Positions 1-64,000 of a stretch of 64,000 bases of DNA are shown here, piece after piece (position 1 is the first letter of the stretch; each line of letters starts with the position of its first letter). The position numbers and the translations under genes are program-made. The notes under the pieces are model-generated. The model was given only the letters and a program-made list of their open reading frames with translations. It was not told the DNA's origin and made no database searches. The stretch spans positions 23,815 through 87,814 of the IMG/VR virus record IMGVR_UViG_3300033571_015173. One strand, written 5' to 3'. The stretch is from a virus.

Positions 1-133
1 CCTAGAAGAAGCATCGCAGGACTCGGAACAGCTTGCTTGCATCTTTCAGGCTGCATACGATACTCTGCCGCGAATCCTGAAGGATGCCTATGATGAGGCA
101 TTCAATTATCTAGCTCCATAGGAGAAGAGCAAC

Positions 134-592
134 ATGATTGCATTCTATCCATTTAATCTGCACAACTCTCTATTGGTCCAAGCTTTCTCTCGTTCTGTTC
201 GGGCAGATCGGGACACAGCGCTAGGGAATCCGTTTGTAATGACGGAAACCCACAGTAGAGATCAGGTTTGTGCTGGATACGAGAAGTATTTTCAGCTGAT
301 CCTCTCTGGTTCTGAACCGGAGGATGCCGCTTATGAGGTGGCGGAAGAGCAGCAACTTTTGATTGGGAAGTTCTGGAAAAATCCTAATCGAAAAGCCTTT
401 GTTAGAGCACTTAATGACATCTTTGAGGCAGCACTGAAAGACTACCAACAAAGAGGAATCCATACAGTGTTTCTTCAATGCTGGTGTGCTCCCCAGAAAT
501 GTCATGTGGACACAATCTGCAGCTATTTCAACACAAAGATCGAAGGGATGCTTGAGAAGATCAAACCCTTCGATTATTCTGACCCGCGTTGA
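134..592 (+). CDS. DUF4326-like protein
   Basis: GNPF motif near the N-terminus and CWCAPQKCHVD near the C-terminus, typical of the DUF4326 phage family; SD GGAG upstream. Confidence 0.65.
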   Translation: MIAFYPFNLHNSLLVQAFSRSVRADRDTALGNPFVMTETHSRDQVCAGYEKYFQLILSGSEPEDAAYEVAEEQQLLIGKFWKNPNRKAFVRALNDIFEAALKDYQQRGIHTVFLQCWCAPQKCHVDTICSYFNTKIEGMLEKIKPFDYSDPR

Positions 593-860
593 TTTCGATT
601 TCACCTTATGGAGGGGGGTCAGCAATGGCCCCTAATTTGATTATGAAAATGTATCTTGACAAGTATGCAGATAAGCCAGTGTTAATTTTACAGACTGGCT
701 ATTATGCAACCTTCTTTTATTTTTGGGGCTGGAACTGTGAATGGCTGGCTCTCAAGTTTGGCAAATCTAAAGTTCATGTAGACAGTGATTGTATCAACGA
801 GATTACTGAATACAGCTTTGATAGTTGGTGGTTAGGCTCTCATCGTTCTTGGAGATAATC

Positions 861-1343
861 ATGAAGATAATGGTTACGGGTCCACGCTCGATTGTTGAGT
901 TGACTCTAGAAGAGCGACTCGCAATTGTTGATAGAATCGCGATTCAGTTTGAAAAGATTAAGCCTAAGTTAATCCATATAGGCATGGCTGAAGGCTTTGA
1001 TGAATTCAGTGTCTATGCTGCGGTTAGGCTAGGGCTTCCCTTTATCGCTTGCTTACCATCTCCTGGGTATGGCCAATATTATTGGCGAGATCATAGCAAA
1101 ACTGGTTTGGACAGGTTCGCTAGATTTGAGGCCATGTTGGAAAAAGCCAGTGACATTATCGTGGTCTGTAGAGATCACCAAATGGGTCGAGCGAATTTTC
1201 TCCGCAATACCTATATGGTAGAGCGGTCTGAATTAGTGGTGTCTTACCTTGAAAGCTACCCTTCCCCTGGCACAAGACATGCCTTAAGAGAGGCGCGGAA
1301 TCATAAGTTAGATATTGTCTTCACTGAGGAGGTTCCATTTTAG
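861..1343 (+). CDS. SLOG-family (YspA/DUF1273-like) nucleotide-binding protein
   Basis: MKIMVTGPR start, IGMAEGFD, RNTYMVERS and PGT motifs; SD GGAG before ATG 861. Confidence 0.7.
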   Translation: MKIMVTGPRSIVELTLEERLAIVDRIAIQFEKIKPKLIHIGMAEGFDEFSVYAAVRLGLPFIACLPSPGYGQYYWRDHSKTGLDRFARFEAMLEKASDIIVVCRDHQMGRANFLRNTYMVERSELVVSYLESYPSPGTRHALREARNHKLDIVFTEEVPF

Positions 1344-1345
1344 CT

Positions 1346-1615
1346 ATGGACTTAGCAGAAGTTTTGCAAATTTTGAAGGACTTGGCTGATAACCTTACTG
1401 AGGTTGACGGCTGGGATGATAACGAAGAGAAGGTAAAGTTTGAAGAGATGCTAGAAAACTTCAATCCTTCTCATCGCGAGTTCGTACTTCAGTTGAGAGA
1501 TGACTGCCTGGACGCAAGCCAGATGCAGTGGGCCTTACTTCTCTCGCATGTCGCTCATGTTATGACAGAGCCTGGTTTGTGGGAAGGCAAAGAAGTTCAA
1601 CTATCTTGGAATTGA
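1346..1615 (+). CDS. hypothetical acidic protein
   Basis: ORF track; operon-like packing; GGAGG upstream. Confidence 0.6.
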   Translation: MDLAEVLQILKDLADNLTEVDGWDDNEEKVKFEEMLENFNPSHREFVLQLRDDCLDASQMQWALLLSHVAHVMTEPGLWEGKEVQLSWN

Positions 1616-1616
1616 C

Positions 1617-2474
1617 ATGAAGGCATTATCTGGATCCGGTGTGAAAATGTTGAGCTTGACTCAGCACCAAGCCAAGAATACTGAGGACTGGCAGTTCTTA
1701 ATGAGTCTTCTTGATCAGAAGCTAATCTCTCAGGCAGAAGCTTCGATGGTGAAAATCAAACACAGGCTGAATGAGTACCCACCTGAGTACGACTTTGCAT
1801 TTAGTGCAAACGTACTTATTAACTCATATAGGGTCCAAGCTTACCCTGATCACTTGCATACGATCATTGGCTACGAAGACTACTGGAAAAGGGTTCAGCA
1901 TAAAAGTCTGTCGGTAGTAACAAAGGGCTATATCTTGTCAGTTTGTCAAGAAGCTGTCAGGCTGAATCAGCAGGCGAATTCCACTCAGCGGGTCCTCATG
2001 GAAGGGGATTTGACTGCAAAGGATACGACTTTAGTGAAGGCGTACTTAGATGACGTTCTTCCGGGGTTGGATTATCTTACAACTCATGTTCCTAAAGGAG
2101 TGTTTGCCCGGTTTAATATACACCCCTGTTTGGCATGGTTCTCTGCTGATTATCAAGCGGAGATTGATGGGAAGACCATGCTTCAGATTCGGTGGTCGTT
2201 GGCTAGCAAACCTATGTCTGGTATTGTTGCCAGAACGTTGGCATACTGGCTTCTTGAAGACTGCAAGCATGAGGAGTGTATTATTGCCCTACCAAGGCAA
2301 GAGCAAACCCTCACCATTGACCCCAAAGACTTTCTTAATGGGAGTATTTCTGTTGCTCGCTCAGATGTTAGAACAATGTCAAGACTTAAGATGTCAGCCA
2401 TTCTTGAGTCTAGAAAAACAAAGACGTTGGGAGAACTATCAGACGAGTATCAACAACGATTAAGAGGGTTCTAG
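1617..2474 (+). CDS. hypothetical protein
   Basis: 285-aa ORF tightly coupled to the upstream gene. Confidence 0.65.
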   Translation: MKALSGSGVKMLSLTQHQAKNTEDWQFLMSLLDQKLISQAEASMVKIKHRLNEYPPEYDFAFSANVLINSYRVQAYPDHLHTIIGYEDYWKRVQHKSLSVVTKGYILSVCQEAVRLNQQANSTQRVLMEGDLTAKDTTLVKAYLDDVLPGLDYLTTHVPKGVFARFNIHPCLAWFSADYQAEIDGKTMLQIRWSLASKPMSGIVARTLAYWLLEDCKHEECIIALPRQEQTLTIDPKDFLNGSISVARSDVRTMSRLKMSAILESRKTKTLGELSDEYQQRLRGF

Positions 2475-2498
2475 CTGTATGAAGCGAGGTTATCGAGT

Positions 2499-2522
2499 CC
2501 GATCCAAGGGCTCGTAACTTCG
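2499..2522 (+). promoter_or_regulatory. conserved phage motif copy 1 (putative phage-specific promoter)
   Basis: CCGATCCAAGGGCTCGTAACTTCG, intergenic, 36 nt before SD-led ATG 2559. Confidence 0.6.
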
Positions 2523-2558
2523 TTTCTAGATCAACTTAAGAAAAGACAAGGAGGAAAT

Positions 2559-2849
2559 ATGTACGCAGGACTTAGTGAAGATGAATTCGACGAGTACTTG
2601 GAAGAGATGTACTGGGACTGCTACACCAGGGTCCAAGAACAGGCTTACGAAAAACTGAAAGCTGTTGCTGTCAATGTTGGCAGTCTCAAGCCTCTTTCCC
2701 CTGGCTTTAGCGTATATGCTCCCTGGAAGGACTTGCAACAACTGAGATTGCTCTCGGAAGCGGTTCGCTCTGGAATCAGGGAGTTCCGGGAGAGCTATCA
2801 GTCGTGCTTGTTACCCGCGTTCGCAGAAGACTGGCCTGAGTATTTTTAG
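2559..2849 (+). CDS. hypothetical protein
   Basis: strong SD AGGAGG; ORF. Confidence 0.7.
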   Translation: MYAGLSEDEFDEYLEEMYWDCYTRVQEQAYEKLKAVAVNVGSLKPLSPGFSVYAPWKDLQQLRLLSEAVRSGIREFRESYQSCLLPAFAEDWPEYF

Positions 2850-2885
2850 GTTTCTCGTTTGTCTGAGCCCAAGGATTCCCCGATC

Positions 2886-2909
2886 CCGATCCAAGGGCTC
2901 GTAACTTCG
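2886..2909 (+). promoter_or_regulatory. conserved phage motif copy 2
   Basis: identical to copy 1, 38 nt before ATG 2948. Confidence 0.6.
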
Positions 2910-2947
2910 TTTTCTATTAACTCAAGAAGAAATCCCAAGGAGGGAGT

Positions 2948-3397
2948 ATGCAAGCATCATTCTTTGTCTATCAGACTGACAATCAGAGCCTACTTTCGCT
3001 GCGAGTTTATATTCCTGCGAGTGAAGAGGTTCCAGAAGCATGGGTTGAGGCCCAGGAGAACTTAGACTGTCTAAATACTAAATCATGGGGCCATCATGGA
3101 ACAGCCCTGTGGTTCCGCACTAAGTCTAATGATCTTCTTGACCTGGTTCGAGTCTATGTTTCTCACAAGCAAATGTTCCAGCTCCCTCCCAGTCTGCGGC
3201 ACAGACAGGAGCATAGACAGTTATTAAAGCAAGCTCTGGCCTACGCTGAAGAAGATCAGAAAAAACTGGCCGCTCAGATTGAGAAAGATGCAGAACATGG
3301 ATCCGCTTTCTCTCAGTTGAAAGATACTGCACTTGCCCAGGTTCGGCAAACACTGGAGGAGATCAACCAGTACCGCCAACTGTTTCGCTTAGTCTGA
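2948..3397 (+). CDS. hypothetical protein
   Basis: SD AGGAGGG; ORF. Confidence 0.7.
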   Translation: MQASFFVYQTDNQSLLSLRVYIPASEEVPEAWVEAQENLDCLNTKSWGHHGTALWFRTKSNDLLDLVRVYVSHKQMFQLPPSLRHRQEHRQLLKQALAYAEEDQKKLAAQIEKDAEHGSAFSQLKDTALAQVRQTLEEINQYRQLFRLV

Positions 3398-3412
3398 TAT
3401 TTTCTAGGGGCT

Positions 3413-3436
3413 CCGATCCAGGGGCTCCTAACTTCG
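3413..3436 (+). promoter_or_regulatory. conserved phage motif copy 3
   Basis: CCGATCCAGGGGCTCCTAACTTCG, 36 nt before ATG 3473. Confidence 0.6.
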
Positions 3437-3472
3437 TTCTCATATAAACTCAGTCATCTAATTAGGAGCATC

Positions 3473-3787
3473 ATGGTTTTTCAAAATCCTTCCTATCATA
3501 ATTGTGAAGTTGAAGTGACTCTGTATGAGCGTGTTTTTCAATCCGAGTTATTACCTGCTAGCATCGCTGTTAGTCTTGTTATGTGCGTCGAGCAAGAAAG
3601 TCGTTGGGCTACTAATAACGATGATGTGGACTACAACGAAGCCGATGGGCTGGGCGGTGCTAAATACTATTATCTGCGTCAAACTTTCCAGGTGAGAGTA
3701 GGCTCGAAAGTTGTTAAGATCACCGATTGTTATAACACAGCGGTCCAACACTACTTTGCAACCAGTGTCTCGTTTGAAGCTATCTAA
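3473..3787 (+). CDS. hypothetical protein
   Basis: SD AGGAG; ORF. Confidence 0.65.
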   Translation: MVFQNPSYHNCEVEVTLYERVFQSELLPASIAVSLVMCVEQESRWATNNDDVDYNEADGLGGAKYYYLRQTFQVRVGSKVVKITDCYNTAVQHYFATSVSFEAI

Positions 3788-3805
3788 GAATGCAAGGAGA
3801 ATCTA

Positions 3806-4276
3806 ATGTACGAATTTACTTATGATCCTCATTTCATGTTCCAAACACCGTGGAAGTCTAAGTCATCGGACTTAACTGCTTACACGCCTCATGGGTTGTA
3901 CTTGATTTGTTTATACCCAGAGTTGCAAGTTCGACATGAAATCATGAAGTTCGAGGATCAACCTAAGAAGTTACTTAAGTACCTGGATAGCATCACTTCA
4001 ACTCGCGAGGTTGGAATTGCTAAGAAGGTGGAGATGATGACGTGGGTACAGGAGTATGCCTTCTCCTACCACAATCCCATCATGCGGGAAACCTTGCTGG
4101 AGTCTCAAGGTCCCATTGTCTACTACACAAGGAGTGATCCTTTCTGGGGAGTGATGGCCACATTCCACAAAGACGGACGCATTACGTCCAAAGGTGGGGA
4201 TAACCGACTCGGAATTATCATCCAGAGCATTCGTGATCGTCTTGTTAAGGAGTCTCGTGATGGAACAAACAAATAA
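3806..4276 (+). CDS. NADAR-like (DUF1768/YbiA) protein, divergent
   Basis: C-terminal LLES...DPFWG...GDNRLGIIIQSIRDRL matches the NADAR DxxWG...GxNxLG signature. Confidence 0.55.
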   Translation: MYEFTYDPHFMFQTPWKSKSSDLTAYTPHGLYLICLYPELQVRHEIMKFEDQPKKLLKYLDSITSTREVGIAKKVEMMTWVQEYAFSYHNPIMRETLLESQGPIVYYTRSDPFWGVMATFHKDGRITSKGGDNRLGIIIQSIRDRLVKESRDGTNK

Positions 4277-4562
4277 TAAGTGGATCTGGCTGTTTCAGTT
4301 TGGAGTGGGTCCCCTGTACCATCGGTTTTATGTGGAGGGGGTCAACTCTCATCAGGCTTTGATGACGTTACGAGAGAGGCACCCGGAATTGAGGCCCTTG
4401 AAGTTAAGGTCTGTGCTCCTAGTTGCACAACCTCTAGAGGCTTTTGAGGATGAGCCGATTGATCCTCGTTTCGGTCCCAACGCCGAAGATACTGGGTTTA
4501 GTGTTGGACTAAGCAGGGCAGAAGTATTCACCTATTCGGAGAAAGATTATGAACTTGATTAA
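4260..4562 (+). CDS. hypothetical protein
   Basis: SD AGGAG before ATG 4260. Confidence 0.55.
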   Translation: MEQTNNKWIWLFQFGVGPLYHRFYVEGVNSHQALMTLRERHPELRPLKLRSVLLVAQPLEAFEDEPIDPRFGPNAEDTGFSVGLSRAEVFTYSEKDYELD

Positions 4563-4692
4563 GCTTCTATTGGTCTTCTGTGTGATTAGTAGTGTGTTGC
4601 TGATCATCGGTCTAGCTACCAGGGGAATCGGTTTACTATTTCTTCTGCTGATTTGTTTGGCGTTACTTAAGCTCTTGCCTCAAGAGGTGTGA
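4549..4692 (+). CDS. small two-TM membrane protein (47 aa; not in ORF track)
   Basis: MNLIKLLLVFCVISSVLLIIGLATRGIGLLFLLLICLALLKLLPQEV; GGAG upstream. Confidence 0.5.
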   Translation: MNLIKLLLVFCVISSVLLIIGLATRGIGLLFLLLICLALLKLLPQEV

Positions 4693-4710
4693 TAGAGTTT
4701 ACTCTCGGAT

Positions 4711-4734
4711 CCGATCCGGGGGCTTTTTACTTTC
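4711..4734 (+). promoter_or_regulatory. conserved phage motif copy 4 (divergent)
   Basis: CCGATCCGGGGGCTTTTTACTTTC, 44 nt before the ssb ATG. Confidence 0.45.
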
Positions 4735-4778
4735 AGTTCAATCGTAAATAACAACAACAAGCCCAAGGAGGGCACATC

Positions 4779-5552
4779 ATGAATACCATCACCATTTCTG
4801 GGACCATCGCTAATATCGAGCAAGATGGCAAGAACTTGATTTTTACCCTGCACAATGGATCGCTGGACTATTCCTTCCGTTGTCAAATGTACGAGACTCT
4901 CTATTCCTCGAACTACGAGGGAGACCCCAGCGAGTTAGAAGGTGCTGGGATTGTTATTTCTGGAGAGCTGATTCCGAAGACTGAAGGTCAAGTTCGTTTC
5001 CACATGATCCGCGTATCTCGCATTCACGCTATCGGAGACGTGGATGACCGTGTGAACATTATCAATGTCATCGGTCGGGTTACTGGCGGCAAGAAGACTG
5101 AGCATGAGCCCGAGGGAGTTGCAGTGTCTGTCCGTCACTTTGACGAGACTCGTGTTGCCAACTTCAATATCGCACTCAACAGTTTTCTGGACGGTGAGAA
5201 ACTGGACTGTTACTTCCAGGTTTCCGCCTGGGGTAAAACCTGCGATACGGCTGAACAGTATTTGGTTAAAGGGAAGCAAGTGGGTATCACGGGCTCTCTA
5301 CGAGTTACCAAAGGCAATACCGGAGGTAAGTTCGTCTCTATCAATACTGATCCGGTTGGTGGGTTGTTGTTGTTGGCAGATCCTGCGGAATCGTCGAATG
5401 GCACCTATGGAGATCCGCCTCCTCGCCGTTCTGTGACTCCGACCCGGAAGCCACGGCCTGCAACTCCGGCAGCTCCGGCAGCTCCGGCAGCTCCGGCAAC
5501 GGATGAACCCCCGGCACCTCCGACCAACTTTGACGAAGTGCCGTTCGCGTAG
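4779..5552 (+). CDS. ssb: single-stranded DNA-binding protein with tandem OB folds
   Basis: VNIINVIGRV...VANFNIA...FQVSAWGK...YLVKGKQVGITGSL SSB motifs; Pro/Ala linker; acidic FDEVPFA tail. Confidence 0.85.
   Translation: MNTITISGTIANIEQDGKNLIFTLHNGSLDYSFRCQMYETLYSSNYEGDPSELEGAGIVISGELIPKTEGQVRFHMIRVSRIHAIGDVDDRVNIINVIGRVTGGKKTEHEPEGVAVSVRHFDETRVANFNIALNSFLDGEKLDCYFQVSAWGKTCDTAEQYLVKGKQVGITGSLRVTKGNTGGKFVSINTDPVGGLLLLADPAESSNGTYGDPPPRRSVTPTRKPRPATPAAPAAPAAPATDEPPAPPTNFDEVPFA
5464..5498 (+). repeat. 9-bp tandem repeat (CTCCGGCAG) x4 encoding a PAA linker
   Basis: direct reading. Confidence 0.85.
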
Positions 5553-5558
5553 TCTAAC

Positions 5559-5599
5559 TGCTAAGGCGTAACATTGGTTGCGTCTTAGCAATCTTTTTT
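5559..5599 (+). terminator. rho-independent terminator after ssb
   Basis: TGCTAAGGCGTAAC-ATTG-GTTGCGTCTTAGCA stem followed by a T run. Confidence 0.7.
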
Positions 5600-5700
5600 G
5601 TGGTAGCTTGCGTAAGTGGTGCGAACTAGACATTAGAAACCCGTTTGGAGAGGGGTAACTCTCAAAGCAGACCCAGCAAGCTATCACAAATCGGAGACTT

Positions 5701-6012
5701 ATGATACCAACCTTAAAGCTCAAGCATCACTTTCTCCCTCTGATTTACAAGGGAGAGAAGACAACAACAATCAGGAAGGGAAGGCTCGACTTCCTTGAGG
5801 AGTGCAAAGAACTTTTATTTGACTGTGGCTATCATGGGACAGCCAAGGTCAAAATCAATTCTTTGATTTATCTTAGAGCTAAATATCTAAGAGAAATCGA
5901 TGCCATCTCCGATGGCTTTTGTTCTCTTGACTCCCTTAAGAAGAATCTTAGAGAGTTCTATCCTGACCTGAAAGAAGATAGCTGGGTAACTATTGTCTAT
6001 CTGAGGATTTAA
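5701..6012 (+). CDS. ASCH-domain protein
   Basis: IYKGEKTTTIRKG and DAISDGF motifs. Confidence 0.75.
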   Translation: MIPTLKLKHHFLPLIYKGEKTTTIRKGRLDFLEECKELLFDCGYHGTAKVKINSLIYLRAKYLREIDAISDGFCSLDSLKKNLREFYPDLKEDSWVTIVYLRI

Positions 6013-6018
6013 TTAAAT

Positions 6019-6384
6019 ATGTCCAATTGGATCGCCTCGGAAATTACCGTTGTAGAAGGTAAGTTAAAGGCCAAAAAGGAAAGAAGGGAAAAGCAAATTC
6101 AATTCCAGCAAGGATTTCTTAAAGTCCCCATTAAGAATACTAAGGTTAAGGGGATCTCTCATATCGAAAGACTAAATGGAGAGGTTGATAATCTGCACAT
6201 GAGATGTCAGCTAATCAAGAAAATTTTTGAGATTTATAGTGCGGTGTTCAAAGATGACTCTGCGTTCGAGGAATACTTGACAATTAAATATGGAAGTTCA
6301 ATTCTATCGGAGTATACTCTGAGTGAGCTACAAGAAGTGGAGGGCTATTTATGTCCCGTGCCAGTGAATTCCACAGCGATTTGA
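6019..6384 (+). CDS. hypothetical protein
   Basis: ORF track. Confidence 0.55.
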   Translation: MSNWIASEITVVEGKLKAKKERREKQIQFQQGFLKVPIKNTKVKGISHIERLNGEVDNLHMRCQLIKKIFEIYSAVFKDDSAFEEYLTIKYGSSILSEYTLSELQEVEGYLCPVPVNSTAI

Positions 6385-6546
6385 ATAGCTTTAGAAAGAG
6401 ATGGCCTGATTGTGCCATATTCGCTATGACCCCAGATCAATTTCAGATGGGGTGGGGTTCGCCAGAAGCTGTGGGTATGGCAGCCCTTGTTGGATTGCAC
6501 AATCCTCTGCTCTCGGACGAAGAGTTAGCAGAGTATGAGGCATCCT

Positions 6547-6570
6547 CCGATCCAGGGGCTGATACCTACG
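6547..6570 (+). promoter_or_regulatory. conserved phage motif copy 5
   Basis: CCGATCCAGGGGCTGATACCTACG. Confidence 0.55.
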
Positions 6571-6807
6571 GTAGTTAACTAAAGTACGTGAGAACTGAGG
6601 TGGTGAATTATTAATTTAGTTCACCACTTTCCTTTATCATGAAAGATAATATTTGCGTTTTTGGATTAGGTGGAATGGAGCCAAAAATAATTAACTATCA
6701 TGAACCGTGTGAGAAGGATGAGTGTTGGTGTAAAACCTCACCTAGCCTTCTCACTTGGTTTAATTTTTATGCCTTCCTGCCATCCGAACTAACTCGACAA
6801 ACTAGGG

Positions 6808-7647
6808 TTAGTAGTCTTCGATCCTCTCTTTCGGAATGACTGGAAGCTGGTGATTGCGTGGGCTTGATTCGGGAGTATGCTTCCGAAGATCCCATACTAT
6901 TGCCAGGGTTAGAATGCTGATAGTAAAGGTTAGAAAGTAAAGGGAGAGATAGATTTTCCACTTTACTGCAGTTCTTCCTTGCGGAGGAACAATCAACCAA
7001 TCGAAGACTTTCGCTAGCATTCCCCATCTAGTTGCGGGGGGCGACGATGAGCCGACAAGATTTGCGGCATACTCACTCATTAGTGAGGACTCCTCGAATG
7101 GGATGAAGGTGTCTCTCATTCCATCTTTAGGCCAATTTTCTGGCTCCCATAGATCCACTGGAATCGTGGGAGAAGGACTTGTGGCACAGTAAATACCTCC
7201 CAGTCCATCTTTCGGAGTATTAACTCCAAGCCAGATTCTCTCTCCACCTGCAATGAGAATCCCTTTTCTATCGACACGTATCCATCCTTCTTTATTGGCG
7301 ACCCAAACGCCAACACTAGACTCAAAATATTCAAGCTTACCTTTGCGAGTAAGGTAACTCCCTCCAGAATAGATATGGAAGGACTGATCTTTGCCACGAA
7401 ATTCAATGGTAAAATGAATTCGCGATAGTCTTGAAGTGTTATCTTTTTTAGGCACAAAAACGAGACTGCAATACTCCAACCTTCCTGCGGTCCAGTATTG
7501 ATTGGATCCCTTTTCATCTATTACATCAAGCGAAAAAGAAGATCCAACGAAATTAAAATCCGGGTCCTTACTGTCAACTACCTGAAGAACCGGAAATGAA
7601 GGGCTAAAAAACAAAAAAAGTGAGGGACAGGTAATGGTGCCATCCAT
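6808..7647 (-). CDS. FHA-domain membrane-anchored protein
   Basis: WTAGR...C...LSRIHFTI FHA motifs; C-terminal hydrophobic helix. Confidence 0.6.
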   Translation of the reverse strand: MDGTITCPSLFLFFSPSFPVLQVVDSKDPDFNFVGSSFSLDVIDEKGSNQYWTAGRLEYCSLVFVPKKDNTSRLSRIHFTIEFRGKDQSFHIYSGGSYLTRKGKLEYFESSVGVWVANKEGWIRVDRKGILIAGGERIWLGVNTPKDGLGGIYCATSPSPTIPVDLWEPENWPKDGMRDTFIPFEESSLMSEYAANLVGSSSPPATRWGMLAKVFDWLIVPPQGRTAVKWKIYLSLYFLTFTISILTLAIVWDLRKHTPESSPRNHQLPVIPKERIEDY

Positions 7648-7941
7648 TGGGGAAATCCTCAGGAATAAAGACTGGGAGAGTAGGAACGATAGTAGAGTGC
7701 GGTTTGTAAAGATCCAGCTAAAGGGATCTTACTCATCCATTGTAAAAATTTTAACAAAGTTCCGTCGCACTAGGACGTGGAGAGCTATCAAAAATTGCGG
7801 GTGGGGAGAGGAAAGATCTCTCATTTTTGTAGCCGCAATCACCACCGACCTATTTGCCGCTCAAAAATGGTGGGAAGAGAAAGCATTGGATTTCAACGTC
7901 GGAATTATTCTATTTGACATAGCAAAGGAGGACCCCGATCT

Positions 7942-8511
7942 ATGACTAGAATACTTCCATCGAAAGTTGGAAGGTGGAACATCTTATCTCCGGCTGTAGT
8001 TAGGAGAAAGAAAGGTTACTGCTACTATTTCCATTTCTGCAGGTGTGACTGCGGAACGGAGAAGTGGGTAAGCAGGACACACCTTCTTAGTGAAAAGACT
8101 AGATCTTGTGGCTGTTATAAGAAAGAGGCCAACAGAATATGGAAGTCTCTAACCTCCAAGAAGAATGAAAATATAGCAAGAGAAGAATGGGAGCGAATAA
8201 GATCAGATAGTGAATGGTCTGATTTTGTTTCCTTCTACCGAGATACACAGCCTCAACGAACCAGGAGGCATCATCTTCACAAGATTAATAAAGACTTACC
8301 TTATTCTAAAGACAATTTTAGATGGGTAAAAAGTAAACACAAGATAATTGAATTTAACGGGAAGAGCCTAGTCCTAAAAGACTGGGTAAAGGAACCAGAA
8401 GCTAACGGACTATCTTTAAGCCTCTTACATAAGAGGTATGATCGAGGTGATCCACCTGCAGAAATATTTAGACCTAATGGCAAAATACATTCCGATAAAG
8501 AAAGGAACTAG
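7942..8511 (+). CDS. HNH/AP2-associated homing-endonuclease-like protein
   Basis: CRCDCG...RSCGC, W.DF.SFY.D, YSKDNFRW and FNGKSL motifs. Confidence 0.65.
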   Translation: MTRILPSKVGRWNILSPAVVRRKKGYCYYFHFCRCDCGTEKWVSRTHLLSEKTRSCGCYKKEANRIWKSLTSKKNENIAREEWERIRSDSEWSDFVSFYRDTQPQRTRRHHLHKINKDLPYSKDNFRWVKSKHKIIEFNGKSLVLKDWVKEPEANGLSLSLLHKRYDRGDPPAEIFRPNGKIHSDKERN

Positions 8512-9148
8512 GTTTGGTTTCTTAACCGCTCTAGAACTTCAAGAGGGATCTCATCCTTCTCTTTTTGAGTTGAGAAATTGGGCTTGCCGCTGTGACTGTC
8601 AAAGAGATACCATCGTAAACGAATTAGAATTAAGGATGAATAAGAGGATTGCCTGTGGACAAAGAGGATGTCACATTGCAGACTTGGATCTTTCTGCTAC
8701 AGCTCCTCATATTGTTCGTCCATCCTCTATTGCCGAGTTCCATTCATGGAAGTTCATTTTGACTGCTTGCACCAATCCTGCGAGTAGGCATTATGAGTTT
8801 TATGGAGGGAAGGGAATTAAGATGCAAGAGGAGTGGATTAGGTCTTTTGACACCTTCTATTTGGATATGAAGGAAAAGCCTACTCCTAAGCATCGTCTTT
8901 CTAGAAAGGTGGCGGAGAAGGGATTCATTAAAGGCAATTGCTATTGGGGTTCTATTTCTCCAACTGAAGAACCTCTCCTCATTACCTACAACGGGATCAA
9001 ACTAAGTTGTACTGAATGGTCGAACTATTTGGCCCAGTACGAAAACTTGAATTTAACCCCGCAGCTCATTCGAGCCAGGTACTTTGTCTATGGGTGGGAC
9101 GCGGAAAGGACCCTGACCACCCCATCTAGAAGCGTAAGAAAAAAATAG
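8477..9148 (+). CDS. HNH/AP2-associated homing-endonuclease-like protein
   Basis: RFGFLT, CRCDC, YGGKGI, EW..SFDTFYLDM and GNCYW motifs. Confidence 0.7.
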   Translation: MAKYIPIKKGTRFGFLTALELQEGSHPSLFELRNWACRCDCQRDTIVNELELRMNKRIACGQRGCHIADLDLSATAPHIVRPSSIAEFHSWKFILTACTNPASRHYEFYGGKGIKMQEEWIRSFDTFYLDMKEKPTPKHRLSRKVAEKGFIKGNCYWGSISPTEEPLLITYNGIKLSCTEWSNYLAQYENLNLTPQLIRARYFVYGWDAERTLTTPSRSVRKK

Positions 9149-9289
9149 TCGCCTTTTGCGAATATTTTTTTTATCTATGCTAGTATAGTGGGCAGCAGAC
9201 TAGACTGCTACATAGAATCCTGATTGGGAAGTGACCAGATAGGAGACTATTACTGTCTAGTTTGCTGTCTATTTTTTCGAGGATTAAAC

Positions 9290-9841
9290 ATGAGTCTGTC
9301 CGATGTTGAGGCGGAATTGAGCCAGAGATTGGCAATTGGTGAGGAATGGATCACGAAAAAAGAATTAATGGAGCTATACAACATAGCTAGTCTCGTTACA
9401 TGCCGAGAATATCTATCTGTATGCGGACTACCTACGTCTTCGACTCAATATCACATTGAGAAGGAGATCCGAACTCGATTTCATCTGGCCTATAAGATGC
9501 GCCAAGAAAAGAAGTCGATGGCTCAGGTTAGGGCTTTCTTTCAGGGCAAAGACATAATTCCTGAAGATGAAGACTCCCTCGCTCAGGAGAATAGTCGGGA
9601 ACAGCAACAGGAGATGTCTGGGTTTGCCATCCAGTTAGCTGAGAGGGTTATGCAGCAAGCACTAGAGGAAGCATTCGATCAAGTAATGCAACCTGATGTA
9701 TTGGTGCCAATGGTTCAGAGAGTCATTGCCAATCGAATGCGATGCAATTCTGAGTCCATTCGCAAATCGATGAAGCAAGTAACCGAAAAAAAGTTATTGC
9801 TTCCCTCAGAAGACTTGCCAACCACTACGATCCTTATGTGA
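9290..9841 (+). CDS. hypothetical protein, possibly HTH-like; first gene of the FtsK cluster
   Basis: ORF; N-terminal helical ITKKELMELY pattern. Confidence 0.55.
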   Translation: MSLSDVEAELSQRLAIGEEWITKKELMELYNIASLVTCREYLSVCGLPTSSTQYHIEKEIRTRFHLAYKMRQEKKSMAQVRAFFQGKDIIPEDEDSLAQENSREQQQEMSGFAIQLAERVMQQALEEAFDQVMQPDVLVPMVQRVIANRMRCNSESIRKSMKQVTEKKLLLPSEDLPTTTILM

Positions 9842-10365
9842 TCGCGGCCATTGCAACCCTCATCTACAGGAAATTGAGCATTATGCAATACGAGCAGTTT
9901 GCCTTATTGGAAGAGTCCGAGATTGAAAGGACAGGTCAGAAAAGATTCCTTGGTGGGATGAGCATGGGGTTTTCAATCGCTGCGATCCCCCTTTCAATCT
10001 TCATTGCATTCGCGGATTTACCGCGAGAATACAAGTTCTTAAATCAGATCGGGGCTATCAGTGGTCTACTCTCGATCTTCTCTGTTGCTTCGGCAGCCTG
10101 GAAAGTCACCACCCCAACTGACGACGAAACTTTGAAAGGGGGCGAGGATTACTTTGAGAAAGCTAAACCTCTAGCAAGTCACTATTCAGCGCGAGAAGAG
10201 ATTGAAGATTGCTACCCAATTCCCTCTGACATTCCTGACAGATCTAAGACTATGGCAGATTTCTTTCCCCCCTCTCCAGCTCCTGTTACTTTCACGTATG
10301 AGCCGGAGTTGGAGGAAGATCGCAAGCCGGAAGTGAAAGACAAGCCAAAAATAACTCCTTACTAG
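9838..10365 (+). CDS. two-TM membrane protein
   Basis: two hydrophobic segments and a Pro-rich tail. Confidence 0.6.
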   Translation: MIAAIATLIYRKLSIMQYEQFALLEESEIERTGQKRFLGGMSMGFSIAAIPLSIFIAFADLPREYKFLNQIGAISGLLSIFSVASAAWKVTTPTDDETLKGGEDYFEKAKPLASHYSAREEIEDCYPIPSDIPDRSKTMADFFPPSPAPVTFTYEPELEEDRKPEVKDKPKITPY

Positions 10366-10382
10366 CTATTTGGGATCTCCAC

Positions 10383-10994
10383 ATGAAGCTTAGAATTACA
10401 TCGACCGGATTCAAGTTTGATGGGACACCGGAAGAGCTGGTGGCTATGTCTCAATCGGAGATCCCGTATACAGCAATCAACGCTTATACAAGGCCCCGAC
10501 TTGAGCAGCAACAGGCTTATCTGCAGCCCAAGCTAAAGGGTATTCCATCTTCCTTGTCTGATTTCAGACTGGATCATGGTGTTATCCCTGAAATCCCAGT
10601 TGTTGAAGATAAGTTGGCTAAGGCTTCCGAAGTAGTCAGGCTGAAAGGTCAAGAAGCACAAATAGAAGACCATGCTGCTGCTGAACCCACTCAAATCCAG
10701 ACTGATACTAAATTGCAATTTGAGCCTGTAAAAACCTGGGCTCAGAAATGGGAGGTCATCCAAAAGGTTTTTGAGGTCGTGGGCTGGATGGCAGTTCTTT
10801 TAGTAGCTGGGTTTTTAATGGTGTCTGCCTATGAGCAGGGATTCTTTAACAGCGTTAAGCCATCTCCATCTTCTTCTCCTTCTCCATCTCCATCTCCATC
10901 TCCATCTCCATCTCCATCTCCTTCTGCCATTCCTTCGTCGAATGACATTAGGATTATTCCTGTTCCACCCCCACCCCCACCCGTAGGAGGATAA
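10383..10994 (+). CDS. single-TM membrane protein with (PS)n tail
   Basis: VVGWMAVLLVAGFLMV TM; CCATCT repeats. Confidence 0.65.
   Translation: MKLRITSTGFKFDGTPEELVAMSQSEIPYTAINAYTRPRLEQQQAYLQPKLKGIPSSLSDFRLDHGVIPEIPVVEDKLAKASEVVRLKGQEAQIEDHAAAEPTQIQTDTKLQFEPVKTWAQKWEVIQKVFEVVGWMAVLLVAGFLMVSAYEQGFFNSVKPSPSSSPSPSPSPSPSPSPSPSAIPSSNDIRIIPVPPPPPPVGG
10861..10923 (+). repeat. CCATCT hexamer tandem repeat (Pro-Ser linker)
   Basis: direct reading. Confidence 0.85.
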
Positions 10995-10996
10995 CT

Positions 10997-11344
10997 ATGA
11001 TGTTTACATTCCACGATGATAAACCTGAGGATTACGCAATAGATGAGGAACCAAAATCTTCTCCTGTTAAGCACTCATCTGGATTCTCTGCGGTGATTAC
11101 TCCTAAAAAAGCCTCCACTACCAATTGGATGGAGGTCTTTTCGTTCTTCGCTATGGGAGCAATTACTATTGCAATTCTTTCCAAGATCTTGTTCCTTGTT
11201 GGAATGCCTAAGATGGCAGGCTTTTTTGGGCTAACTGCTACGAGTTCTTTTATTCTTGGACTGGCTGTCCAATCGAATAATCGATCCCGATTGGTGGCTA
11301 TAGCAGTCGGAACATTTGTCGGTTACTTACTAGTTTTGCTATGA
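10997..11344 (+). CDS. three-TM membrane protein
   Basis: three hydrophobic segments; SD GGAGG. Confidence 0.65.
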   Translation: MMFTFHDDKPEDYAIDEEPKSSPVKHSSGFSAVITPKKASTTNWMEVFSFFAMGAITIAILSKILFLVGMPKMAGFFGLTATSSFILGLAVQSNNRSRLVAIAVGTFVGYLLVLL

Positions 11345-11682
11345 AAACCCTAATTGTCAGAAACCAATCAGTGGAGATCACTCCACAGCAGGCTGGCTTT
11401 ATTCAGTTGCAAGTTCAGATGGATGTTGAAATCCTCGCATCTGACTTGGTTGTAGCCTTCAATTTCATTGGAGCGCTAATGGAAAAAGAAATCCAGCTTA
11501 CACAATTAGGAGCTCCACAAGAAGACATAGATAACTGTAAGCCACTATTCACGATCAACATAATTGCGTGGCTACTTTATTTGGGCTTCTTTACAGAAGA
11601 CCTTGCACTAAGAAAGGCTTCTTTAGTTGAAAGAGCCATGATTGTCTTGCAGTCTTTGGATGATTTTGAAAGTGGCAAGTGA
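11341..11682 (+). CDS. hypothetical protein
   Basis: ATGA-coupled ORF. Confidence 0.55.
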   Translation: MKTLIVRNQSVEITPQQAGFIQLQVQMDVEILASDLVVAFNFIGALMEKEIQLTQLGAPQEDIDNCKPLFTINIIAWLLYLGFFTEDLALRKASLVERAMIVLQSLDDFESGK

Positions 11683-13177
11683 CATACCAGGTTATTACGT
11701 GCGAATAATGGAACTATCAGCTTTAAGACGGAACCAATATATTAGAGCTGCTCATATCCCAGCTCTGGAGCTAGAAATTCTTCGTTTAGCTTCCGAAGAA
11801 GAAAGACAAAAACACTTCCGTTATTTGGTAGGGCAGCTAGTCTATACTGCACTGAGGGAAAGAGATTCAAGTCTGCTCAAAGACACGCGCAAGTATGCCC
11901 AAGACAAACATGGGATTAATCCCTCGGTTTTCTTGGACATTGAGCGGGAAGTGTCACAAGCAGCAAGCGTTCCTATCCTCTCAGAAAATATCATCCCAAC
12001 CATTGCGGTTGAGAAAACTACTCCAAGGATCAACTCTCTTGCCGATAGGGGCAAGCTAATGGTTGAAGCCTGGAGCGCTCAAGGGATGAGGTGTGAATTA
12101 GTTGGCTCCTCAGAAGAACCGGCTAGATGCCGAATCTTCAAGTTTAAGAAGGACATCAACCAGACCTTTGCCAGCTTTAGTCGCTACCTACCGGAGGTCT
12201 TATCGAACGCAGGATATGATCCAGAATCAGTTATTCCGATCCTGGCTCTTCCTAACAATGAGTTCATGCTTCAAGTTCCCAAGTCGCCTTCGGAGTGGAC
12301 CACTCTTTGGTGGTTCAAGGCCGATGAAGCTGAGAATCTTAAAGATCTGGTTGAAAATGTCAAGCAATACTTCCTTGAAAATCCCGACTCTTTCCCGGTC
12401 GGGCAGAAAGTATCCGGCGAACCTCTCTTGATTAAGCATCGTAACTCTACTTTCGCTATCGGGGACTCCCGCAGTGGGAAGAGCAACTTTCTTAGAATTC
12501 TCATTCTAGATCTCGTACTTGCTTATACCCGTCAGCAAGTTGAAATCTTCCTATGGGATTTCAAGATGGGCTTAACCTTTAATTGTTTTAAGGCAGCTCC
12601 ACAAGTTACAAGCTTCGTCTTTAATGGCCAGGAAGGTCATGACTTCTTGGATGAGGCAAGAGAAGATATTGACTTCTTTTACGATGCTGCAGCTTATAGA
12701 GGAGAAATCTTTAGGAAGAGTGGAGTAACAGACATCCATGAATTCCATGAGAAGTTCCCGTTAGGAAAGAGACTCCCATACCTCTTTCTATTTATTGATG
12801 AATTAAGGAAGTGTAAGGAGTTGCTGGGAAAGGACTTGTTTGTTTCCTTCCTTACTGATGCCGTAACCCAGTGGCAGGCATTAGGCATTTATGTTGTCTG
12901 CGCAACTCAATATCCTGCACAGGCGGATTCATTGTCTCCTTCGGTAAGATCCTCATTCGTTAATAAGGTTTCATTTGTTACTTCAGATTCAGGAATTGGT
13001 CTGCTGTTTCCAAAGGGCTCTCCTGGTTTAAGGATTGTCCCTAGTCTCTTAGGGGGTGGGGACTTCTTTATTCAGAACTCAGGAAGAGGTCAGTGCCTTT
13101 TTCTGAATGATGCCTTGGTTCAAAAGATCATCAAGTTGCTATCTGTAGATACACCAGACTGGGAGGAGTGGAACTGA
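11672..13177 (+). CDS. FtsK/SpoIIIE-family ATPase (DNA translocase domain)
   Basis: Walker A GDSRSGKS, DFKMG, Walker B FLFIDE, ATQYP and LLGGGD; start approximate. Confidence 0.85.
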   Translation: MASDIPGYYVRIMELSALRRNQYIRAAHIPALELEILRLASEEERQKHFRYLVGQLVYTALRERDSSLLKDTRKYAQDKHGINPSVFLDIEREVSQAASVPILSENIIPTIAVEKTTPRINSLADRGKLMVEAWSAQGMRCELVGSSEEPARCRIFKFKKDINQTFASFSRYLPEVLSNAGYDPESVIPILALPNNEFMLQVPKSPSEWTTLWWFKADEAENLKDLVENVKQYFLENPDSFPVGQKVSGEPLLIKHRNSTFAIGDSRSGKSNFLRILILDLVLAYTRQQVEIFLWDFKMGLTFNCFKAAPQVTSFVFNGQEGHDFLDEAREDIDFFYDAAAYRGEIFRKSGVTDIHEFHEKFPLGKRLPYLFLFIDELRKCKELLGKDLFVSFLTDAVTQWQALGIYVVCATQYPAQADSLSPSVRSSFVNKVSFVTSDSGIGLLFPKGSPGLRIVPSLLGGGDFFIQNSGRGQCLFLNDALVQKIIKLLSVDTPDWEEWN

Positions 13178-13740
13178 TGAAGCGAATCTATATCCCCTTA
13201 ATGATCCTGGCTGGCTTTTTTATAGGTTCTGTATCCGCAAACCTGGCTCTCAATCTAATCGCAAAGTCTACCAATCAAGAGCCAACCTATCAACTGACCT
13301 TGAACCGGAAGCTCGACTTTGTGAAGGAGCGTCATTACCTGGGAACAGCCCCTCTATATCATGGGAAATATGAGGGGTTTCTTCTGCAGCATATTGATAC
13401 TGGCGAGTCTTTAGCCAGGTATAACATCATTCTTCAAGGGAGAATTCGGATTGCTGACATAGTTCAGCAGTCGAATGCCGTTATTCTTCCGGCTCCTACC
13501 TTTGAAGTCAGGATACAGGATCTTGGCATTACTCCAGTCAGGAAGAGCTGGTTTAGACCGGCGAATCCAACGGATCAAGAGTTGAATGAAGAAGCAAAGG
13601 CCAAGCTCTCCCTCATGCTGCGGAGGGAGTGTACTTCTTTGCTGGAGGAGGTGAATGATCAGGCCAAGGAATTCATTCAGCCTCTGGTTAATACCCCTGT
13701 AATCACCAATCTTGATCCATGCTTTCAAGACAGACAATAA
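13177..13740 (+). CDS. membrane-anchored protein, DUF4230-like
   Basis: N-terminal TM; ILPAP motif. Confidence 0.4.
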   Translation: MKRIYIPLMILAGFFIGSVSANLALNLIAKSTNQEPTYQLTLNRKLDFVKERHYLGTAPLYHGKYEGFLLQHIDTGESLARYNIILQGRIRIADIVQQSNAVILPAPTFEVRIQDLGITPVRKSWFRPANPTDQELNEEAKAKLSLMLRRECTSLLEEVNDQAKEFIQPLVNTPVITNLDPCFQDRQ

Positions 13741-14408
13741 TTCTTGGTGGACTTATAGGATTATTCATCCTGGGCGGTGGAAAGAATTTGCCTCCGCCAA
13801 GTTCACCCGTGCCCTTGGTTTCTACTCCGACAAAAAGGCAAGTCCAATACTACTACAATTTATTCGATAGTAGTATGCTTATCAGTTGCCTAGTTGGTAG
13901 GGCTGAAGGAACCAAGGATCTTAGCTGTCAAAAGAATTCAGCATGGTATGGACATACAGATCCTGGCGATGGCTTATGGAACCGGGGTTGGTGTTCCTTT
14001 AGTTTAACCAGACATGGTATGAAAGTTGGAGATACCCCCGAAGAAGCAGATAAACAATGTCGCATTCTAATAGCGAAACGTGCTAAGATATTACAAGAAC
14101 AGTTTGATAAGTTGCGGATTAAAACACATCCACTAGCAACTATCAATGCACTAGATTTGGCCATCCAGTCTCCGCAGGCAGCATTTGGGGATGAATGCAA
14201 CCCCGGATATGCTCGGAACTTGAATGACTATATCTACGATAATCCGAAGGCTCCACTTCTAACTCAGATTATTGAGGCTAGAGTGAAGAGTTACTGGAGC
14301 AATTGTTCTGGTAAATATGAAGTTTGGTGCAAGTCCTATGAGTGCATCAAGGCAGACCAAGAGAGAAGGGTGTATGCTATCTTATCTGCATACAAGCAGA
14401 TCAAATGA
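13719..14408 (+). CDS. putative lysozyme-like cell-wall hydrolase with N-terminal membrane anchor
   Basis: AEGT...GHTDPG...NRG motif resembling cyanobacterial lysozyme-fold proteins; N-terminal hydrophobic segment. Confidence 0.4.
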   Translation: MLSRQTIILGGLIGLFILGGGKNLPPPSSPVPLVSTPTKRQVQYYYNLFDSSMLISCLVGRAEGTKDLSCQKNSAWYGHTDPGDGLWNRGWCSFSLTRHGMKVGDTPEEADKQCRILIAKRAKILQEQFDKLRIKTHPLATINALDLAIQSPQAAFGDECNPGYARNLNDYIYDNPKAPLLTQIIEARVKSYWSNCSGKYEVWCKSYECIKADQERRVYAILSAYKQIK

Positions 14409-14830
14409 ATAGGATCATTCGTAATCTCTGTCTAATAATGCTTGCGCTGAATGGTGCAGCATTAACAAGTCTGCTACAATGGGAAGTCGGATACAGCTTT
14501 TATCTTCTAGGACTCTCTTACCTGCTATTTGAGTACCTAGATTCTCCGAAGCATCCCAATCCCCGAGCCAGGGGTAAGTGGCTCCGCCTAAAAAGCAGGA
14601 AAATCTCACCTATATATAGAGGAAAACATCATGCCACGTCGGAAAGCTATTGTCGAAACAACCGAAGGAACCGAAGTGACCGAAGGAACCGAAGTGACCG
14701 AAGCCCCGAAAGCCAAGCGGAAGCGTCGGGTATTGACTCCAGCACAACAAGTGCAGGAGACACTGGCCAAACAGAAGGAATCTGTGGCCAAGAAACAGCA
14801 AGCGTTGGAAGCGGAAAGACTGAAGATTGA
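14405..14830 (+). CDS. small membrane protein, possible holin
   Basis: ATGA-coupled to the hydrolase; two N-terminal hydrophobic segments. Confidence 0.35.
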   Translation: MNRIIRNLCLIMLALNGAALTSLLQWEVGYSFYLLGLSYLLFEYLDSPKHPNPRARGKWLRLKSRKISPIYRGKHHATSESYCRNNRRNRSDRRNRSDRSPESQAEASGIDSSTTSAGDTGQTEGICGQETASVGSGKTED

Positions 14831-15080
14831 GCAAACCCTGAATCTATTCTTCCTGCAGATTCGTCGGACCGTTCAGGAGCTTCCTCTGGAGATGGCCGAG
14901 CAAGTTATCAACCAACTGCAGAAGGATCACGCTGACACTGTAGCTGGATACCCTCCGAATCTGAGCTCCAATGATGAGCCAGATGAAGAAGATGAAGAAG
15001 ACGAAGATGAAGATACGGAAGAAGAAGATACGGAAGATTTGACTGAAGGTGCTACCGTTCCTGAATGGCAAGTTGCCTGA
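14631..15080 (+). CDS. coiled-coil protein with basic patch and very acidic C-terminus
   Basis: SD GAGG; TEGTEV repeats, KRKRR, D/E-rich tail. Confidence 0.65.
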   Translation: MPRRKAIVETTEGTEVTEGTEVTEAPKAKRKRRVLTPAQQVQETLAKQKESVAKKQQALEAERLKIEQTLNLFFLQIRRTVQELPLEMAEQVINQLQKDHADTVAGYPPNLSSNDEPDEEDEEDEDEDTEEEDTEDLTEGATVPEWQVA

Positions 15081-15106
15081 TAAGCGATCGGTCTTTTGTC
15101 CTAAAT

Positions 15107-15138
15107 AGCGGGTGTCTTTAATAGATGCCCGCTTTTTT
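15107..15138 (+). terminator. terminator between convergent genes
   Basis: AGCGGGTGTCT-TTAAT-AGATGCCCGCT followed by a T run. Confidence 0.7.
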
Positions 15139-15553
15139 ATTCGACATTCCCCAGATCCTTCACTTCGACCTGCCTATCCCTTCTTGCCCTTTCTACATTC
15201 CGTTGAGCTACCCACCTTTCGTGAGCATCCCATGCTTGAGCTTCTGCTTGCTGCCTCCGGCCTACATTGGCATAGTTCGGATTCTCAGCGACAGTCCGCT
15301 GAAGTCCTTTGATGTAGTTAGCGTGATGGGCTCCACTTGCAAGCCCTGCAGCTCCAGCAAGTAAAGACATGATTGCATAATCTTTAGCATCAATTGTGTC
15401 TCGACTACTAAGCATTGCCTGACCAGCATCAGCAATTCCTACTAGGCCGAGTCCCCCAAGGGCTGCGGCTGCTGGATGAGTTACATAGGATGTGTTTGCT
15501 GGTCCTATTTTCTCGCCCAGCTTGCTTACTTGATTACCAATCCATTGACGCAT
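15137..15553 (-). CDS. Gly/Ala-rich hydrophobic protein (paralog of 52779-53063)
   Basis: AAALGGLGLVGIADAG...DY similar to AAAIGAGILGTLDAG...DY. Confidence 0.55.
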   Translation of the reverse strand: MRQWIGNQVSKLGEKIGPANTSYVTHPAAAALGGLGLVGIADAGQAMLSSRDTIDAKDYAIMSLLAGAAGLASGAHHANYIKGLQRTVAENPNYANVGRRQQAEAQAWDAHERWVAQRNVERARRDRQVEVKDLGNVE

Positions 15554-15560
15554 GGCTTCC

Positions 15561-15956
15561 TCAGAGGTTGTTACAAGTTTGTAGTTCAAGCAATAAATCA
15601 ATCGCTTTATTCATAGCTTTTTCTAGCTTCGTATCAACTTTAATGTCAATCTCTCCAGATTTCTCCACGGATTGAACACGTCTTTTAACTTGCTCATACT
15701 TCAAGTAGACAACGCAATCTGCTACTTCTTCAATGGCCTGTCCGACCCCATTAGTTCCTTGAGGACCAATGAATTTGCCTGCGGGTGTACAAGCGGATAG
15801 GGGCGTACCATATTTCTGGATTGCCAATTCTTTCCTTTGGTTGAAAACCGGGATTAATGCTATCAATTCTGGTCTATCTTTTTGAGTCGCCAGATTTCTT
15901 AAAATCAGATCTACTACTGGGAGACCCCAGCTTGATTTGCTTAGGTTTGATTGCAT
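15561..15956 (-). CDS. all-alpha NTP-pyrophosphatase (MazG-like) phage protein
   Basis: R...KYGTPL and AIEEVADCVVYL (EExxD) motifs. Confidence 0.5.
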   Translation of the reverse strand: MQSNLSKSSWGLPVVDLILRNLATQKDRPELIALIPVFNQRKELAIQKYGTPLSACTPAGKFIGPQGTNGVGQAIEEVADCVVYLKYEQVKRRVQSVEKSGEIDIKVDTKLEKAMNKAIDLLLELQTCNNL

Positions 15957-16019
15957 AAGTTAATCGGTTTTTCCGAGGGTTTAAGTTAGAATTATTTTAG
16001 CATTTCTAGGACAAAAGAC

Positions 16020-19000
16020 ATGGCTCTAGTTTTTGACCCCAGTACTGGTGGGTATTCAGTTGCGGGCCACCCTCGCAGTTTGTATCCAAGAAAGAATATT
16101 CTGACCAGCCAGGGCTGGGACCAGATGGCTCTATCGGATTACGAGCCCATTATTGACCCGACAACGGGTGAGCCTATCCGGGACCACTACGGAAACCCCC
16201 AATACAAGCAGGTTAGAGACACAGGAACTGCTATCACGGGTCGGTTTCCAGTGGTGGGAAGCTCCTATGCGACAGATGAATATGCCAATTTAAGCCGCAG
16301 TCCTGGTTTCTTGTCTGACCTGTGGAGAAAATTACAAGGGGCTAGCTCGGGCATTGGATCGGAGCTGAAGGCAGATCTCTATGGTCCCCCAGTCAAATCA
16401 GCCCCTCCAGCATGGCCAATTGATCTTGGCATCGGAGGACAACCAGCAACAATGGCTGATTATTTCGCAGCACTTAAGGCGCAAGATCAACCTATTCCTT
16501 TCGCCGGTGGGGGAATGGTTGACAAGCTAGAAGCGCTGAAGGCACAAGAAGTGTCTGGTGTTACTGCGAAAATGAAAAAGATTGAAGATGTCAAAAACCT
16601 AGAAGCAAGAGTTAAGGCGGCAAAAGCGGCTCTTCAGGACAACCTTAAGCAGGCATATTACCGTAAAGTTCTGGAGCAAAGATTCCCAGGTATCAAACTA
16701 GATGGAGTTCCATTAAATACCGGATGGGATATAGAAAAGGCTCTGGGTTTACCTGCTGAACAGTTAGTAGGTATGACTAAAGAGACTGGTCTAAGATCTG
16801 CCCTTTCTGAGGCTTTAAGACTAAGAAATCTTGCCCCTGCCGAACCCGGTAAACTGTCTGATCAAGTTCTTGATCCTCGCCTTAAAGCTTTAATTGAAGC
16901 TGAAAACATCCCACGAATGGATGCTGCAGGCAACGATCCAAGTAGAGCGGATCTTGCTTTGCTTCTAGAGCATGGAATAGCAGATGAAGAGGATCTACTG
17001 GCATTTCCAAAGGCTCGGGCTGCATGGAAAAGAATGAAGGCGAAACAAGCGGAAGATATTGAATTCAATAAACGGCTTGCAGCTCAAGGTGGTGTAGTAG
17101 AAGATCCAAGACTTTTTGATAATCCACATACGGTATATGGTCCAGGAGGACCTATACCCGTAGCTCCCAGAGAAATTGAACAAATTCCGCAATGGTTACA
17201 TGATGCAGCACACCCAAAACCTACTGCTGATCAAGTAGGCGATGCCAAGGAAGTAGTTAGAGAACAGCAAGAATATAACCGGGATATTAGAAGACTGCTT
17301 GCTGGTTCGGCCAAGATGGAAGGTTGGGATCCTGTATCTGCTCCTTACCATGTAGTTCAACAAAGACTAACGGGTGCTAAGAAAGGAGATAAATTTCCGG
17401 GTGGAGTTGTCTACAATCCTGAGCATTTACAAGGGATTTTAGACAATCGTGCGATTATTGCAGCACATGCTCTCAATGTGCCAGAACGCAGATTTACTCC
17501 TCACATGCCAGTTTTAGACTGGTGGATGAATCCCAGGACTCAAGAGAGTAATTTTCAGAATCCAGATTGGCAGAACGATTATCCCAGGAATATCACACTT
17601 CCTGACGGAAGAATTGTCCAGACTGCTTATACAGGAGAAGAAGTTCTAGCCGATATTAATCGGCAAATTGCTTCCCCGTATGGATTTGAAAAGGCAGGTG
17701 TTCGGGACTTAACCCCTGGACAAATGCAAGCTATCTATGACCAGAAGAATCCACTAGAAACTGCTGAATTAGAGCTTAAGCAACATGCCTATGATTCCCA
17801 AATGGGAATTAAGAATGCTGGTCTTCAAGCTTATGGCATTCGAGATCCTGAACTGGCGTTAAGAGAGGGAGGTTATATTCCTAGCCTCAAGCATTACGCC
17901 AAGAAGGATAAGTCTGGGAGATACATTAACTCCTACCGGACTAATGTTGAGGCTAGGAACGCAGCCAAAAATAACATTCTGTTCAATCAAGCCTTGCTTG
18001 ATACTGAGATTGGAAGGACTATCCAACCTTTCTGGGCAGAACGGAATCAGATGCTGAAGGTCGATGCGAATAGACCGGAATGGTGGGGGAACACTTTATC
18101 TCAGTCTGGAACGAACTACGATTACGCCATCCGCCCAACCCCTATCGATGTCGAGAAGCAGAAAGCTACCAGACAGCTCTTCGATCTTTACAGATATGGA
18201 GGCCAGGGGCAGACAGCTTATCACGATCCTTTGGGTGTCTACAATAAAGCTGGAGGCCGTCCTGCATTTTCTAGTACTGGTCTGCTTAAGCCTGGTTCTA
18301 GCGTTCTTGATGCTAGTACTTATAGTTTAGGTTCTGACAGGCTAGGAGTTGCATACCCTCAGTCTGCATTTTCTAGCGCTGGTCTTGCTAATGCAGTAGA
18401 AACTGTTCCCTCAACATGGGCTCCAGACGGTCGGTATACTCCAACCGATCCTGCATGGATGGGGCTGGAATCTTATCGTCCATCGCGAGCTATTAGAACT
18501 CAAGCTCCTTCGATTCTTGATCAGTTTCAGGGAATGACTCGGATAAAGGATCAATTATCCAGGGCTCCTGGTCCTATTGCTCCTGTTGTATTACAACAAC
18601 TTCTACCTGAAGTACGTCAAGGTCCTGCATCAACTTTAATTCCAGGTAGAGCTCTTGCCGAACTTGGAATTAATCGTGTTACTGCTCGGAATACTGAAGA
18701 TCCTTGGGCTGTAGTTAGAAGAGCTGGGAAGTATAAGCGTACTCCTTTCCCTCTTGGGGCGGAAGATCTTTCTACTCCTGCTACTCGCGCCTATGCAGAG
18801 AATGCCATGTTCCAAAGCACTAAGCCTTTTTATCCATCTGTCATGGATAGGAGTGCTAAGTCTTTGCTACCCCAGCTTCGACCTTTAGAGTCTGGTAGAG
18901 AAGCCTATCTCAGACTTCAAGAAAAGAATGCTGATGATATTGCAAGATATGGTGTTGCTACTTCTCCTATGTTTAATGCACAGGAGTATGTTGACAGCCA

Positions 19001-20777
19001 TTACGGTGGCTTTCGTCCAGAAGAGAAAGCTGCAATCGCAGCATCGATGAATGAGTCGGCACTTGATGCAACTCTCGGTGATAGTGCGAGTAAGGCTCAG
19101 AGAATGGCTCGTAATTTGGGCGATGCTCTTGGCCTTCAAGCTCGGGCTGACATCGGTTGGGACCCAGCATTGAAAACCTGGCAAGGAGTTCAAGGTAAGA
19201 AAGTTTACGATGTCGGATCTACTCAGAGAGCACAACTAAGAATACAAGGTTTGCAGGAGGAGCTTGCAGATCCAGCTAATCAACTGCAACGAAAGTTGTC
19301 TCCCCAGTTTGATAGCATGATGAGACAAAAAGAGGAGACAATTGCAAGCTTAGGAGCTTTTATCGCTCCCAAGACTGCTCTTCCTCCTTATTCTTCGGTT
19401 CCTGCTAATCGTCCAGTTCTGAGACAGATGTTTGCGGAGGCTGCTAATACTGGAATTGGCCCAGAGTTTAGACAGTTTGATGCTAGAGGCTTAGATCAAC
19501 AGCAGAAAGTTAGTGAATTACTTGATGTTGTTATTGCTAACGAAGAGTTAAAGACAGGAAGACCAACTTTGATTCCTCCAGTCGAGCCTATTCGGATGCT
19601 GGAAGAATCAGAAAGGTTGCCTTGGCAAAGTACTAAGAAAATGTGGACTTCGGGATCTAATGCCAGAGGTTTGAGCTCCGTTCAACCGAAGTTAGCATCT
19701 CATCTTATGGAGAAGGGTCTGCCAGGTATCTTAGCCCTAGCTTACGATACTAAGCAACCAGTCTTCCAAACCCCGTCTCTAGCTTTTGGAGATCGTGGGA
19801 TCAAGTTAGCTGGAGAGAGAGATGCTCTTATTTCCCCGGAGGATGTAACAGAACTCTATCGTGAGACTCTACCTGAGGGTCATGCAAAATATGAAGGCAT
19901 GAATTGGAGAAGTGGAGCTCCCGTCCAGTTCGAGCCTGCAGGTCGCTATAGCGCACCAAATGAGCGGGATCTTATTGTTCCTGAGAAAATGATGGTTGCA
20001 GAACGCGATCCTCAAATTCAAAAGGCTAGAGATTATCTAACTGCTCATGGTAGACGCTGGACCTTTGGGGAGGAAAGCCCTAGAGAAGCCGGTGTTATTG
20101 GCAAGATGCAAGCTGGTAATCTGGGTGCTCTAGAGATGGTTGAAGAAGCGAAGAATCTCAATATCCAAGACTCGATGCTTCGTAGCCTGCATGGTGGGAG
20201 TTATGGATTTACTCCATCCCCACTCTTAAAGCAATTTGTTTCAGATAATCAATCTGAAATACAAGCGGCTAATGAAAGAAGACAAGCTCGTAAACAGGAA
20301 GCTATTATTTCTGCTGCACAACCTGAGAAGTTTGGAGTTGTTACTCCTGCTTTCTCCGATGACTATCTTGGCAGCAGGCTCACTGGGAAGAGCACGGCAA
20401 CCAGTCAAATCTTAAATGATGCGCTAGAGGCGCAAAGAACTACCGTGGCAAAAATCGAAAGACCTGATTTCTATATTGATCCCGGAGAGACAAGACAGAT
20501 TGGATTTGTTGATCAAGAAAGGAACTTTGTTGAACCGGGTAGAACCAATCTAGAGATGGCGCAAGTCCAAGAAGTTCGAGAACCAAGAGTAAGATTAACT
20601 TCTCCATCTGATCCTAGCGATTTAAGAGCTAGGGCTGCCGCACTACTTGAGAAGAAAGCAGCGAGATCTCAGTCAACCTATCAACCTGATTTAGGTCGGG
20701 ATGTCCGCATTCAAAGACCAACAACTGATGTAGCTGAAGATCTCCTGTCTACCATTCGCCGCACTTATCGGCGATAA
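16020..20777 (+). CDS. very large (1585 aa) hypothetical protein, possibly an internal virion/ejection protein
   Basis: long uninterrupted ORF followed by a terminator; no recognisable catalytic motif. Confidence 0.75.
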   Translation: MALVFDPSTGGYSVAGHPRSLYPRKNILTSQGWDQMALSDYEPIIDPTTGEPIRDHYGNPQYKQVRDTGTAITGRFPVVGSSYATDEYANLSRSPGFLSDLWRKLQGASSGIGSELKADLYGPPVKSAPPAWPIDLGIGGQPATMADYFAALKAQDQPIPFAGGGMVDKLEALKAQEVSGVTAKMKKIEDVKNLEARVKAAKAALQDNLKQAYYRKVLEQRFPGIKLDGVPLNTGWDIEKALGLPAEQLVGMTKETGLRSALSEALRLRNLAPAEPGKLSDQVLDPRLKALIEAENIPRMDAAGNDPSRADLALLLEHGIADEEDLLAFPKARAAWKRMKAKQAEDIEFNKRLAAQGGVVEDPRLFDNPHTVYGPGGPIPVAPREIEQIPQWLHDAAHPKPTADQVGDAKEVVREQQEYNRDIRRLLAGSAKMEGWDPVSAPYHVVQQRLTGAKKGDKFPGGVVYNPEHLQGILDNRAIIAAHALNVPERRFTPHMPVLDWWMNPRTQESNFQNPDWQNDYPRNITLPDGRIVQTAYTGEEVLADINRQIASPYGFEKAGVRDLTPGQMQAIYDQKNPLETAELELKQHAYDSQMGIKNAGLQAYGIRDPELALREGGYIPSLKHYAKKDKSGRYINSYRTNVEARNAAKNNILFNQALLDTEIGRTIQPFWAERNQMLKVDANRPEWWGNTLSQSGTNYDYAIRPTPIDVEKQKATRQLFDLYRYGGQGQTAYHDPLGVYNKAGGRPAFSSTGLLKPGSSVLDASTYSLGSDRLGVAYPQSAFSSAGLANAVETVPSTWAPDGRYTPTDPAWMGLESYRPSRAIRTQAPSILDQFQGMTRIKDQLSRAPGPIAPVVLQQLLPEVRQGPASTLIPGRALAELGINRVTARNTEDPWAVVRRAGKYKRTPFPLGAEDLSTPATRAYAENAMFQSTKPFYPSVMDRSAKSLLPQLRPLESGREAYLRLQEKNADDIARYGVATSPMFNAQEYVDSHYGGFRPEEKAAIAASMNESALDATLGDSASKAQRMARNLGDALGLQARADIGWDPALKTWQGVQGKKVYDVGSTQRAQLRIQGLQEELADPANQLQRKLSPQFDSMMRQKEETIASLGAFIAPKTALPPYSSVPANRPVLRQMFAEAANTGIGPEFRQFDARGLDQQQKVSELLDVVIANEELKTGRPTLIPPVEPIRMLEESERLPWQSTKKMWTSGSNARGLSSVQPKLASHLMEKGLPGILALAYDTKQPVFQTPSLAFGDRGIKLAGERDALISPEDVTELYRETLPEGHAKYEGMNWRSGAPVQFEPAGRYSAPNERDLIVPEKMMVAERDPQIQKARDYLTAHGRRWTFGEESPREAGVIGKMQAGNLGALEMVEEAKNLNIQDSMLRSLHGGSYGFTPSPLLKQFVSDNQSEIQAANERRQARKQEAIISAAQPEKFGVVTPAFSDDYLGSRLTGKSTATSQILNDALEAQRTTVAKIERPDFYIDPGETRQIGFVDQERNFVEPGRTNLEMAQVQEVREPRVRLTSPSDPSDLRARAAALLEKKAARSQSTYQPDLGRDVRIQRPTTDVAEDLLSTIRRTYRR

Positions 20778-20798
20778 TAGGGTGGGATAGTTCCTTGT

Positions 20799-20827
20799 GG
20801 GTGTAGTTAATCTACACCCCTTTTTTT
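20799..20827 (+). terminator. rho-independent terminator
   Basis: GGGTGTAG-TTAAT-CTACACCC followed by T7. Confidence 0.75.
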
Positions 20828-21005
20828 ATGAATCAATGCTCAGTCTGCGGAAACAAAGGGTATTATCTCAAGCTCTCTCTGGAAATCCCGAAGGTTCCTG
20901 TAAAGGATGGAGTTCCAGTGCGTCGAATCGAGCAGAAAGTTGCTTGCAATTGTAAGCTTGGAAGACTATGGTGGGAAGCACAAGTAGAAAATTGGAAGAT
21001 ATAAT

Positions 21006-21437
21006 ATGAGAATTTTAGTTTCAGATCTTCGGATCCTGGGAGAAAGCTTAGACGAAATAGAAAGATTGTACACACTGGGTTTTGATTACTCTACTCAGAA
21101 CCCTCTTGTGAGGGGTATTAATTCTACACAGATTGGTGGAGACATAATAGTAACTATATGGCTTCACGATAATAATAAGGCAGTAGATCGCAGTATCATC
21201 AACATCGCATCCGGGAGAGATGGACAGCCTCCGATTTCCACAGATAGTCTAGACCCTATTAATAAGGGAGGCTATTTTTTGGAGGTGTGCAGGGTATGGC
21301 CAAAGATGACAACTGGTACAAAAGAAGAAGAGTGCTTAGGTCGAATATTTATATTTGACAACCCAGCAAGTACATCAAGACTTTACTTGAATGTCATGAC
21401 TTCCAAATTCTCGGAGTACAAGAATGGAAAAACTTAA
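21006..21437 (+). CDS. hypothetical protein
   Basis: ORF track. Confidence 0.55.
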   Translation: MRILVSDLRILGESLDEIERLYTLGFDYSTQNPLVRGINSTQIGGDIIVTIWLHDNNKAVDRSIINIASGRDGQPPISTDSLDPINKGGYFLEVCRVWPKMTTGTKEEECLGRIFIFDNPASTSRLYLNVMTSKFSEYKNGKT

Positions 21438-21813
21438 ATCAGCAGAAGACCTCAAGAAGTTCAAACGTCAACCCAAGTTCAGCGAGCATCGATTGATTAC
21501 CGTACCAGTTGCAGATAGCGATCTCCTCTTTGATGCCGAAACAAGACCTCCATACATTTTTTATATTGAAGGTCGAGCTTGGTTTCATATTCTAGGTTTC
21601 AGCTTTCCTGGGTTTTGGACAGGAAGAATTAGCCTGGTAGATGCTACTCATGCTTTTAAGATCTTGGAGATTCTTTCAGCTCAACCCGCACAGAAGAGAT
21701 TTTATCTTTTGGGTGGAGCTCTCTTACACAACTATGGTAGTCGTAAAGTCTATCAACTTTGGGTAGGTAATCTAGACAGTTGTGACGAATTAAGGGTGGT
21801 GACCTATAAATGA
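21424..21813 (+). CDS. hypothetical protein
   Basis: SD GGAG; overlapping ORF chain. Confidence 0.6.
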   Translation: MEKLKSAEDLKKFKRQPKFSEHRLITVPVADSDLLFDAETRPPYIFYIEGRAWFHILGFSFPGFWTGRISLVDATHAFKILEILSAQPAQKRFYLLGGALLHNYGSRKVYQLWVGNLDSCDELRVVTYK

Positions 21814-22070
21814 AGAAAAGAATTCAGACAGTATTAGGGAGCACTCCAGTTAAGGTGACTGTGATAGCCAGCGACAAGAGAAGTACTAGCTATTTCATTT
21901 GCACCCTAGAACAATTCCAAGAGGCTAAACCTACCATCATAGATGGGCTGACAACAGTTGTAACCGAGGATGTAGCCACATACTTCGGACAAGAAGTCCT
22001 TAACCTAGCCTATAGAATGCAAGCTGGGGAGGTGATTTCTTTTTTGGCTGAATTAGTCCAGGAGATCTAG
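21810..22070 (+). CDS. hypothetical protein
   Basis: ATGA coupling. Confidence 0.55.
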   Translation: MKKRIQTVLGSTPVKVTVIASDKRSTSYFICTLEQFQEAKPTIIDGLTTVVTEDVATYFGQEVLNLAYRMQAGEVISFLAELVQEI

Positions 22071-22075
22071 CATCT

Positions 22076-22099
22076 CCAATCCAGGGGCAAGTATCTTCG
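22076..22099 (+). promoter_or_regulatory. conserved phage motif copy 6 (upstream of Gp157 and the module array)
   Basis: CCAATCCAGGGGCAAGTATCTTCG, 31 nt before ATG 22131. Confidence 0.55.
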
Positions 22100-22130
22100 A
22101 TCTAAACCTAGAAAAACAGGAGCTAAAAGT

Positions 22131-22664
22131 ATGAGCAGTTTATTCGAGATTTCCGATGCAATTCTTCATCTGAATGACCAGCTGGATAATCTGGATGACG
22201 AAGATCTAGATGATGAGGCTCTTGCAACTATTCAAGAGTTTTTGGCAGGACTTCTTAAGGAAACAATTAATCAGCGGGACCATAAGCTGGATAATTATGG
22301 AGCTCTTATCAGAGAAATCAAACTCCGAGCTAGTGTTAGAAAGCAAGAGGCTGAAAGGTTGATTAAGCTTTCAAGATTCGATGAGAATAGAGCTAATCGG
22401 CTTGAAGAGTGCTTGTTCAAGTTCCTGGCTGCTCACAATCTGAAGAAGCTCGATACTACCAGATTCCGATTTTCTGTTTGTGTCAATGGTGGAAAGCTTC
22501 CCCTGGTACTCGATGAAGAACTAGAACCAGATGACTTCCCAGAAGAGTACACTTATCCAGTGACGGTAGTAGACAAAGTGGCTATTCGAGAAGCATTAGA
22601 AGCAGGGAAAGAACTTACCTTTGCTAAACTTGGTGAACGAGGATCCCACTTAAGGATCAGATGA
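22131..22664 (+). CDS. Siphovirus Gp157 family protein
   Basis: MSSLFEIS start, KLDNY...I, coiled coil, DKVAIREALEAG...HLRIR end. Confidence 0.8.
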   Translation: MSSLFEISDAILHLNDQLDNLDDEDLDDEALATIQEFLAGLLKETINQRDHKLDNYGALIREIKLRASVRKQEAERLIKLSRFDENRANRLEECLFKFLAAHNLKKLDTTRFRFSVCVNGGKLPLVLDEELEPDDFPEEYTYPVTVVDKVAIREALEAGKELTFAKLGERGSHLRIR

Positions 22665-22819
22665 AACTAGAGGTTCAAAGGTTGCGCGGCGGATCCTGGC
22701 ATTTTAAGTCCTGGTTCTGCCGCTCTGCATATCATGGCTGCTTCATTAAAAGCGTTCCAACTAGTGATGTTGGTTTTCGGATTCTAATTAGGAGGCGAAA
22801 TGGAAAGCTTTATCAGTAA
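22661..22819 (+). CDS. CLec/FGE variable module 1 (52 aa)
   Basis: [52 protein letters not shown]; ATGA overlap with Gp157. Confidence 0.75.
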   Translation: MKLEVQRLRGGSWHFKSWFCRSAYHGCFIKSVPTSDVGFRILIRRRNGKLYQ

Positions 22820-22958
22820 AATTGTGCGTGGTGCTTCCTGGGCGTGCAATCTCACTATTTCCTACTCGGCTTTTCGTGAAGAGGTTGGTCCAGTAGCTAG
22901 AGATGATTCTATTGGTTTTCGGATTGCAATCAAGGAGAAAAATGAAAAGACCTGTTAG
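22800..22958 (+). CDS. CLec/FGE variable module 2 (52 aa)
   Basis: [52 protein letters not shown]; SD GGAGG. Confidence 0.75.
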   Translation: MESFISKIVRGASWACNLTISYSAFREEVGPVARDDSIGFRIAIKEKNEKTC

Positions 22959-23097
22959 GATGATGTTGCGTAGTAACCCCTGGAGTATTTGCCTCTGGGG
23001 TCGCTCGGCTTGTCGGCTTGACAACGATCCCAATAATTATGATCCTGATATCGGTTTTCGAGTTGTGATTGGGAGGAGAAATGAAAAGACCAGTTAG
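22942..23097 (+). CDS. CLec/FGE variable module 3
   Basis: [51 protein letters not shown]; SD AGGAG. Confidence 0.75.
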
Positions 23098-23242
23098 TAG
23101 ATGGCCTTTGTTACGTGGTGGTTCCTGGCATTTCAATCCCGATAACTGCCGCTCGGCGTACCGTAGCGGAAACAATACCCTCTATCGGTTTAATAATGCC
23201 GGTTTTCGGATTGTCAAGGAGGGAAATGAAAAGACTAATTAG
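23081..23242 (+). CDS. CLec/FGE variable module 4 (53 aa)
   Basis: [53 protein letters not shown]; SD GGAGG. Confidence 0.8.
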
Positions 23243-23378
23243 GAAGCTGTCTTTGTTACGTGGCGGTTCCTGGAGTCTTGAGACTAATTTTTGCCGTCCC
23301 GCGTTTCGTGGTGGAGACTATTCCGATTACCAGGATAATGACATTGGTTTTCGAGTTGTGATTGGAGGCAAAAAATGA
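23226..23378 (+). CDS. CLec/FGE variable module 5
   Basis: [50 protein letters not shown]; SD AGGAGG. Confidence 0.8.
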
Positions 23379-23536
23379 AAAAGTTTATCAGTAAAGCAAT
23401 CCGCAGCGGTTCTTGGTATAGCTATGCTGATTCTAGCCGAACGGCTTATCACGATCTGCAGGATGTCTGGAATCGGAATAACTATATTGGTTTTCGGATT
23501 GTAGTTGCAAAGAAAAAGAATGAAAAAGCAATCTGA
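23375..23536 (+). CDS. CLec/FGE variable module 6 (53 aa)
   Basis: [53 protein letters not shown]; SD GGAGG, ATGA overlap. Confidence 0.75.
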   Translation: MKKFISKAIRSGSWYSYADSSRTAYHDLQDVWNRNNYIGFRIVVAKKKNEKAI

Positions 23537-23690
23537 ATTCCATAAGATATTGCGTGGTGGTTCTTACCTTTTTGATCCTGAATACTGCCGGTCTGCATAT
23601 TGGTATGTTGGCCGCCTTGTATATCGTGATCACCACTACGGTTTTCGGATTGTTATTGGAGGAGCAAGCCATGAAAAGCAGAAGCTTTAA
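23520..23690 (+). CDS. CLec/FGE variable module 7
   Basis: MKKQSEFHKILRGGSYLFDPEYCRSAYWYVGRLVYRDHHYGFRIVIGGASHEKQKL. Confidence 0.75.
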   Translation: MKKQSEFHKILRGGSYLFDPEYCRSAYWYVGRLVYRDHHYGFRIVIGGASHEKQKL

Positions 23691-23871
23691 GAGTCCTATT
23701 CTTCGTGGCAACTCTTGGCTGAATAACGCAAAGAATTCCCGTTCAGCTTGTCGTACTTGGTATGACGCTACACTTGCACTTAATAACTTTAGTTTTCGAG
23801 TTGTTGTTAGAGGAGTGAGCCGTGAAAACATGGAAGACAGCGAGGGGCAGCGCTTGGAACAGCAGACCTAG
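23671..23871 (+). CDS. CLec/FGE variable module 8
   Basis: MKSRSFKSPILRGNSWLNNAKNSRSACRTWYDATLALNNFSFRVVV...; SD GGAGG. Confidence 0.75.
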   Translation: MKSRSFKSPILRGNSWLNNAKNSRSACRTWYDATLALNNFSFRVVVRGVSRENMEDSEGQRLEQQT

Positions 23872-23959
23872 GAAGTGCCGTTCGGCTTCCCGAGAAAATG
23901 ATGCCCCTGATCAAGATAATTACTGTTATGGCTTTCGAGTTGTGATCAATAAACCATGA
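23822..23959 (+). CDS. CLec/FGE variable module 9 (45 aa, GTG start)
   Basis: MKTWKTARGSAWNSRPRKCRSASRENDAPDQDNYCYGFRVVINKP; SD GAGGAG. Confidence 0.7.
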   Translation: MKTWKTARGSAWNSRPRKCRSASRENDAPDQDNYCYGFRVVINKP

Positions 23960-24093
23960 GTCAGAAAATAGCGCGTGGTAATTCCTGGTTTGGAAATCGT
24001 ACTTACTCTAGATCAGCCTCCCGCAATGTTAGCATCCCCAGGTATGATGAAGATATTTTTGGCTTTCGTATTGTGATCAAAGATAAACCATGA
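23956..24093 (+). CDS. CLec/FGE variable module 10 (45 aa)
   Basis: MSQKIARGNSWFGNRTYSRSASRNVSIPRYDEDIFGFRIVIKDKP; ATGA overlap. Confidence 0.75.
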   Translation: MSQKIARGNSWFGNRTYSRSASRNVSIPRYDEDIFGFRIVIKDKP

Positions 24094-24350
24094 GTCAGAA
24101 AATAGCGCGTGGTAATTCCTGGTTTGGAAATCGTACTTACTCTAGATCGGCCTTCCGCAATGTTAGGACCCACAGATATGATGGGGAGATTTTTTTTGGC
24201 TTTCGGATTGTAATGAAGAAAAACCATAAAGTAAAGACAATGCGTGGTGGATGCTCGGGCAACGACATAGAATATTGTCGCTCTGCATCTCGTACTATGA
24301 GCGGATCACACAATGCCAGTTTGATTATCGGCCTTCGAGTTGTGAAATGA
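24090..24350 (+). CDS. CLec/FGE variable modules 11+12 fused in frame (internal ATG 24213)
   Basis: two RG..S-x6-.RSA-x14/15-G[FL]R units in one 86-aa ORF. Confidence 0.75.
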   Translation: MSQKIARGNSWFGNRTYSRSAFRNVRTHRYDGEIFFGFRIVMKKNHKVKTMRGGCSGNDIEYCRSASRTMSGSHNASLIIGLRVVK

Positions 24351-24493
24351 AAAACGAAAAAGAAAAATCAATCCGCAGCGGATCCTGGGTTGCTAATGAC
24401 GATCTCTGCCGCTCACCCTTTCGTTCAAGAGAATCTAACAAGTACTGGGACAACTACATTGGATTCAGGATTCTTATCAAGAAAAAGCCATGA
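24347..24493 (+). CDS. CLec/FGE variable module 13
   Basis: MKNEKEKSIRSGSWVANDDLCRSPFRSRESNKYWDNYIGFRILIKKKP; ATGA overlap. Confidence 0.75.
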   Translation: MKNEKEKSIRSGSWVANDDLCRSPFRSRESNKYWDNYIGFRILIKKKP

Positions 24494-24648
24494 GGTACAA
24501 AAAGAAGATACTAAGAGGTGGAGGTGGGACTATTATTCCCAAGTACTGTCGGTCAGCCTATCGAGTCAACCATTATCTTCCTTACAGCTTTGAGCGATTC
24601 TTTGGATTTCGGATTGTTGTTAGAGGGACAGGAAGTGAAGGAACTTAA
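24490..24648 (+). CDS. CLec/FGE variable module 14 (52 aa)
   Basis: MRYKKKILRGGGGTIIPKYCRSAYRVNHYLPYSFERFFGFRIVVRGTGSEGT; ATGA overlap. Confidence 0.75.
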   Translation: MRYKKKILRGGGGTIIPKYCRSAYRVNHYLPYSFERFFGFRIVVRGTGSEGT

Positions 24649-24790
24649 GTCTATACGTGGTGGTTCTTGGGGTGATTATTCAGCGTTCTGTCGGTCGGCT
24701 GTTCGGAATGACTATCACTCCAACAATGACCATGATAACCGTGGCTTTCGGATTGTAGTTAGAGAGTACAAGAATGGAAGAGCAAATTAA
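24635..24790 (+). CDS. CLec/FGE variable module 15 (GTG start)
   Basis: MKELKSIRGGSWGDYSAFCRSAVRNDYHSNNDHDNRGFRIVVREYKNGRAN. Confidence 0.75.
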   Translation: MKELKSIRGGSWGDYSAFCRSAVRNDYHSNNDHDNRGFRIVVREYKNGRAN

Positions 24791-25511
24791 GTACAAGTCT
24801 CAGCGTGGTGGGTCGTACTATAACTTTCCCTGGCCCTATCGTTCGAGTTACCGCATTAGGAGTAACTCCAAAGATGCTGATTCTCTTCTCGGTTTTCGGA
24901 TTGTAATCATTGTTCATTTATTCGTGAGAACAACTATGCCTGAGTTTCAAATTGAGATGGTGAATATTCCTGCTGGAGAATACGTGATGGGTTCTCCAGA
25001 CAATGAACCTGGTCGCTTCTCTGATGAAGAGCAACACCTGGTTAAGCTTGAGGGTTTCAGGATGAGTAAGAATCTAATTACTCAGAAAGAGTGGAGGTTT
25101 GTTGCCAGCTTGCCACAAATAGATATTCCACTGAAACCTAGCCCCTCCTATTTTACGGGGGACGATCTGCCGGTGGAATCTGTTAATTGGTATGAAGCAA
25201 TCGAGTTCTGCAAGCGTCTTTCAATTTACCTGAATGAGGAGGTAACTTTACCCTCTGAAGCTCAGTGGGAGTATGCTTGCAGAGCAGGAACCACTACTGC
25301 CTACTACACTGGAGAGACATTGGATCTGACGGAGGCGAACTTCTGGGCTGAAGGAAGTCCGAAGAAGACCACCCCGGTAGGAACTTATCCTCCGAATGCC
25401 TGGGGACTGCATGACATGCACGGCAATCTGTGGGAATGGTGCCTAGATGATTGGCATGATACCTATGAAGGTGCTCCCACTGATGGCAGTGCCTGGATTG
25501 ATCCAGAGTAG
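24774..25511 (+). CDS. circularly permuted FGE-sulfatase (SUMF1/CLec-fold) protein: module 16 fused N-terminally to a core lacking its own C-terminal RGGSW...GFR segment (possible internal start 24936)
   Basis: EMVNIPAGEYVMGS, PVESVNW, LPSEAQWEYACRAG, PNAWGLHDMHGNLWEWC and GAPTDGSAW, then a stop codon. Confidence 0.9.
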   Translation: MEEQIKYKSQRGGSYYNFPWPYRSSYRIRSNSKDADSLLGFRIVIIVHLFVRTTMPEFQIEMVNIPAGEYVMGSPDNEPGRFSDEEQHLVKLEGFRMSKNLITQKEWRFVASLPQIDIPLKPSPSYFTGDDLPVESVNWYEAIEFCKRLSIYLNEEVTLPSEAQWEYACRAGTTTAYYTGETLDLTEANFWAEGSPKKTTPVGTYPPNAWGLHDMHGNLWEWCLDDWHDTYEGAPTDGSAWIDPE

Positions 25512-25679
25512 TACATCGAATATCACATAGTCGGTTGGGCAGGGGGTTAAGACTCCACTAGTGGTCCCTTCCCTATTGGCAGCTAGTTTACTAGTTCTGG
25601 AATAAGTCCAATATGCTATCCGACGAATAACACAGTAGCCTACATGAATAGAAGCTACTGTGTTATTTCTAGTGTTAAA

Positions 25680-25753
25680 AAAGAACCTCTCAAAGAAAGA
25701 CCTCTCAAAGAAGACCCTCCTAAAGAAAGACCTCTCAAAGAAAGACCTCTCAA
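25680..25753 (+). repeat. ~15-bp tandem repeat AAAGAAAGACCTCTC (about 5 imperfect copies)
   Basis: direct reading. Confidence 0.8.
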
Positions 25754-25756
25754 CCT

Positions 25757-26173
25757 ATGTCACATTTTGATGATTTACGATATTTCGCAAAGAGATTCAG
25801 TGACGAATGGACCAAAGAATTTGACAAAAAATTTGACAAGGAGGATGAACTCCAACCCCCTGTAAAGCCAATGTCGTATTACGATGAGCTACGAACTTAT
25901 TTGAGCACACCTAATGAGGAGAACAAAATGGCTAGCGAGAAAAAAGATATTATCTTGGCGGAAAAGATCTATCGGGCGGATTACAGACCTGATGATCCGT
26001 CTAAGTATTCCCGGTTTAATTTAAGTGATGTTCTGCTTTATCGAAGTATTTCAGAAAACCTTGAGAATGAAATCGAGTCTATCGTTAAGCCTGGAGTCAG
26101 TTTGGTTAAGGTCCAGTTCGCGATTACGATTCTTGAGCACATCCCACCAGAGCCAAAAGAAGAAAATTTCTGA
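25757..26173 (+). CDS. hypothetical protein
   Basis: ORF track. Confidence 0.5.
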   Translation: MSHFDDLRYFAKRFSDEWTKEFDKKFDKEDELQPPVKPMSYYDELRTYLSTPNEENKMASEKKDIILAEKIYRADYRPDDPSKYSRFNLSDVLLYRSISENLENEIESIVKPGVSLVKVQFAITILEHIPPEPKEENF

Positions 26174-26298
26174 ATAATCGCTCAACATAAGATAAGGTGA
26201 GGGGGTACATTGCTATCCCCCACTTTATTTTCGTTTGAAAGTGTATTGCGTTTTTTTTCGTGTCATGCTACAATTTTTGTAAATTTGGAGGTTTTATC

Positions 26299-27144
26299 AT
26301 GTCAATTCAGACTGAAAGTGCAACTTTGATGTTGCCGGGATGCTTCCAGCGTACCATTCCTTACCTGGAAACCCTGCCTGAAGTAGAGGAGACTTCGACC
26401 TATCATCCTTTGACCCATATCCAGTTGATCACGCTGATCGAATCAAAGATTCAAACCCTGGATGGTTATGAACTGGTTCCGTATACCTGGAATGCTCCTA
26501 TCGAGGAGTTAAAACCAGAGGACCAGGTGAATGAAGAAGGTGTAAATCGTTTTAAGACTATTACTCAGGACTTTGCAATCGGGACGAATCGAGCAGGGAC
26601 TACATTATTTGGCATTGCTCAACTGCGGGCTACCAACGCTCAGAACCCTCACCAGCATTTGGCGGTAGGGTTTCGTAACTCGACCAACAAGCAATTCGCG
26701 GTCGGGTTTACTTGCGGAGTCAAGACTTTAATTTGCAGCAATCTCTGCATGTCTGGTGACTTTGTTGGGTATGCCAAGCACGTCCACAAGGTTGATTGGA
26801 ATGACTTGATCGATCAAGCATTCGAGGCTGTTCCCCTTCGGTATGCAGATCTGACTGAAAAGATTGAGGGCTTGCGCGAGAAGAAGTTTACTGATTTTGA
26901 CTCCGCAAAAGCCTTTACTCTGGATGGAGTACTCAACAAAGCTATTCCTCCCAATATGGTGCAGGATGTCTGGAAGTACTATATTGAGCCGACTCATGAA
27001 GAGTTTGCCTCTGATGGTTGGACTCAATACCGTCTCTTACAAGCACTGACGGAAGCCTACAAGAAGGAGAACTCAGTGTCTCAGTACTTACAGCAAACCA
27101 TTTCCATGAACCGAATGTTCGGGTTTATGCCCAAAGAAATGTGA
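26299..27144 (+). CDS. DUF932-like protein
   Basis: GFRNS...G...LICSNL and H motifs; SD GGAGG. Confidence 0.65.
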   Translation: MSIQTESATLMLPGCFQRTIPYLETLPEVEETSTYHPLTHIQLITLIESKIQTLDGYELVPYTWNAPIEELKPEDQVNEEGVNRFKTITQDFAIGTNRAGTTLFGIAQLRATNAQNPHQHLAVGFRNSTNKQFAVGFTCGVKTLICSNLCMSGDFVGYAKHVHKVDWNDLIDQAFEAVPLRYADLTEKIEGLREKKFTDFDSAKAFTLDGVLNKAIPPNMVQDVWKYYIEPTHEEFASDGWTQYRLLQALTEAYKKENSVSQYLQQTISMNRMFGFMPKEM

Positions 27145-27163
27145 TTAATAGATAGAGGCATTT

Positions 27164-27187
27164 CCAATCCTGGGGCCTCTATCTTCG
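27164..27187 (+). promoter_or_regulatory. conserved phage motif copy 7
   Basis: CCAATCCTGGGGCCTCTATCTTCG, 34 nt before ATG 27222. Confidence 0.55.
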
Positions 27188-27221
27188 ATTTGTCAAAATG
27201 CAAATACCTGAGGCTAGTATT

Positions 27222-28295
27222 ATGGTTGCAAAGAAAGAGAACCCAGCTATCGAAGTGGAAGTGATGACCGAACGCAGTTATCAGTCTCCGGTTTCCGAGG
27301 AGGTCAAGCAGTTAATGATGCACCCCGCTATGACTAGTGCTACAACTACTGTTGCACTAGGGCAGATGATTGCTATCAACACCAAGCCCGCTCCCTATCA
27401 TGGATATTTCCTGAAGGCGACAGATGCAGCACTTTCTGGCTGGGTATCTGAATATCAGCCGAACTACACACATCAATTCGCTGGACGAGCGGGACAGCCT
27501 GGTAAGAAGGAACTGGGATACCTATTTCATGGGCTGGCAGATGATACTCTTGGGATTTCAGCCGACAAGTTCCCAGCTCCAATGATCCAAGTGCTGGGCC
27601 ATATTGGACCTTTCATTGAGATTCAAAGAGGCAATGCAAAAGAATGGGCTCCTCCCATCGGATTAGATGGCAAGCCCTTGACCGGAAAAGACGGGATCGA
27701 GATTCGTCCTGGTGACTGGGTTGGCGAATATCAGTTGGGAGGAAAGAATCCTCTCTATGACTATATCAAGAAGCAGGGTATGGCTTCCTTGCGATCTGTT
27801 TATTGGATCTTCCTGTGGGAGAGAGTCAATGGCAAACTGCAGCCAATGCACAGACTGCCCCTAACTCTTCCAATTCATGGATCTGCTGCTCGCTCGCTGG
27901 GTATGAGCTTAGTGCAATTTCGTAGCCAGTGTGCTACGTTATTTGCCACTCTAACTGAGCAGCCAGTGAAGACGAACTGGAGCGACCAGTTCTATGCTAA
28001 TTTCCTGTTCATTCCGGTACTTCACCCGGAAGATCAAGGTGAAGGCAAAACCAGTCTCTGTACCTGCATTCAAAGCTTCAGTATTATCCCGATGCTAAAC
28101 GAAGAGCAGATTTCGGCTACTCAATTCTTTTATGCACAAGGACAGCTAGATTCCCTTATGGGATCCTTTGCGGAAAAGTCGGACTTTCACCGCATCATTG
28201 CACTACCCCCTGCCTCAATTGAGGCGACAATTGAAGGGGACATGGGCGATGAATTTCCTACAGCTCCCTTGATGCTAGAGGGTACGGTAGAATAA
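27222..28295 (+). CDS. DUF5895-like cyanobacterial/phage protein (possible ssDNA-binding or recombination protein)
   Basis: RSVYWIFL...PMHRLPLTL..HG motif; lies between DUF932 and the exonuclease. Confidence 0.35.
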   Translation: MVAKKENPAIEVEVMTERSYQSPVSEEVKQLMMHPAMTSATTTVALGQMIAINTKPAPYHGYFLKATDAALSGWVSEYQPNYTHQFAGRAGQPGKKELGYLFHGLADDTLGISADKFPAPMIQVLGHIGPFIEIQRGNAKEWAPPIGLDGKPLTGKDGIEIRPGDWVGEYQLGGKNPLYDYIKKQGMASLRSVYWIFLWERVNGKLQPMHRLPLTLPIHGSAARSLGMSLVQFRSQCATLFATLTEQPVKTNWSDQFYANFLFIPVLHPEDQGEGKTSLCTCIQSFSIIPMLNEEQISATQFFYAQGQLDSLMGSFAEKSDFHRIIALPPASIEATIEGDMGDEFPTAPLMLEGTVE

Positions 28296-28680
28296 AGCGG
28301 TACATGTGATTCTCCTTGAGGATGGGTGACTAAATCGCAAGAAATAGTCACCCTTTTTTGTCTATCAATCATCATGAAATCATTAGAAGAAATCGCAATA
28401 ATTACAATCGATCGATGTTGGTTAATCATCGAAGAGTATTCACAAGAGCTAGATTTATTGCCTCCCGAAGATTCCACTTTTATTTGGGGGACTGCGGAAT
28501 TATTTGGAGGGTATCTCTCAAATATGATCCAAGGAAGATGCTCATTAGCTGAGTCAATCGAATTTGATCTGAATGATTGTGTGATGACTCGGCTCAGAGA
28601 TGTCAAGACCATCTGGAAAAAATGTAGGGCTCTAAGAAGTGGATAAATGCTAGAATATCAACAGTTTACTACTGTTGATC

Positions 28681-29706
28681 ATGCCTAGCAAATTACCAAA
28701 ACCTAGAATTGGACGAATCTATGATACCCCTTGGGGACCAAGAGCTTCTGTCACCTCAATCATTGAAGCGACAGCCCCAGTTAGTGAGAGGGCGGCCCTG
28801 GAGAAGTGGGCGGAAAAGCAGAAGAAAAGAGGAAAGCCTACTTCTGCAAAGGACGCTCAAGAGAGAGGGACTGCAGTTCACGCTTTAAGAGTTTTATATC
28901 TTGAGGCGAAAGAGAGAGGGGACTCAACTGACATCATGGATCTAATTGCGTTGCTAAAAATAGCAGATAAAGGCGCAGATTTTATCCAAGAAGTCTATGA
29001 TCTTTTTGTTCAGCTGGTTCCGTATTATGACAACTACGGAGATATTTTCTGGTTAGAAAAGCCAACAGCCCATCTACTTAGGATAGAGCCTGGAGCAAAG
29101 AAATATCTCAGCAAAGATGAGAATGGAGAAGAGAGAGGCTTCCTTTCGCATCCTGATTTTGCTTACGCTGGATGCCCCGATGATATTGTCGTGCTCAACT
29201 ATAAAGGAGAGCCAACAATTACCTTGAATGATCTTAAGACTTCTAAGCGTGCCTATAGAAGAGATAGACCACAACGACCAATGAATGGGGTCTATGCAGA
29301 TGCAAAGAAAGAACTGACTTTAATTACGAATGCTTTGCAAGAGGCAAAGGAAAAAGAAGGGATTGGGTTTTTCACAGAAGAAGAATTAGAAGCGGCTACT
29401 GCATTACATGCCGGAAAAGCGATGAAAGAAGTGAAGGCTTATAGAGAAGCTTCTGCAGGTCATCACTCTTTCAAGAAGTGCTGTATGCAGATTGCTGCTT
29501 ATCGTCCACTAGCAGAAGCTTGCCTGGGAATCAAAATTCCTAAGCTAGCTATCACTGTCACCAGTCCAGGAAGAAAACAGTTTTTCCAGCTTTCTCCCAG
29601 AGAGATGGTAACTGCTGAAGTCGAGTGGAATAAAAGATTAGAACAATTTGTGGGAGAATACAGTGACGGATTACAGAACTTCGCTAGAACTACAACAACT
29701 TCTTAA
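28681..29706 (+). CDS. PD-(D/E)XK exonuclease
   Basis: SVTSII, RGTAVH, YAGCPD, NDLKTS and MQIAAY motifs. Confidence 0.8.
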   Translation: MPSKLPKPRIGRIYDTPWGPRASVTSIIEATAPVSERAALEKWAEKQKKRGKPTSAKDAQERGTAVHALRVLYLEAKERGDSTDIMDLIALLKIADKGADFIQEVYDLFVQLVPYYDNYGDIFWLEKPTAHLLRIEPGAKKYLSKDENGEERGFLSHPDFAYAGCPDDIVVLNYKGEPTITLNDLKTSKRAYRRDRPQRPMNGVYADAKKELTLITNALQEAKEKEGIGFFTEEELEAATALHAGKAMKEVKAYREASAGHHSFKKCCMQIAAYRPLAEACLGIKIPKLAITVTSPGRKQFFQLSPREMVTAEVEWNKRLEQFVGEYSDGLQNFARTTTTS

Positions 29707-30073
29707 GACATTATCTCCATCTGATATGAAGTTGTATCAGCATTTGCTAGAGCTTTATAGCCCGAGTGAGCTTATAAAAGCTCATAAGATAAAGAAGAAG
29801 CTGTCAGACATCGACGGGATTGACAAGGTTTCAGCTCAGTATCGATACTGGCGAGCTTTAGAGATGAATCCAAAAGAGACAATGGAGATCGATGGTAAAG
29901 AGATTCCAGTTTGGCAGGAGTCGGAAGGTTTTCTTCCTGGATGGAGTCTCGACAAAGCTCGGGTAACAGCTCACATTCATCGGAAGACGATAGAAGCAGC
30001 TTTGAAGATCCAAAAGCACCATGACCCTGACTTCCAGATGACCATCCTTCGGTATTTTCCAGATATTCCCTAG
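29648..30073 (+). CDS. hypothetical protein
   Basis: ORF track. Confidence 0.5.
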   Translation: MWENTVTDYRTSLELQQLLKTLSPSDMKLYQHLLELYSPSELIKAHKIKKKLSDIDGIDKVSAQYRYWRALEMNPKETMEIDGKEIPVWQESEGFLPGWSLDKARVTAHIHRKTIEAALKIQKHHDPDFQMTILRYFPDIP

Positions 30074-30276
30074 TCAGAAAATTCTTGTTTTTCTGACGGT
30101 GTAAGAGTATCATGGGAGAACAAAAACAAAGAAGCCAGTGGGGACTGGCTTCTAGCGGGGTACAGGTGTGCGCGATTCGGATTTTTCTGCTCGGACAAAT
30201 CCTGAGTGCCTGATTGATCAGGGACTACAATCTAGCATACACTACCTCTCCAAAACTTGCAAATCTGGAGAAGGAC

Positions 30277-33200
30277 ATGGTAGTAGAGGTTTATGCGCCA
30301 GTTGCTATTAGAGGCTTTGCGTTTGAAGTCAACAGATATGTCAGGAACAAGCAAGTTCTAGTCGATTCAGAATTCCCTCATGTGATTCTGAATTCCAGCT
30401 ACACTCGGATTGAAGGGACAATTCATGATGTAGCGAGGGAGATCCAGCAAGGACATGCAATCTGTGGATCTCTTTTGAAGCAAGGGGGCAGAGCAAAGAA
30501 GACTGATTACTTCGATGGGATTAACTGGCTAGTTATTGATATAGATAACAAGACCCCCGGAAGAAAGAAAGGCGAGAAAACAGAGATCTATGATCGTAAT
30601 CACTCAAGACATGTTTCCATTGCGGGTGTTCTTCAAAACCCATTCGTCAGATCTTATGCCTCTCTGATCTACACTACCCCTTCTCATGATCCACAGGAAA
30701 CGGGAAGAGATTGCTTCCGTATTATTTTTTGCCTTTCAAGGCTGATTGAAGATCAGAAATTAGCGTCAAAGTTAATTGTCAATCTTCAAAACTTTTTGAT
30801 TAATGAGGGATTCGATCTGGATGTGGTTTGTAAGGATCCATCCAGACTTTTTTATGGGAATGATCAAGCCATCATCCCATTAATCCAGGATGTGGGATTG
30901 CCAGAATTCTTCATCGATGCTGCAATTAAACAGCTTGAAGAAGAAGCTAAGATCGACTATGAGGCCAGAAGTCGCAAGCCCATATTCCATGAAAGATCTA
31001 CAGATGGAATAGCATTTGAGCACCTCCCAGAGATTGAGCTGGTTCAGTATATTGAGCAAGCTCTGAATTGGGTTAATGCTGATTCATACGATACCTGGTT
31101 TCGTATTGGTGCAGCACTAAAGTCTGCGGAACAGAAACTAGGATCATTGGCTTTCCAGTTGTGGGATGATTGGTCGAAAAGCTGTCCATCGAAGTATGAT
31201 GCTGCAGCAACTCGAAGAAAGTGGGATCAATTAAATAGCTCGGGAATCACCTTAGGTACTCTCTTTTTCTTTGCAACTAATGCAGGGATGGAGAAGACAG
31301 GACTTAAACAGTTCCTGCGCAATCAACGATTCCAAAGTAATCAGATTGCTAGACCGCAAAGAAATAGAGCTCACTTCCAAAGTCTGATTACAAAGATTCC
31401 CGAAGTGATTTCTTTTTTGCAGGATGACACTTTAGGTGTTGCATACGAAAAGCTAACTGATGCTAATGATGATTTCTTCATTTTTCCCTCCAGTACAAGA
31501 TCAGCCTTTGGAGTTTATTATCCCCACCCCACCGGCGACACCCCTCTTAAGCGGGTCAAGCTAGTTAAAGCTGACCCCAGCTCCAGATGGAAGAGTGTAG
31601 ATTCCACTACTTCCTTGGTTCCATATTATCTTTCTGAGGCTCTTGCTGCGATAGAAAGCGCAAGGAATAATGGATCGAATGTTAATTCGATTCTGGTAGT
31701 AGAAGAACCGGAAGTGGCAGCATTACTAATTAAGTATTGTCACACTCCGGTTATTTCTTTGAGTGAGCCCGGTCGTGTGGATTGGATCAGGCTTGCAGTT
31801 ATGTTGAAAGAAAAGAATCTGTTCCCTGTGTTTATTCCAGGTGATTTTAAGTCTCGCGATACCGTGAGGCTTGATGAGAGACTGGAAAAAATCCGTTCTG
31901 AATTTCACGGGCAAGAATGGCCATTTCTTTATTTGCCATTCAAATCAAGTAACTTCAAAGCAATGAAAGATGATGAACTATCAGAAGACTCAGAAAGTGT
32001 TGAATTGCCTTTTGGGGATGATCCCGTGGCAGATGCCTGGGGTCATATCGGCGGAGCTGCTGCAACTGCCAGTCAAGAGTACATTCAATCGTTAGAAAGT
32101 TCACTCACTGCCTCTATTAGTACCCCAAGAGGGGGACATCCCGAGCTACCCAAGAAGACTGTTGCCTATGCCGCAGATATTAAGGAGCTCTGTGAATCTT
32201 ATCTAAGATGGGATTCCGCAACTAGGCAGTGGATGGGCTATGACTGGAAGAAGCCTAATCAATGGGCTCCTGTTAGCTCCGAAACAGTGATGCGGGAAGT
32301 TATTTCTTCTCATCTTGAAAATCTAGGAATCGAACTTAGTTTGAATTCAATGGAGCAGATTGCTTCTATCCTCAAATACAAGCTAGAAGATCGGAACTGG
32401 AATACCTTTGGAGTATATATTCCTTTTGCAAATGGGGTATATGACAAGGATGCAAACACTTTTCTGAGCCACTCCCCAAGACATAAGCTAGTGTGGCAGA
32501 TGCCACATGAATTTACCCCTTCTGACAAAACAAGAGAAGAGCTAATTCAAGACTGTCGCATCATTTGGGATTGGCTGGTTGAAAGTGTTCAGAATGTGGA
32601 AGTAGCCGTTCTTATGCTGGCTTATCTGGCAGCTATTATTCGCAACTATACTGAACTTCAAAAGTTCATGATGTGTGTTGGCAGGCCAGGGTCAGGGAAA
32701 GGAACCTTTCTTAGATTAGCAGCGGCTCTAGTTGGGAAGGGCAACTCTTGCTCAACCACACTATCGGATTTATCGAGCAATCGATTTACGATGGCGAAGT
32801 TGATCAAGGTTCCTCTCATTCTGATTGGAGAAGCTCAAAACTGGATTCACGATGTAACGGTACTCAAAGCCTTAACAGGCCAAGATGTGAATTCAGTTGA
32901 GGTTAAAGGAGTTCAGCAAACCCCTGAGGATGATCAAGCGGCTAGCGGTCTAATCCTAATGGCTGGAGAAAGGATTCCAGCTACAAAGGATACAGGTGGT
33001 CTGCAGAGAAGGCAGATTGTAGTTAACTTCAAGCACAATCCCAACATCGGGCCAGTCAGAGACTTAATAACTATAGGTCCGAATGGAGGGATTACTGGGG
33101 AGTTTGCTCCATTTATTCCTGCTTTTTTTAATTTGATCCTGTCATTTACTAAGGAGGAGATTTTCTATTTGATTAAGAATGCCTCTAAAATCCTTCCTGA

Positions 33201-33690
33201 AGTTGGTCAGGCTGGCAAGGACGCTATCTTATCTGGTAGTTCTCTTATGCAGTGGATTGAAGCCTGTGTCTACTATGTTGAAGACGGAGATCAATTTGAA
33301 GTTCCTGAAACACAAGTAGGAAACCTGAGGAAGAATCAGGGAGAGTTTGTCAATCCTAGATCTTGGCTATATGCCAATTACAGAGCATATTGCGATAGAT
33401 CTGCGATCACTGCCCCACTTGGGTTGGCTCACTTCGCTAATGAAGTAGATCATGTCTTTAATAGTCAACTAGGACTGAAGGTAGAGTTTCTAGATCGGCC
33501 TAAGAGAGTTAAGGGGATAGGGCTAAGAGCCTTTGATGAAGACTGGGAGCAGGAACTGGAGACAACAAGCTATCCTAGAGTGGTTACTGAAATCTATACT
33601 AATACTCTAGAAGAACGTGATGGGGTTGAAAGTTCTTGCAATCCATTCCCGGACTTTGCAATTCTCTATCCCAACGGACTGCCTTATTAG
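30277..33690 (+). CDS. primase-helicase (AEP-type primase, PriCT-2, D5-N, SF3 helicase)
   Basis: IDIDN and YTTPSH primase motifs; WFRIGAALK...WDDWS...KYD...KWD PriCT-2; IPFANG; Walker A GRPGSGKGT; LKALTGQD. Confidence 0.88.
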   Translation: MVVEVYAPVAIRGFAFEVNRYVRNKQVLVDSEFPHVILNSSYTRIEGTIHDVAREIQQGHAICGSLLKQGGRAKKTDYFDGINWLVIDIDNKTPGRKKGEKTEIYDRNHSRHVSIAGVLQNPFVRSYASLIYTTPSHDPQETGRDCFRIIFCLSRLIEDQKLASKLIVNLQNFLINEGFDLDVVCKDPSRLFYGNDQAIIPLIQDVGLPEFFIDAAIKQLEEEAKIDYEARSRKPIFHERSTDGIAFEHLPEIELVQYIEQALNWVNADSYDTWFRIGAALKSAEQKLGSLAFQLWDDWSKSCPSKYDAAATRRKWDQLNSSGITLGTLFFFATNAGMEKTGLKQFLRNQRFQSNQIARPQRNRAHFQSLITKIPEVISFLQDDTLGVAYEKLTDANDDFFIFPSSTRSAFGVYYPHPTGDTPLKRVKLVKADPSSRWKSVDSTTSLVPYYLSEALAAIESARNNGSNVNSILVVEEPEVAALLIKYCHTPVISLSEPGRVDWIRLAVMLKEKNLFPVFIPGDFKSRDTVRLDERLEKIRSEFHGQEWPFLYLPFKSSNFKAMKDDELSEDSESVELPFGDDPVADAWGHIGGAAATASQEYIQSLESSLTASISTPRGGHPELPKKTVAYAADIKELCESYLRWDSATRQWMGYDWKKPNQWAPVSSETVMREVISSHLENLGIELSLNSMEQIASILKYKLEDRNWNTFGVYIPFANGVYDKDANTFLSHSPRHKLVWQMPHEFTPSDKTREELIQDCRIIWDWLVESVQNVEVAVLMLAYLAAIIRNYTELQKFMMCVGRPGSGKGTFLRLAAALVGKGNSCSTTLSDLSSNRFTMAKLIKVPLILIGEAQNWIHDVTVLKALTGQDVNSVEVKGVQQTPEDDQAASGLILMAGERIPATKDTGGLQRRQIVVNFKHNPNIGPVRDLITIGPNGGITGEFAPFIPAFFNLILSFTKEEIFYLIKNASKILPEVGQAGKDAILSGSSLMQWIEACVYYVEDGDQFEVPETQVGNLRKNQGEFVNPRSWLYANYRAYCDRSAITAPLGLAHFANEVDHVFNSQLGLKVEFLDRPKRVKGIGLRAFDEDWEQELETTSYPRVVTEIYTNTLEERDGVESSCNPFPDFAILYPNGLPY

Positions 33691-33751
33691 CTCACAAGAA
33701 TCAACAAGACCCCCAGCACTCCTGGGGGTTCATAGTATTGAGGGTTTTAGT

Positions 33752-34081
33752 ATGGATTTAGAAGTTGGTACTCCCGTCTTAGTTGCAGGAGAGACTTGGT
33801 TTGCCGGAAGGAAGTATACAATGCTGGGCTTCATTGTTGCTTTCCTTCCTAAGGGTTCATCACCCTCTGAGATTTATCCTGCTTGTGACTGTCTTGCCTA
33901 TTCTCAGTTGAATGGTGTTCCGGTCCCAGATGATCGCTATCTGATCGAGTATAGGTGGGGGCCAGAAAGGAATGCAGGAAGCCTCAGTTACTCTGCCTTG
34001 AGGACTGATATGTTCAGGGTGCTGACACTAGAAGAAGCTAGCCAAAGAAAAGATGTTCTAGAGTATATAAAGGAGGGTTGA
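33752..34081 (+). CDS. hypothetical protein
   Basis: SD GAGG before ATG 33752. Confidence 0.55.
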   Translation: MDLEVGTPVLVAGETWFAGRKYTMLGFIVAFLPKGSSPSEIYPACDCLAYSQLNGVPVPDDRYLIEYRWGPERNAGSLSYSALRTDMFRVLTLEEASQRKDVLEYIKEG

Positions 34082-34302
34082 ATGAGTATTCCTTCACTAC
34101 ATGACTTAAGAATTATTGTCAGAAAGTCGATTGTTGATTCGGATTTTAAGCAGCCCCAGTATTATTGGGAAATCCTTACTGAAGATGGTCGCAGCTATTC
34201 CAATGTTGGAAAGCTTGTCATCAACAAAGAAGCCTGTCTTAATAAGTCTGAATGTATTGAAGATCTGATTTCATTTTTGAATAGATTTTTTAAGGAGGTC
34301 GA

Positions 34303-34899
34303 ATGATTCCTATTCAACGAACAAATCGAAAGTTGGATGCATGTATAGAAATTCTTCGTGAGGTGATTGATCAACTGAATATTAATGCAATCAACTTTGA
34401 ATCGAATCCCGTCCTTTCTTCCGATCCTAAATTGGGAGCTGACTATGTTCGTCATAAAATTGCTTTTTCTAATCTAGTGAAGGCTCAGTATTCGATTGAC
34501 GTTGCTAAAACAGCAATAGGAAGAATGACATCATCCAAGCCCTCAACAGATGTGCTTCTGATAAACCTGGTTGAAGATTACTGGGTTGCTGTAAATGGGA
34601 CCATTCTTTTCTTTTATTGCGATGAGGTTGTACCTTGCGTGAGACAAGCAGTTAAGAATGCAATCTTATTTGCAGATCCTGAAGCCGAAGTTAGGACTGG
34701 ATTTCTTGATCTAGATGAATATTTTAGTAAGTGGGTCTACATACAAGATACCAGCGGAGACTATGTAGTTAAGGGAACTGATCAAAGGTTTATCACTGAA
34801 TCTATGGTGGTAGAATGGCTGATTGAGGAAATGTGGCCTATGTTGATTGCTTGTATGGATCACGAGGATCCTTCATTATGGGATAAGGAGGATAGCTGA
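34303..34899 (+). CDS. hypothetical protein
   Basis: SD AGGAGG. Confidence 0.65.
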   Translation: MIPIQRTNRKLDACIEILREVIDQLNINAINFESNPVLSSDPKLGADYVRHKIAFSNLVKAQYSIDVAKTAIGRMTSSKPSTDVLLINLVEDYWVAVNGTILFFYCDEVVPCVRQAVKNAILFADPEAEVRTGFLDLDEYFSKWVYIQDTSGDYVVKGTDQRFITESMVVEWLIEEMWPMLIACMDHEDPSLWDKEDS

Positions 34900-35280
34900 A
34901 TGAATGAAGATCAATATACTCAAGAGGACATCCAGAGAATGGGGTATGATCATACCGCCATGTGTTGTCATCTTACCTGGCGTCCTGCGATTGATAAGTA
35001 CTGGGAAGACCTCCCCATTGGTGCCGATGTTCAATGGGAGAATCACGAGAGCCAGATTGAAGAAGTAATTAAGACGGCTGGCTATGAAAGTGAGCAAGGT
35101 GATAGAGATTTCTCCCCCTTTGAATACACAGCGAAGGAGCTTAACGATCTAGACGAGGTGGTTAGCTGGGACCCTTGGGAAGCATTTAATAAGGGAGTTG
35201 CTCAAAACATTGACGAATGGTGGGAAGTTAATAAGGGCTACGTTGCCAATTACTGGGAGGCTAGCATCTTCTTGTCGTGA
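34900..35280 (+). CDS. hypothetical acidic protein
   Basis: SD AGGAGG. Confidence 0.65.
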   Translation: MNEDQYTQEDIQRMGYDHTAMCCHLTWRPAIDKYWEDLPIGADVQWENHESQIEEVIKTAGYESEQGDRDFSPFEYTAKELNDLDEVVSWDPWEAFNKGVAQNIDEWWEVNKGYVANYWEASIFLS

Positions 35281-35539
35281 GTTACTTTGTTGCAAAGCTG
35301 AAGTATGTTCAAGCTCCCCATTTCTATGAAGAAGAAGATCGTCCAACTGGTCAGACTGAGTGGGTTGCAATCTATCAGTATGGCTATCATCCTCGCGCAA
35401 TAGATGCAATGAGGGTTTGCCTTGCAGATATGGACCCAGACTTAGCCGATATTCCTGATAAAAATGTCAGAAAGCATTGGCCATCCTTTAGAAGGAGATT
35501 TGGCTTTAAGATCTGCCGAACCCAGGACTGATCCTTGTC

Positions 35540-35775
35540 ATGACTTTTTTTGACTTTGATTGGCTGAAACCCTTACCCTGCAATGACTTTACTGACTGTT
35601 GAGACTTTTTGACTCCTGGGCAACCTCCTGATTCCTTAACCCCACCTAATAGTCTAGACTCTATGGTTTTCATAGAGGTGAGTCTATGAACGAGGAGTAG
35701 TGATCTGCAGGGGTGCCCGTGGACTGAGAAAGTCATGGAAGTCCTTCAAGTCATTGCAGGACGGGGGTTTCAGCC
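35540..35775. other. long imperfect inverted repeat with converging TGACT/AGTCA iteron-like units; candidate replication origin
   Basis: 35562-35589 and 35748-35775 are reverse complements at 24/28 positions; nested inner stems. Confidence 0.45.
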
Positions 35776-36062
35776 CGACACACTCATAACTGGAGCGTTG
35801 AAAATGGAACCCCGAGTTTTTGGAACTCTTTTGACTACTGATGTTGAATTCCTACAAGGGCTGTTAAGTGTTCTCAGATCGAAATGTCAGGAAGACATAA
35901 AGAAGCTTGATGAAACTAAGAAGGTACATTCTGGCTTTAGAGAGGGAGAGTTTGATACCAGGGCTATGGATGCTCTTGAGAAAACCTACTTTGAACAGTT
36001 GGCCCAGATTCAAAGGATTCGAGAAGATCTTGGAGGGATGGTATCTTATTAGCTCCTCATTT

Positions 36063-36086
36063 TCGATCCACGGGCTTGTACCTACG
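36063..36086 (+). promoter_or_regulatory. conserved phage motif copy 8
   Basis: TCGATCCACGGGCTTGTACCTACG. Confidence 0.5.
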
Positions 36087-36173
36087 GTGTATAATCAAGA
36101 GGTGACTCAATCACAATCCGGGTATGCCCTTAGAGCTTGATCTTTAAGGGCATTTCTTACTTTAGGGGTAACT

Positions 36174-36662
36174 ATGGACAGAAAGATTCAAGTTGCAATT
36201 TGCAAACAAAGCAAGCGAAAAACACACGAACAGTACCTTGCAGTGAAATTTGATAGGGTTATTCCCTTCAAGGACTGGTGGAAGCTTGACCTAAAAACTA
36301 AGGTTGATTATCTCTCTTTTCTCTTTGCTTATAAAAGAGGGGTAATAGAAGATAGCTATCGCACCAACATTGACATTGGATATGATGTTATTGATTTCAG
36401 TGAGCTAGGGCTCGATGAAGCAATTGTAGAGGCGATGGTTACATTTCTAAGCTGTACTGGGAAGAAGCCTACCATCTTATTCGTGGGACGGGAAGATGCT
36501 GCAAGAATATGGCAAATCCAATCAGAACAGTTTGCCATGAAAGGTCAAATTCATCTTCTAATAAATGGCAGGCCAGAGCTATTCGGGATGGAGGTTCACG
36601 TTATTCCTTGGATGCAAGGGATATTTCCTTGTCATCCTGATATGTTAGATCGGAAATACTAA
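36174..36662 (+). CDS. hypothetical protein
   Basis: ORF track. Confidence 0.6.
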   Translation: MDRKIQVAICKQSKRKTHEQYLAVKFDRVIPFKDWWKLDLKTKVDYLSFLFAYKRGVIEDSYRTNIDIGYDVIDFSELGLDEAIVEAMVTFLSCTGKKPTILFVGREDAARIWQIQSEQFAMKGQIHLLINGRPELFGMEVHVIPWMQGIFPCHPDMLDRKY

Positions 36663-36762
36663 GAGGCTTGATTTCACTCCCGCATAACTAAAGAGGCCCG
36701 TCGTGGGGGTGTGGAGACAGGGTTGAATGCGGTTTGAATGTTGTCTTTTTCTGGATGTGATT

Positions 36763-37371
36763 ATGCCACTTTATCACGGTACTGTTCTTTCAAGATTGCC
36801 CTCCATACTTAAAGACGGGTTTCAGCCTACCTACCTGAACTATAATCATACTGTCTGGCATTCCTCCACTGACTTCTATGTGTGGAATTCTAAGCTGATA
36901 AGGAAGGAGGATATTGCAACTAACGCAGAAGAGGCGGCCCTGGAATTGGCTGCAGAGTCTGCTAGTTTTCATTTACCTAACTGTCCACTAATTAGAAGGA
37001 TCATTTTTGAGATTGAACTAACTAAGGAGCTCAGAAGAAAGATCAAACGGGATGAATCGGATCCCTGTATGCTTCGGACTGGAGCTATGGAGATCGATAC
37101 TGTAGTTCCAGCTTCGTGTATTAAGACAGCCTATGTTGATAAGGTGGACTTGCGCTTTTTTACAGCATACTATGCGCACTTGCTCGCCAGTAGAAAGAAT
37201 ACTCGTGTGGATTTCGGATTTCCAGATTCAGAGATGATTGATGCTATGAGGGATGCTTTTCCTGAAGTCCACTGGTTTGAAGATTTCTACTGGAATGATT
37301 GGGATTTAGAGGGGCTGCAAATTTTATCGAGAAGAGTAGAAGTAGCATTAACAGCATTAGAAAGGATCTAA
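36763..37371 (+). CDS. ADP-ribosyltransferase-fold protein (LYHGT family)
   Basis: MPLYHGT...LPSILKDGF start and V.ASCI late strand. Confidence 0.5.
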   Translation: MPLYHGTVLSRLPSILKDGFQPTYLNYNHTVWHSSTDFYVWNSKLIRKEDIATNAEEAALELAAESASFHLPNCPLIRRIIFEIELTKELRRKIKRDESDPCMLRTGAMEIDTVVPASCIKTAYVDKVDLRFFTAYYAHLLASRKNTRVDFGFPDSEMIDAMRDAFPEVHWFEDFYWNDWDLEGLQILSRRVEVALTALERI

Positions 37372-37374
37372 ACA

Positions 37375-37527
37375 ATGAACAATTTCAGCTGGTTTCTAAC
37401 ATTACTTGCGGGCTCTTTTGTTGGCATTTATGTAAAGACGGTCTTTCCTCTCGAACTTCAAGTGCAAAGTCCGGTAGCGGTTGTTGTTATTGGATTCTTT
37501 GTTTGGATTACCTGGTTGCTGCGATGA
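37375..37527 (+). CDS. small two-TM membrane protein (50 aa; not in ORF track)
   Basis: MNNFSWFLTLLAGSFVGIYVKTVFPLELQVQSPVAVVVIGFFVWITWLLR; ATGA-coupled to 37524. Confidence 0.55.
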   Translation: MNNFSWFLTLLAGSFVGIYVKTVFPLELQVQSPVAVVVIGFFVWITWLLR

Positions 37528-37979
37528 GCGAAGTAGAAAGAGGGGCACTAGAAATAGCGAAAGCTTTTTCGGGTAGTATTGTGTTTGACAAGAAGGAGGG
37601 GATGGATACAGCTCTGGCCTTACTAGAGGAGCTGATCATGAACTTCAATCAACCTCCAGAAGCCTCAGTTAAAAGAGGTCGGAAAACTAAAGATGTTATT
37701 GCGGAATGGAGAAGCTTTTCAGCTGAGTTTGTAGAGTCTGGTGGCTTTGTAGAGGATTTGACTTTGAAGGCTATCTGGGTCGCTAGATATTGGAATCATA
37801 AGTGGATTGGAATCTACCTGGTTGGAGGAATTACTATCCTCGCTAACCAATATTCTCTGCATCTTCTTCCAGTTGCTAGCACAGCATTACAAAGTAAAAC
37901 CCCGGTTGTTATTTCTTTGAATAATGCAATGTTCAGAAGTCTTGTTCTGACTAGATACAATCCAAAATGGAAGGACTAA
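37524..37979 (+). CDS. hypothetical protein
   Basis: likely true start MSEVER. Confidence 0.55.
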   Translation: MSEVERGALEIAKAFSGSIVFDKKEGMDTALALLEELIMNFNQPPEASVKRGRKTKDVIAEWRSFSAEFVESGGFVEDLTLKAIWVARYWNHKWIGIYLVGGITILANQYSLHLLPVASTALQSKTPVVISLNNAMFRSLVLTRYNPKWKD

Positions 37980-37980
37980 C

Positions 37981-38391
37981 ATGGGTAAGAATACTGGATA
38001 CAACCGTCATCAAACAGTTCAGAACTTGACCTTGGATTTGATTGCAAGATGCAAGGCTTTTCACTGGTCTAGTAAGAGGCTCAACTCCGAGTGGAACAAT
38101 CTTAGAGGGGGTGAGCTATTCTCAAAGATGACTGGCTATTATCGATGGCACATCACAGGCTTTTATGAGGCCGCTAGAAAATTTGGTATTGATCCTCTCA
38201 TTGCCTGGGGCCATTGGATTGATGGCGTATTTGTTGAGAAGGGGACAACAGAACAGACGGTGAGAATCATTAAGGAAGGGATCCCCTGTGTTGCAGTCTG
38301 GAGGGATGATCCTACCAAACCCTGGTGGCCGACTGATGAAGAGACTAAGCAAATGATTGCTGATACACTTTATGGAGATAAGAAATTATGA
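37981..38391 (+). CDS. hypothetical protein
   Basis: ORF track. Confidence 0.6.
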   Translation: MGKNTGYNRHQTVQNLTLDLIARCKAFHWSSKRLNSEWNNLRGGELFSKMTGYYRWHITGFYEAARKFGIDPLIAWGHWIDGVFVEKGTTEQTVRIIKEGIPCVAVWRDDPTKPWWPTDEETKQMIADTLYGDKKL

Positions 38392-38744
38392 GAAGTTTCA
38401 TTCTAGCATTAGCGATTGCTCTAGGATTTGCAGCTCCATCTTTAGCTGAATTTCGATTCGTTCAAGAGCTCCCAGACGGAGCAAGCGTGTATTATGATGA
38501 CGAGAATATTGAGTATAGCCGACAAAAGAGCATGGTAAGTTTCTCACTTGTAAGAGTGGACATGAAAGATATTGGGATTGTTCGAGTGGAGGCTCTTTGC
38601 AATACGAATAAAGCCAGAATTCTAGCAATACTCCATTACGATCCAATAACCGAAAAGTTTGATCCAGTTGGTGGTGCAACTAGATATTTTGTCCCAATTT
38701 CAAAAACTCCAATCGATAAAGTTCGTCGTCTTCTTTGCAAGTAA
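38388..38744 (+). CDS. secreted protein, surface-adhesin-E-like
   Basis: signal peptide MRSFILALAIALGFAAPSLA; YYD..I, C...R, terminal Cys. Confidence 0.5.
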   Translation: MRSFILALAIALGFAAPSLAEFRFVQELPDGASVYYDDENIEYSRQKSMVSFSLVRVDMKDIGIVRVEALCNTNKARILAILHYDPITEKFDPVGGATRYFVPISKTPIDKVRRLLCK

Positions 38745-39265
38745 TGGGCAAAAAAAGAAAAGAACCTGAAGTAACAAAGTTTTCACTCCCTAATGGGGAG
38801 ACTGTGCGAGGTGGTGACGCAGTAGATGTGCTATTTACTAAGTCGGTTTATATTGCAGCATCTACTGCTGATCCACCTGCATTTTCAAGCGATAAGATTA
38901 AGGTGGTGCAAGCCTGGATTATGGGCTATTATGTTTTCGACTTCTATTATTTCACTCCAATGGGTGAGCAGAAGATTAAGAACCTGCCCGAACATCTAAA
39001 GAATCAATTCCATAATCCAGCGTTGATCCCCCTCTATAGGAAGTGGAAAACACGACTCATGCCAGAGGGTCGCAATCTTTATGATTCTAGACCTATCGCT
39101 TTTAAGAAAGAAGAGGTTAGGAAGCATCGCAAGGATGGTGATGCTATTACCTTTGAGGACTTCTATCTAGTTAGTCATGGTCAGGCTGATATTAAGTTTG
39201 CTGGCTATGAATCAAAAACTGAGGACTGGGACAAACATTCGTACTATGAGGAGAGATCACGATGA
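38735..39265 (+). CDS. hypothetical protein
   Basis: ORF track. Confidence 0.55.
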   Translation: MQVMGKKRKEPEVTKFSLPNGETVRGGDAVDVLFTKSVYIAASTADPPAFSSDKIKVVQAWIMGYYVFDFYYFTPMGEQKIKNLPEHLKNQFHNPALIPLYRKWKTRLMPEGRNLYDSRPIAFKKEEVRKHRKDGDAITFEDFYLVSHGQADIKFAGYESKTEDWDKHSYYEERSR

Positions 39266-40176
39266 GTATTGAGGGCAACATGATAACGGCAAGGTTCCTT
39301 CCTCTTGCAGATTCTGAACCAATTGCAATCACAAGAGCAATCCTGCAAGAGAAGTATCTTCCTAGAGTTGGCACTTACTTAGAGTTTGATTGTTGGGATC
39401 TTAATTTAGCAACCTCCATTCAACCAAGATGCTGGTATCTGAATTTTGACAATGTGGATCTCATGTATCTGTATGAGCTCATTGTCATGAATGATAGCTG
39501 GGAAGATTATTTGATCTCTTACTATCATCCAGGATCTTTCTCAAAGAGAGGCTATCTTGAACTCAGGGACAAATTTAATAGCTCTCCGAGCTACACTCAT
39601 CATGCGTCTGGGCAGGGAAAGAAGATAAGTGAAATGAGAGATAGGAGTGCAATGTTTTACTATTTGGCAAGACTTTGCTATCAGCATCGTCCCAGATACA
39701 GTCGAAAGAAAGAGTTCAATGCTGCCTACCGATCAATGACTTCTCCTCTTCCATCTGAACTTCAAGATTGTATCCCCTCAATTCAAGCGTTCCGCAAGTG
39801 GTTTGATCCAGCTATGGAGAGAGTTCTTTTTAGCAAGTATGACTTTGATAGCTTTCTTTCTGCTTATCATCAGGCTGACAGTCAGCGATTATCGTCACTG
39901 TGGGGTGGAAAACCAGGTAAAGGAGATGTCGTCAAAATTAAAGTTTCCCCCTTTGAAATGCAATTCATAAGGAAGAAGCTCGATCCGTTGATTAAGGATG
40001 GTGCAACTATTGTTCTTACGACTTCAATAACGAATGGTAGTAATGATTATCCAACCTATCAGCAAGCGCTGTCTCTTTTGGAGAAGGAAGGGGACTCAAT
40101 AAAGGTTGAGTGCTTTCAAATGAGAAAGAAATACACGTTGTTAGCAGTCTACAATCCATGTACGGAACCATCCTGA
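39262..40176 (+). CDS. degenerate Dam/D12-class adenine-methyltransferase-like protein lacking DPPY
   Basis: LNFDNVDLMYLYELI, YLELRDKFN and RSAMFYYLARLCY follow Dam motif order; catalytic motifs eroded. Confidence 0.45.
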   Translation: MSIEGNMITARFLPLADSEPIAITRAILQEKYLPRVGTYLEFDCWDLNLATSIQPRCWYLNFDNVDLMYLYELIVMNDSWEDYLISYYHPGSFSKRGYLELRDKFNSSPSYTHHASGQGKKISEMRDRSAMFYYLARLCYQHRPRYSRKKEFNAAYRSMTSPLPSELQDCIPSIQAFRKWFDPAMERVLFSKYDFDSFLSAYHQADSQRLSSLWGGKPGKGDVVKIKVSPFEMQFIRKKLDPLIKDGATIVLTTSITNGSNDYPTYQQALSLLEKEGDSIKVECFQMRKKYTLLAVYNPCTEPS

Positions 40177-40526
40177 AAATTGTTCAGCCTGTAATTATCG
40201 CTCTTTTAATTGAAGTAGCTACTAATTGCAGGCTTGATTTTGATATTGAGGTCAAAATAGATGTTCGATTTACCAATGTCAAGGATACTTAGTAAAGATC
40301 TGAAGGTGTGGCTTCTTTCCCAGTGGGTAGGAACAGATACTCGACTTACGGAAAGAGCTGTCTATTGTGGAGCAGAAACCATTATAGATATGCTTGCCGA
40401 AGCTTCTTCTCACCACTCGGGGCAGTATCCAGGATTGATAGATTTCATATCCGTGGATCAAGCAAGGGCTAACATCTTAGCAATACTGGAAGCTCAACGG
40501 AAAAGGAACTTGAACGAGGTTGAATA

Positions 40527-41576
40527 ATGAGGCGAGATCTTCTTGACGCTAAAAAGAAAGAGCAACTTTCACTGTTAAGGACTTACAGTCTTGACAGAAT
40601 AGTTCAATTAAGGAATCTATTCTTTACTGATCTGCAAATCTTTGCTGACATGCCAAGAAGTGAAGAAGAACTGAGATCCTATGAGCACAGGTTGCACTCT
40701 AGAACCCTGCTCAACCTCCTAAGCTTTGAAGACTTCGACAACGAATACCAAAGGAGATTATCAGTGAATCCTAAAACTGAAGAATTGCATGATGAAATTG
40801 CCACTCTAATGAATCTCGATCAAACTATGGAGGTTCATGTAGTGTCAGCAGTATCCAATCCTCAACAAATTGGATATATAGCGATGCATCAAGACTACTC
40901 TAGCCGTTGTGTTATGAGTAGTAATGAAGAGTTACCCTCTGAAGCCAAGTGTGGTAAAATCCTAGTTGATAAGTTATTGAAGCAGCATCACTACGGTCCC
41001 TTTGAACATGCACAGATTGTGTTCAATGTGGGTTATGCCCCGCATGATACTGTTATGCAGCTAAGGACTCACCGTACAGGAATTTCATTCGATATCCAGA
41101 GTTTTCGCTATACAAGTAAGGCATTCCTAGATTTAGCAGCGATGGAGCTGATTACTGCTAGCGATGGTTCCTACGATTCAAACCTGGTTCGACAAGTGAA
41201 TAAAGTCTTCTATATTCCTCCTGTAGGGACATACACCAACAGACAAGGCACTCTTTATACCATCACTCCTGAGGATCGGTTTGAGATCGCTGCTGACTGC
41301 TATCGATCAGCACAGCGATATGCTCATTATATTGAGAAGGGCTTTTCAGAAGAGGCAGCTCGCCGAGTTATTGCAATGGGAGCAAGGCAGAGTTTTGTAG
41401 TTTCTCTGAATATGAGAACTCTCATGCATCTTGTGTGTATGAGGACTGCGAAGGATGTGCAGTTAGAAGCTCGGATGGTTCTCGCTCATTTCACAAGCCA
41501 TGCCCTTGATTGGGCTCCTGATGTCTTTGAATATGTCGTTGAAAAGATGTACGGTAAGTCCATCCTTGCACCTTAG
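40527..41576 (+). CDS. thyX: flavin-dependent thymidylate synthase (N-terminal extension, or true start near 40809)
   Basis: HYGPFEH, QLRTHR..ISFDIQSFRY, EEAARRV, NMRTLMH and QLEAR motifs. Confidence 0.9.
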   Translation: MRRDLLDAKKKEQLSLLRTYSLDRIVQLRNLFFTDLQIFADMPRSEEELRSYEHRLHSRTLLNLLSFEDFDNEYQRRLSVNPKTEELHDEIATLMNLDQTMEVHVVSAVSNPQQIGYIAMHQDYSSRCVMSSNEELPSEAKCGKILVDKLLKQHHYGPFEHAQIVFNVGYAPHDTVMQLRTHRTGISFDIQSFRYTSKAFLDLAAMELITASDGSYDSNLVRQVNKVFYIPPVGTYTNRQGTLYTITPEDRFEIAADCYRSAQRYAHYIEKGFSEEAARRVIAMGARQSFVVSLNMRTLMHLVCMRTAKDVQLEARMVLAHFTSHALDWAPDVFEYVVEKMYGKSILAP

Positions 41577-41585
41577 GAGGTAATC

Positions 41586-41669
41586 ATGGTTAGCCCTTTT
41601 ATTGCTTGTGTGATGCTAATTCTCTCTTTTGTTTGCATAGTAGTTTTGGTGTGGTTAGAAGGAGAGTAA
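41586..41669 (+). CDS. 27-aa single-TM micropeptide A
   Basis: MVSPFIACVMLILSFVCIVVLVWLEGE; SD AGGAGG. Confidence 0.5.
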   Translation: MVSPFIACVMLILSFVCIVVLVWLEGE

Positions 41670-41671
41670 TT

Positions 41672-41755
41672 GTGGCTAGTCCTTTTATTGGTTTACTCCT
41701 GGTGATATTCTGCCTCATCTGCCTACTGATCATCCTAGTAAATGATGACTTCTAG
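41672..41755 (+). CDS. 27-aa single-TM micropeptide B (paralog of A)
   Basis: MASPFIGLLLVIFCLICLLIILVNDDF; SD AGGAG; GTG start. Confidence 0.5.
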   Translation: MASPFIGLLLVIFCLICLLIILVNDDF

Positions 41756-42432
41756 AGTCGGGAGATAATTCATGATGTATGTTGTCTACAAGAATGACAA
41801 TGGGAATACTCACTGGCACTTCTTTTGTTTTAAGGGGGAGGTTTTATCCTTACCCCCGAAGAACGAAAGATTCCATTACGATATTCGAGCATTCTCCAGT
41901 AATGAGGTTGCACATAGAGAGGCTTGGAGTTTTTACAATATCTTTAAGAAGCTCTATGAACATCCTCAGATGGTTCCTCTGAAGTACATCAAGATCAGAT
42001 ATTGGAGGAAAGATGGTTCTGTATGAAATTCGAGGAGTTGGAGAAAGACATTTTGCTTATCGCCGTGGAAGTTTGTCAAAGCTAAAAGACCAGGGCTTTT
42101 CCTTCGATATGGACAAAGCTAAAAAGCTCATGCCTAAAGGGGAAGAACTTTATGCCACTCTGGGACCAGATAAATTCATTCTAGTGAGGATTCAATAATG
42201 AAGCTCACTAGGGTTAGAGGTGGAGATCTGGTAACGATTTTGGTAGGTGGACAGCGAGTTACTGTTCCTGCATACCTTAAGTCTAAAGTTAAAGGTTGCT
42301 GGATTTTAAGAGGAAGTAAGGGAGATAGTAGAGCTTACTTTGCTACCCCTGAGAATGTTGTTGATATTAAGTATATCCGCAGATAATCAAAAGGCTCCTA
42401 TAGTAGGAGCCTTGATTCTTTGAGGTCAAACA

Positions 42433-42666
42433 ATGAGCTATATCACGCTAAAGAGAGATGCTTTCACCAGAGAAGACTCTATTCGATGCATTGAAGAATT
42501 TCATGAACATCGTCAAGAAGGTGGGTGTGCTGAATGCAATAGTTTCCGTAGAAACAAAAAGCTATTTCGATATGGATATGAGCTGCACTCAGGTCGTAGC
42601 TACTGGGATTCAAAAGCGTTTTGCTCTATTGATTGCCAACGAGCTTATTATCGTGTTCGGTCTTAG
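42433..42666 (+). CDS. small Cys4 zinc-binding protein
   Basis: CAEC...FCSIDC. Confidence 0.5.
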   Translation: MSYITLKRDAFTREDSIRCIEEFHEHRQEGGCAECNSFRRNKKLFRYGYELHSGRSYWDSKAFCSIDCQRAYYRVRS

Positions 42667-43454
42667 AACCCATAAGGTTCTAATTGCTTGCCCCATCTTT
42701 CTTTAATTCTTGGATCGATGGTAGCAAGTTGCTGGGCTAATACTTGCTTAATCTCCTCCTCTTTGCCAGCCTGGTACTGGGCTATTGGCTGGTCATGATA
42801 CTGAGTTAGTTGTCGTATTGATGCTGGATGAGCTATCCCTTCTCCAATATCTCCGACATAAAGACCAACAAAGTCACCCTCTCGTTGTGGCTTTGGACTG
42901 GTTCTGGTCCAGAATATTCCTTCTTGTGGACCTGCCATTCCTGGTGCTCTTGCAAGCTGCTTAGACATTCTTGCGTAGAATACATCAGGGTCCATTGCTG
43001 CAACTTGAGGATCATTAAAGTATTCTCTAGGTGTTACACGCTTACTCATATCGAAAGCATGTACCCCACCTGGAGTCATATAGACTCTGAACTTAGATTC
43101 TGGATTTTCCAGTGTATGCTGGAGTAGTCTTTGAGTTGCATCACCAGCATCTTTGATAGTAATTGATTCTCCTGGATGTATAACATCAGGCCAATCAAAA
43201 TCCACCATCGGAAGATGAGTATTGCCAACAAACTTGAGATCCCCTTTTCTGTGTTCTATTTTTTCAAGAACACCTGGCTCTAGAAATTTTGTTGTTGAAA
43301 TAGGCTCTCCAAAATCATCAACCAACTCTATCTTGGATGGAGCTATTGAGGTGATAATTTCTTTTGGACTACGCTTTCTTGCCTTTGCTATTTCTAGCAA
43401 GGATGCAGTTAGTTCATCTGCATTTTTTGGTGGTTTAATAGCTCCAAATAGCAT
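42663..43454 (-). CDS. hypothetical protein with AEP (primase-polymerase)-like motifs
   Basis: MVDFD, VYMTPGGVHAF, DVFY and RTSPK. Confidence 0.45.
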   Translation of the reverse strand: MLFGAIKPPKNADELTASLLEIAKARKRSPKEIITSIAPSKIELVDDFGEPISTTKFLEPGVLEKIEHRKGDLKFVGNTHLPMVDFDWPDVIHPGESITIKDAGDATQRLLQHTLENPESKFRVYMTPGGVHAFDMSKRVTPREYFNDPQVAAMDPDVFYARMSKQLARAPGMAGPQEGIFWTRTSPKPQREGDFVGLYVGDIGEGIAHPASIRQLTQYHDQPIAQYQAGKEEEIKQVLAQQLATIDPRIKERWGKQLEPYGF

Positions 43455-43457
43455 GGC

Positions 43458-43892
43458 TTAATACCCCGTAGATCCAAACCCTTTATCTCCCCTGTGACTA
43501 TCATTCAAAGCCCATACTTCTGCGACAACTACACTAATGATGGGTTTGATAACCATTTGCGCAATCTTCATGCCGACGGTTACTTCAAAAGAAGCAATTC
43601 CATGATTGATTAGAATTACTCCAATTTCACCCCTATATCCTTGATCTATGGTGCCAGGAGTATTCAATACAGTGACTGAATGCTTCAAAGCTAAACCGCT
43701 TCTAGGTCTGATTTGAGCTTCGGTATTCAGTGGCAATTCAATTGAAATTCCAGTCTTGATTAGCGCTGTCTCACCTGGGTTAATCACCCTGTTCTCGACG
43801 GAAAAGAGATCCAACCCCGCATCACCGGCATGAGCAAAGGAAGGAATGGTGGCTTTACAATTCAGCTTCAGAACCTTCAATTCGTGTCGCAT
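43458..43892 (-). CDS. dut: trimeric dUTPase
   Basis: [28 protein letters not shown] and [10 protein letters not shown] motifs. Confidence 0.95.
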
Positions 43893-44751
43893 ATCTTTCC
43901 AGGATTTCTTGCTCTTTTAGTCTACCTTCATTCAGTCTTTCTTGTCTCTTCTGCTTGAATTCTCTTTGCCTTCTTTTGAATCCCCATGCTCTTTCTAGCT
44001 GATCCTTTTCTTCTGGGAAGAGTTTTGCAAATTGTTCTGCATGTCTTTCAAAAGTTCGAGACTTTCTGTCGAGCTTTGAAGTGATTTGATCGGGGGACCA
44101 TGACACTCTATAATAAACAGAATACTCTGGAATTAATTCATAGATGTAAGAATTTTCACTTTTATCCTCCCAGATGCAATCTAAAGCTCTATCTAGAAGG
44201 TGATATTCAGCCGGAGATCCTACTCCCTTCCACAGTTCACCACCACTATTTGCTATTACTCGCTCAAGAAAATCCTTTCTCCATACAGCGCATCCTGTTT
44301 GGAAATGATAGTTGAGATAGTAAGTTGAAAGCTGAAAAGGAATTGCAATAGGAATATCATTCCATGCAGGAGTCTCCCAGTATGATTCCCACCTCCTATG
44401 AATTTTATGAGAAAAGACAACCCCCACTCTTGAGTTGTCTTCCATGATTTTGATAATTCGTTTCAGGATGGGTGGAATAACTACATCATCTGCATCAAAA
44501 AATAGGATGTACTTTCCCTTTGATTCTTCATACAGAAAATCTCTTATTTCTGCAAGGTCTTTTAGTGGGGGTTCTTCCTTATAGAACTTGATATTTGAAA
44601 AACTGTCTGAAATTACATCTTGATCTTCTTTTCTCATTTTATTGAGATACACAAGAATTTCTTTTGTTGCTTTAATTGCATGAACAGAACTTAAGCATTC
44701 AGCTAGAAAGCTTGCGTCTGAACATGGAATTAAAACACTAAGTTCGATCAT
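43855..44751 (-). CDS. glycosyltransferase family 2
   Basis: LSVLIP...FLAECLSSV and [11 protein letters not shown]. Confidence 0.85.
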
Positions 44752-44947
44752 ACTTCTTGGACAGTAATGGACACTGAATAAGCCAGCCTGAAAGAATTAC
44801 TAGAGCAATCAACAAGAGAATAGTGTTTAACCAGGGTTCAAATCGATTGACCACAATTCCATAGATTTGATCAATTATGCCCCAACCAAAGAAGGGAAGA
44901 CCAAATAGCCAGGTTGTAAATTGTACTCTAAAGATCAAGTCATTCAT
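44738..44947 (-). CDS. small two-TM membrane protein
   Basis: hydrophobic ORF, ATGA-coupled. Confidence 0.5.
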   Translation of the reverse strand: MNDLIFRVQFTTWLFGLPFFGWGIIDQIYGIVVNRFEPWLNTILLLIALVILSGWLIQCPLLSKKYDRT

Positions 44948-45477
44948 GCTGGGAATCTGGTAATTACGTCATCAATCAATCCATAGTGCATTGCCTCTTT
45001 TGCACTCATAAAGAAATCTTTTTCCGTATCAACTTCAATCTTTTGAAGAGGCTGGCTTGTGTGGTAAGCAAGAATCTTATTAAGATTTTCTTTGTGATAA
45101 TTAATTTCTTCTCTTTGGATTGTCAGATCTTTCTGACTTGATGCTGTTCCTCCAATTGGTTGATGGATCATTATTCTGGAATTAGGTAAAGAGTATCTTT
45201 TCCCTTGAGTCCCGGCAGCTAGAAGTAAGGCTGCCATACTGGTAGCAAGACCTACGCACACTGTTATAATATCAGATTCAACCCCTTGCATAGTATCGTA
45301 GATTCCCATTCCTGCGCTAATAGAGCCTCCAGGTGAGTTAATCAAGAGACGAATATCTGACTTGCTACTCCCATCAAGAACAAGCAATTGAGAGATGATA
45401 GAATATGCTAGATCATCTCCAATGCTTGAAGTAAGAAAGATAATACGCTCTTCAAGTAAGCAGTAGCCTAAGTCCAT
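44944..45477 (-). CDS. clpP: ClpP protease subunit
   Basis: ERIIFL, INSPGGS, GLATSMA (Ser), MIHQP (His), KDFFMSA (Asp) and YGLID. Confidence 0.93.
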   Translation of the reverse strand: MDLGYCLLEERIIFLTSSIGDDLAYSIISQLLVLDGSSKSDIRLLINSPGGSISAGMGIYDTMQGVESDIITVCVGLATSMAALLLAAGTQGKRYSLPNSRIMIHQPIGGTASSQKDLTIQREEINYHKENLNKILAYHTSQPLQKIEVDTEKDFFMSAKEAMHYGLIDDVITRFPA

Positions 45478-45485
45478 AGTATTAG

Positions 45486-46301
45486 TTAGAAAAACATTTC
45501 ACTTTCCATTCCAGCATACAGATCCTGTAGAAAAGGATCTCCATACTCAGGTAGATCTGACGGATAAATAAAGGGATCTCCCCTATAGAGAACTACTGCC
45601 CAGATATGTTTGCACCACTGACCTGGATCTGTACCTGCATTGCTTCCTGTCCAGTTACGACTATAATTCTCGTTTCTCGTAGAGTAGATTTTATAAAGCT
45701 CATCGCTTCCACTAAAGCCACTAAAAACTACCTGAGGAACTAAAGCAACTCCTTTACTATACCTATAATAACTTGACTTATAGGATTTGATAGAGCTCGC
45801 AGGGAAGGTTCTAGGTGTCCCATATTGTCCACTAAAATCCTGCTTTGGAATTACAGAGCTTATACTTGGATTTGCAGCAACTTGCTTTGAGTAGTCTGCG
45901 CAATTACAAGAGTATGTAATCGTTGCATTAAGAACTCTAATTTTTCTATAGTCTTGTAGTGGGAGTTCTTTGCTTGATCCTAGAGCTGCTTGAGAGAAGT
46001 TGCCAATATCAAATGATATTGCTGAAGTTAGAGAACTATCTTGCGACGAATATAGATCCTCTCCCTGGTCAGATCCATATCCCTCACTTCGAGTTATGGT
46101 ATACCACTGCAATGATTTAGCTGCATCTTTCTTCTTCCTGGGCTTGATAAAGAAAGACCAGCGACGAGTTCCCCTTCGATAGCGATCTTTAACTCGGATA
46201 GGGGAGTTACCAGTAGTTTTGTAATCTGGATCTTGTCCACCAAAAAAAGCATTATCACTGTCTAATGCTCCTCGGTTCCAATTCTTTTTCTTGCGTCCCA
46301 T
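45486..46301 (-). CDS. SWIM zinc-finger-like protein
   Basis: SCNCAD...WCKHIWAV with a long insertion. Confidence 0.55.
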   Translation of the reverse strand: MGRKKKNWNRGALDSDNAFFGGQDPDYKTTGNSPIRVKDRYRRGTRRWSFFIKPRKKKDAAKSLQWYTITRSEGYGSDQGEDLYSSQDSSLTSAISFDIGNFSQAALGSSKELPLQDYRKIRVLNATITYSCNCADYSKQVAANPSISSVIPKQDFSGQYGTPRTFPASSIKSYKSSYYRYSKGVALVPQVVFSGFSGSDELYKIYSTRNENYSRNWTGSNAGTDPGQWCKHIWAVVLYRGDPFIYPSDLPEYGDPFLQDLYAGMESEMFF

Positions 46302-46302
46302 A

Positions 46303-46494
46303 TTAAAACCGTCTAGGATTTACCCTGGCTAGATCTATTGCTGCCTGATCTAATTCTTCACTGTAACCACGAGGAACACTTACACTTACGGATGGATTTA
46401 CGAAAGAATACTGATCCATTCTTTTTCTTGCTATCTCCGTAAGGTTGTTGGCTACCGCTGCTTCAAAGCTGTCTGTACCTGCTATTCTTCCCAT
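46303..46494 (-). CDS. small late protein (MGRIAG family), paralog 1
   Basis: 63 aa; near-duplicate of 46496-46687. Confidence 0.7.
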   Translation of the reverse strand: MGRIAGTDSFEAAVANNLTEIARKRMDQYSFVNPSVSVSVPRGYSEELDQAAIDLARVNPRRF

Positions 46495-46495
46495 A

Positions 46496-46687
46496 TTAAA
46501 ACCGTCTAGGATTTACTCTGGCTAAGTCAATCTCTGCCATGTCCAATTCATCACTATAACCTCTAGGGGTGCTTACACTCACGGAAGAATTGGTAAGCTG
46601 ATTCAATCTTTTTTGAGCTATTCCTGCTATGGTGTCAGCAACGGGGTCTGACGTAAAATATGGATCTGTACCTGCTATTCTTCCCAT
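46496..46687 (-). CDS. small late protein (MGRIAG family), paralog 2
   Basis: 63 aa; ends PRGYS.ELD...IDLARVNPRRF like its neighbour. Confidence 0.7.
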   Translation of the reverse strand: MGRIAGTDPYFTSDPVADTIAGIAQKRLNQLTNSSVSVSTPRGYSDELDMAEIDLARVNPRRF

Positions 46688-46688
46688 G

Positions 46689-47318
46689 TTAACCGGCCCT
46701 CATTGGTGCTGCCCAATATACAAAACCGAAATCAATAGCTCCTGGAGTTCCGAGTACAACAATTTCATTTTTTAGATTCATGCGGGATGGATCGTCTAAA
46801 TAAGCTGTATTTACATCAAAGTAAACCTTATTATAGACTCCCGTTGAATAGTCTTTTGTATTAACGGAACTTCCTTGCTGAGTAAAGGTATCAGTATTAC
46901 TTCTCCAACCCCATCTGATATCTCTATTATTTGTAACATCTTGAGGAGCTGTAGCATTAAACCAAACCCAGACACAGTGAATATACGTGCCAATCATTCC
47001 ATCAGCTAATGGAGAACTATGCAGCGCTCCATTGTTGGAGCTATTGGATGCATTGCTAACAAGCATTGTAGGAGGACCAATCCAGTAAGTTCCATTCCAA
47101 GTATAAGATTCTGCTGGAAGTCCACTAACAACCCTGATCCACTTCTCTCCCAATGTTGGATCTTTAGGAGCTGTCTCTGAAATATATCCGTATTGTTTTC
47201 GGAGGTTTCTTAACGAGTCTCTTATATTAACAAAGTTACCAGTGAGGCTTTGAGTACTTCCTCCTGGTGCTCCAGTTGTTATTCCATTTATTGTCTCAAC
47301 AATATCTTTGTAGTTCAT
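46689..47318 (-). CDS. putative tail/fibre protein
   Basis: APKDPTLGEKW...YTWNGTYW motif shared with the next two genes. Confidence 0.55.
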   Translation of the reverse strand: MNYKDIVETINGITTGAPGGSTQSLTGNFVNIRDSLRNLRKQYGYISETAPKDPTLGEKWIRVVSGLPAESYTWNGTYWIGPPTMLVSNASNSSNNGALHSSPLADGMIGTYIHCVWVWFNATAPQDVTNNRDIRWGWRSNTDTFTQQGSSVNTKDYSTGVYNKVYFDVNTAYLDDPSRMNLKNEIVVLGTPGAIDFGFVYWAAPMRAG

Positions 47319-47920
47319 GCGCTTCTTAGCCTCCTCCAAGCCCAATGCCACATAATAACACTCCATTGCACTGTCTGAGATCCAGCTCTATCATGAGCGA
47401 CAGCAAAATTAAGAGACTCACTAAATAGCCATTTTTCTATATTTGATTGATAGAATTTATTTATTGCGTTTGGAGTCCAATTTTTACTATCTAAGATTGG
47501 CGTTAGATCTCGAATCTTGACGTAACCAGAGTCTCTTACTGTTACCGAAAACTCAAGATAGTTAGTAGGACTGTTGGAAGCGTCAACATAAATTTGTGCC
47601 GAAATGTAGTCAAGTTTTGCTCCTACTATGTCTGTTCCAGACTCCCAATCAAATGGAGCAAAATGCCAAGTTCCATTAAAGTCAACTCTATTTACATTGT
47701 ATACATTGGGTACTGCTGCTGTCCAAGTACCAGAGGAAGTTCTAAGTATTGAACTTCCAACCCAATGAGTCCCATCCCAGGTCCATAAGGACTCCCCTAA
47801 TGAACTGGAATCTTTCCAAAGTGTTCCTGGTGGGACACTAGTTGGTTTCCCCACTGAAACAATGGGAAGACTTTTCTTTAGATTTAGTAACTCTTCATCG
47901 ATCTCTTTGAAGTTACTCAT
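47315..47920 (-). CDS. putative tail/fibre protein
   Basis: PPGTLW...WTWDGTHW motif. Confidence 0.55.
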   Translation of the reverse strand: MSNFKEIDEELLNLKKSLPIVSVGKPTSVPPGTLWKDSSSLGESLWTWDGTHWVGSSILRTSSGTWTAAVPNVYNVNRVDFNGTWHFAPFDWESGTDIVGAKLDYISAQIYVDASNSPTNYLEFSVTVRDSGYVKIRDLTPILDSKNWTPNAINKFYQSNIEKWLFSESLNFAVAHDRAGSQTVQWSVIMWHWAWRRLRSA

Positions 47921-47921
47921 A

Positions 47922-48581
47922 TCACCCTCTAAGCAGCTTATAATAACATGTCAAAAATCCTAGTAATGTGGGTGGAGTTCCAATCATAGTCCATGACATT
48001 CCAATTCGGGGATAAGTCGATCCGTCATATACAGCATTAATAAGGATGCTTGTATTTCTAGTTCCTACGTTTTGTGGAATTTCATTGTGACTTAAAATGG
48101 AAGGTCCGACATTCACTAGAGTATTACTAGTGTTCCATAGAGCACCTTGAAGTTGAAAAGTGTTACTTGCATCGTATGTACCACCAGGAAGCGAACCTGA
48201 TAGTCCAAGTCCTACATACCTATAGCGAGTCCAGTTTGTATTCCCTGGAGCTCCAGCAACAATCCTTTTTGTGGAAGATGTACCGACTGCAAGAAAGCTA
48301 GTTTGGTTGAAGTACAACTGTGTACTTTCCCAATCTGTACCAGTCCAGATCCATGACATGAGTATCGTGTTATTTCTCATCTCCTCCCAAACTGTTCCAA
48401 TAGAAGGAGAGCCGGGAGCAGACGTGGATCTTACTGGAGCATTGCTGACAATTTCACTATCTTTTAGTGCGGCAACAATGCTATCAATATTTTGATTTCC
48501 AACTCGGGGTACTTCAATAGTGCCCCCCTGTTGAGAGGTTAAATCTGCTGCCTTGTTGGTAATTGAACTGTAATTAGACAT
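47922..48581 (-). CDS. putative tail/fibre protein
   Basis: APGSPSIGTVW...WIWTGTDW motif. Confidence 0.55.
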   Translation of the reverse strand: MSNYSSITNKAADLTSQQGGTIEVPRVGNQNIDSIVAALKDSEIVSNAPVRSTSAPGSPSIGTVWEEMRNNTILMSWIWTGTDWESTQLYFNQTSFLAVGTSSTKRIVAGAPGNTNWTRYRYVGLGLSGSLPGGTYDASNTFQLQGALWNTSNTLVNVGPSILSHNEIPQNVGTRNTSILINAVYDGSTYPRIGMSWTMIGTPPTLLGFLTCYYKLLRG

Positions 48582-48594
48582 TACTTTCAACCAG

Positions 48595-49254
48595 TTATAA
48601 AGTCGCGCAATTCAGGATGCCATTACTAGGCAAGCTAAAGTTTAAGGTTGTAGCAGTACCAGAACTCGTTGGAATTGTATAGGTTGCTGCAAGATAAAAG
48701 GTTAGACTATTAGTTCCTGCACCGGTTGCAGGCTTGTCAATTCTAATTGTACTTGAATCAATCTTCTCTCTGACAATGGCACCTGCAGGAATGTAGGTCC
48801 CAGTCAAGGTATCACCTACATTAACAGGACCAAATGCTGCAGTAGAAGTAACTGTTACGGAGTTGTTGCTTGTCGTACAACTAATGTTGGCAGTAGTAGT
48901 GAATTGTAAAGCCGTAATAAAAGGGTCAGTACCAGCATGAGCACCACCCGCTCTCTTGCTTACTGCAAATCCCCAAGCTGAAGGAGTACCTGAGCTTACA
49001 TAAAGGGATGACCATGCAATACTCGTCTCAGTTACATTTAACTTCCAACCACCAGTAATACTAGCAATGGAGTTAATTGTTAGGGTGGGTTGACTTCCAG
49101 TAACGACCACATTCGCAACTGTGGCGCAATCATTCATCGTTGCTGGATTCGATGGAGCTCCTGTGATTAATCGACAATCCAGAGTTCCACTGGTTATATC
49201 CAGAGTTCGATTTGCGATGTTTAAGAGAGTAGTTCCACTTGTAACGGATCCCAT
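48595..49254 (-). CDS. putative virion structural protein
   Basis: Thr/Ser/Gly-rich beta protein in the late block. Confidence 0.55.
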   Translation of the reverse strand: MGSVTSGTTLLNIANRTLDITSGTLDCRLITGAPSNPATMNDCATVANVVVTGSQPTLTINSIASITGGWKLNVTETSIAWSSLYVSSGTPSAWGFAVSKRAGGAHAGTDPFITALQFTTTANISCTTSNNSVTVTSTAAFGPVNVGDTLTGTYIPAGAIVREKIDSSTIRIDKPATGAGTNSLTFYLAATYTIPTSSGTATTLNFSLPSNGILNCATL

Positions 49255-49262
49255 GTTAACTC

Positions 49263-50831
49263 CTATTTAGAATAAAGCCTGAATTCAGTTGTTGAAATAT
49301 ACCCAGATTTTTGCAACCTCCAATATCTTGCTGAAGTTGCAGCAAACGTTGTAACTCCAATATAAGGTGAAGTGTCTGTAGCTCCAGCAGTTGTTGCTAT
49401 TGTATTCCAGTTCACGTCATCAGTAGAGTACTGAATATTTGCACTGTTAGCATAAAGTGCCGTGTTTCCCCAAGATGGTATATTTCCTCCAGCTACTACT
49501 ACTTTATTAACTGATTTACTTTCCCCTAGATCCACCCTTAACCATTCTGACGCAGCATTACCCGTTCCAGCGCCATCAGTAAAAACATTATTTCTAATAT
49601 TTGTTAAAGTTGCTAAAGTCCCAGGATTGGACCATATAGTTGATTGACTTACGGCTGTTGGAATGTGTTCAATGTCATCATCCTCGCTTGAAGCATAATC
49701 ACAGAGTATCATCTCTGAAATTGCCAACCAAGTGCCTCCGCCAGTTAATCTCCAATACCTTGCACTTACTGGAAGAAAATCTCGAAACTGAAGATAGTCA
49801 GCATTTTGAGGAGATTCTATAGTAACAATTGCTGTTGTCCAGGTTGAGTCATCATTAGAATATTCAAGAACTCCATTGGCATATCCATTTGTATTGCCAA
49901 ATCCAGTAAGTGATGTAGATCCTCCCAATAGAATAGCTCTAACAGTTTTAGCACTGCCTAAATCATATTTTATCCATCTATTGCTAGTATCACTTGCAAA
50001 TCCTGTACTTATGTTTCCATCGCTCAATGAGCTATAAGTAGGAGGATTGGGAAAACCAGCATAGACACTACCTACAGTAATTGCGGTTGGAACGTGTCCT
50101 GCAGTAAGATTCAATACTTCAAATCTATTTGCAGCAGCCTGACCAAAAGTAGGTTTGGCAATTTGAACATATCTACCAGTTACAGAACTTCCACTATTAA
50201 CAACAATCGCAAGTTGACCATTTGGAAGAAACGTAGCCCCGTAATTACTAAGGGCATTAGCTGTATATGAAGAGTCACCATAGCTTGGTACGCATCCATT
50301 TGTTTGGTTATAAATATCTCCAAATCCAACGATCTCTGCAGCAGCAAGAATGATATGAGTGAAGGTTCTTATCTCTCCTAGATCTATCTGAACTTTTGCA
50401 TCACTTCCAGCAAAGCCAGTGATAGAACCACTGCCATCCCTATTTGATCCATGTCCACTCATATTTAATGGTGAGCCATCATAACTTCCAACAGGGGATT
50501 CACTAACTATTGTTGGAGCATATAAGGCATTAGCTGGTGCATCTCCAAGAGTGGTAGTGCTTGAGTTACCCCATACTTGAGCAACAGCAGCTCGACTATC
50601 AAAAGTCGCATCTGCAAACAGAGCATAGGACGATCCAATGTTGGAGCCAAAAGCTTGTGCTATTGCTGGACTTCCATATCGGATCGCCGGAACTTTATCG
50701 ACTCCAGATATATCAATGGAGTCAATATAAGCCCTAGCTTGAGCAGCTTGAGCTCTTCTAACTGTCTGAGGAGTTAGCGCTCTACTAAGTATTCCAATGT
50801 TGAATAGGAGACGATTACTAAATGAAGCCAT
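49263..50831 (-). CDS. virion protein with three discoidin (F5/8 type C)-like domains; candidate receptor/carbohydrate-binding protein
   Basis: three (W)xxxDLG...YSxD..W...ARYWRL repeats. Confidence 0.75.
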   Translation of the reverse strand: MASFSNRLLFNIGILSRALTPQTVRRAQAAQARAYIDSIDISGVDKVPAIRYGSPAIAQAFGSNIGSSYALFADATFDSRAAVAQVWGNSSTTTLGDAPANALYAPTIVSESPVGSYDGSPLNMSGHGSNRDGSGSITGFAGSDAKVQIDLGEIRTFTHIILAAAEIVGFGDIYNQTNGCVPSYGDSSYTANALSNYGATFLPNGQLAIVVNSGSSVTGRYVQIAKPTFGQAAANRFEVLNLTAGHVPTAITVGSVYAGFPNPPTYSSLSDGNISTGFASDTSNRWIKYDLGSAKTVRAILLGGSTSLTGFGNTNGYANGVLEYSNDDSTWTTAIVTIESPQNADYLQFRDFLPVSARYWRLTGGGTWLAISEMILCDYASSEDDDIEHIPTAVSQSTIWSNPGTLATLTNIRNNVFTDGAGTGNAASEWLRVDLGESKSVNKVVVAGGNIPSWGNTALYANSANIQYSTDDVNWNTIATTAGATDTSPYIGVTTFAATSARYWRLQKSGYISTTEFRLYSK

Positions 50832-51922
50832 TATGCTAAGTCTCCTGCTAGATACCAGGTGTCAGTAGCTTGCTTCCAAAGAGTCCCAGTTGAATATTGA
50901 ACTCTTAATTTGGTAAAGCTATCAGCAGAAAGAAGTGTCACTCCACCGGCTGGAGTTACAGTAACTTGCCCTGCACCCCCCTGAAGAAGACTGATTACAC
51001 ATCCTACTGGAAACGCAGCAGATGCATTAGTAGGAACTGTTAAGGTGATGGCACTGCCATTGGTCAGTGAAACCATCTTGCTTTGATCGGCTAAGGCAAG
51101 GGTGTATGTCGTGCCTAATTGAGCATTCTGTCCCAGCAGATCTCCAGCAGCACCACTGGTAGTCGAGATGAAACATAGATTGATAGTTGATCCAGTAGTA
51201 AACGCAGTTGTTGTTCCTACTAAGTGGGTAACAGATATTGATTTGTAACTTGCTAAATCTGATATACCATTTACTTGATAAAAAACATAATCCCCCGTAT
51301 CTACATTTACCAATTCAATGTAACTGCCAGCACCGATAATTGACAACGCAGAATCAACAAGAATATTGCTTTTACTAGTTTTAGAAACAGATAAAGATGT
51401 TGCTGCATTAAGATTAGCATTAGCTAACATGTTTTTAGGATCTGGTACACCAATACCCGCATTCCACAGATAGGGCAGGTGAAAACCAGGGGCTCCATTT
51501 GTCCCTGGAAGAGAGTTAACGTAGGTTCCTCCAGATCTGGCATATCGATAAACATCGAAGTCACCAGGAACTGTGAAGTAAGGAACCCAGAGTAAGTTTG
51601 CTAGCCTTCTAACTTCAGCGTAGAAAGCTTCTTCAATCATTTTGATGATTTGAGGATTACGCTGAGATCTTAGGACTGTACGAGTAATATCACCAGCATA
51701 AGTCTCACCCGCAATACTTACTGAAGTATTAGCATTATCAAAGTCTGTATATCGATTTTGACATCGATCAATTTGCTGCTCAATGAGTGTCTTCTGTGTG
51801 TCGTCGGGAATCTCATTAATTGCTTCTTCAATCCGAACTTTGTCACCTGCAGGAATGCCGCCCCCAGTACCCATTAAGAAGAAGCGGCATTTTGACTTAT
51901 AGACTTCGCTAAGAGCTACCAT
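50831..51922 (-). CDS. putative head-tail/neck protein with fibre-like C-terminal domain
   Basis: N-term KSKCRFFL...YAEVRRLANLLWVP; C-term TYTLALAD...ITLTVP...GAGQVTV. Confidence 0.5.
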   Translation of the reverse strand: MVALSEVYKSKCRFFLMGTGGGIPAGDKVRIEEAINEIPDDTQKTLIEQQIDRCQNRYTDFDNANTSVSIAGETYAGDITRTVLRSQRNPQIIKMIEEAFYAEVRRLANLLWVPYFTVPGDFDVYRYARSGGTYVNSLPGTNGAPGFHLPYLWNAGIGVPDPKNMLANANLNAATSLSVSKTSKSNILVDSALSIIGAGSYIELVNVDTGDYVFYQVNGISDLASYKSISVTHLVGTTTAFTTGSTINLCFISTTSGAAGDLLGQNAQLGTTYTLALADQSKMVSLTNGSAITLTVPTNASAAFPVGCVISLLQGGAGQVTVTPAGGVTLLSADSFTKLRVQYSTGTLWKQATDTWYLAGDLA

Positions 51923-52012
51923 AATTTCTTCTCTTGACTTTTTGGAGCTGGCAGTGGCCTGCCTCTATAATAGCTGATAGATGATTAATTGCTAGAGGTA
52001 ACATTCAATAAT

Positions 52013-52786
52013 ATGGTTGAGCAGGATGAAAATCAGGTCTTTTGGCTTGACACTGTTGAAGAATTAGAGGAGGTTGAGGAGTGGGTAGAAAGGCTGTATC
52101 CGGCTGATAGAGGCCGGAGTACGAAGATTCATCCAATAAAATTGGGTGTCTATTTTGGAGAGTTAATACATCTAATTGAGAAGGAAAAAAAGGAATACAA
52201 TAAGAGGTTTGCAAGAAATTATCATAACTTTAAGGGAGCGCAATATAGGCTCAAAGTTCTGTATGGAATTGTTGACACCCTATGTCTTTTATACATGCCG
52301 AACTTCTTAAATATGCCAAAGAGTTCAGGCTTTATTTCTACGACATTTGAGAGGAAAGATAGTACAGAGAACTATCTATCTTTCTTGATTTGTTATCGTT
52401 TTCCACCTGGACAATATGGCGTAGAAGAAGTCGAAGAGTATTATAAGGCAGGTGTAAGAGGGGACGTTAGAGGATTGATCATCAAAGTTTCTGGCCCTAA
52501 TCAAGGGAATATTTTATACGAGATAGAGAAGTTATTGGGCGACAGACTATCAAGAACGGTAGAGAAAATCAATCCTGCAAAAGTCAAATTATCAGCTAAA
52601 GTTAGAGAGGGAGCACCTGTCGTTAATGATCCACTTGTTATCAAGACTCGACCTAAGAAGACAAGAAAAGTCTTAGAGGATCACAAAGACCCAATTACTG
52701 TCAAGGCTTTACCTAAAAACAAGAGAAAAGTCTTAGAGGACCACCAAATCTTCACTCCAACAATTCGCTTTAACTGCCATGAATGA
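52013..52786 (+). CDS. hypothetical protein
   Basis: ORF; duplicated RKVLEDH. Confidence 0.55.
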   Translation: MVEQDENQVFWLDTVEELEEVEEWVERLYPADRGRSTKIHPIKLGVYFGELIHLIEKEKKEYNKRFARNYHNFKGAQYRLKVLYGIVDTLCLLYMPNFLNMPKSSGFISTTFERKDSTENYLSFLICYRFPPGQYGVEEVEEYYKAGVRGDVRGLIIKVSGPNQGNILYEIEKLLGDRLSRTVEKINPAKVKLSAKVREGAPVVNDPLVIKTRPKKTRKVLEDHKDPITVKALPKNKRKVLEDHQIFTPTIRFNCHE

Positions 52787-53063
52787 AAAGAAACAAGCTA
52801 TTTTGGATCTCCTGGTTAAGTATCTGGGAGAGGAGGGGGCTGCGGGTGTTCAACATGGTGCCCGAGCTGCAGCTATTGGAGCTGGCATTCTGGGAACTCT
52901 AGATGCAGGGACCGGGCTTGCTGGATATGGTGACGCTGTTAAATTAGGTGATTATTTAGTCCCCGCTGGTATTGGTGCCGGTATGGGAGCTTGGAGGTAC
53001 AGGAACCAAATGATCGCTAATCCGGGGAATCGGGTAGTTGATGTTGCTGCAGAGGTTGTCTAA
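52779..53063 (+). CDS. Gly/Ala-rich hydrophobic protein
   Basis: glycine-zipper-like; paralog of 15137-15553. Confidence 0.6.
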   Translation: MNEKKQAILDLLVKYLGEEGAAGVQHGARAAAIGAGILGTLDAGTGLAGYGDAVKLGDYLVPAGIGAGMGAWRYRNQMIANPGNRVVDVAAEVV

Positions 53064-53491
53064 TGGCAGGAAGGATCGCCGGATTGATTGAGCCTCTTCT
53101 CTTTACGGGGCTCTCCACTGGAATTGGCCTTATGTCGGGTCAGGGGCTTGGTGAAGCAGTGACGGAAGCGATACCAGGGGTTGCAGGGGCCTATGCGGGT
53201 CAGAACCTGGCAGAGAGGCTTCTACCCGCAGCCAAGGTGAATCTCCGATGGAAGGGCAAGCCATTAACCCATAAGGGAGGTGCTCATGCTGGTGAGCCTC
53301 TATCAATTCATTATGGTGGTATTGGCGGATCGGTATTAGGTGGATGGGCTGGAGCTGATCTGGGAAGTCAGGTGTATAATTCCCTCTATCCGAAGAAGCC
53401 AGGTGAGCAGGAAGCTGTAATTAATCCCGCTCTTTATGCCGCAGATGAAGTAGCATTACCTGGCTGGAATGTCTTGAAAGCTGTTATCTAA
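53063..53491 (+). CDS. glycine-zipper protein with N-terminal GRIAG motif
   Basis: MAGRIAG start; GxxxG repeats. Confidence 0.6.
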   Translation: MAGRIAGLIEPLLFTGLSTGIGLMSGQGLGEAVTEAIPGVAGAYAGQNLAERLLPAAKVNLRWKGKPLTHKGGAHAGEPLSIHYGGIGGSVLGGWAGADLGSQVYNSLYPKKPGEQEAVINPALYAADEVALPGWNVLKAVI

Positions 53492-53498
53492 GACTGAA

Positions 53499-54569
53499 AT
53501 GAAAGACCCAAGGTGTAATATCTGTGAGCATGATCAGTGCTTCCTGAAAACTGCAGCCGACATGCCTTTGACCTTCTGGGCAGTAAACTCAGAAGGTATT
53601 TTCATCTTTGGCGCAGGAAAGCTTTGGGAAGATCTTTATGCGGATTTGATTGGCAAACACTTTCGAGAAGTTTTCGATGGTGAAGTTATCACTTATTACG
53701 AGAAAGTTTTCGAGTTGGATGAGCCTATACGATTTATTATTCGTAATCGTGGTCAAGTATGGGATGTAGTACTAACTAAGACTCCTGATGGAGGATTACA
53801 GGGAGTAGCAATGGTATCCCTTGAAGCTCTTCATCGATTGAACTTGCAAGAGCTTAGACAGGGATTAGCAAATAATGAATTGACGATCTGGTTGCAACCA
53901 ATCGTAGATCTAAGAATCAATAAAATTGTAGGACAGGAAGCCTTATTAAGATGGAATCGCGAAGGAAGGATATTAAGTCCTGGTGAGTTCTTGCATTTTG
54001 CAGATAAAGAGCTATTACAAAAAATCTCTTTATTTGTTGCGCAAGAAGCACTTAAAATGCTTATGACTCAGAGGCTGAAAAATATAGATCATTGGATTGC
54101 AATTAATATAGACCCAAGGATTATAGATCCGCCATTTCTTACGGACTTTGAATCTCATATTTCTGCATCTATGTACCGTAAGCTCTTACATCTGGAGATC
54201 ACTGAAGAGCAAGCATTAGATGAGAATTTATCTTGGTTTCTCGCCTATATGCGAAGAAAGTTTGACCTTAAAGTTAAGGTTGATGATTACGGGTCTAAGG
54301 GCAGTACAGATGCTAGAATTGCTATCTTACCTATTGATGGGGTGAAGTTAGATAGCTCATTACTACAGTCAACACTGAATGACAAAAATGAAAGGAATTA
54401 CGCTTATGAGATGGATCTTAAGCGTAAAATCGAATTTTGTAAGGGACTGGCATTAGAAATTATTGCTGAAGGAGTTGAGACTGAAGCTCAAAAACAATGG
54501 CTTTTAGATAATGGCGTATATCTTGGTCAAGGTTATCTGCTAGGTAGACCAGGAAAGTTTGAACATTAA
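53499..54569 (+). CDS. PAS-like + EAL c-di-GMP phosphodiesterase
   Basis: QPIV, EALLRW, AINI, LEITE, DDYG, VKLD, AEGVET and QGYL all present. Confidence 0.9.
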   Translation: MKDPRCNICEHDQCFLKTAADMPLTFWAVNSEGIFIFGAGKLWEDLYADLIGKHFREVFDGEVITYYEKVFELDEPIRFIIRNRGQVWDVVLTKTPDGGLQGVAMVSLEALHRLNLQELRQGLANNELTIWLQPIVDLRINKIVGQEALLRWNREGRILSPGEFLHFADKELLQKISLFVAQEALKMLMTQRLKNIDHWIAINIDPRIIDPPFLTDFESHISASMYRKLLHLEITEEQALDENLSWFLAYMRRKFDLKVKVDDYGSKGSTDARIAILPIDGVKLDSSLLQSTLNDKNERNYAYEMDLKRKIEFCKGLALEIIAEGVETEAQKQWLLDNGVYLGQGYLLGRPGKFEH

Positions 54570-54591
54570 AAAACCCCGGAAGGACCGGGGT
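54568..54591 (-). terminator. terminator at the convergence of the capsid operon and the EAL gene
   Basis: CCCCGG-AAGGA-CCGGGG with A6 on the + strand (U6 on the - strand). Confidence 0.7.
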
Positions 54592-54632
54592 AGGAAGGAG
54601 GTTACATCATGACATCCGCCGAGATCTAATAC

Positions 54633-55085
54633 TTAAATTCCAGAAAGACCTTCAATATTAACTGGAAGCAGATAGAGTGAAATCCCAAAACCAGTCTGGT
54701 TGGCGGGATTTCCTGCAGCAACCAAACCAATCCTTTCAGTTGGCTTGATAATTAAGGTTGCTTGATTAGTAATTAGAGTGCCTTGAACTGGGGTATTAGC
54801 TGTTGCACTCATATCAATGGTGCTAGCCAATAAATCAGTACCCGATCCAATAGCAACACCAGAAGCCATTTTCCTAACCTGGAGAGTTCCAGAAGTAGAT
54901 GCTGCAGTCCAAGAAGCAGTAACGGCAATCAAACGAAAAGCGGGGACCAAAGTGCCACTTGGGGCAATAAAAAGATTTTCAGGGTAGTTAGCAGCAGTTG
55001 CAGCAGCAGTTCCAACCAGGGAATAATCTATTACCTGGACAACATTTTGCTTGTAATTACGAACCAGATCTTGTACTGAGATCAT
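54633..55085 (-). CDS. putative capsid decoration/structural protein
   Basis: position downstream of the capsid gene; beta-rich. Confidence 0.5.
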   Translation of the reverse strand: MISVQDLVRNYKQNVVQVIDYSLVGTAAATAANYPENLFIAPSGTLVPAFRLIAVTASWTAASTSGTLQVRKMASGVAIGSGTDLLASTIDMSATANTPVQGTLITNQATLIIKPTERIGLVAAGNPANQTGFGISLYLLPVNIEGLSGI

Positions 55086-55111
55086 ACTCTTAACTCCATT
55101 TTCGGTGTGGT

Positions 55112-55567
55112 TTAACTGAAGATAACACCAGGGTTATCTTTTGCAATAGCATCCCAGTTCAGTTGAATATCTGGGTTCAACTCTGCAATATGGGACCAGG
55201 AGCTATACCCATCTTCAGGTTTACGACCAAAGATTCTCTTCGCATAAACCTTGCCTATTCCTACTAATGGAATAAGGTCAGTAGCCGAACTAACATTATT
55301 AATATTGAGAATCGTAATTGATGTCTCCACCTGGGGCGACGGCAAAGACGAAGGAGCTTGCGCTACTGGAACTGGTGAAGATGTAGGACTAGACAAGGGT
55401 GAAGATGCAAGACCTTCTTTTAGTTTTAATTGGGTTGGTAAAGCCTGCATTAGAACAGGATTGGGAACTGCTGGATCTAGAGACTCAGTTACAAAACAGA
55501 AGTCAGAAAAAGATGAAACAAGTCGAACTTCCTTTCCAGTTCCACTGAAGATGTAGGTTTCTGTCAT
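55112..55567 (-). CDS. helix-hairpin-helix (ComEA-like) protein
   Basis: LNINN...DLIPLVGIGKVYAKRI...GY.SW. Confidence 0.7.
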   Translation of the reverse strand: MTETYIFSGTGKEVRLVSSFSDFCFVTESLDPAVPNPVLMQALPTQLKLKEGLASSPLSSPTSSPVPVAQAPSSLPSPQVETSITILNINNVSSATDLIPLVGIGKVYAKRIFGRKPEDGYSSWSHIAELNPDIQLNWDAIAKDNPGVIFS

Positions 55568-55632
55568 GGCTTTAAGGGGAATATTTTGAATGTTAATGGG
55601 AGCTAGCCTGACTAACTCCCACAACATTTGAA

Positions 55633-56292
55633 TTAAGCCCAGGCAGGGATATAATTAACCCCTTGAGTAGGCTTTGCAGGCCGAGCGAGACATTGTTGAG
55701 CAGTGGGAATGTACATTGGGATTTGGTACATGATCCGCACTACTACTAGAGCAATAGTGTTAGCAGCAACGGAAAGACCAGAACCTAATGCAGTACTTCC
55801 ATTGTCGTTATATAGCTCGAATGTAGCATCCGATGCTAGACGGACAGCAAGAGCGCTATCATCACCGATCATGCGAGTTTGCTCAACCGCTTGAGCGACG
55901 AAAGTACTGGATGCTGCAACTGCGGTAACAACGTTACATTTTGTACCATCGTTAGCAGTCCAGTCCCGAGTGTTGTTAGCTACCGCAACAGCCAACTTCA
56001 ATCGGTTGCCGTCTGTTGCTATCAAACCAGATGCAGTTCCACCTAAGGTCGTAGAAGGAATCCGAATCCCCATGCCAATAATCATAGCCCCCGAAGGAAC
56101 CGTGATAGAGGCACTGGAAACATCGGCGCGATCACCCTGGCCCGATCTTTCAATCAATGGCCAGGTTGTACGAACGGTTGAATCAATTTCAGCCACCCGA
56201 ATGACATCTACGAATCGACCAAAAGGCGTATCGTAAGTTTTGGTGCCAGTAACGTGGCTAGTAAAATCACTAAGAAAGCGAACTTCAGTCAT
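55633..56292 (-). CDS. putative capsid cement/decoration protein
   Basis: directly downstream of the major capsid gene. Confidence 0.45.
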   Translation of the reverse strand: MTEVRFLSDFTSHVTGTKTYDTPFGRFVDVIRVAEIDSTVRTTWPLIERSGQGDRADVSSASITVPSGAMIIGMGIRIPSTTLGGTASGLIATDGNRLKLAVAVANNTRDWTANDGTKCNVVTAVAASSTFVAQAVEQTRMIGDDSALAVRLASDATFELYNDNGSTALGSGLSVAANTIALVVVRIMYQIPMYIPTAQQCLARPAKPTQGVNYIPAWA

Positions 56293-56326
56293 TGTTAAGA
56301 TCCCTCGTTTAGCTGATAGTTAAGGA

Positions 56327-57535
56327 TCAGTTTTGGAAGGAGCGACCAACCGTTACAAACGTGCTGTTCAGTAATGCATATCCAGAGAATTGCTTCCAGA
56401 TCGCAGTAATGAACCGTTTGAAATCGGTGTTATCGCCCAATGCCACTTCGGGACCTTGGCCCCAGACTCCTTCACCAACTGCCTGTTGGCCAAAGAAGAT
56501 ACCAAGATAGCCAGTCCGAGTAGCAGATCCAGTCGTGATACCAGCGGCGGCAGTGGTGTAGACCAGAGTTGCGTTTTTGGTTGGAAGATTGGTGCTATCA
56601 AAGAAGCGCACACCTTCAAACACAAATCCAGTAGGCATCACATCGCCATACATGAAGCCGGTCTGCCCATACTGACTACCACCAAAGAGAAGCTGGTTAG
56701 GATTCCCCATAAAGTTGCCGGGTGCTGGCATAGAAGGTGCCGACATTGGCATAGTCCCGCCTTGCAGCATGGAAACCGGAACAGCTCCAGGATATTTTGC
56801 AACTTCTCGGAAGTCGCTATTTGCCCGAAGATGTTTGATGAAGATGGGGTCAGCCAAACAATGAGCAACCGGACCAAACGGAGATGGGAACAATGGAACA
56901 TTCCGCTTCCGAATATCAGCAACGACATTCAAAAGATCGGTTGTGACATCAAACTTAGCAGGCCCCACAGCATAGGTGCCACCATCTGCAATCCCCAGAG
57001 GGTTGTAGTAACCACCAACAGTGTCAGAAGCTGCAGTTCCCGCATCAACTTCCAGAAGACGGTTAATATAGACCCGATCCTGCCATTTTCTGTAGTCCCG
57101 AACCAGAGTGAGAGAACCGATACTCTGGTGGAATGCTGCTGCATTACCCAAGTCGAATAATAACCGCTGGGCAGTTAGCAAGGTATAGATGGGAATCCGT
57201 AAGTTACCAGGCTCTGTGAAATCAGCTGAGTTGCCAGATGCAGGACCCGTGAACTCATCGAGAGTAACAATAACCTTGGTCTTGTTAATCTCACGAGATC
57301 CTTGAGTACCGATGGTCTGGGTTGGAGTTCTGCGTCGTGCAGTTTCGGAGAAAGAGGAAGTAGAAGAAGTCGTATCTTCCCAATATCCGTACCTGTCAAG
57401 CTGAACACTTGCACCAGGGAACGCATTAAAGTCATGCACAACCAATGGCTGTACGACAAACTTTGCAATGTAACTCCCGTCAGGTCGGAGCAATTCCGCA
57501 CCTAATAGAGTTGGAAAATCGAGATCGTTGAACAT
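56327..57535 (-). CDS. major capsid protein
   Basis: DFPTLLGAELLRP...VVHDF...VQLDRY...TAQRLL.D...FHQSIGSLTL..DYR.W.DRV matches freshwater cyanophage-type capsids as I recall them; position after portal and scaffold. Confidence 0.85.
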   Translation of the reverse strand: MFNDLDFPTLLGAELLRPDGSYIAKFVVQPLVVHDFNAFPGASVQLDRYGYWEDTTSSTSSFSETARRRTPTQTIGTQGSREINKTKVIVTLDEFTGPASGNSADFTEPGNLRIPIYTLLTAQRLLFDLGNAAAFHQSIGSLTLVRDYRKWQDRVYINRLLEVDAGTAASDTVGGYYNPLGIADGGTYAVGPAKFDVTTDLLNVVADIRKRNVPLFPSPFGPVAHCLADPIFIKHLRANSDFREVAKYPGAVPVSMLQGGTMPMSAPSMPAPGNFMGNPNQLLFGGSQYGQTGFMYGDVMPTGFVFEGVRFFDSTNLPTKNATLVYTTAAAGITTGSATRTGYLGIFFGQQAVGEGVWGQGPEVALGDNTDFKRFITAIWKQFSGYALLNSTFVTVGRSFQN

Positions 57536-57681
57536 TTAAGAATGCTCCATAACTTGAGAGTAGTCAAACTTTCGACCCGTTTGTTGCAATCCTCACCCGG
57601 TCCCAAGCCGAGCGCTTTTAGAATTGTACCCTTATGCTCCTTTCTATCGGTTACATTGCAGGGTTTACCATTCGCTTATAG

Positions 57682-58782
57682 CTAAAATAGCCGCATTCCA
57701 CGAAATCCGCCGCTACCGGAGAGCATGTCAATGTATTTGTAGCGCTCGGAGGCTGGAATTTGTTGCAGGCTCATTTGTTGTTGACCTTGGCCCGCCATTA
57801 CCTGAGGAAATTCAGGACGCATAGGACCTTGAACCCCGGTATTCTGCGCGTACTGATTTGCAGCAGTTGCAGCTTGAGCCAGTTGATTAGGAGGAGCCAT
57901 CATATTGCTCATTCCTGGAACTCCAGGAACCGGAGCCATATTAGGAACTCCGCCACCAGGTAGGTAGGCTGGCAATTGGCCAAAGTCTTGAGGACCATAG
58001 TTGATCTCTTGAGGAGTAGGAACAGGATTTCCATACTCAGCTTCGATCTGTTCACGGTTCAAGTAGTAATTAGCCAACCCTTCAATGGGGCCAGTCAACA
58101 ATCCTTCTAACTGACCAGCATATTGAGATACTTGCTGGTAGGCCGGAATCAATTCTTGCAACTGATCTTCATAGCGACATGCCAAAGCATTCATGTAGAC
58201 AGATGCAATGTCAGGAGATCCGAAGTGATTAGAAAGTTCATCACTTGTTGCCAGATTCTTTTGAAGGGCTTCTACGTTTACTGCGTACTCCAGTTGATTC
58301 AACTGGGCCGACTGGAGGTCCGTAGAGCTGTATTCCTGCTGCGGTGCCCCATAAGTCTGAGGGTATGCCGGAGGTTGGTATGCTTGCGGGATAGGGGCTG
58401 GCTGAACCTGTGCGGGATAAGTTGGAGCCACCATTGGTTGGCTGTAAGTTGGCCCCGCTAGAGCCTGTGATAGAAGCCCCTGGGCTTGGGAGTAAGGAAC
58501 CCCAGTCTGGTAAGGCGATGCCTGAGTTAGAGCCCGAATTGCTTCCTGGGCTACCTGGAGTGCCTGACCAGTTGTATTGGCCGGAGCCACCGGAGCCTGG
58601 GCCTGGGTATAGCCCTGCGGCATAACCGGAGCCTGTGGTTGCATTGGGACTTGGTATTGCATTCCCTGCATAGGGACTTGCGCCATTGGTTGAGGAATTC
58701 CAACCTGAGCCTGCACTTGCGGGATCGAGTAACCCGGAACTGCCTGGGGTGCTGGCGCTGACTGCATTGAAATTTGATCCAT
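57682..58782 (-). CDS. putative scaffolding protein (Q/P-rich)
   Basis: low-complexity plus helical protein between portal and capsid. Confidence 0.55.
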   Translation of the reverse strand: MDQISMQSAPAPQAVPGYSIPQVQAQVGIPQPMAQVPMQGMQYQVPMQPQAPVMPQGYTQAQAPVAPANTTGQALQVAQEAIRALTQASPYQTGVPYSQAQGLLSQALAGPTYSQPMVAPTYPAQVQPAPIPQAYQPPAYPQTYGAPQQEYSSTDLQSAQLNQLEYAVNVEALQKNLATSDELSNHFGSPDIASVYMNALACRYEDQLQELIPAYQQVSQYAGQLEGLLTGPIEGLANYYLNREQIEAEYGNPVPTPQEINYGPQDFGQLPAYLPGGGVPNMAPVPGVPGMSNMMAPPNQLAQAATAANQYAQNTGVQGPMRPEFPQVMAGQGQQQMSLQQIPASERYKYIDMLSGSGGFRGMRLF

Positions 58783-60523
58783 AGGAAGTTTCCCTGATTA
58801 AGCTAAGAATTTGCTGATTGATAATGGGACCCAAGTTAATCGAAGCCGCAAGTGGTATAGCCGGATTCATCGGATCCGGGATAGAAGAAAGCTGCTGCTG
58901 TAATTGTAGTAAAGAACCAATCCAATTCGTTACTTCTCTTCCAAATCTAAATGGAACTCCTGATAGCGAATTTTCAATTTCGTCTGGGTCTTTATCCGGG
59001 AAGAGGAACTCCATTGCCTGAAGTGAGCCAACTCCAAGCTCCTGCATGTTCCTGACAACAATAGAAAGGTCGAGAACATCGCGAGTTGCACTCTCAAAGA
59101 CTGGTCCCTTCCATTTCCATTTAACCTCACGATCACCGTATGGAGGCAATCCTACCACACCTGGAGGGAACATTCCCTGGTTCTGTGTGAAATCACTCAT
59201 CACAAAATCGTCTGGAATATATCCGGTCTTTTCCAGAGATGCTAAATTTTTCTTCGCGTTAGGAGATCCAGTTACAAGCCAGTTTTTGTAACTTAAAAGA
59301 AATGCTTTTTCCTCTATTTCAATCACTGTCTCAAGTAACTTGCATAACCCGTAAGTCCAGAGTGCAGTACACTTCTGACCGGCAGTAGCAGCCACTTTTC
59401 CATACAGTGACTTCACTTCACCAAAGGTCATTCCAGACTTCATGCCTAGTGGATCAATACCACCAAGAGCCTCATGAATACCTTCACGATATTCCTGAGC
59501 GAACCTCCACTGATCTCCGTTGATTGGGTCTGGAAAGACATAGCCAAATCTTTCACCCTCTTGCACATTCCCAATAATTTTTGCAACGTGGCGATCACCC
59601 CAGCCACCATCCATAGAACCGCGAGTGAAGGGATTATCTCTACGAGTGGAAGGGGAGTAGGAAGAGTGGAATCCATTCTGAGAAGACCAGGACGGACGAA
59701 TGGCATCTGTACCATACTCCATCTGTTCTAGAACCTGTTGTGCTGGTCTAGTTGTAACTAGAGTTCCATTGCCAAACATGATCACATTCTTGAGCATGGC
59801 TCGTCTCATGCCATCCTCCGCCTCAATCTGATTATCGATTAAGGTAAATTCACCTTCCCCCGGATCACCCGGTTCAAGTGGGTCATTGCTGGAGACAACA
59901 CAAGGGATTGAACCTAAGGTGTTAACTTGCTCCACCCGAGAGAATGCTCCAGTGTGAAAAGCATTCACAGACATCACTCCATCAGGATAGAGGGAGGGCA
60001 TCATGTGAAAGTGCTCTTCAATAATAGTTTCTGCTGTAATCTTTAGACGAACCCATTTCTTTGCAGACATTCCACTCATTGGATCTGCATAAGCACTTTG
60101 ATTCTTGTTAGTGTAATCATCGTAAGAATAACGGATGATTACTTCTTGAAGTTCTCTACCACCAGGCTTATAATATGCCTTGAATTTTGTTGCGGAATCA
60201 TCTGGTGATCCACCTGCAAACCAGTGGATTTCATAATCTTCTTTTCCACTAGGACGTAAATACCAGAGTAGAGAACCTGTAGCCAAGAACAATTTGACAA
60301 TGCCATACCAATAAAGATCAAGCTTGTTATCTCTAATAACTTTCTCAATCTTTTGTCTTCTCATCTTCTCCAAAGTATCTTGTTTTGGAAAGAATCTTAA
60401 CCCTTGCCGAACCATCCACAACTGCATTTGTCGTAGATGGTTGGCAATGATTAGTGTTTCTCCAGAAACCGATGAAGAAGATTTCTGAACATATTTTTTG
60501 ATGATGTCTTTAGCTCTGGCCAT
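58241..60523 (-). CDS. putative portal protein with long G/S/P-rich C-terminal extension
   Basis: size and position; ALGGID, YGKVAATA and SIVVRNMQELGV motifs of cyanophage portals. Confidence 0.7.
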   Translation of the reverse strand: MARAKDIIKKYVQKSSSSVSGETLIIANHLRQMQLWMVRQGLRFFPKQDTLEKMRRQKIEKVIRDNKLDLYWYGIVKLFLATGSLLWYLRPSGKEDYEIHWFAGGSPDDSATKFKAYYKPGGRELQEVIIRYSYDDYTNKNQSAYADPMSGMSAKKWVRLKITAETIIEEHFHMMPSLYPDGVMSVNAFHTGAFSRVEQVNTLGSIPCVVSSNDPLEPGDPGEGEFTLIDNQIEAEDGMRRAMLKNVIMFGNGTLVTTRPAQQVLEQMEYGTDAIRPSWSSQNGFHSSYSPSTRRDNPFTRGSMDGGWGDRHVAKIIGNVQEGERFGYVFPDPINGDQWRFAQEYREGIHEALGGIDPLGMKSGMTFGEVKSLYGKVAATAGQKCTALWTYGLCKLLETVIEIEEKAFLLSYKNWLVTGSPNAKKNLASLEKTGYIPDDFVMSDFTQNQGMFPPGVVGLPPYGDREVKWKWKGPVFESATRDVLDLSIVVRNMQELGVGSLQAMEFLFPDKDPDEIENSLSGVPFRFGREVTNWIGSLLQLQQQLSSIPDPMNPAIPLAASINLGPIINQQILSLIRETSYGSNFNAVSASTPGSSGLLDPASAGSGWNSSTNGASPYAGNAIPSPNATTGSGYAAGLYPGPGSGGSGQYNWSGTPGSPGSNSGSNSGIALPDWGSLLPSPGASITGSSGANLQPTNGGSNLSRTGSASPYPASIPTSGIPSDLWGTAAGIQLYGPPVGPVESTGVRSKRRSPSKESGNK

Positions 60524-60532
60524 TATTCTAAA

Positions 60533-60820
60533 TTAAGAATTGTATCTGCTTAGAAATTGGGCTTGCCGTTGATCTAAAGGGTTTGGCCCAGTCATTCGAG
60601 TTCCCTGTCCTTGAGATCTTCCGGGACCGCCACTACCATCGCCAGTCTTAGGTGGTTGATAAGCCGTTAAGTCTGGTTTTTGCTCCATTCGAGTTCCCTG
60701 ACCTTGGGATCTTCCGGGGCCACCATTATCAGGTGGTCGATAGCTAACCGATCCATAACCACCTAGCAAGCTGTCATCTGCATACCCTCTCGGAAAAGCT
60801 TGGCCTGCAATTCTTCCCAT
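60533..60820 (-). CDS. small disordered late protein (MGRIAG family)
   Basis: MGRIAG start; GGPGRSQGQGTRM duplicated. Confidence 0.65.
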   Translation of the reverse strand: MGRIAGQAFPRGYADDSLLGGYGSVSYRPPDNGGPGRSQGQGTRMEQKPDLTAYQPPKTGDGSGGPGRSQGQGTRMTGPNPLDQRQAQFLSRYNS

Positions 60821-60822
60821 AA

Positions 60823-61554
60823 TTACCTCTCAATCCAGTTTAGTTCAAACTCGTACTGACCAGCGGTTACAGCATTTCCAGGGACCCACATGTGAACAGC
60901 CATTGTATGGTTGGCGTTAGGCCCGAGACAGACAGGAGGAGCAGATACCGTTACCCTTCTTGCTGTTGTGCCTCCTAATGTTCCTGCATCTCCACCTAAA
61001 CATCCAAATAAAATATAGAACTCTTCAAATAGGATCGGTATTACTGATGATAACTGAAAACGGGAGATGTAGCGAACATTCGCACTGGCTGCAGCTAATG
61101 TTAACGCTCCAAAATGTAGAACCGCAGAAGAAGTTCGAGCACTATCCATATTCACATTGGGTAGTGCTGTAATCTGAGTTCCTCCTGAGGAATATCGAAC
61201 AATATTGTCGATTGCAATTGCACATTCTACCCGAGTTGTCGCGGCAGGTAAGATAGTGGGAATTATTCTTAGTGAAATAGGCTGAATCCTAACTCCATTA
61301 GCTCCTGCATTATTTCGGAGTGTGAGGAGTCCATTCGTTGCAGAAAAGGTTGTTTGAATTGAGGCAGCAATACCTGTACTGATAGTTGGGTTGATAGCAG
61401 AAAAGATAGAGCCTTCTTCTACCAATCCATAATAGGAATTGCCAATGGGAATTTGATATTGCTCTCCATATCTCCCTACCCTCAAAGTTTGCTCAACCGT
61501 GTCTGCAGTAGCAGATGGTAAAGCCCGGTTAGTAACACCAAACATCTGTGGCAT
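60823..61554 (-). CDS. virion structural protein (paralog of 61557-62300)
   Basis: shared QTTFSATN, DNIVRY.SGG and LAAAS.NVR. Confidence 0.6.
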   Translation of the reverse strand: MPQMFGVTNRALPSATADTVEQTLRVGRYGEQYQIPIGNSYYGLVEEGSIFSAINPTISTGIAASIQTTFSATNGLLTLRNNAGANGVRIQPISLRIIPTILPAATTRVECAIAIDNIVRYSSGGTQITALPNVNMDSARTSSAVLHFGALTLAAASANVRYISRFQLSSVIPILFEEFYILFGCLGGDAGTLGGTTARRVTVSAPPVCLGPNANHTMAVHMWVPGNAVTAGQYEFELNWIER

Positions 61555-61556
61555 GG

Positions 61557-62300
61557 TTATTGCTCCATATATGCGAATTCGTAAACAAATTGAGGGGCTA
61601 CAGTAGATGCTGGATACCAAATATGAAGGTTCATACAGTGGCCAGGTCCTAACGAGATGGAAGGAGCTGATGCACTTTTAATAAATCCAGCCGATCCACC
61701 CATTAAACCAATACCAGAATGATGAGATTCTCTGCTAAATACAATATCAAAGACATCATTCGCAACTGGAATAGCAGAAGATATGACCATTCTACCAACA
61801 GCACGAACATTCTGACTGGCTGCTGCTAAGACTACCGCACCTGAATGAGCAACTGCCTGACTTATAACTCCACTCTCTCGATTGCAGTTGAAAGCAGGTG
61901 TATCTAAAACCCCACCACTGGCATAACGAACAATGTTGTCTAGGGTTATTGCTGCATCAATTCTTGTGGCTGTAGTAGGAACTACAGTACAAATCATCCT
62001 AAACCATAAGGGATAAATCTTAGGAGTTAAAGGATTTATAATTGCCGCTGTATTCCTTACTGTAAAGAAACAATTAGTTGCACTAAATGTTGTTTGATTA
62101 GTTGCAGTAGAAGCACCTAAACTTTGCTTTCTAATAATGAAAAAGTTAGCTCTATCAAGTTCTCCTAATTGAGCTTTTACACTATCTATGGGTACGTTAA
62201 AAACATCTCCGTATTTTGCAAGACGGGTAACTGCATTCGTTCCATCACTTGTGGCTAATGGAAGAACTGAGTTGTTAGTTACACCTATAATCTCGCTCAT
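61557..62300 (-). CDS. virion structural protein (paralog of 60823-61554)
   Basis: same shared motifs as 60823-61554. Confidence 0.6.
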   Translation of the reverse strand: MSEIIGVTNNSVLPLATSDGTNAVTRLAKYGDVFNVPIDSVKAQLGELDRANFFIIRKQSLGASTATNQTTFSATNCFFTVRNTAAIINPLTPKIYPLWFRMICTVVPTTATRIDAAITLDNIVRYASGGVLDTPAFNCNRESGVISQAVAHSGAVVLAAASQNVRAVGRMVISSAIPVANDVFDIVFSRESHHSGIGLMGGSAGFIKSASAPSISLGPGHCMNLHIWYPASTVAPQFVYEFAYMEQ

Positions 62301-62623
62301 AAGATAATGTATGCGTAGGTTAGTGTCTCATTTGGAAGGAAGGGGGGAATGATTGATTGCCCCTCTTCTGTTACACTGAAAGCCACATCAAAGGTTCCAG
62401 TTCCTTGACTGACAACATTTGCAGAATAGATGTAGCCTCTATCAGTAGCATTCGTATTATCAGGTCTACGGATGTTGCCAATAATCTTTGAGGTTGAGGT
62501 AACTAATCCATTAGAAATAGTTTGTCTGCGATAAGTATCTCTACTAGTGAAGGCTATTGATTCTGTGTAGACTGTGACTCCGCCTGGAGCTGCAGTGGAG
62601 GGAGGAGCAAAAGAACCGCTCAT
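62297..62623 (-). CDS. putative structural protein
   Basis: TAATG/ATGA-coupled ORF in the late block. Confidence 0.5.
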   Translation of the reverse strand: MSGSFAPPSTAAPGGVTVYTESIAFTSRDTYRRQTISNGLVTSTSKIIGNIRRPDNTNATDRGYIYSANVVSQGTGTFDVAFSVTEEGQSIIPPFLPNETLTYAYIIL

Positions 62624-63870
62624 TATGTGTACCTCGCAATTAAGATGCAATCTGTTCCCACTCCTGCAGTGTAAGTTAATGGAGTGGTAGAAAAACCGAA
62701 GGTAATTCCAGTACTGAATGCTAGACCTTCAGGACCGAAGAATGCGTCATCAAGAAATAAAACTCCAGCATTCGCATAAACTGGATAAGATTCAAGTGGA
62801 GTTCCGCTAGGTGCTCCGGCTGAATTGAAGATCTGAAGATAGCGAGTTGCTGCATTTAGATTTGTACAACTTAGAGAGAAGAGAACCCCTGCTGAAGCTT
62901 TAGCATTTCCTGGTAAGGTTCCAATCTGTCGGTAATTAGTTGTGGCATTGGTTTGGGTGACGGCACCTGCTATAGCTTGAGTACCTGAAGGGATATTTCT
63001 TACGATTAATCCTCTTTCAGTCCCTACAGGTGAAGTTGTTAGAGATTCAAGACCATTACCAGCATTATCCTGGTTTCTTACAGACCAGGTTCCAGTCTGC
63101 CCTACAGACCAACCACCAGATTGAGTAGCGGCTGTAGTCCAACCACCACTCTGGGTGGCTGCTACAGTCCAACCACCAGACTGACTTGCGTTAACACTTC
63201 CCGATACAGTTTGAACACCAGAGGGGATATTTCTAACTATTAATCCTCTTTCAGTTCCTGCAGGTGAACCTGTTAAAGATTCAAGACCATTACCAGCATT
63301 ATCCTGGGTTCTAACAGACCAGGTTCCAGTTTGGCCGACTGACCAAGCACCGGACTGAGTAGCGGCAACAGTCCAAGCACCACTTTGAACAGCATCAACT
63401 ATTCCACTAATAGTTTGAGTACCAGATGGAATATTCCTAACAACTAATCCTCTTTCAGTACCAGTAGGAGCAGAAGTCAGAGCTAGGAGATTATTTCCTA
63501 ACGCATCCTGATTTCTTACAGTCCAAGTACCGGATTGAGTTGCTGCTGCAGTCCAACTACCACTTTGAGTGGCTGCTACAGTCCAAGATCCACCTTGGTT
63601 AGCTGTTATTGTACTTCCAGTGGTGTTTACATAAAGGCTTCCTGATGCATCTGACTTTAGATAACCATAATCACCATCATTTGAAGTGCTGGGTGATATG
63701 GTATCTTGTCGGACTATACCAGCTAATGTTAATTTCTCACCCCCGGTAGAAGGTGAGTCTTCATCATATTGTGTTGCACCGGGTCCACCAGGTCCACCAC
63801 CTGATGCAGCAATTAAATCAACAAGGGCCTGAACAATTCCTTTTATGCTGTATTCATAGACAGTAGCCAC
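62623..63870 (-). CDS. fibre-like protein with TQSGxW repeats
   Basis: three ~75-aa repeats (TQSG.W)n...GTERGL.VRNIPSG; start codon uncertain. Confidence 0.65.
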   Translation of the reverse strand: MATVYEYSIKGIVQALVDLIAASGGGPGGPGATQYDEDSPSTGGEKLTLAGIVRQDTISPSTSNDGDYGYLKSDASGSLYVNTTGSTITANQGGSWTVAATQSGSWTAAATQSGTWTVRNQDALGNNLLALTSAPTGTERGLVVRNIPSGTQTISGIVDAVQSGAWTVAATQSGAWSVGQTGTWSVRTQDNAGNGLESLTGSPAGTERGLIVRNIPSGVQTVSGSVNASQSGGWTVAATQSGGWTTAATQSGGWSVGQTGTWSVRNQDNAGNGLESLTTSPVGTERGLIVRNIPSGTQAIAGAVTQTNATTNYRQIGTLPGNAKASAGVLFSLSCTNLNAATRYLQIFNSAGAPSGTPLESYPVYANAGVLFLDDAFFGPEGLAFSTGITFGFSTTPLTYTAGVGTDCILIARYT

Positions 63871-64000
63871 AGCATGTTACCTTGCGTACTTTGCTTAATG
63901 TTCCGAAGTTCTCAGCCATTGCCTCTTGCCCTTTCTACAGCAGCTTTTACAGTGGCATTATCATTGGCATTAGCCCAACGAGAGACTTTGTTGATTACAG

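Follow-up and report, generated by a model that had tools for sequence, protein, structure and literature searches.

Introduction

The prototype DGR variable protein is Mtd of Bordetella phage BPP-1, and numerous FGE-fold sensor domains of cyanobacteria are attached to kinases, caspases or STAND NTPases. Within cyanobacterial conflict systems, FGE-fold domains are described as sensor or effector parts, many of them DGR-diversified (PMC7159879; in part PMC10907252). We analyzed a window (the whole stretch of viral DNA under study, 64,000 nt) in which 16 tandem modules of ~140 bp, within 22661-25511, each encode only the last segment of the FGE-sulfatase/C-type-lectin (CLec) fold, RGGSW-x6-CRSAxR-x12-GFRIV. 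The variable residues of DGR proteins with this fold lie in the same last stretch of ~40, between RGGSW and GFR, and DGR variable regions (VRs) share the NNY/N-D-Y-S loop composition of the window modules. Unlike DGR systems, however, the genome of the window has no reverse transcriptase (RT), template repeat or accessory gene; its variable segment is encoded 16 times, mostly in separate genes rather than at the scaffold C-terminus, and its diversity is stored in the genome instead of being generated anew.

Shufflons and invertible tail-fibre segments (R64 pilV/Rci; Mu Gin, P1 Cin), which operate by site-specific inversion with inverted repeats and a recombinase, resemble the window in combining a constant part with one of several side-by-side alternative end-pieces. 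The window modules, in contrast, all point in the same direction and have no flanking inverted repeats, and the neighbouring ORFs covered by general family scans gave no match to a recombinase family. Antigenic variation from silent cassettes (Borrelia vls, Neisseria pilS) also has tandem variable cassettes with conserved flanks, an adjoining expressed copy and remodelling by recombination; those cassettes lack translation signals, whereas in the window every module has a start, and an SD sequence or a stop-start overlap accompanies most of these. A literature search found no published description of such arrays.

Results

The array is held by a complete, cyanophage-like genome of 87.8 kb with terminal repeats, in its replication/recombination part, and is adjoined by the recombination genes Gp157, a DUF5895/Pam3_Gp34-like gene and an exonuclease. 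The features of the locus are:

22076..22101, + strand: promoter-like phage motif CCAATCCNGGGGCNNNTATCTTCGAT, 30 nt 5' of the Gp157 start
22131..22664, + strand: Sipho_Gp157-family gene (PF05565, 1.1e-29), first gene of the unit
22661..22819, + strand: mini-gene u1, 52 aa
22800..22958, + strand: mini-gene u2, 52 aa; strong SD AGGAGG
22942..23097, + strand: mini-gene u3, 51 aa; loop 1 short by one residue
23081..23242, + strand: mini-gene u4, 53 aa; identical protein P0005 called as a gene on public contigs
23226..23378, + strand: mini-gene u5, 50 aa; PF03781 positions 214-254, 28.2 bits, above cut-off
23375..23536, + strand: mini-gene u6, 53 aa; ATGA overlap with u5; strain variant P0006
23520..23690, + strand: mini-gene u7, 56 aa
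23671..23871, + strand: mini-gene u8, 66 aa; long acidic tail
23822..23959, + strand: mini-gene u9, 45 aa; GTG start; strain variant P0013
23956..24093, + strand: mini-gene u10, 45 aa; recent duplicate of u11
24090..24350, + strand: double-module gene u11+u12, 86 aa; both modules in one frame
24347..24493, + strand: mini-gene u13, 48 aa; ATGA overlap; strain variant P0008
24490..24648, + strand: mini-gene u14, 52 aa; ATGA overlap; loop 2 long by one residue
24635..24790, + strand: mini-gene u15, 51 aa; GTG start; PF03781 positions 214-254, 22.6 bits
24774..25511, + strand: module 16 plus FGE-sulfatase/CLec scaffold gene, 245 aa; PF03781, 7e-42, in two stretches; phrog_18508
25626..25667, + strand: perfect 14-nt inverted repeat with a 14-nt loop, then TTATTTC; 115 nt past the core stop

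The 16 consecutive units that the original prediction placed after the Gp157 gene are confirmed: the interval 22772-24891 contains 16 GFR(I/V)-type blocks, every one of them on the + strand; a scan of the whole window gave 19 block matches against 2.4 expected, 15 of them inside the array. Each module combines two hypervariable loops with three anchoring segments, RGGSW, CRSAxR and GFRIV. We obtained the same count as before for the exact RGGSW-x6-CRSAxR-x12-GFRxV spacing, 13 of 16 modules, the exceptions being unit 3 (one residue shorter) and units 11 and 14 (one longer). The loops are nearly unalignable, the mean column identity of 37% coming mostly from scaffold positions, and several scaffold motifs are degenerate (u2 SYSA, u3 RSNPW, u12 RGGCS, u14 RGGGG, u16 YRSS). 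Fifteen of the 16 modules lie outside the scaffold gene, spread over 14 tiny chained genes, and the reading frames rotate irregularly along the array. The proposed operon of 45-66-aa mini-proteins therefore needs amending: 13 mini-genes of this size carry a single module, but u11 and u12 share an 86-aa ORF and u16 is fused to the core.

The sequence supports the view that the modules are under protein-level constraint and have their own translation signals. As had been claimed, no unit has an internal stop: there are 0 in-frame stops across the 16 modules, whereas the two remaining frames contain 40 and 86. All 15 genes have a start codon (13 ATG, 2 GTG), preceded at -4 to -16 by GGAG, GAGG or AGGA in nine cases (compared with 31/56 for long ORFs of the phage and a background of 12-14%), and four of the six starts without SD (u10, u11, u13, u14) overlap the previous stop as ATGA, bearing out the claim that most units have their own starts with one signal or the other. 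Every neighbouring gene pair overlaps, by 4-50 nt. Comparison among modules gives pS 0.62 and pN 0.20 for scaffold codons (pN/pS 0.33) and pN/pS 0.80 for loop codons, and the conserved R, S, A and G are written with several synonymous codons. The listed in-module differences from a ~97%-identical strain are 10 synonymous and 8 non-synonymous, and the mini-proteins carry public gene calls on a 14.6-kb contig of that strain. From such sequence evidence we infer that the mini-genes are translated.

Short, repetitive modules, partly degenerate in motif, could also be the decaying debris of duplicated gene ends or, given that the Logan assembly breaks at u10/u11, an artefact of collapsed variant reads. 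We find either scarcely credible. The stop counts and the scaffold-codon pN/pS argue against debris, an alternative named in the original prediction. Logan contigs of the probable source run match 21500-23978 and 24119-26300 with zero differences and break only at the u10/u11 duplicate (87% identical; ~90 nt are identical, then changes cluster in loop 2), so that a second assembler reproduces the array on both sides of this single recent duplicate. Furthermore, the array is kept in the sister strain from another sample, and the design recurs in unrelated contigs.

The Gp157 stop overlaps the module 1 start (ATGA). Upstream, CCAATCCNGGGGCNNNTATCTTCGAT is a putative promoter, with three matches in the window against 0 expected by chance; its next exact copy lies at 27164-27189, and the copies at 22076 and 27164 bracket the presumed transcription unit. 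The inverted repeat at 25626..25667 is a possible end of this unit; the terminator scan omits it, its loop being longer than 8 nt. The position in the genome suggests early or middle expression of the array.

In the 245-aa gene, module 16 (residues 1-44) is followed by a 15-residue linker and the scaffold (residues about 60-245), which ends at ...GSAWIDPE, where the variable segment normally begins. The PF03781 search that had been proposed divides the fold cleanly: the core matches positions 4-208 of 255 (1.5e-38) and the modules positions 213-254, leaving the scaffold without the last ~45 residues. Its structural and sequence matches are PvdO, TvpA and FGE. By sequence, the closest solved structure is PvdO (PDB 5HHA), which has the FGE-sulfatase fold and aligns to residues 61-243 (2e-27); it is a single complete chain in canonical order, whereas the phage protein ends before the last segment of PvdO. 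TvpA of Treponema denticola (PDB 2Y3C) has the same FGE-type CLec fold, matching in sequence (6.5e-18) and in structure. Module 16 has no stop before the core, and the longest ORF, 24774-25511, runs through module, linker and core; the fusion is a circular permutation. Thus the core does lack the C-terminal segment, as first proposed, but it is not strictly VR-less: the in-frame fusion of module 16 to the N-terminus of a permuted core had been missed. An internal ATG without SD lies at 24936.

Permuted relatives of this gene occur in L001, L002, L003, L004 and L007, all but L003 having the module-scaffold layout with 2-4 in-frame modules. On a distant metagenome contig (L127), 23 own-start mini-ORFs surround an unfused VR-less core, and L117 combines a fused module and core with at least 7 mini-ORFs. 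Both have 62% GC, belong to a different sequence subfamily from the window, and place some mini-genes downstream of the scaffold; a VR-less scaffold gene accompanies the arrays in all three. In about 21 of 78 viral relatives, one core is accompanied by several alternative modules. We found no split, permuted or multi-module form in the 80 closest cellular homologues, and those in which core motif and module were both detected have one in-frame module each.

A further viral arrangement, in which alternative modules lie behind in-phase -1 slippery sites, occurs in L003, L005, L012, L017, L020, L022, L028 and L029; the literature searched holds no description of FGE variable modules attached by -1 frameshifting. 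Like the window, these phages have one scaffold of the same protein family (43-57% identical to the core), several modules and no RT. Their modules follow the core in the -1 frame, after G_GGA_AAG or A_AAA_AAG, and lack their own starts, whereas those of the window lie upstream and have them; the window modules contain no recurrent in-phase slippery heptamer.

The claim of RT independence agrees with our searches: a PF00078 search of the complete 87.8-kb genome finds nothing, and no RT occurs in the 7 related viral records searched. The proposed search for a DGR RT or template elsewhere in the genome yielded neither, no extra template-like module copy being found. The loops, however, still bear a DGR mark. 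NNY codons make up 229 of 289 loop codons (79%), against 53% genome-wide (12 of 12 in loop 2 of u15), and the prevalent residues are N, D, Y and S, as AAY codons in a template would give. The tips therefore probably descend from retroelement-diversified genes of cyanobacteria. The same composition would follow if a DGR belonging to the host or to some co-infecting element rewrote the loops in trans, the array being a multi-VR target set and not a fixed library. This we consider quite improbable, since, besides the missing RT and template, no near-full module match was found in 401 sampled cyanobacterial genomes. Moreover, T/C changes between modules occur at third positions of scaffold codons, and adenine mutagenesis from one template could not produce these; the differences between the u10 and u11 duplicates are not confined to A but extend to C, T and G; and the replaced sister-strain modules differ also in scaffold residues and number.

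The original prediction also called for a related phage with the same array and different module content, and the ~97%-identical strain, from another sample, is such a case, its modules having been lost, merged or replaced. One unit is lost, with the junction within a 16-nt identity at the GFR block; a merged u10/u11 form is fused to u12 (P0001; 137-nt skip); the u3 loops are replaced (P0017); and one new module with the u8 tail apparently replaces u7 and u8 (P0020). Between strains the array is indeed reshaped by recombination at the conserved block. The idea of cassette swapping holds to this extent, but nothing points to a programmed switch, and source-sample contigs, which drop rare variants, contain no alternative module-scaffold junction.

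A related idea is that the array is a store for DNA rearrangement, in which only the module at position 16 functions and deletion or gene conversion between GFR blocks brings a reserve module from upstream next to the scaffold. Because every block has G-F-R-I/V-V encoded in the frame of the module concerned, a crossover between any two blocks yields an in-frame start-module-linker-scaffold gene; the fusion of module 16, the same layout in L001, L002, L004 and L007, the loss of exactly one unit and replacement of others in the related strain and the adjoining recombination genes all fit. We nevertheless judge it unlikely. Silent cassettes need no starts or SD sequences, which are present here (15/15 and 9, respectively); deletion cannot be reversed and would deplete the store; the source-sample contigs gave no rearranged junction; and the mini-genes downstream of the scaffold in L127 and L117 could not be fused by deletion.

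Can separately made tips complete the scaffold? The complex model of core residues 55-245 with u1 scored 0.96, while the best of 3 controls scored 0.00; 58 of the 80 solved complexes and 2 of the 110 mismatched pairs used for comparison attain this mark, an approximate calibration because our own alignments were used here. Three docking runs share at least 94% of contacts, with a partner pLDDT of at least 82. In the docked complex, the GFR residues of u1 are buried against core residues 97-102, 134-145 and 219-222, and the first strand of the core (60/62/64) touches the peptide. Because the pair amounts to two halves of a fold solved intact (PvdO, TvpA, FGE), the score may reflect likeness to that fold, remembered from solved structures, and not binding. 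Module 16 itself remained undocked in cis in two AF2 runs (pLDDT <50 for residues 1-41, then 1-36). Complementation in trans, the first mechanism originally proposed, is thus favoured by the u1 model and by the unfused core of L127, with this reservation about the score; modelling and comparison make it the best supported of those mechanisms.

The mini-proteins might instead act on host FGE-fold proteins, as decoys or dominant-negative fragments, free tips competing with or mimicking the host variable segment and so blunting defence or signalling. The nearest cellular homologues of the scaffold are cyanobacterial (up to 58% identity), such domains are described as sensor or effector components in the conflict systems of cyanobacteria (PMC7159879; in part PMC10907252), and the array's position suggests early or middle expression. 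Yet a folded host domain already holds its own covalent segment, so that invasion would need to be co-translational, and the constant VR-less scaffold of the window, L117 and L127 would be left unexplained; we think this reading has little chance of being right. The intracellular role first argued partly from missing signal peptides gains little from them, since virion proteins lack them too; the argument rests solely on the position in the replication/recombination module.

Discussion

Within the replication/recombination part of a cyanophage-like genome, the array forms an intact operon. We prefer to read it as a repertoire of tips that is stored in the genome, needs no RT and complements a single scaffold in trans, and regard this reading as an even bet. 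The mini-proteins would be made by coupled translation, and each would insert its GFR strand and anchors into the scaffold, completing the fold non-covalently. We infer docking from the models and early expression from map position. The two hypervariable loops would then form the ligand-binding face, as they do in intact family members. As to targets, our tentative guess is proteins that the phage encounters within the host cell, for instance defence sensors.

If module 16 docks in cis, its tether would favour it over the free tips; a core-only product from the internal ATG at 24936 would relieve this competition. With tips completing it in trans, a single scaffold gene would present a panel of about 16 different binding surfaces. 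The repertoire would be germ-line and stored, with no need for a reverse transcriptase, and its content would change by recombination between the conserved blocks.

Results

Architecture of the array

The window carries a split-domain array, in which a scaffold that ends before the RGGSW segment is accompanied by tandem modules in rotating frames, each with its own start and stop. The 16 blocks of GFR(I/V) type all lie on the + strand between 22772 and 24891, and the modules (u1-u16) have the form RGGSW-x6-CRSAxR-x12-GFRxV, with the fixed spacing of the original prediction confirmed as exact in 13 of the 16 and differing by a single residue in the others (units 3, 11 and 14). All adjacent pairs overlap, by 4 to 50 nt. 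The claim that the modules are encoded separately from a core lacking its variable region (VR) holds for the C-terminus of the core, where the VR is absent, but not throughout the array: units 11 and 12 form a single 86-aa ORF, and unit 16 reads into the scaffold without a stop, the 245-aa ORF at 24774-25511 consisting of a module, a 15-residue linker and the core. The variable segment upstream of the core is present 16 times, once as an N-terminal fusion and otherwise outside the scaffold gene, where 14 small genes encode 15 copies.

A profile search placed the core in the FGE-sulfatase family (PF03781) and located its predicted truncation: the core scores 133.4 bits (cut-off 23.3), covers profile positions 4-208 of 255 and ends in ...GSAWIDPE, and the modules align to positions 213-254. 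Module u5 exceeds the cut-off (28.2 bits, positions 214-254), u15 (22.6 bits) and u11-12 (21.5 bits) fall slightly below it, and u1 and u4, searched singly, gave no FGE match. The canonical one-chain order of the PF03781 domain, core followed by RGGSW...GFR, does not occur in the window. A sequence search put PvdO (5HHA, 2e-27) and TvpA (2Y3C) closest to the 245-aa ORF, and Foldseek returned PvdO (4e-8), human FGE (2e-6) and TvpA (4e-5). True catalytic FGEs are marked by a copper-binding cysteine pair and a substrate groove; the modules contain at most one conserved Cys each, located in CRSA, and 6 of the 16 lack it.

The modules appear to be genuine genes

No stop codon interrupts the module frames, whereas the other two frames of these stretches contain 40 and 86. 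The predicted translation signals are present: every module has its own start, and at most of them an SD site or an ATGA overlap is found. Of the 15 starts, 9 are preceded by an SD-like motif; the corresponding figure is 31 of 56 among the long ORFs of the phage, and the background, taken at random positions or at all ATGs, is 12-14%. Four SD-less starts overlap the preceding stop as ATGA. The 16 scaffold codons have a pS of 0.62 and a pN of 0.20 (ratio 0.33), the ratio in the loops being 0.80, and the conserved Arg, Ser, Ala and Gly of the modules are written with several synonymous codons; the ratio at the scaffold codons speaks against pseudogene debris, for which no codon constraint had been foreseen.

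Logan contigs of the probable source run are identical to the window over 21500-23978 and 24119-26300, with their sole break at the recent u10/u11 duplicate, and run X3, in which only a small share of the words occurs, has contigs covering ∼24575-24859 of the array and the conserved core motif. The array is also present in a sister strain, taken from another sample of this study, whose flanks are ∼97% identical to those in the window; public gene calls on a 14.6-kb contig include its mini-proteins. A partial list of its differences inside the modules comprises 10 synonymous and 8 non-synonymous changes. Because of the stop-free frames, the SD sites, the pN/pS ratio, the identical Logan contigs, and the array and gene calls of the sister strain, we reject the explanation that the modules are debris or an assembly artefact, which we consider extremely improbable.

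Genomic setting

The window corresponds to bases 23815-87814 of an 87,814-bp virus record that has direct terminal repeats and is rated complete. The locus lies in a replication/recombination block of this genome that includes the following genes:

22131-22664, Sipho_Gp157 gene
27198-28295, DUF5895/Pam3_Gp34-like gene
28675-29706, exonuclease-like gene
30214-33690, D5/PriCT primase-helicase

The 365-aa product of 27198-28295 resembles cyanophage DUF5895/Pam3_Gp34 in a protein atlas (feature score 0.96, structure TM ∼0.6) and has no match in Pfam, PHROG or NCBIfam; one of its structural neighbors carries the name ssDNA-binding protein. Directly upstream of the unit lies a 1585-aa ORF (16020-20777), and a strong terminator-like hairpin follows its end at 20799-20819; this ORF and the small neighboring ORFs are likewise without a match in Pfam, PHROGs and NCBIfam. 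A conserved 26-nt motif, CCAATCCNGGGGCNNNTATCTTCGAT, found upstream of genes at 22076-22101, 27164-27189 and 3413-3438 (none expected by chance), probably serves the phage as a promoter or other regulatory site, and its copies at 22076 and 27164 flank the Gp157 gene, the array, the core and two unknown ORFs. A promoter scan gave 13 promoter-like sites against 9.7 expected, which is about chance level, and a terminator scan gave no + strand terminator within the array. Just 3' of the scaffold gene, a 15-nt tandem repeat, AAAGACCTCTCAAAG (4.9 copies, 25680-25753), translates as a (KERPL)-like repeat within a 73-aa ORF (25644-25865).

The scaffold's nearest cellular homologs are cyanobacterial, with at most 58% identity, and the sole blastn match of the array in a phage collection is to the conserved core motif of Microcystis phages (73-75% over 140 nt). 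On the basis of these two sequence comparisons, the virus is most likely a cyanophage.

Loop diversity in the absence of a reverse transcriptase

The FGE-type lectin fold is a standard scaffold hypermutated by diversity-generating retroelements (DGRs) for binding diversity. The window's loops share with DGR targets both the C-terminal location of CLec-loop variability and the NNY spectrum: NNY accounts for 229 of 289 loop codons (79%), compared with 53% in the genome's long ORFs, and the commonest loop residues are Asn, Asp, Tyr and Ser. We read this fingerprint as ancestry from DGR-diversified genes. DGR targets are, however, expected to be accompanied by a reverse transcriptase (RT) and an adenine-only template repeat. 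A PF00078 search of the complete 87,814-bp genome, to which controls respond, detected no RT at E ≤ 1; 7 related viral records likewise lack an RT, and the window's genome contains no template repeat or extra module-like copy. The absence of both elements rules out a DGR in cis, and the RT-independence put forward in the original prediction is supported.

A template could still lie in the host, and rewriting of the loops by a trans-acting host DGR would fit their NNY fingerprint. However, the modules also differ by T/C at scaffold third positions, changes that adenine mutagenesis from one template cannot yield, and no template-like copy was found in 401 sampled cyanobacterial genomes, in which module DNA gave only generic 50-nt matches, none near full length. 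We therefore regard a trans-acting DGR as quite improbable.

Turnover of the array between strains

The sister strain has one unit fewer than the window: 137 nt between 24055 and 24193 are missing from its sequence, the junction falls within 16 shared letters at the GFR block, and the resulting product P0001 consists of the u10 loop, the u11 tail and u12. In the same strain the u3 loops are swapped for a diverged stretch of equal length (P0017), and one new module with a u8 tail (P0020) stands in place of the window's u7 and u8. The window's u10 and u11 match exactly over ∼90 nt, after which the changes between them cluster in loop 2 and involve all four bases (A, C, G and T). The unit loss, the loop replacement and the u10/u11 pattern indicate that the array is remodelled between strains by recombination at conserved blocks. 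The proposal of module swapping by recombination is supported at this level but not within the source sample, whose contigs, which would miss rare junctions, contain no alternative module junctions. This result also stands against the view that the array is a cassette store for recombination, which we consider unlikely.

In the probable source run, a short unitig joining the u10 loop to the u11 leader (23985-24112) has a depth of 5.4, compared with ∼17 in flanking contigs, which may reflect a mixed one-unit/two-unit population or k-mer noise. The u12 pattern had no match in viral or metagenome contig sets that possibly exclude records near the window's genome; among viral contigs, P0074, a lone mini-protein, had no relatives and the three-block DNA pattern had no match.

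Shufflons have inverted crossover sites, segments in both orientations and an adjacent recombinase, whereas all of the window's modules lie on the + strand. No recombinase family was found among the scanned neighbors, and the absence of inverted repeats flanking the modules rules out an inversion switch.

Structural modelling of core and tip

In AF2 predictions of the 245-aa ORF, the core has a pLDDT mostly of 85-97 (second run), and module 16 was left unplaced in both runs (26-row and 54-row alignments), a result that we do not count against docking in cis. Because AF2 left this module unplaced, the circular permutation of the window's scaffold is a predicted order rather than a structurally confirmed one. 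The fused tip may dock in cis, and the ATG at 24936 might allow the core to be made by itself.

The complex model of core residues 55-245 with u1 scored 0.96, compared with 0.00 for the best of 3 controls; since the intact fold has already been solved, this pass may be driven by memory. Among solved complexes, 58 of 80 reach the score mark, as do 2 of 110 mismatched pairs, counts that are rough (own alignments). The runs share at least 94% of contacts, with a partner pLDDT of 82 or higher; the core buries the GFR residues, and its first strand contacts the peptide. In the model, core and tip together resemble a complete FGE fold, which favors binding as a prediction but describes likeness rather than binding itself. 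The anticipated completion of the fold by a peptide is thus predicted for u1, in a model only.

Layouts with several tips in viral relatives

We compared 78 viral relatives of the scaffold with its best 80 cellular homologs. More than one module per core is present in ∼21 of the 78 viral relatives; in contrast, split, permuted or multi-module forms are absent from the best 80 cellular homologs, which have one in-frame module wherever core motif and module are both detected. In L001 (2), L002 (2), L007 (3) and L004 (4), in-frame N-terminal modules precede a truncated core that ends like that of the window, and the permuted order is therefore conserved.

Another layout, which places a -1-frame module after the core and a 0-frame module after that, occurs in L005, L006, L012, L013, L017-L024, L027-L029 and L067. 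A slippery heptamer lies in phase at the core/module junction (G_GGA_AAG; A_AAA_AAG in L022; G_GGG_GAG in five loci), and the skipped module, read in the 0 frame, becomes an Ala/Ser/Thr/Pro-rich linker. This looks like candidate programmed -1 frameshifting that would choose among alternative tips.

Slippery heptamers in the viral relatives (position in each locus)
L012, one site: 6555
L017, one site: 6600
L005, one site: 6627
L028, one site: 6594
L029, one site: 6588
L022, one site: 6588
L020: 6555, 7654
L003, five sites in series: 6717, 6867, 7011, 7155, 7305

In the frameshift arrays of L003 and L012, a heptamer precedes each out-of-frame module and the modules have no starts of their own, unlike those of the window. 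The window's in-phase heptamers comprise two stray copies in mini-genes (u4, u11), neither positioned to join modules, and a third inside the core; the stray heptamers and the start on every module rule out that the window's modules are joined by frameshifting.

Scanning metagenome contigs by pattern revealed further mini-gene arrays. In L127, 23 own-start, own-stop mini-ORFs surround an unfused VR-less core (reverse strand, 1600-6480; core 4212-5045), and in L117 (6236-8166) a module is fused via a Pro/Ser linker to the core and accompanied by at least 7 mini-ORFs; these two contigs, at 62% GC, represent another sequence subfamily, RGGSY...LRTT.R...GFRVVVKRRKP. The same design is thus found in other contigs, and other module content is found in the sister strain; the original prediction had proposed such a search of related genomes. 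One ORF inside the L127 array looks Rad52/Sak-like by eye. Tandem arrays of 4-11 FGE-type variable modules, some single-frame and some in rotating frames, were also seen in metagenome contigs L121, L093, L110, L115, L118, L131 and L138. At the HDMHGNxWEW stretch of the scaffold (25392-25442), dozens of other contigs are attached in three runs, with a depth of 115-154 compared with 5-17 elsewhere; the samples therefore contain many other FGE-domain genes.

The combination of a single scaffold with many tips, in the absence of an RT, is thus a recurrent viral design reached by at least three routes. The window represents the route that uses separate genes, one of its tips being fused N-terminally to the scaffold.

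Discussion

Comparative sequence evidence carried most weight in this analysis. Our preferred reading is trans complementation of one scaffold by separate tips, which we hold to be about as likely as not; it is backed by L127, because the unfused scaffold there has no tip of its own. Coupled translation would make the tips, and each tip would complete a scaffold molecule, producing a panel of binding surfaces. With slightly less confidence, we propose that a lectin scaffold is completed non-covalently by any of ∼16 tips, forming an RT-free germ-line repertoire, and that relatives with a series of -1 frameshifts, or with several tips in frame on a permuted scaffold, serve the same end, so that together they would form a virus-specific family of translation-level diversity on a DGR target fold. 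The position of the locus in the replication/recombination module suggests early/middle expression and intracellular targets. Action of the mini-proteins on host FGE-domain proteins is a different reading of the locus, and a rather improbable one.

The forms covered by an eLife survey of FGS domains (PMC7159879) are solely canonical or DGR-linked, and we found no description of such arrays in open-access papers or bioRxiv. The window is a well-preserved member of an apparently undescribed class.

Completion of one scaffold by separate tips suggests a second, RT-free route to diversity on a DGR scaffold, in which a ready-made tip library is kept as mini-genes around one shared scaffold. If the parts assemble, this would be natural protein-fragment complementation building a repertoire. 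Binder engineering could also draw on the locus as a natural source of scaffold/tip pairs. The frequency of the design in viral relatives, together with its absence from the best 80 cellular homologs, suggests that phages in particular have a need to recognize many targets at once, either host defence sensors or receptors.

Follow-up and report, generated by a model that had tools for sequence, protein, structure and literature searches.

Where retroelements diversify proteins on a massive scale, the FGE-type C-type-lectin (CLec) fold is the scaffold normally used; to our knowledge its variable region has always been described at the C-terminus of one polypeptide. The described systems to which our phage locus bears the closest likeness are the DGR variable proteins with this fold, for example TvpA of Treponema denticola (PDB 2Y3C) and the cyanobacterial targets having FGE-sulfatase domains, with which it has in common the Pfam family, the fold, the RGGSW..CRSAxR..GFR framework and loops rich in NNY codons. 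The locus departs from these proteins in carrying the variable segment at the N-terminus instead of the C-terminus and in having 16 modules for one core, 15 of which lie outside the core ORF. Moreover, unlike DGR systems, it resides in a complete phage without reverse transcriptase, in which we found no template repeat. Another term of comparison is offered by the cassettes that swap the C-terminal specificity part of a protein, as in the R64 shufflon (PilV) and the tail-fibre segments of Mu Gin and P1 Cin. The likeness consists in one constant part having several alternative specificity-determining ends side by side; the phage array differs in that it has neither an invertase nor inverted repeats, and its modules all precede the constant part on a single strand, with a start and a stop of their own (apart from module 16, which has no stop, and modules 11 and 12, which share an ORF). 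Our full-text literature search returned nothing on permuted or split FGE/CLec domains, on module arrays or on DGR targets that use frameshifting; such arrays also go unmentioned in a preprint dealing with DGRs in multicellular bacteria. What was already known is thus the fold and its use for variation, while the permutation, the multiplicity and the splitting are new.

A domain in reversed order and its module array

The stretch of DNA that we have analyzed, called the window hereafter, spans 64 kb (bases 23815-87814) of a virus record that has direct terminal repeats and is complete at 87.8 kb. On its + strand, between the gene for a Sipho_Gp157/Mu Gam-like protein and a group comprising unknown genes, an exonuclease and a primase, there is a run of 16 short repeats with the consensus M-(K)-x5-9-RGGSW-x6-CRSAxR-x12-14-GFR(I/V)V (table 1). 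The last of these repeats opens an ORF of 245 aa (24774..25511, + strand, ATG start), the presence and layout of which are confirmed by the sequence; its order is MEEQIKYKSQ-RGGSYYNFPWPYRSSYRIRSNSKDADSLLGFRIV-IIVHLFVRTT-MPEFQIEMVNIPAG..., the last residues being ...DGSAWIDPE*.

This ORF is a member of the Pfam family FGE-sulfatase (PF03781; E 7e-42, 144 bits versus a gathering cut-off of 23.3), and its core alone matches profile positions 4-208 of 255 (E 1.5e-38). In a six-frame search of the genome, module 16 (window 24762-24905) aligned with profile positions 204-254 and the core with positions 4-210, both within the same open frame of 250 codons. The profile order along the ORF is 204-254 and then 4-210, not the collinear order of FGE-sulfatase, and the presence of both parts in one frame implies that they are two parts of one domain in reversed order. 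The core, in turn, ends exactly where the canonical C-terminal variable segment would begin and has no C-terminal segment of its own. The RGGSW..CRSAxR..GFRIV segment, which normally forms the end of the domain and bears the variable ligand-binding loops, is here placed ahead of the constant core. An earlier note on this DNA had described module 16 as joined in frame, via IIVHLFVRTT, to the N-terminus of the core, and the ORF, the Pfam match and the six-frame search all agree with that description. Judged by its sequence, the 245-aa ORF represents a true circular permutation, arisen in nature, of the FGE-sulfatase-type CLec fold: the elements are those of the parent fold and the old termini are linked, as read partly in the sequence and elsewhere by prediction, and the arrangement is conserved in homologues, since 20 of the 120 best protein-database matches have in-frame modules at the N-terminus.

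The other 15 modules occupy positions 22661-24790, upstream of the 245-aa ORF, with frames that change along the array, and form 14 separate small ORFs because modules 11 and 12 are contained in one. A loose module pattern scanned over the whole 64 kb gave 12 matches, all inside the array. Fourteen modules start with ATG and two with GTG; strong Shine-Dalgarno (SD) sequences precede modules 2-6, 8 and 9, and ATGA stop/start overlaps are present at six junctions, counting that between the Gam-like gene and module 1, where the TGA of the former overlaps the ATG of the latter. A free module matches positions 213-254 of the FGE-sulfatase profile. The modules are mutually 29-44% identical, and module 16 itself is off the common framework with RGGSY and YRSSYR. 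Promoter and terminator scans did not rise above shuffled expectation, no + strand terminator was found inside the array, and no intron, ribozyme or other Rfam match was obtained in 21500-26500; the inverted repeat that follows the core was not called by the terminator scan because it has no T run.

Table 1. Features of the array locus, with positions in the window
Feature	Position	Strand	Evidence
Sipho_Gp157 / Mu Gam-like protein gene	22131..22664	+	PHROG 253, E 2e-24; Pfam PF05565, E 1.1e-29
Module 1, 52 aa, RGGSW..CRSAYH..GFRIL	22661..22819	+	ORF sequence
Module 2, 52 aa, SD AGGAGG	22800..22958	+	nearly identical sister-strain ORF P0148
Module 3, 51 aa, SD AAGGAG	22942..23097	+	body replaced in sister strain (P0167), leader and tail kept
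Module 4, 53 aa, SD GGGAGG	23081..23242	+	peptide used in complex prediction
Module 5, 50 aa, SD AAGGAGGG	23226..23378	+	ORF sequence
Module 6, 53 aa, SD GGAGG, ATGA overlap with module 5	23375..23536	+	sister-strain ORF P0146
Module 7, 56 aa	23520..23690	+	ORF sequence
Module 8, 66 aa, SD GGAGGAG	23671..23871	+	ORF sequence
Module 9, 45 aa, GTG start, SD GAGGAG	23822..23959	+	sister-strain ORF P0162
Module 10, 45 aa, ATGA overlap	23956..24093	+	recent duplicate of module 11 (period 134, 2.2 copies)
Modules 11 and 12 fused, one ORF, 86 aa, ATGA overlap	24090..24350	+	sister-strain P0136
Module 13, 48 aa, ATGA overlap	24347..24493	+	ORF sequence
Module 14, 52 aa, ATGA overlap	24490..24648	+	Pfam FGE-sulfatase positions 213-254
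Module 15, 51 aa from GTG 24635 (longer frame from GTG 24518)	24635..24790	+	sister-strain P0157
Module 16, N-terminal part of 245-aa ORF	24774..24905	+	FGE-sulfatase positions 204-254
Linker IIVHLFVRTT, 10 residues, module 16 to core	24906..24935	+	sequence; AlphaFold2 pLDDT 70-82
Constant core, truncated just before RGGSW segment, internal ATG at 24936	24936..25511	+	FGE-sulfatase positions 4-208
Perfect 14-bp inverted repeat after core, possible operon end	25626..25666	+	read from sequence

The framework codons of the modules vary synonymously while the residues stay the same, with four codons in use for R12, five for R24, four for A26 and four for R45. Pooled over all module pairs, the framework has pS 0.60, pN 0.18 and dN/dS 0.18, the excess of synonymous change indicating selection on the protein rather than recent copying. 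The gene layout and the codon variation mark the 15 free modules as forming, with the 245-aa ORF, what is in all appearance a single operon, translationally coupled and under selection at the protein level. The loops, which are rich in N, D, Y, S and F, tell a different part of the history: 261 of their 321 codons (81%) are NNY, versus 52% in the other genes of the phage (p 1e-27). This bias bears the signature of past adenine mutagenesis by a DGR, which for the window would be historical only. Profile scans of the complete 87.8-kb genome gave no match to RVT_1 (reverse transcriptase) and FGE-sulfatase matches at the array locus only, the module pattern being likewise confined to it in the 64-kb window. 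In terms of DGR membership, the locus has the footprint of adenine mutagenesis but no reverse transcriptase and, as far as the profile and pattern scans tell, no template repeat. Given that the modules differ in length and in synonymous framework sites, no single template wrote them recently. With the footprint present and the reverse transcriptase absent, the variety of the modules seems to be fixed in the germline as a ready-made library and not produced anew.

Predicted folding in cis and in trans

AlphaFold2, run on the 245-aa ORF with an alignment of 68 rows, returned a compact model with mean pLDDT 83.6 and pTM 0.85, in which the placement of module 16 in cis was judged from the confidence values. 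These were 75, 60, 72, 85 and 82 for the blocks of module 16, one of which thus falls to 60, and the strands of the module, at residues 7-12, 26-31 and 39-45, match the places of strands in canonical domains. Among solved structures compared by Foldseek and VIA-align, the model aligned with PvdO (5HHA) at Z 16.4 (rmsd 3.0, 191 residues aligned), with TvpA at Z 14.5 and with human FGE/SUMF1 (PDB 1Y1E) at Z 12.6; it has the same fold as PvdO and the human protein over about 176-191 residues, even if the order in the window is permuted. For all these references the collinear alignment covers only residues ~48-245 of the model, while their own last ~45 residues remain unmatched (human FGE, for instance, is aligned over 86-324), and this is the outcome predicted by permutation. 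The proposal of the earlier note that a permutant with the variable region in first position could fold, to be checked by comparing the structure of the 245-aa product with canonical FGE, is thus borne out by the predicted model, and the order is kept in relatives. The product is unlikely to be catalytic: formylglycine-generating enzymes have a catalytic pair of cysteines, CxxxxC, in the C-terminal segment, and the modules have at most one cysteine, located in CRSAxR, which is missing from that place in module 16 (YRSSYR). This argues for a binder and not for an FGE enzyme.

Might a separate module complete the core in trans? When the 191-aa core was predicted in complex with the peptide of module 4, alongside three controls, the ipSAE was 0.97, the best control giving 0.06. 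In calibration, 58 of 80 solved complexes and 2 of 110 mismatched pairs attained this mark, although the pass may stem from likeness to solved single-chain FGE folds. The runs had at least 96% of contacts in common, with a partner pLDDT of at least 81, and 41 of the 53 residues of the peptide lie in the predicted interface. Besides, the pLDDT of the core is 94-95 with module 4 and 60-78 with unrelated protein partners, a fall that would be expected if the module belonged to the fold itself. The packing is not the one expected by the earlier note, in which the GFR strand lay against the EMVNIP strand: in the predicted complex the GFRIV strand contacts core residues 41-48, 88-92, 105-106 and 165-168, and the EMVNIP strand, the first of the core, touches the module through I6 and M8 only. 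Even so, the last part of the module and the first part of the core belong to the same predicted interface, where 10-15 residues would be enough to connect them. A short peptide predicted to complete an incomplete fold recalls protein fragment complementation, as known for RNase S, strand 11 of split GFP and lacZ alpha; the phage case would differ in being natural and in offering 15 alternative peptides to one acceptor.

Permuted, tandem and split relatives

The related viral contigs that we have compared have cores 51-62% identical to that of the window and present the modules in various arrangements. In two of them (L001 and L002) a single ORF comprises two modules, a linker of 12 residues and a core ending in DGSAWLDGDAK*; four modules are present in L031 and three in L033, with a 10-residue linker and a core ending in DGSAWEGGDE*, and L005 has one module ahead of the core, in frame. 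The 20 proteins with N-terminal in-frame modules among the 120 best database matches derive mostly from viral contigs and have from one to four such modules. Thirteen have a truncated core (MC, MMC, MMMC or MMMMC, with M for module and C for core) and seven a complete one (MCM), and five more of the 120 are bare truncated cores without a module in the ORF (P0044, P0048, P0057, P0061 and P0107). In P0002, P0022 and other relatives, modules stand at both ends of the protein, so that the N-terminal one is not always the missing piece. The cores were also placed on a quick maximum-likelihood tree, whose starred, well-supported branches divide the N-terminal-module proteins into four groups or more. 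The window core groups with P0040 (MC), its closest AT-rich permuted relative, and with P0004/P0005 (MMC) with SH-aLRT 89, and the open junction between module and core recurs in AT-rich as well as GC-rich lineages. As far as these sequences tell, the reversed order is recurrent across relatives and does not result from accidental read-through.

By sequence, the nearest relatives are found in cyanobacteria. More than 600 matches exist in cellular genomes; the 80 best of them, almost all from cyanobacteria, are without exception canonical or multi-domain proteins, and none of these 80 has a module array, which makes such arrays look peculiar to viruses. In 78 loci from viruses, 80 from metagenomes and 80 from genomes, no other array of separate mini-ORFs equalled that of the window in size, and for 11 window proteins encoded nearby the related loci contain no homologue. 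Splitting of the domain is nevertheless documented by five clusters of module-only proteins (P0137-P0141) and by another phage contig, L312, in which a truncated core ORF (...YEGS*) is followed after 2 nt by a separate two-module ORF starting MALQAKLLRGGSW.

Modules also occur downstream of the core in relatives, and every one of them that is out of frame lies in the -1 frame. In 15 of 21 distinct cases an in-phase slippery heptamer, G_GGA_AAG in 14 and A_AAA_AAG in one, is found 12 or 24 nt before RGGSW, followed by a GC hairpin of the RGG and CRS codons. A stop comes 2-6 codons after GFRV in these 15 cases, and up to 10 codons after it in one of the six cases having no heptamer. In the contig L005, five such -1-frame units follow one another before the last module, which is in frame. 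The layout resembles programmed -1 frameshifting in series, which in relatives would give the core one of several endings. The family as a whole shows one core combined with many variable modules, which may be permuted in cis, fused in tandem, encoded by a separate gene or, probably, reached by frameshifting.

Engineered circular permutants offer a parallel to these arrangements. In 'alternate frame folding' a duplicated terminal segment is added to the other end of a protein, so that two mutually exclusive folds compete. Relatives with modules at both ends, or with several before the core, have the same design, and the window ORF represents the pure permuted frame. The phage versions are natural, however, their duplicated segments differ in the ligand-binding loops, and switching of frame is only a candidate property in them. 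For P0039, a relative with three modules, AlphaFold2 placed none confidently, all having pLDDT 32-52. As to location, the loci of L002, L031 and the window lie in early, replication or recombination regions and not among tail genes, which makes an intracellular target likelier than a host receptor.

Competing explanations and meaning

The explanation that we favor, with a probability of roughly 0.6, is that the 245-aa product is a permuted CLec binder and that the operon also makes the other modules as peptides able to complete a module-less core. The fused product would fold as a permuted domain, and the free peptides would complete in trans a core that is either translated from the ATG at 24936 or reached by exchange; alternatively, free modules would become fused in cis after recombination between the conserved GFR blocks. 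In either event several binders without enzymatic activity, each with a different binding surface, would come from one early operon. Completion in trans is suggested by the separate ORFs with SD and ATG, the selection on the framework, the predicted complex (0.97 vs 0.06) and the split gene of L312; its weak point is that, if module 16 fills the slot in cis, the peptides are left with no obvious free core, and that the Met at 24936 is not conserved in relatives. We entertain more tentatively, and with less than even confidence, a broader version in which one CLec core is completed interchangeably by 16 germline-encoded segments, one as a cis permutant and 15 as trans peptides. Polyclonal binders would then arise from a single early operon without DNA rearrangement or retroelement, and relatives would reach the same end through tandem in-frame modules (alternate-frame folding), split genes and serial -1 frameshifting at G_GGA_AAG. 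More speculative is the idea that the free peptides fill the slot of nascent host CLec sensors diversified by DGRs, thereby blinding them.

If modules 1-15 were mainly a DNA reservoir, recombination between the conserved GFR blocks would remove the modules lying in between and bring a different one, together with its SD and ATG, into fusion with linker and core, producing rare variants with a new binding surface. Such a deletional switch seems to us unlikely, even if the modules do come and go. A sister strain (~97% identical), recovered from a different sample within the same study, retains the array, in which gene callers find the same small ORFs (P0148, P0146, P0162 and P0136), but joins 24055 to 24193, the 137 missing nt leading to fusion of modules 10 and 11 (P0136). 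The same strain has a diverged patch of 66 nt (22987-23052) that replaces the body of module 3 and leaves leader and tail unchanged. Likewise, L033 is one whole module short of L031, with the junction in the GFRV block, and the Gam-like and exonuclease genes flank the array in the window. Yet deletion is one-way, the one observed in the sister strain lies between near-identical recent duplicates as in ordinary unequal recombination, the exact sequence common to the GFR block of module 16 and other modules is only 15 nt, and no contig of four runs, in which rare forms are invisible, links another module to the linker. The earlier note had anticipated that recombination between GFR blocks would bring other modules next to the core: loss and fusion of modules are indeed seen, whereas no swap into the core-proximal slot is. 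Its further suggestion that circularized DNA or RNA restores the core-to-variable order has been abandoned because the relatives show no need for circularization; the contigs of the four runs, blind as they are to rare forms, contain no such joint, and there is no ribozyme or intron. Doubtful to a greater degree is that the functional product is just the 191-aa core starting at ATG 24936 (or at the Met of MVNIP), module 16 being the last free module with its stop lost and the modules acting in trans or not at all. Both candidate starts, 24774 and 24936, have weak SD-like sequences only, in contexts neither better nor worse; a core-only protein of 182 aa (P0133) was annotated by gene callers on the L001 contig, and the module-less truncated cores listed above do exist. 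Against incidental read-through, the stop-free in-frame junction is found in at least four clades of AT-rich and GC-rich lineages, stops are present at all 15 other module junctions of this phage (43.6% GC), leaving only that of module 16 with the core open, and linker and module are modelled mostly with pLDDT 70-85 (one block 60).

The modules could also owe their present state to retroelements, active or lost. It appears improbable that a host-encoded DGR still rewrites the window modules in trans during infection or lysogeny, with the array serving as a landing pad with multiple targets. Part of the case for it comes from the GC-rich pair L031 and L033, in which 29 of 29 differences in two module bodies fall at codon positions 1-2 and the flanks are identical, yet none of the 10 related viral records scanned, half of which are 98% complete or more, has a match to RVT_1, and module DNA searched against five related records found module-like DNA inside arrays only, with no template-like copy outside. 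For the lineages of L031 and L033 these observations imply a retroelement acting from elsewhere, presumably the host. The NNY-rich loops of the window would fit the same process, but its modules differ in synonymous framework sites, in length and at their 3' ends, hence do not derive from a single template, and the SNPs of module 1 that are shown between strains lie at third codon positions. Very improbable, finally, is that the array consists of decaying relics, functionless variable regions left over after loss of the retroelement, whose mini-ORFs stay open because NNY codons cannot become stops in one step. The absence of RVT_1 from the complete genome, the NNY loop codons and the degenerate frameworks of several modules (RSNPW, RGGGG and RGGCS) would agree with decay. 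The low framework dN/dS beside its high pS does not, nor do the start codons kept on all units with SD sites or ATGA overlaps, the near constancy of the modules in a sister strain that differs by ~3% elsewhere, and a base composition of the array equal to that of the genome.

With the permuted binder and its peptide-completed core as the preferred reading, the locus represents a phage-borne lineage in which the variable segment of the CLec fold has been moved to the N-terminus, multiplied or split into separate peptides. The annotation of these genes, now labelled as 'FGE family protein', truncated fragments or hypothetical 50-aa ORFs, should change accordingly. Protein engineering could make direct use of a tolerant binding scaffold that nature offers in permuted and split form, for example in split binders and switchable folds. 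For the biology of the phages, a hard-wired library of modules on one core suggests a route to binder diversity that is free of retroelements, and the siting in an early operon beside recombination genes points to an intracellular role, possibly in the conflict with cyanobacteria, which use the same fold in hypervariable sensors.

Array surroundings and strain differences

Between the inverted repeat that follows the core (the constant part of the FGE-sulfatase domain) and the next gene (ATG at 25757) lies a 15-nt tandem repeat of unit AAAGACCTCTCAAAG, which may be a set of protein-binding sites. The long ORF just upstream of the array region has zero matches in PHROG or Pfam. In a sister strain known from a different sample, the body of module 3 is swapped for a different sequence of unchanged length, and a deletion of 137 nt has merged modules 10 and 11.

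Features of the module array in the window and of related viral loci
Feature	Location
1585-aa ORF	window 16020-20777
Module variable loops	window 22686-24906
Module 3 body, swapped	window 22987-23052
Deletion, modules 10 and 11	window 24055-24193
15-nt tandem repeat, 4.9 copies	window 25680-25753
Diverged module bodies	L031:5737-5990; L033:5734-5985
Truncated core ORF, then two-module ORF	L312:3384-4351
Out-of-frame downstream modules	L005:6552-7522; L008:6555-6810; also L015, L018, L024, L026, L027, L086
GC hairpin within module	L008:6568-6605 and equivalents

Footprints of retroelement-like diversification

The closely related viral contigs L031 and L033 differ at 29 sites within two module bodies whose flanks are identical, and all 29 fall at codon positions 1-2, a signature of adenine mutagenesis. 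Neither a reverse transcriptase nor a template copy was found in the record of L031 (100% complete) or of L033 (81% complete). In the window, codons ending in C or T make up 81% of the modules' variable loops, compared with 52% across the remaining genes of the phage (p 1e-27), a footprint like that of diversity-generating retroelements in a genome without reverse transcriptase.

Split genes and modules in the -1 frame

Modules may be encoded apart from the core: on the viral contig L312 the truncated core ORF ends in ...YEGS* and a separate ORF with two modules follows 2 nt further on. Proteins that consist of modules alone, ~100 aa long, fall into at least five clusters (P0137-P0141). Elsewhere among the relatives, modules downstream of the core that are out of frame (21 distinct cases) lie solely in the -1 frame, and 15 of them have an in-phase slippery heptamer (G_GGA_AAG in 14, A_AAA_AAG in one) 12 or 24 nt upstream of RGGSW. 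A few nucleotides 3' of the slippery site, the RGG codons (GCGGCGG) are complementary to the CRS codons (CUGCCGC), producing in every GC-rich module a GC hairpin of at least 7 bp, with modest z-scores against shuffled sequences (-0.03 to -2.6). All 15 heptamer-bearing modules meet a stop codon 2-6 codons past GFRV, and locus L005 carries five units of heptamer, -1 module and stop in series. Because of the exclusive -1 frame, the heptamers, the stops past GFRV and the L005 series, the arrangement suggests serial programmed -1 frameshifting, by which these relatives would choose among alternative variable endings.
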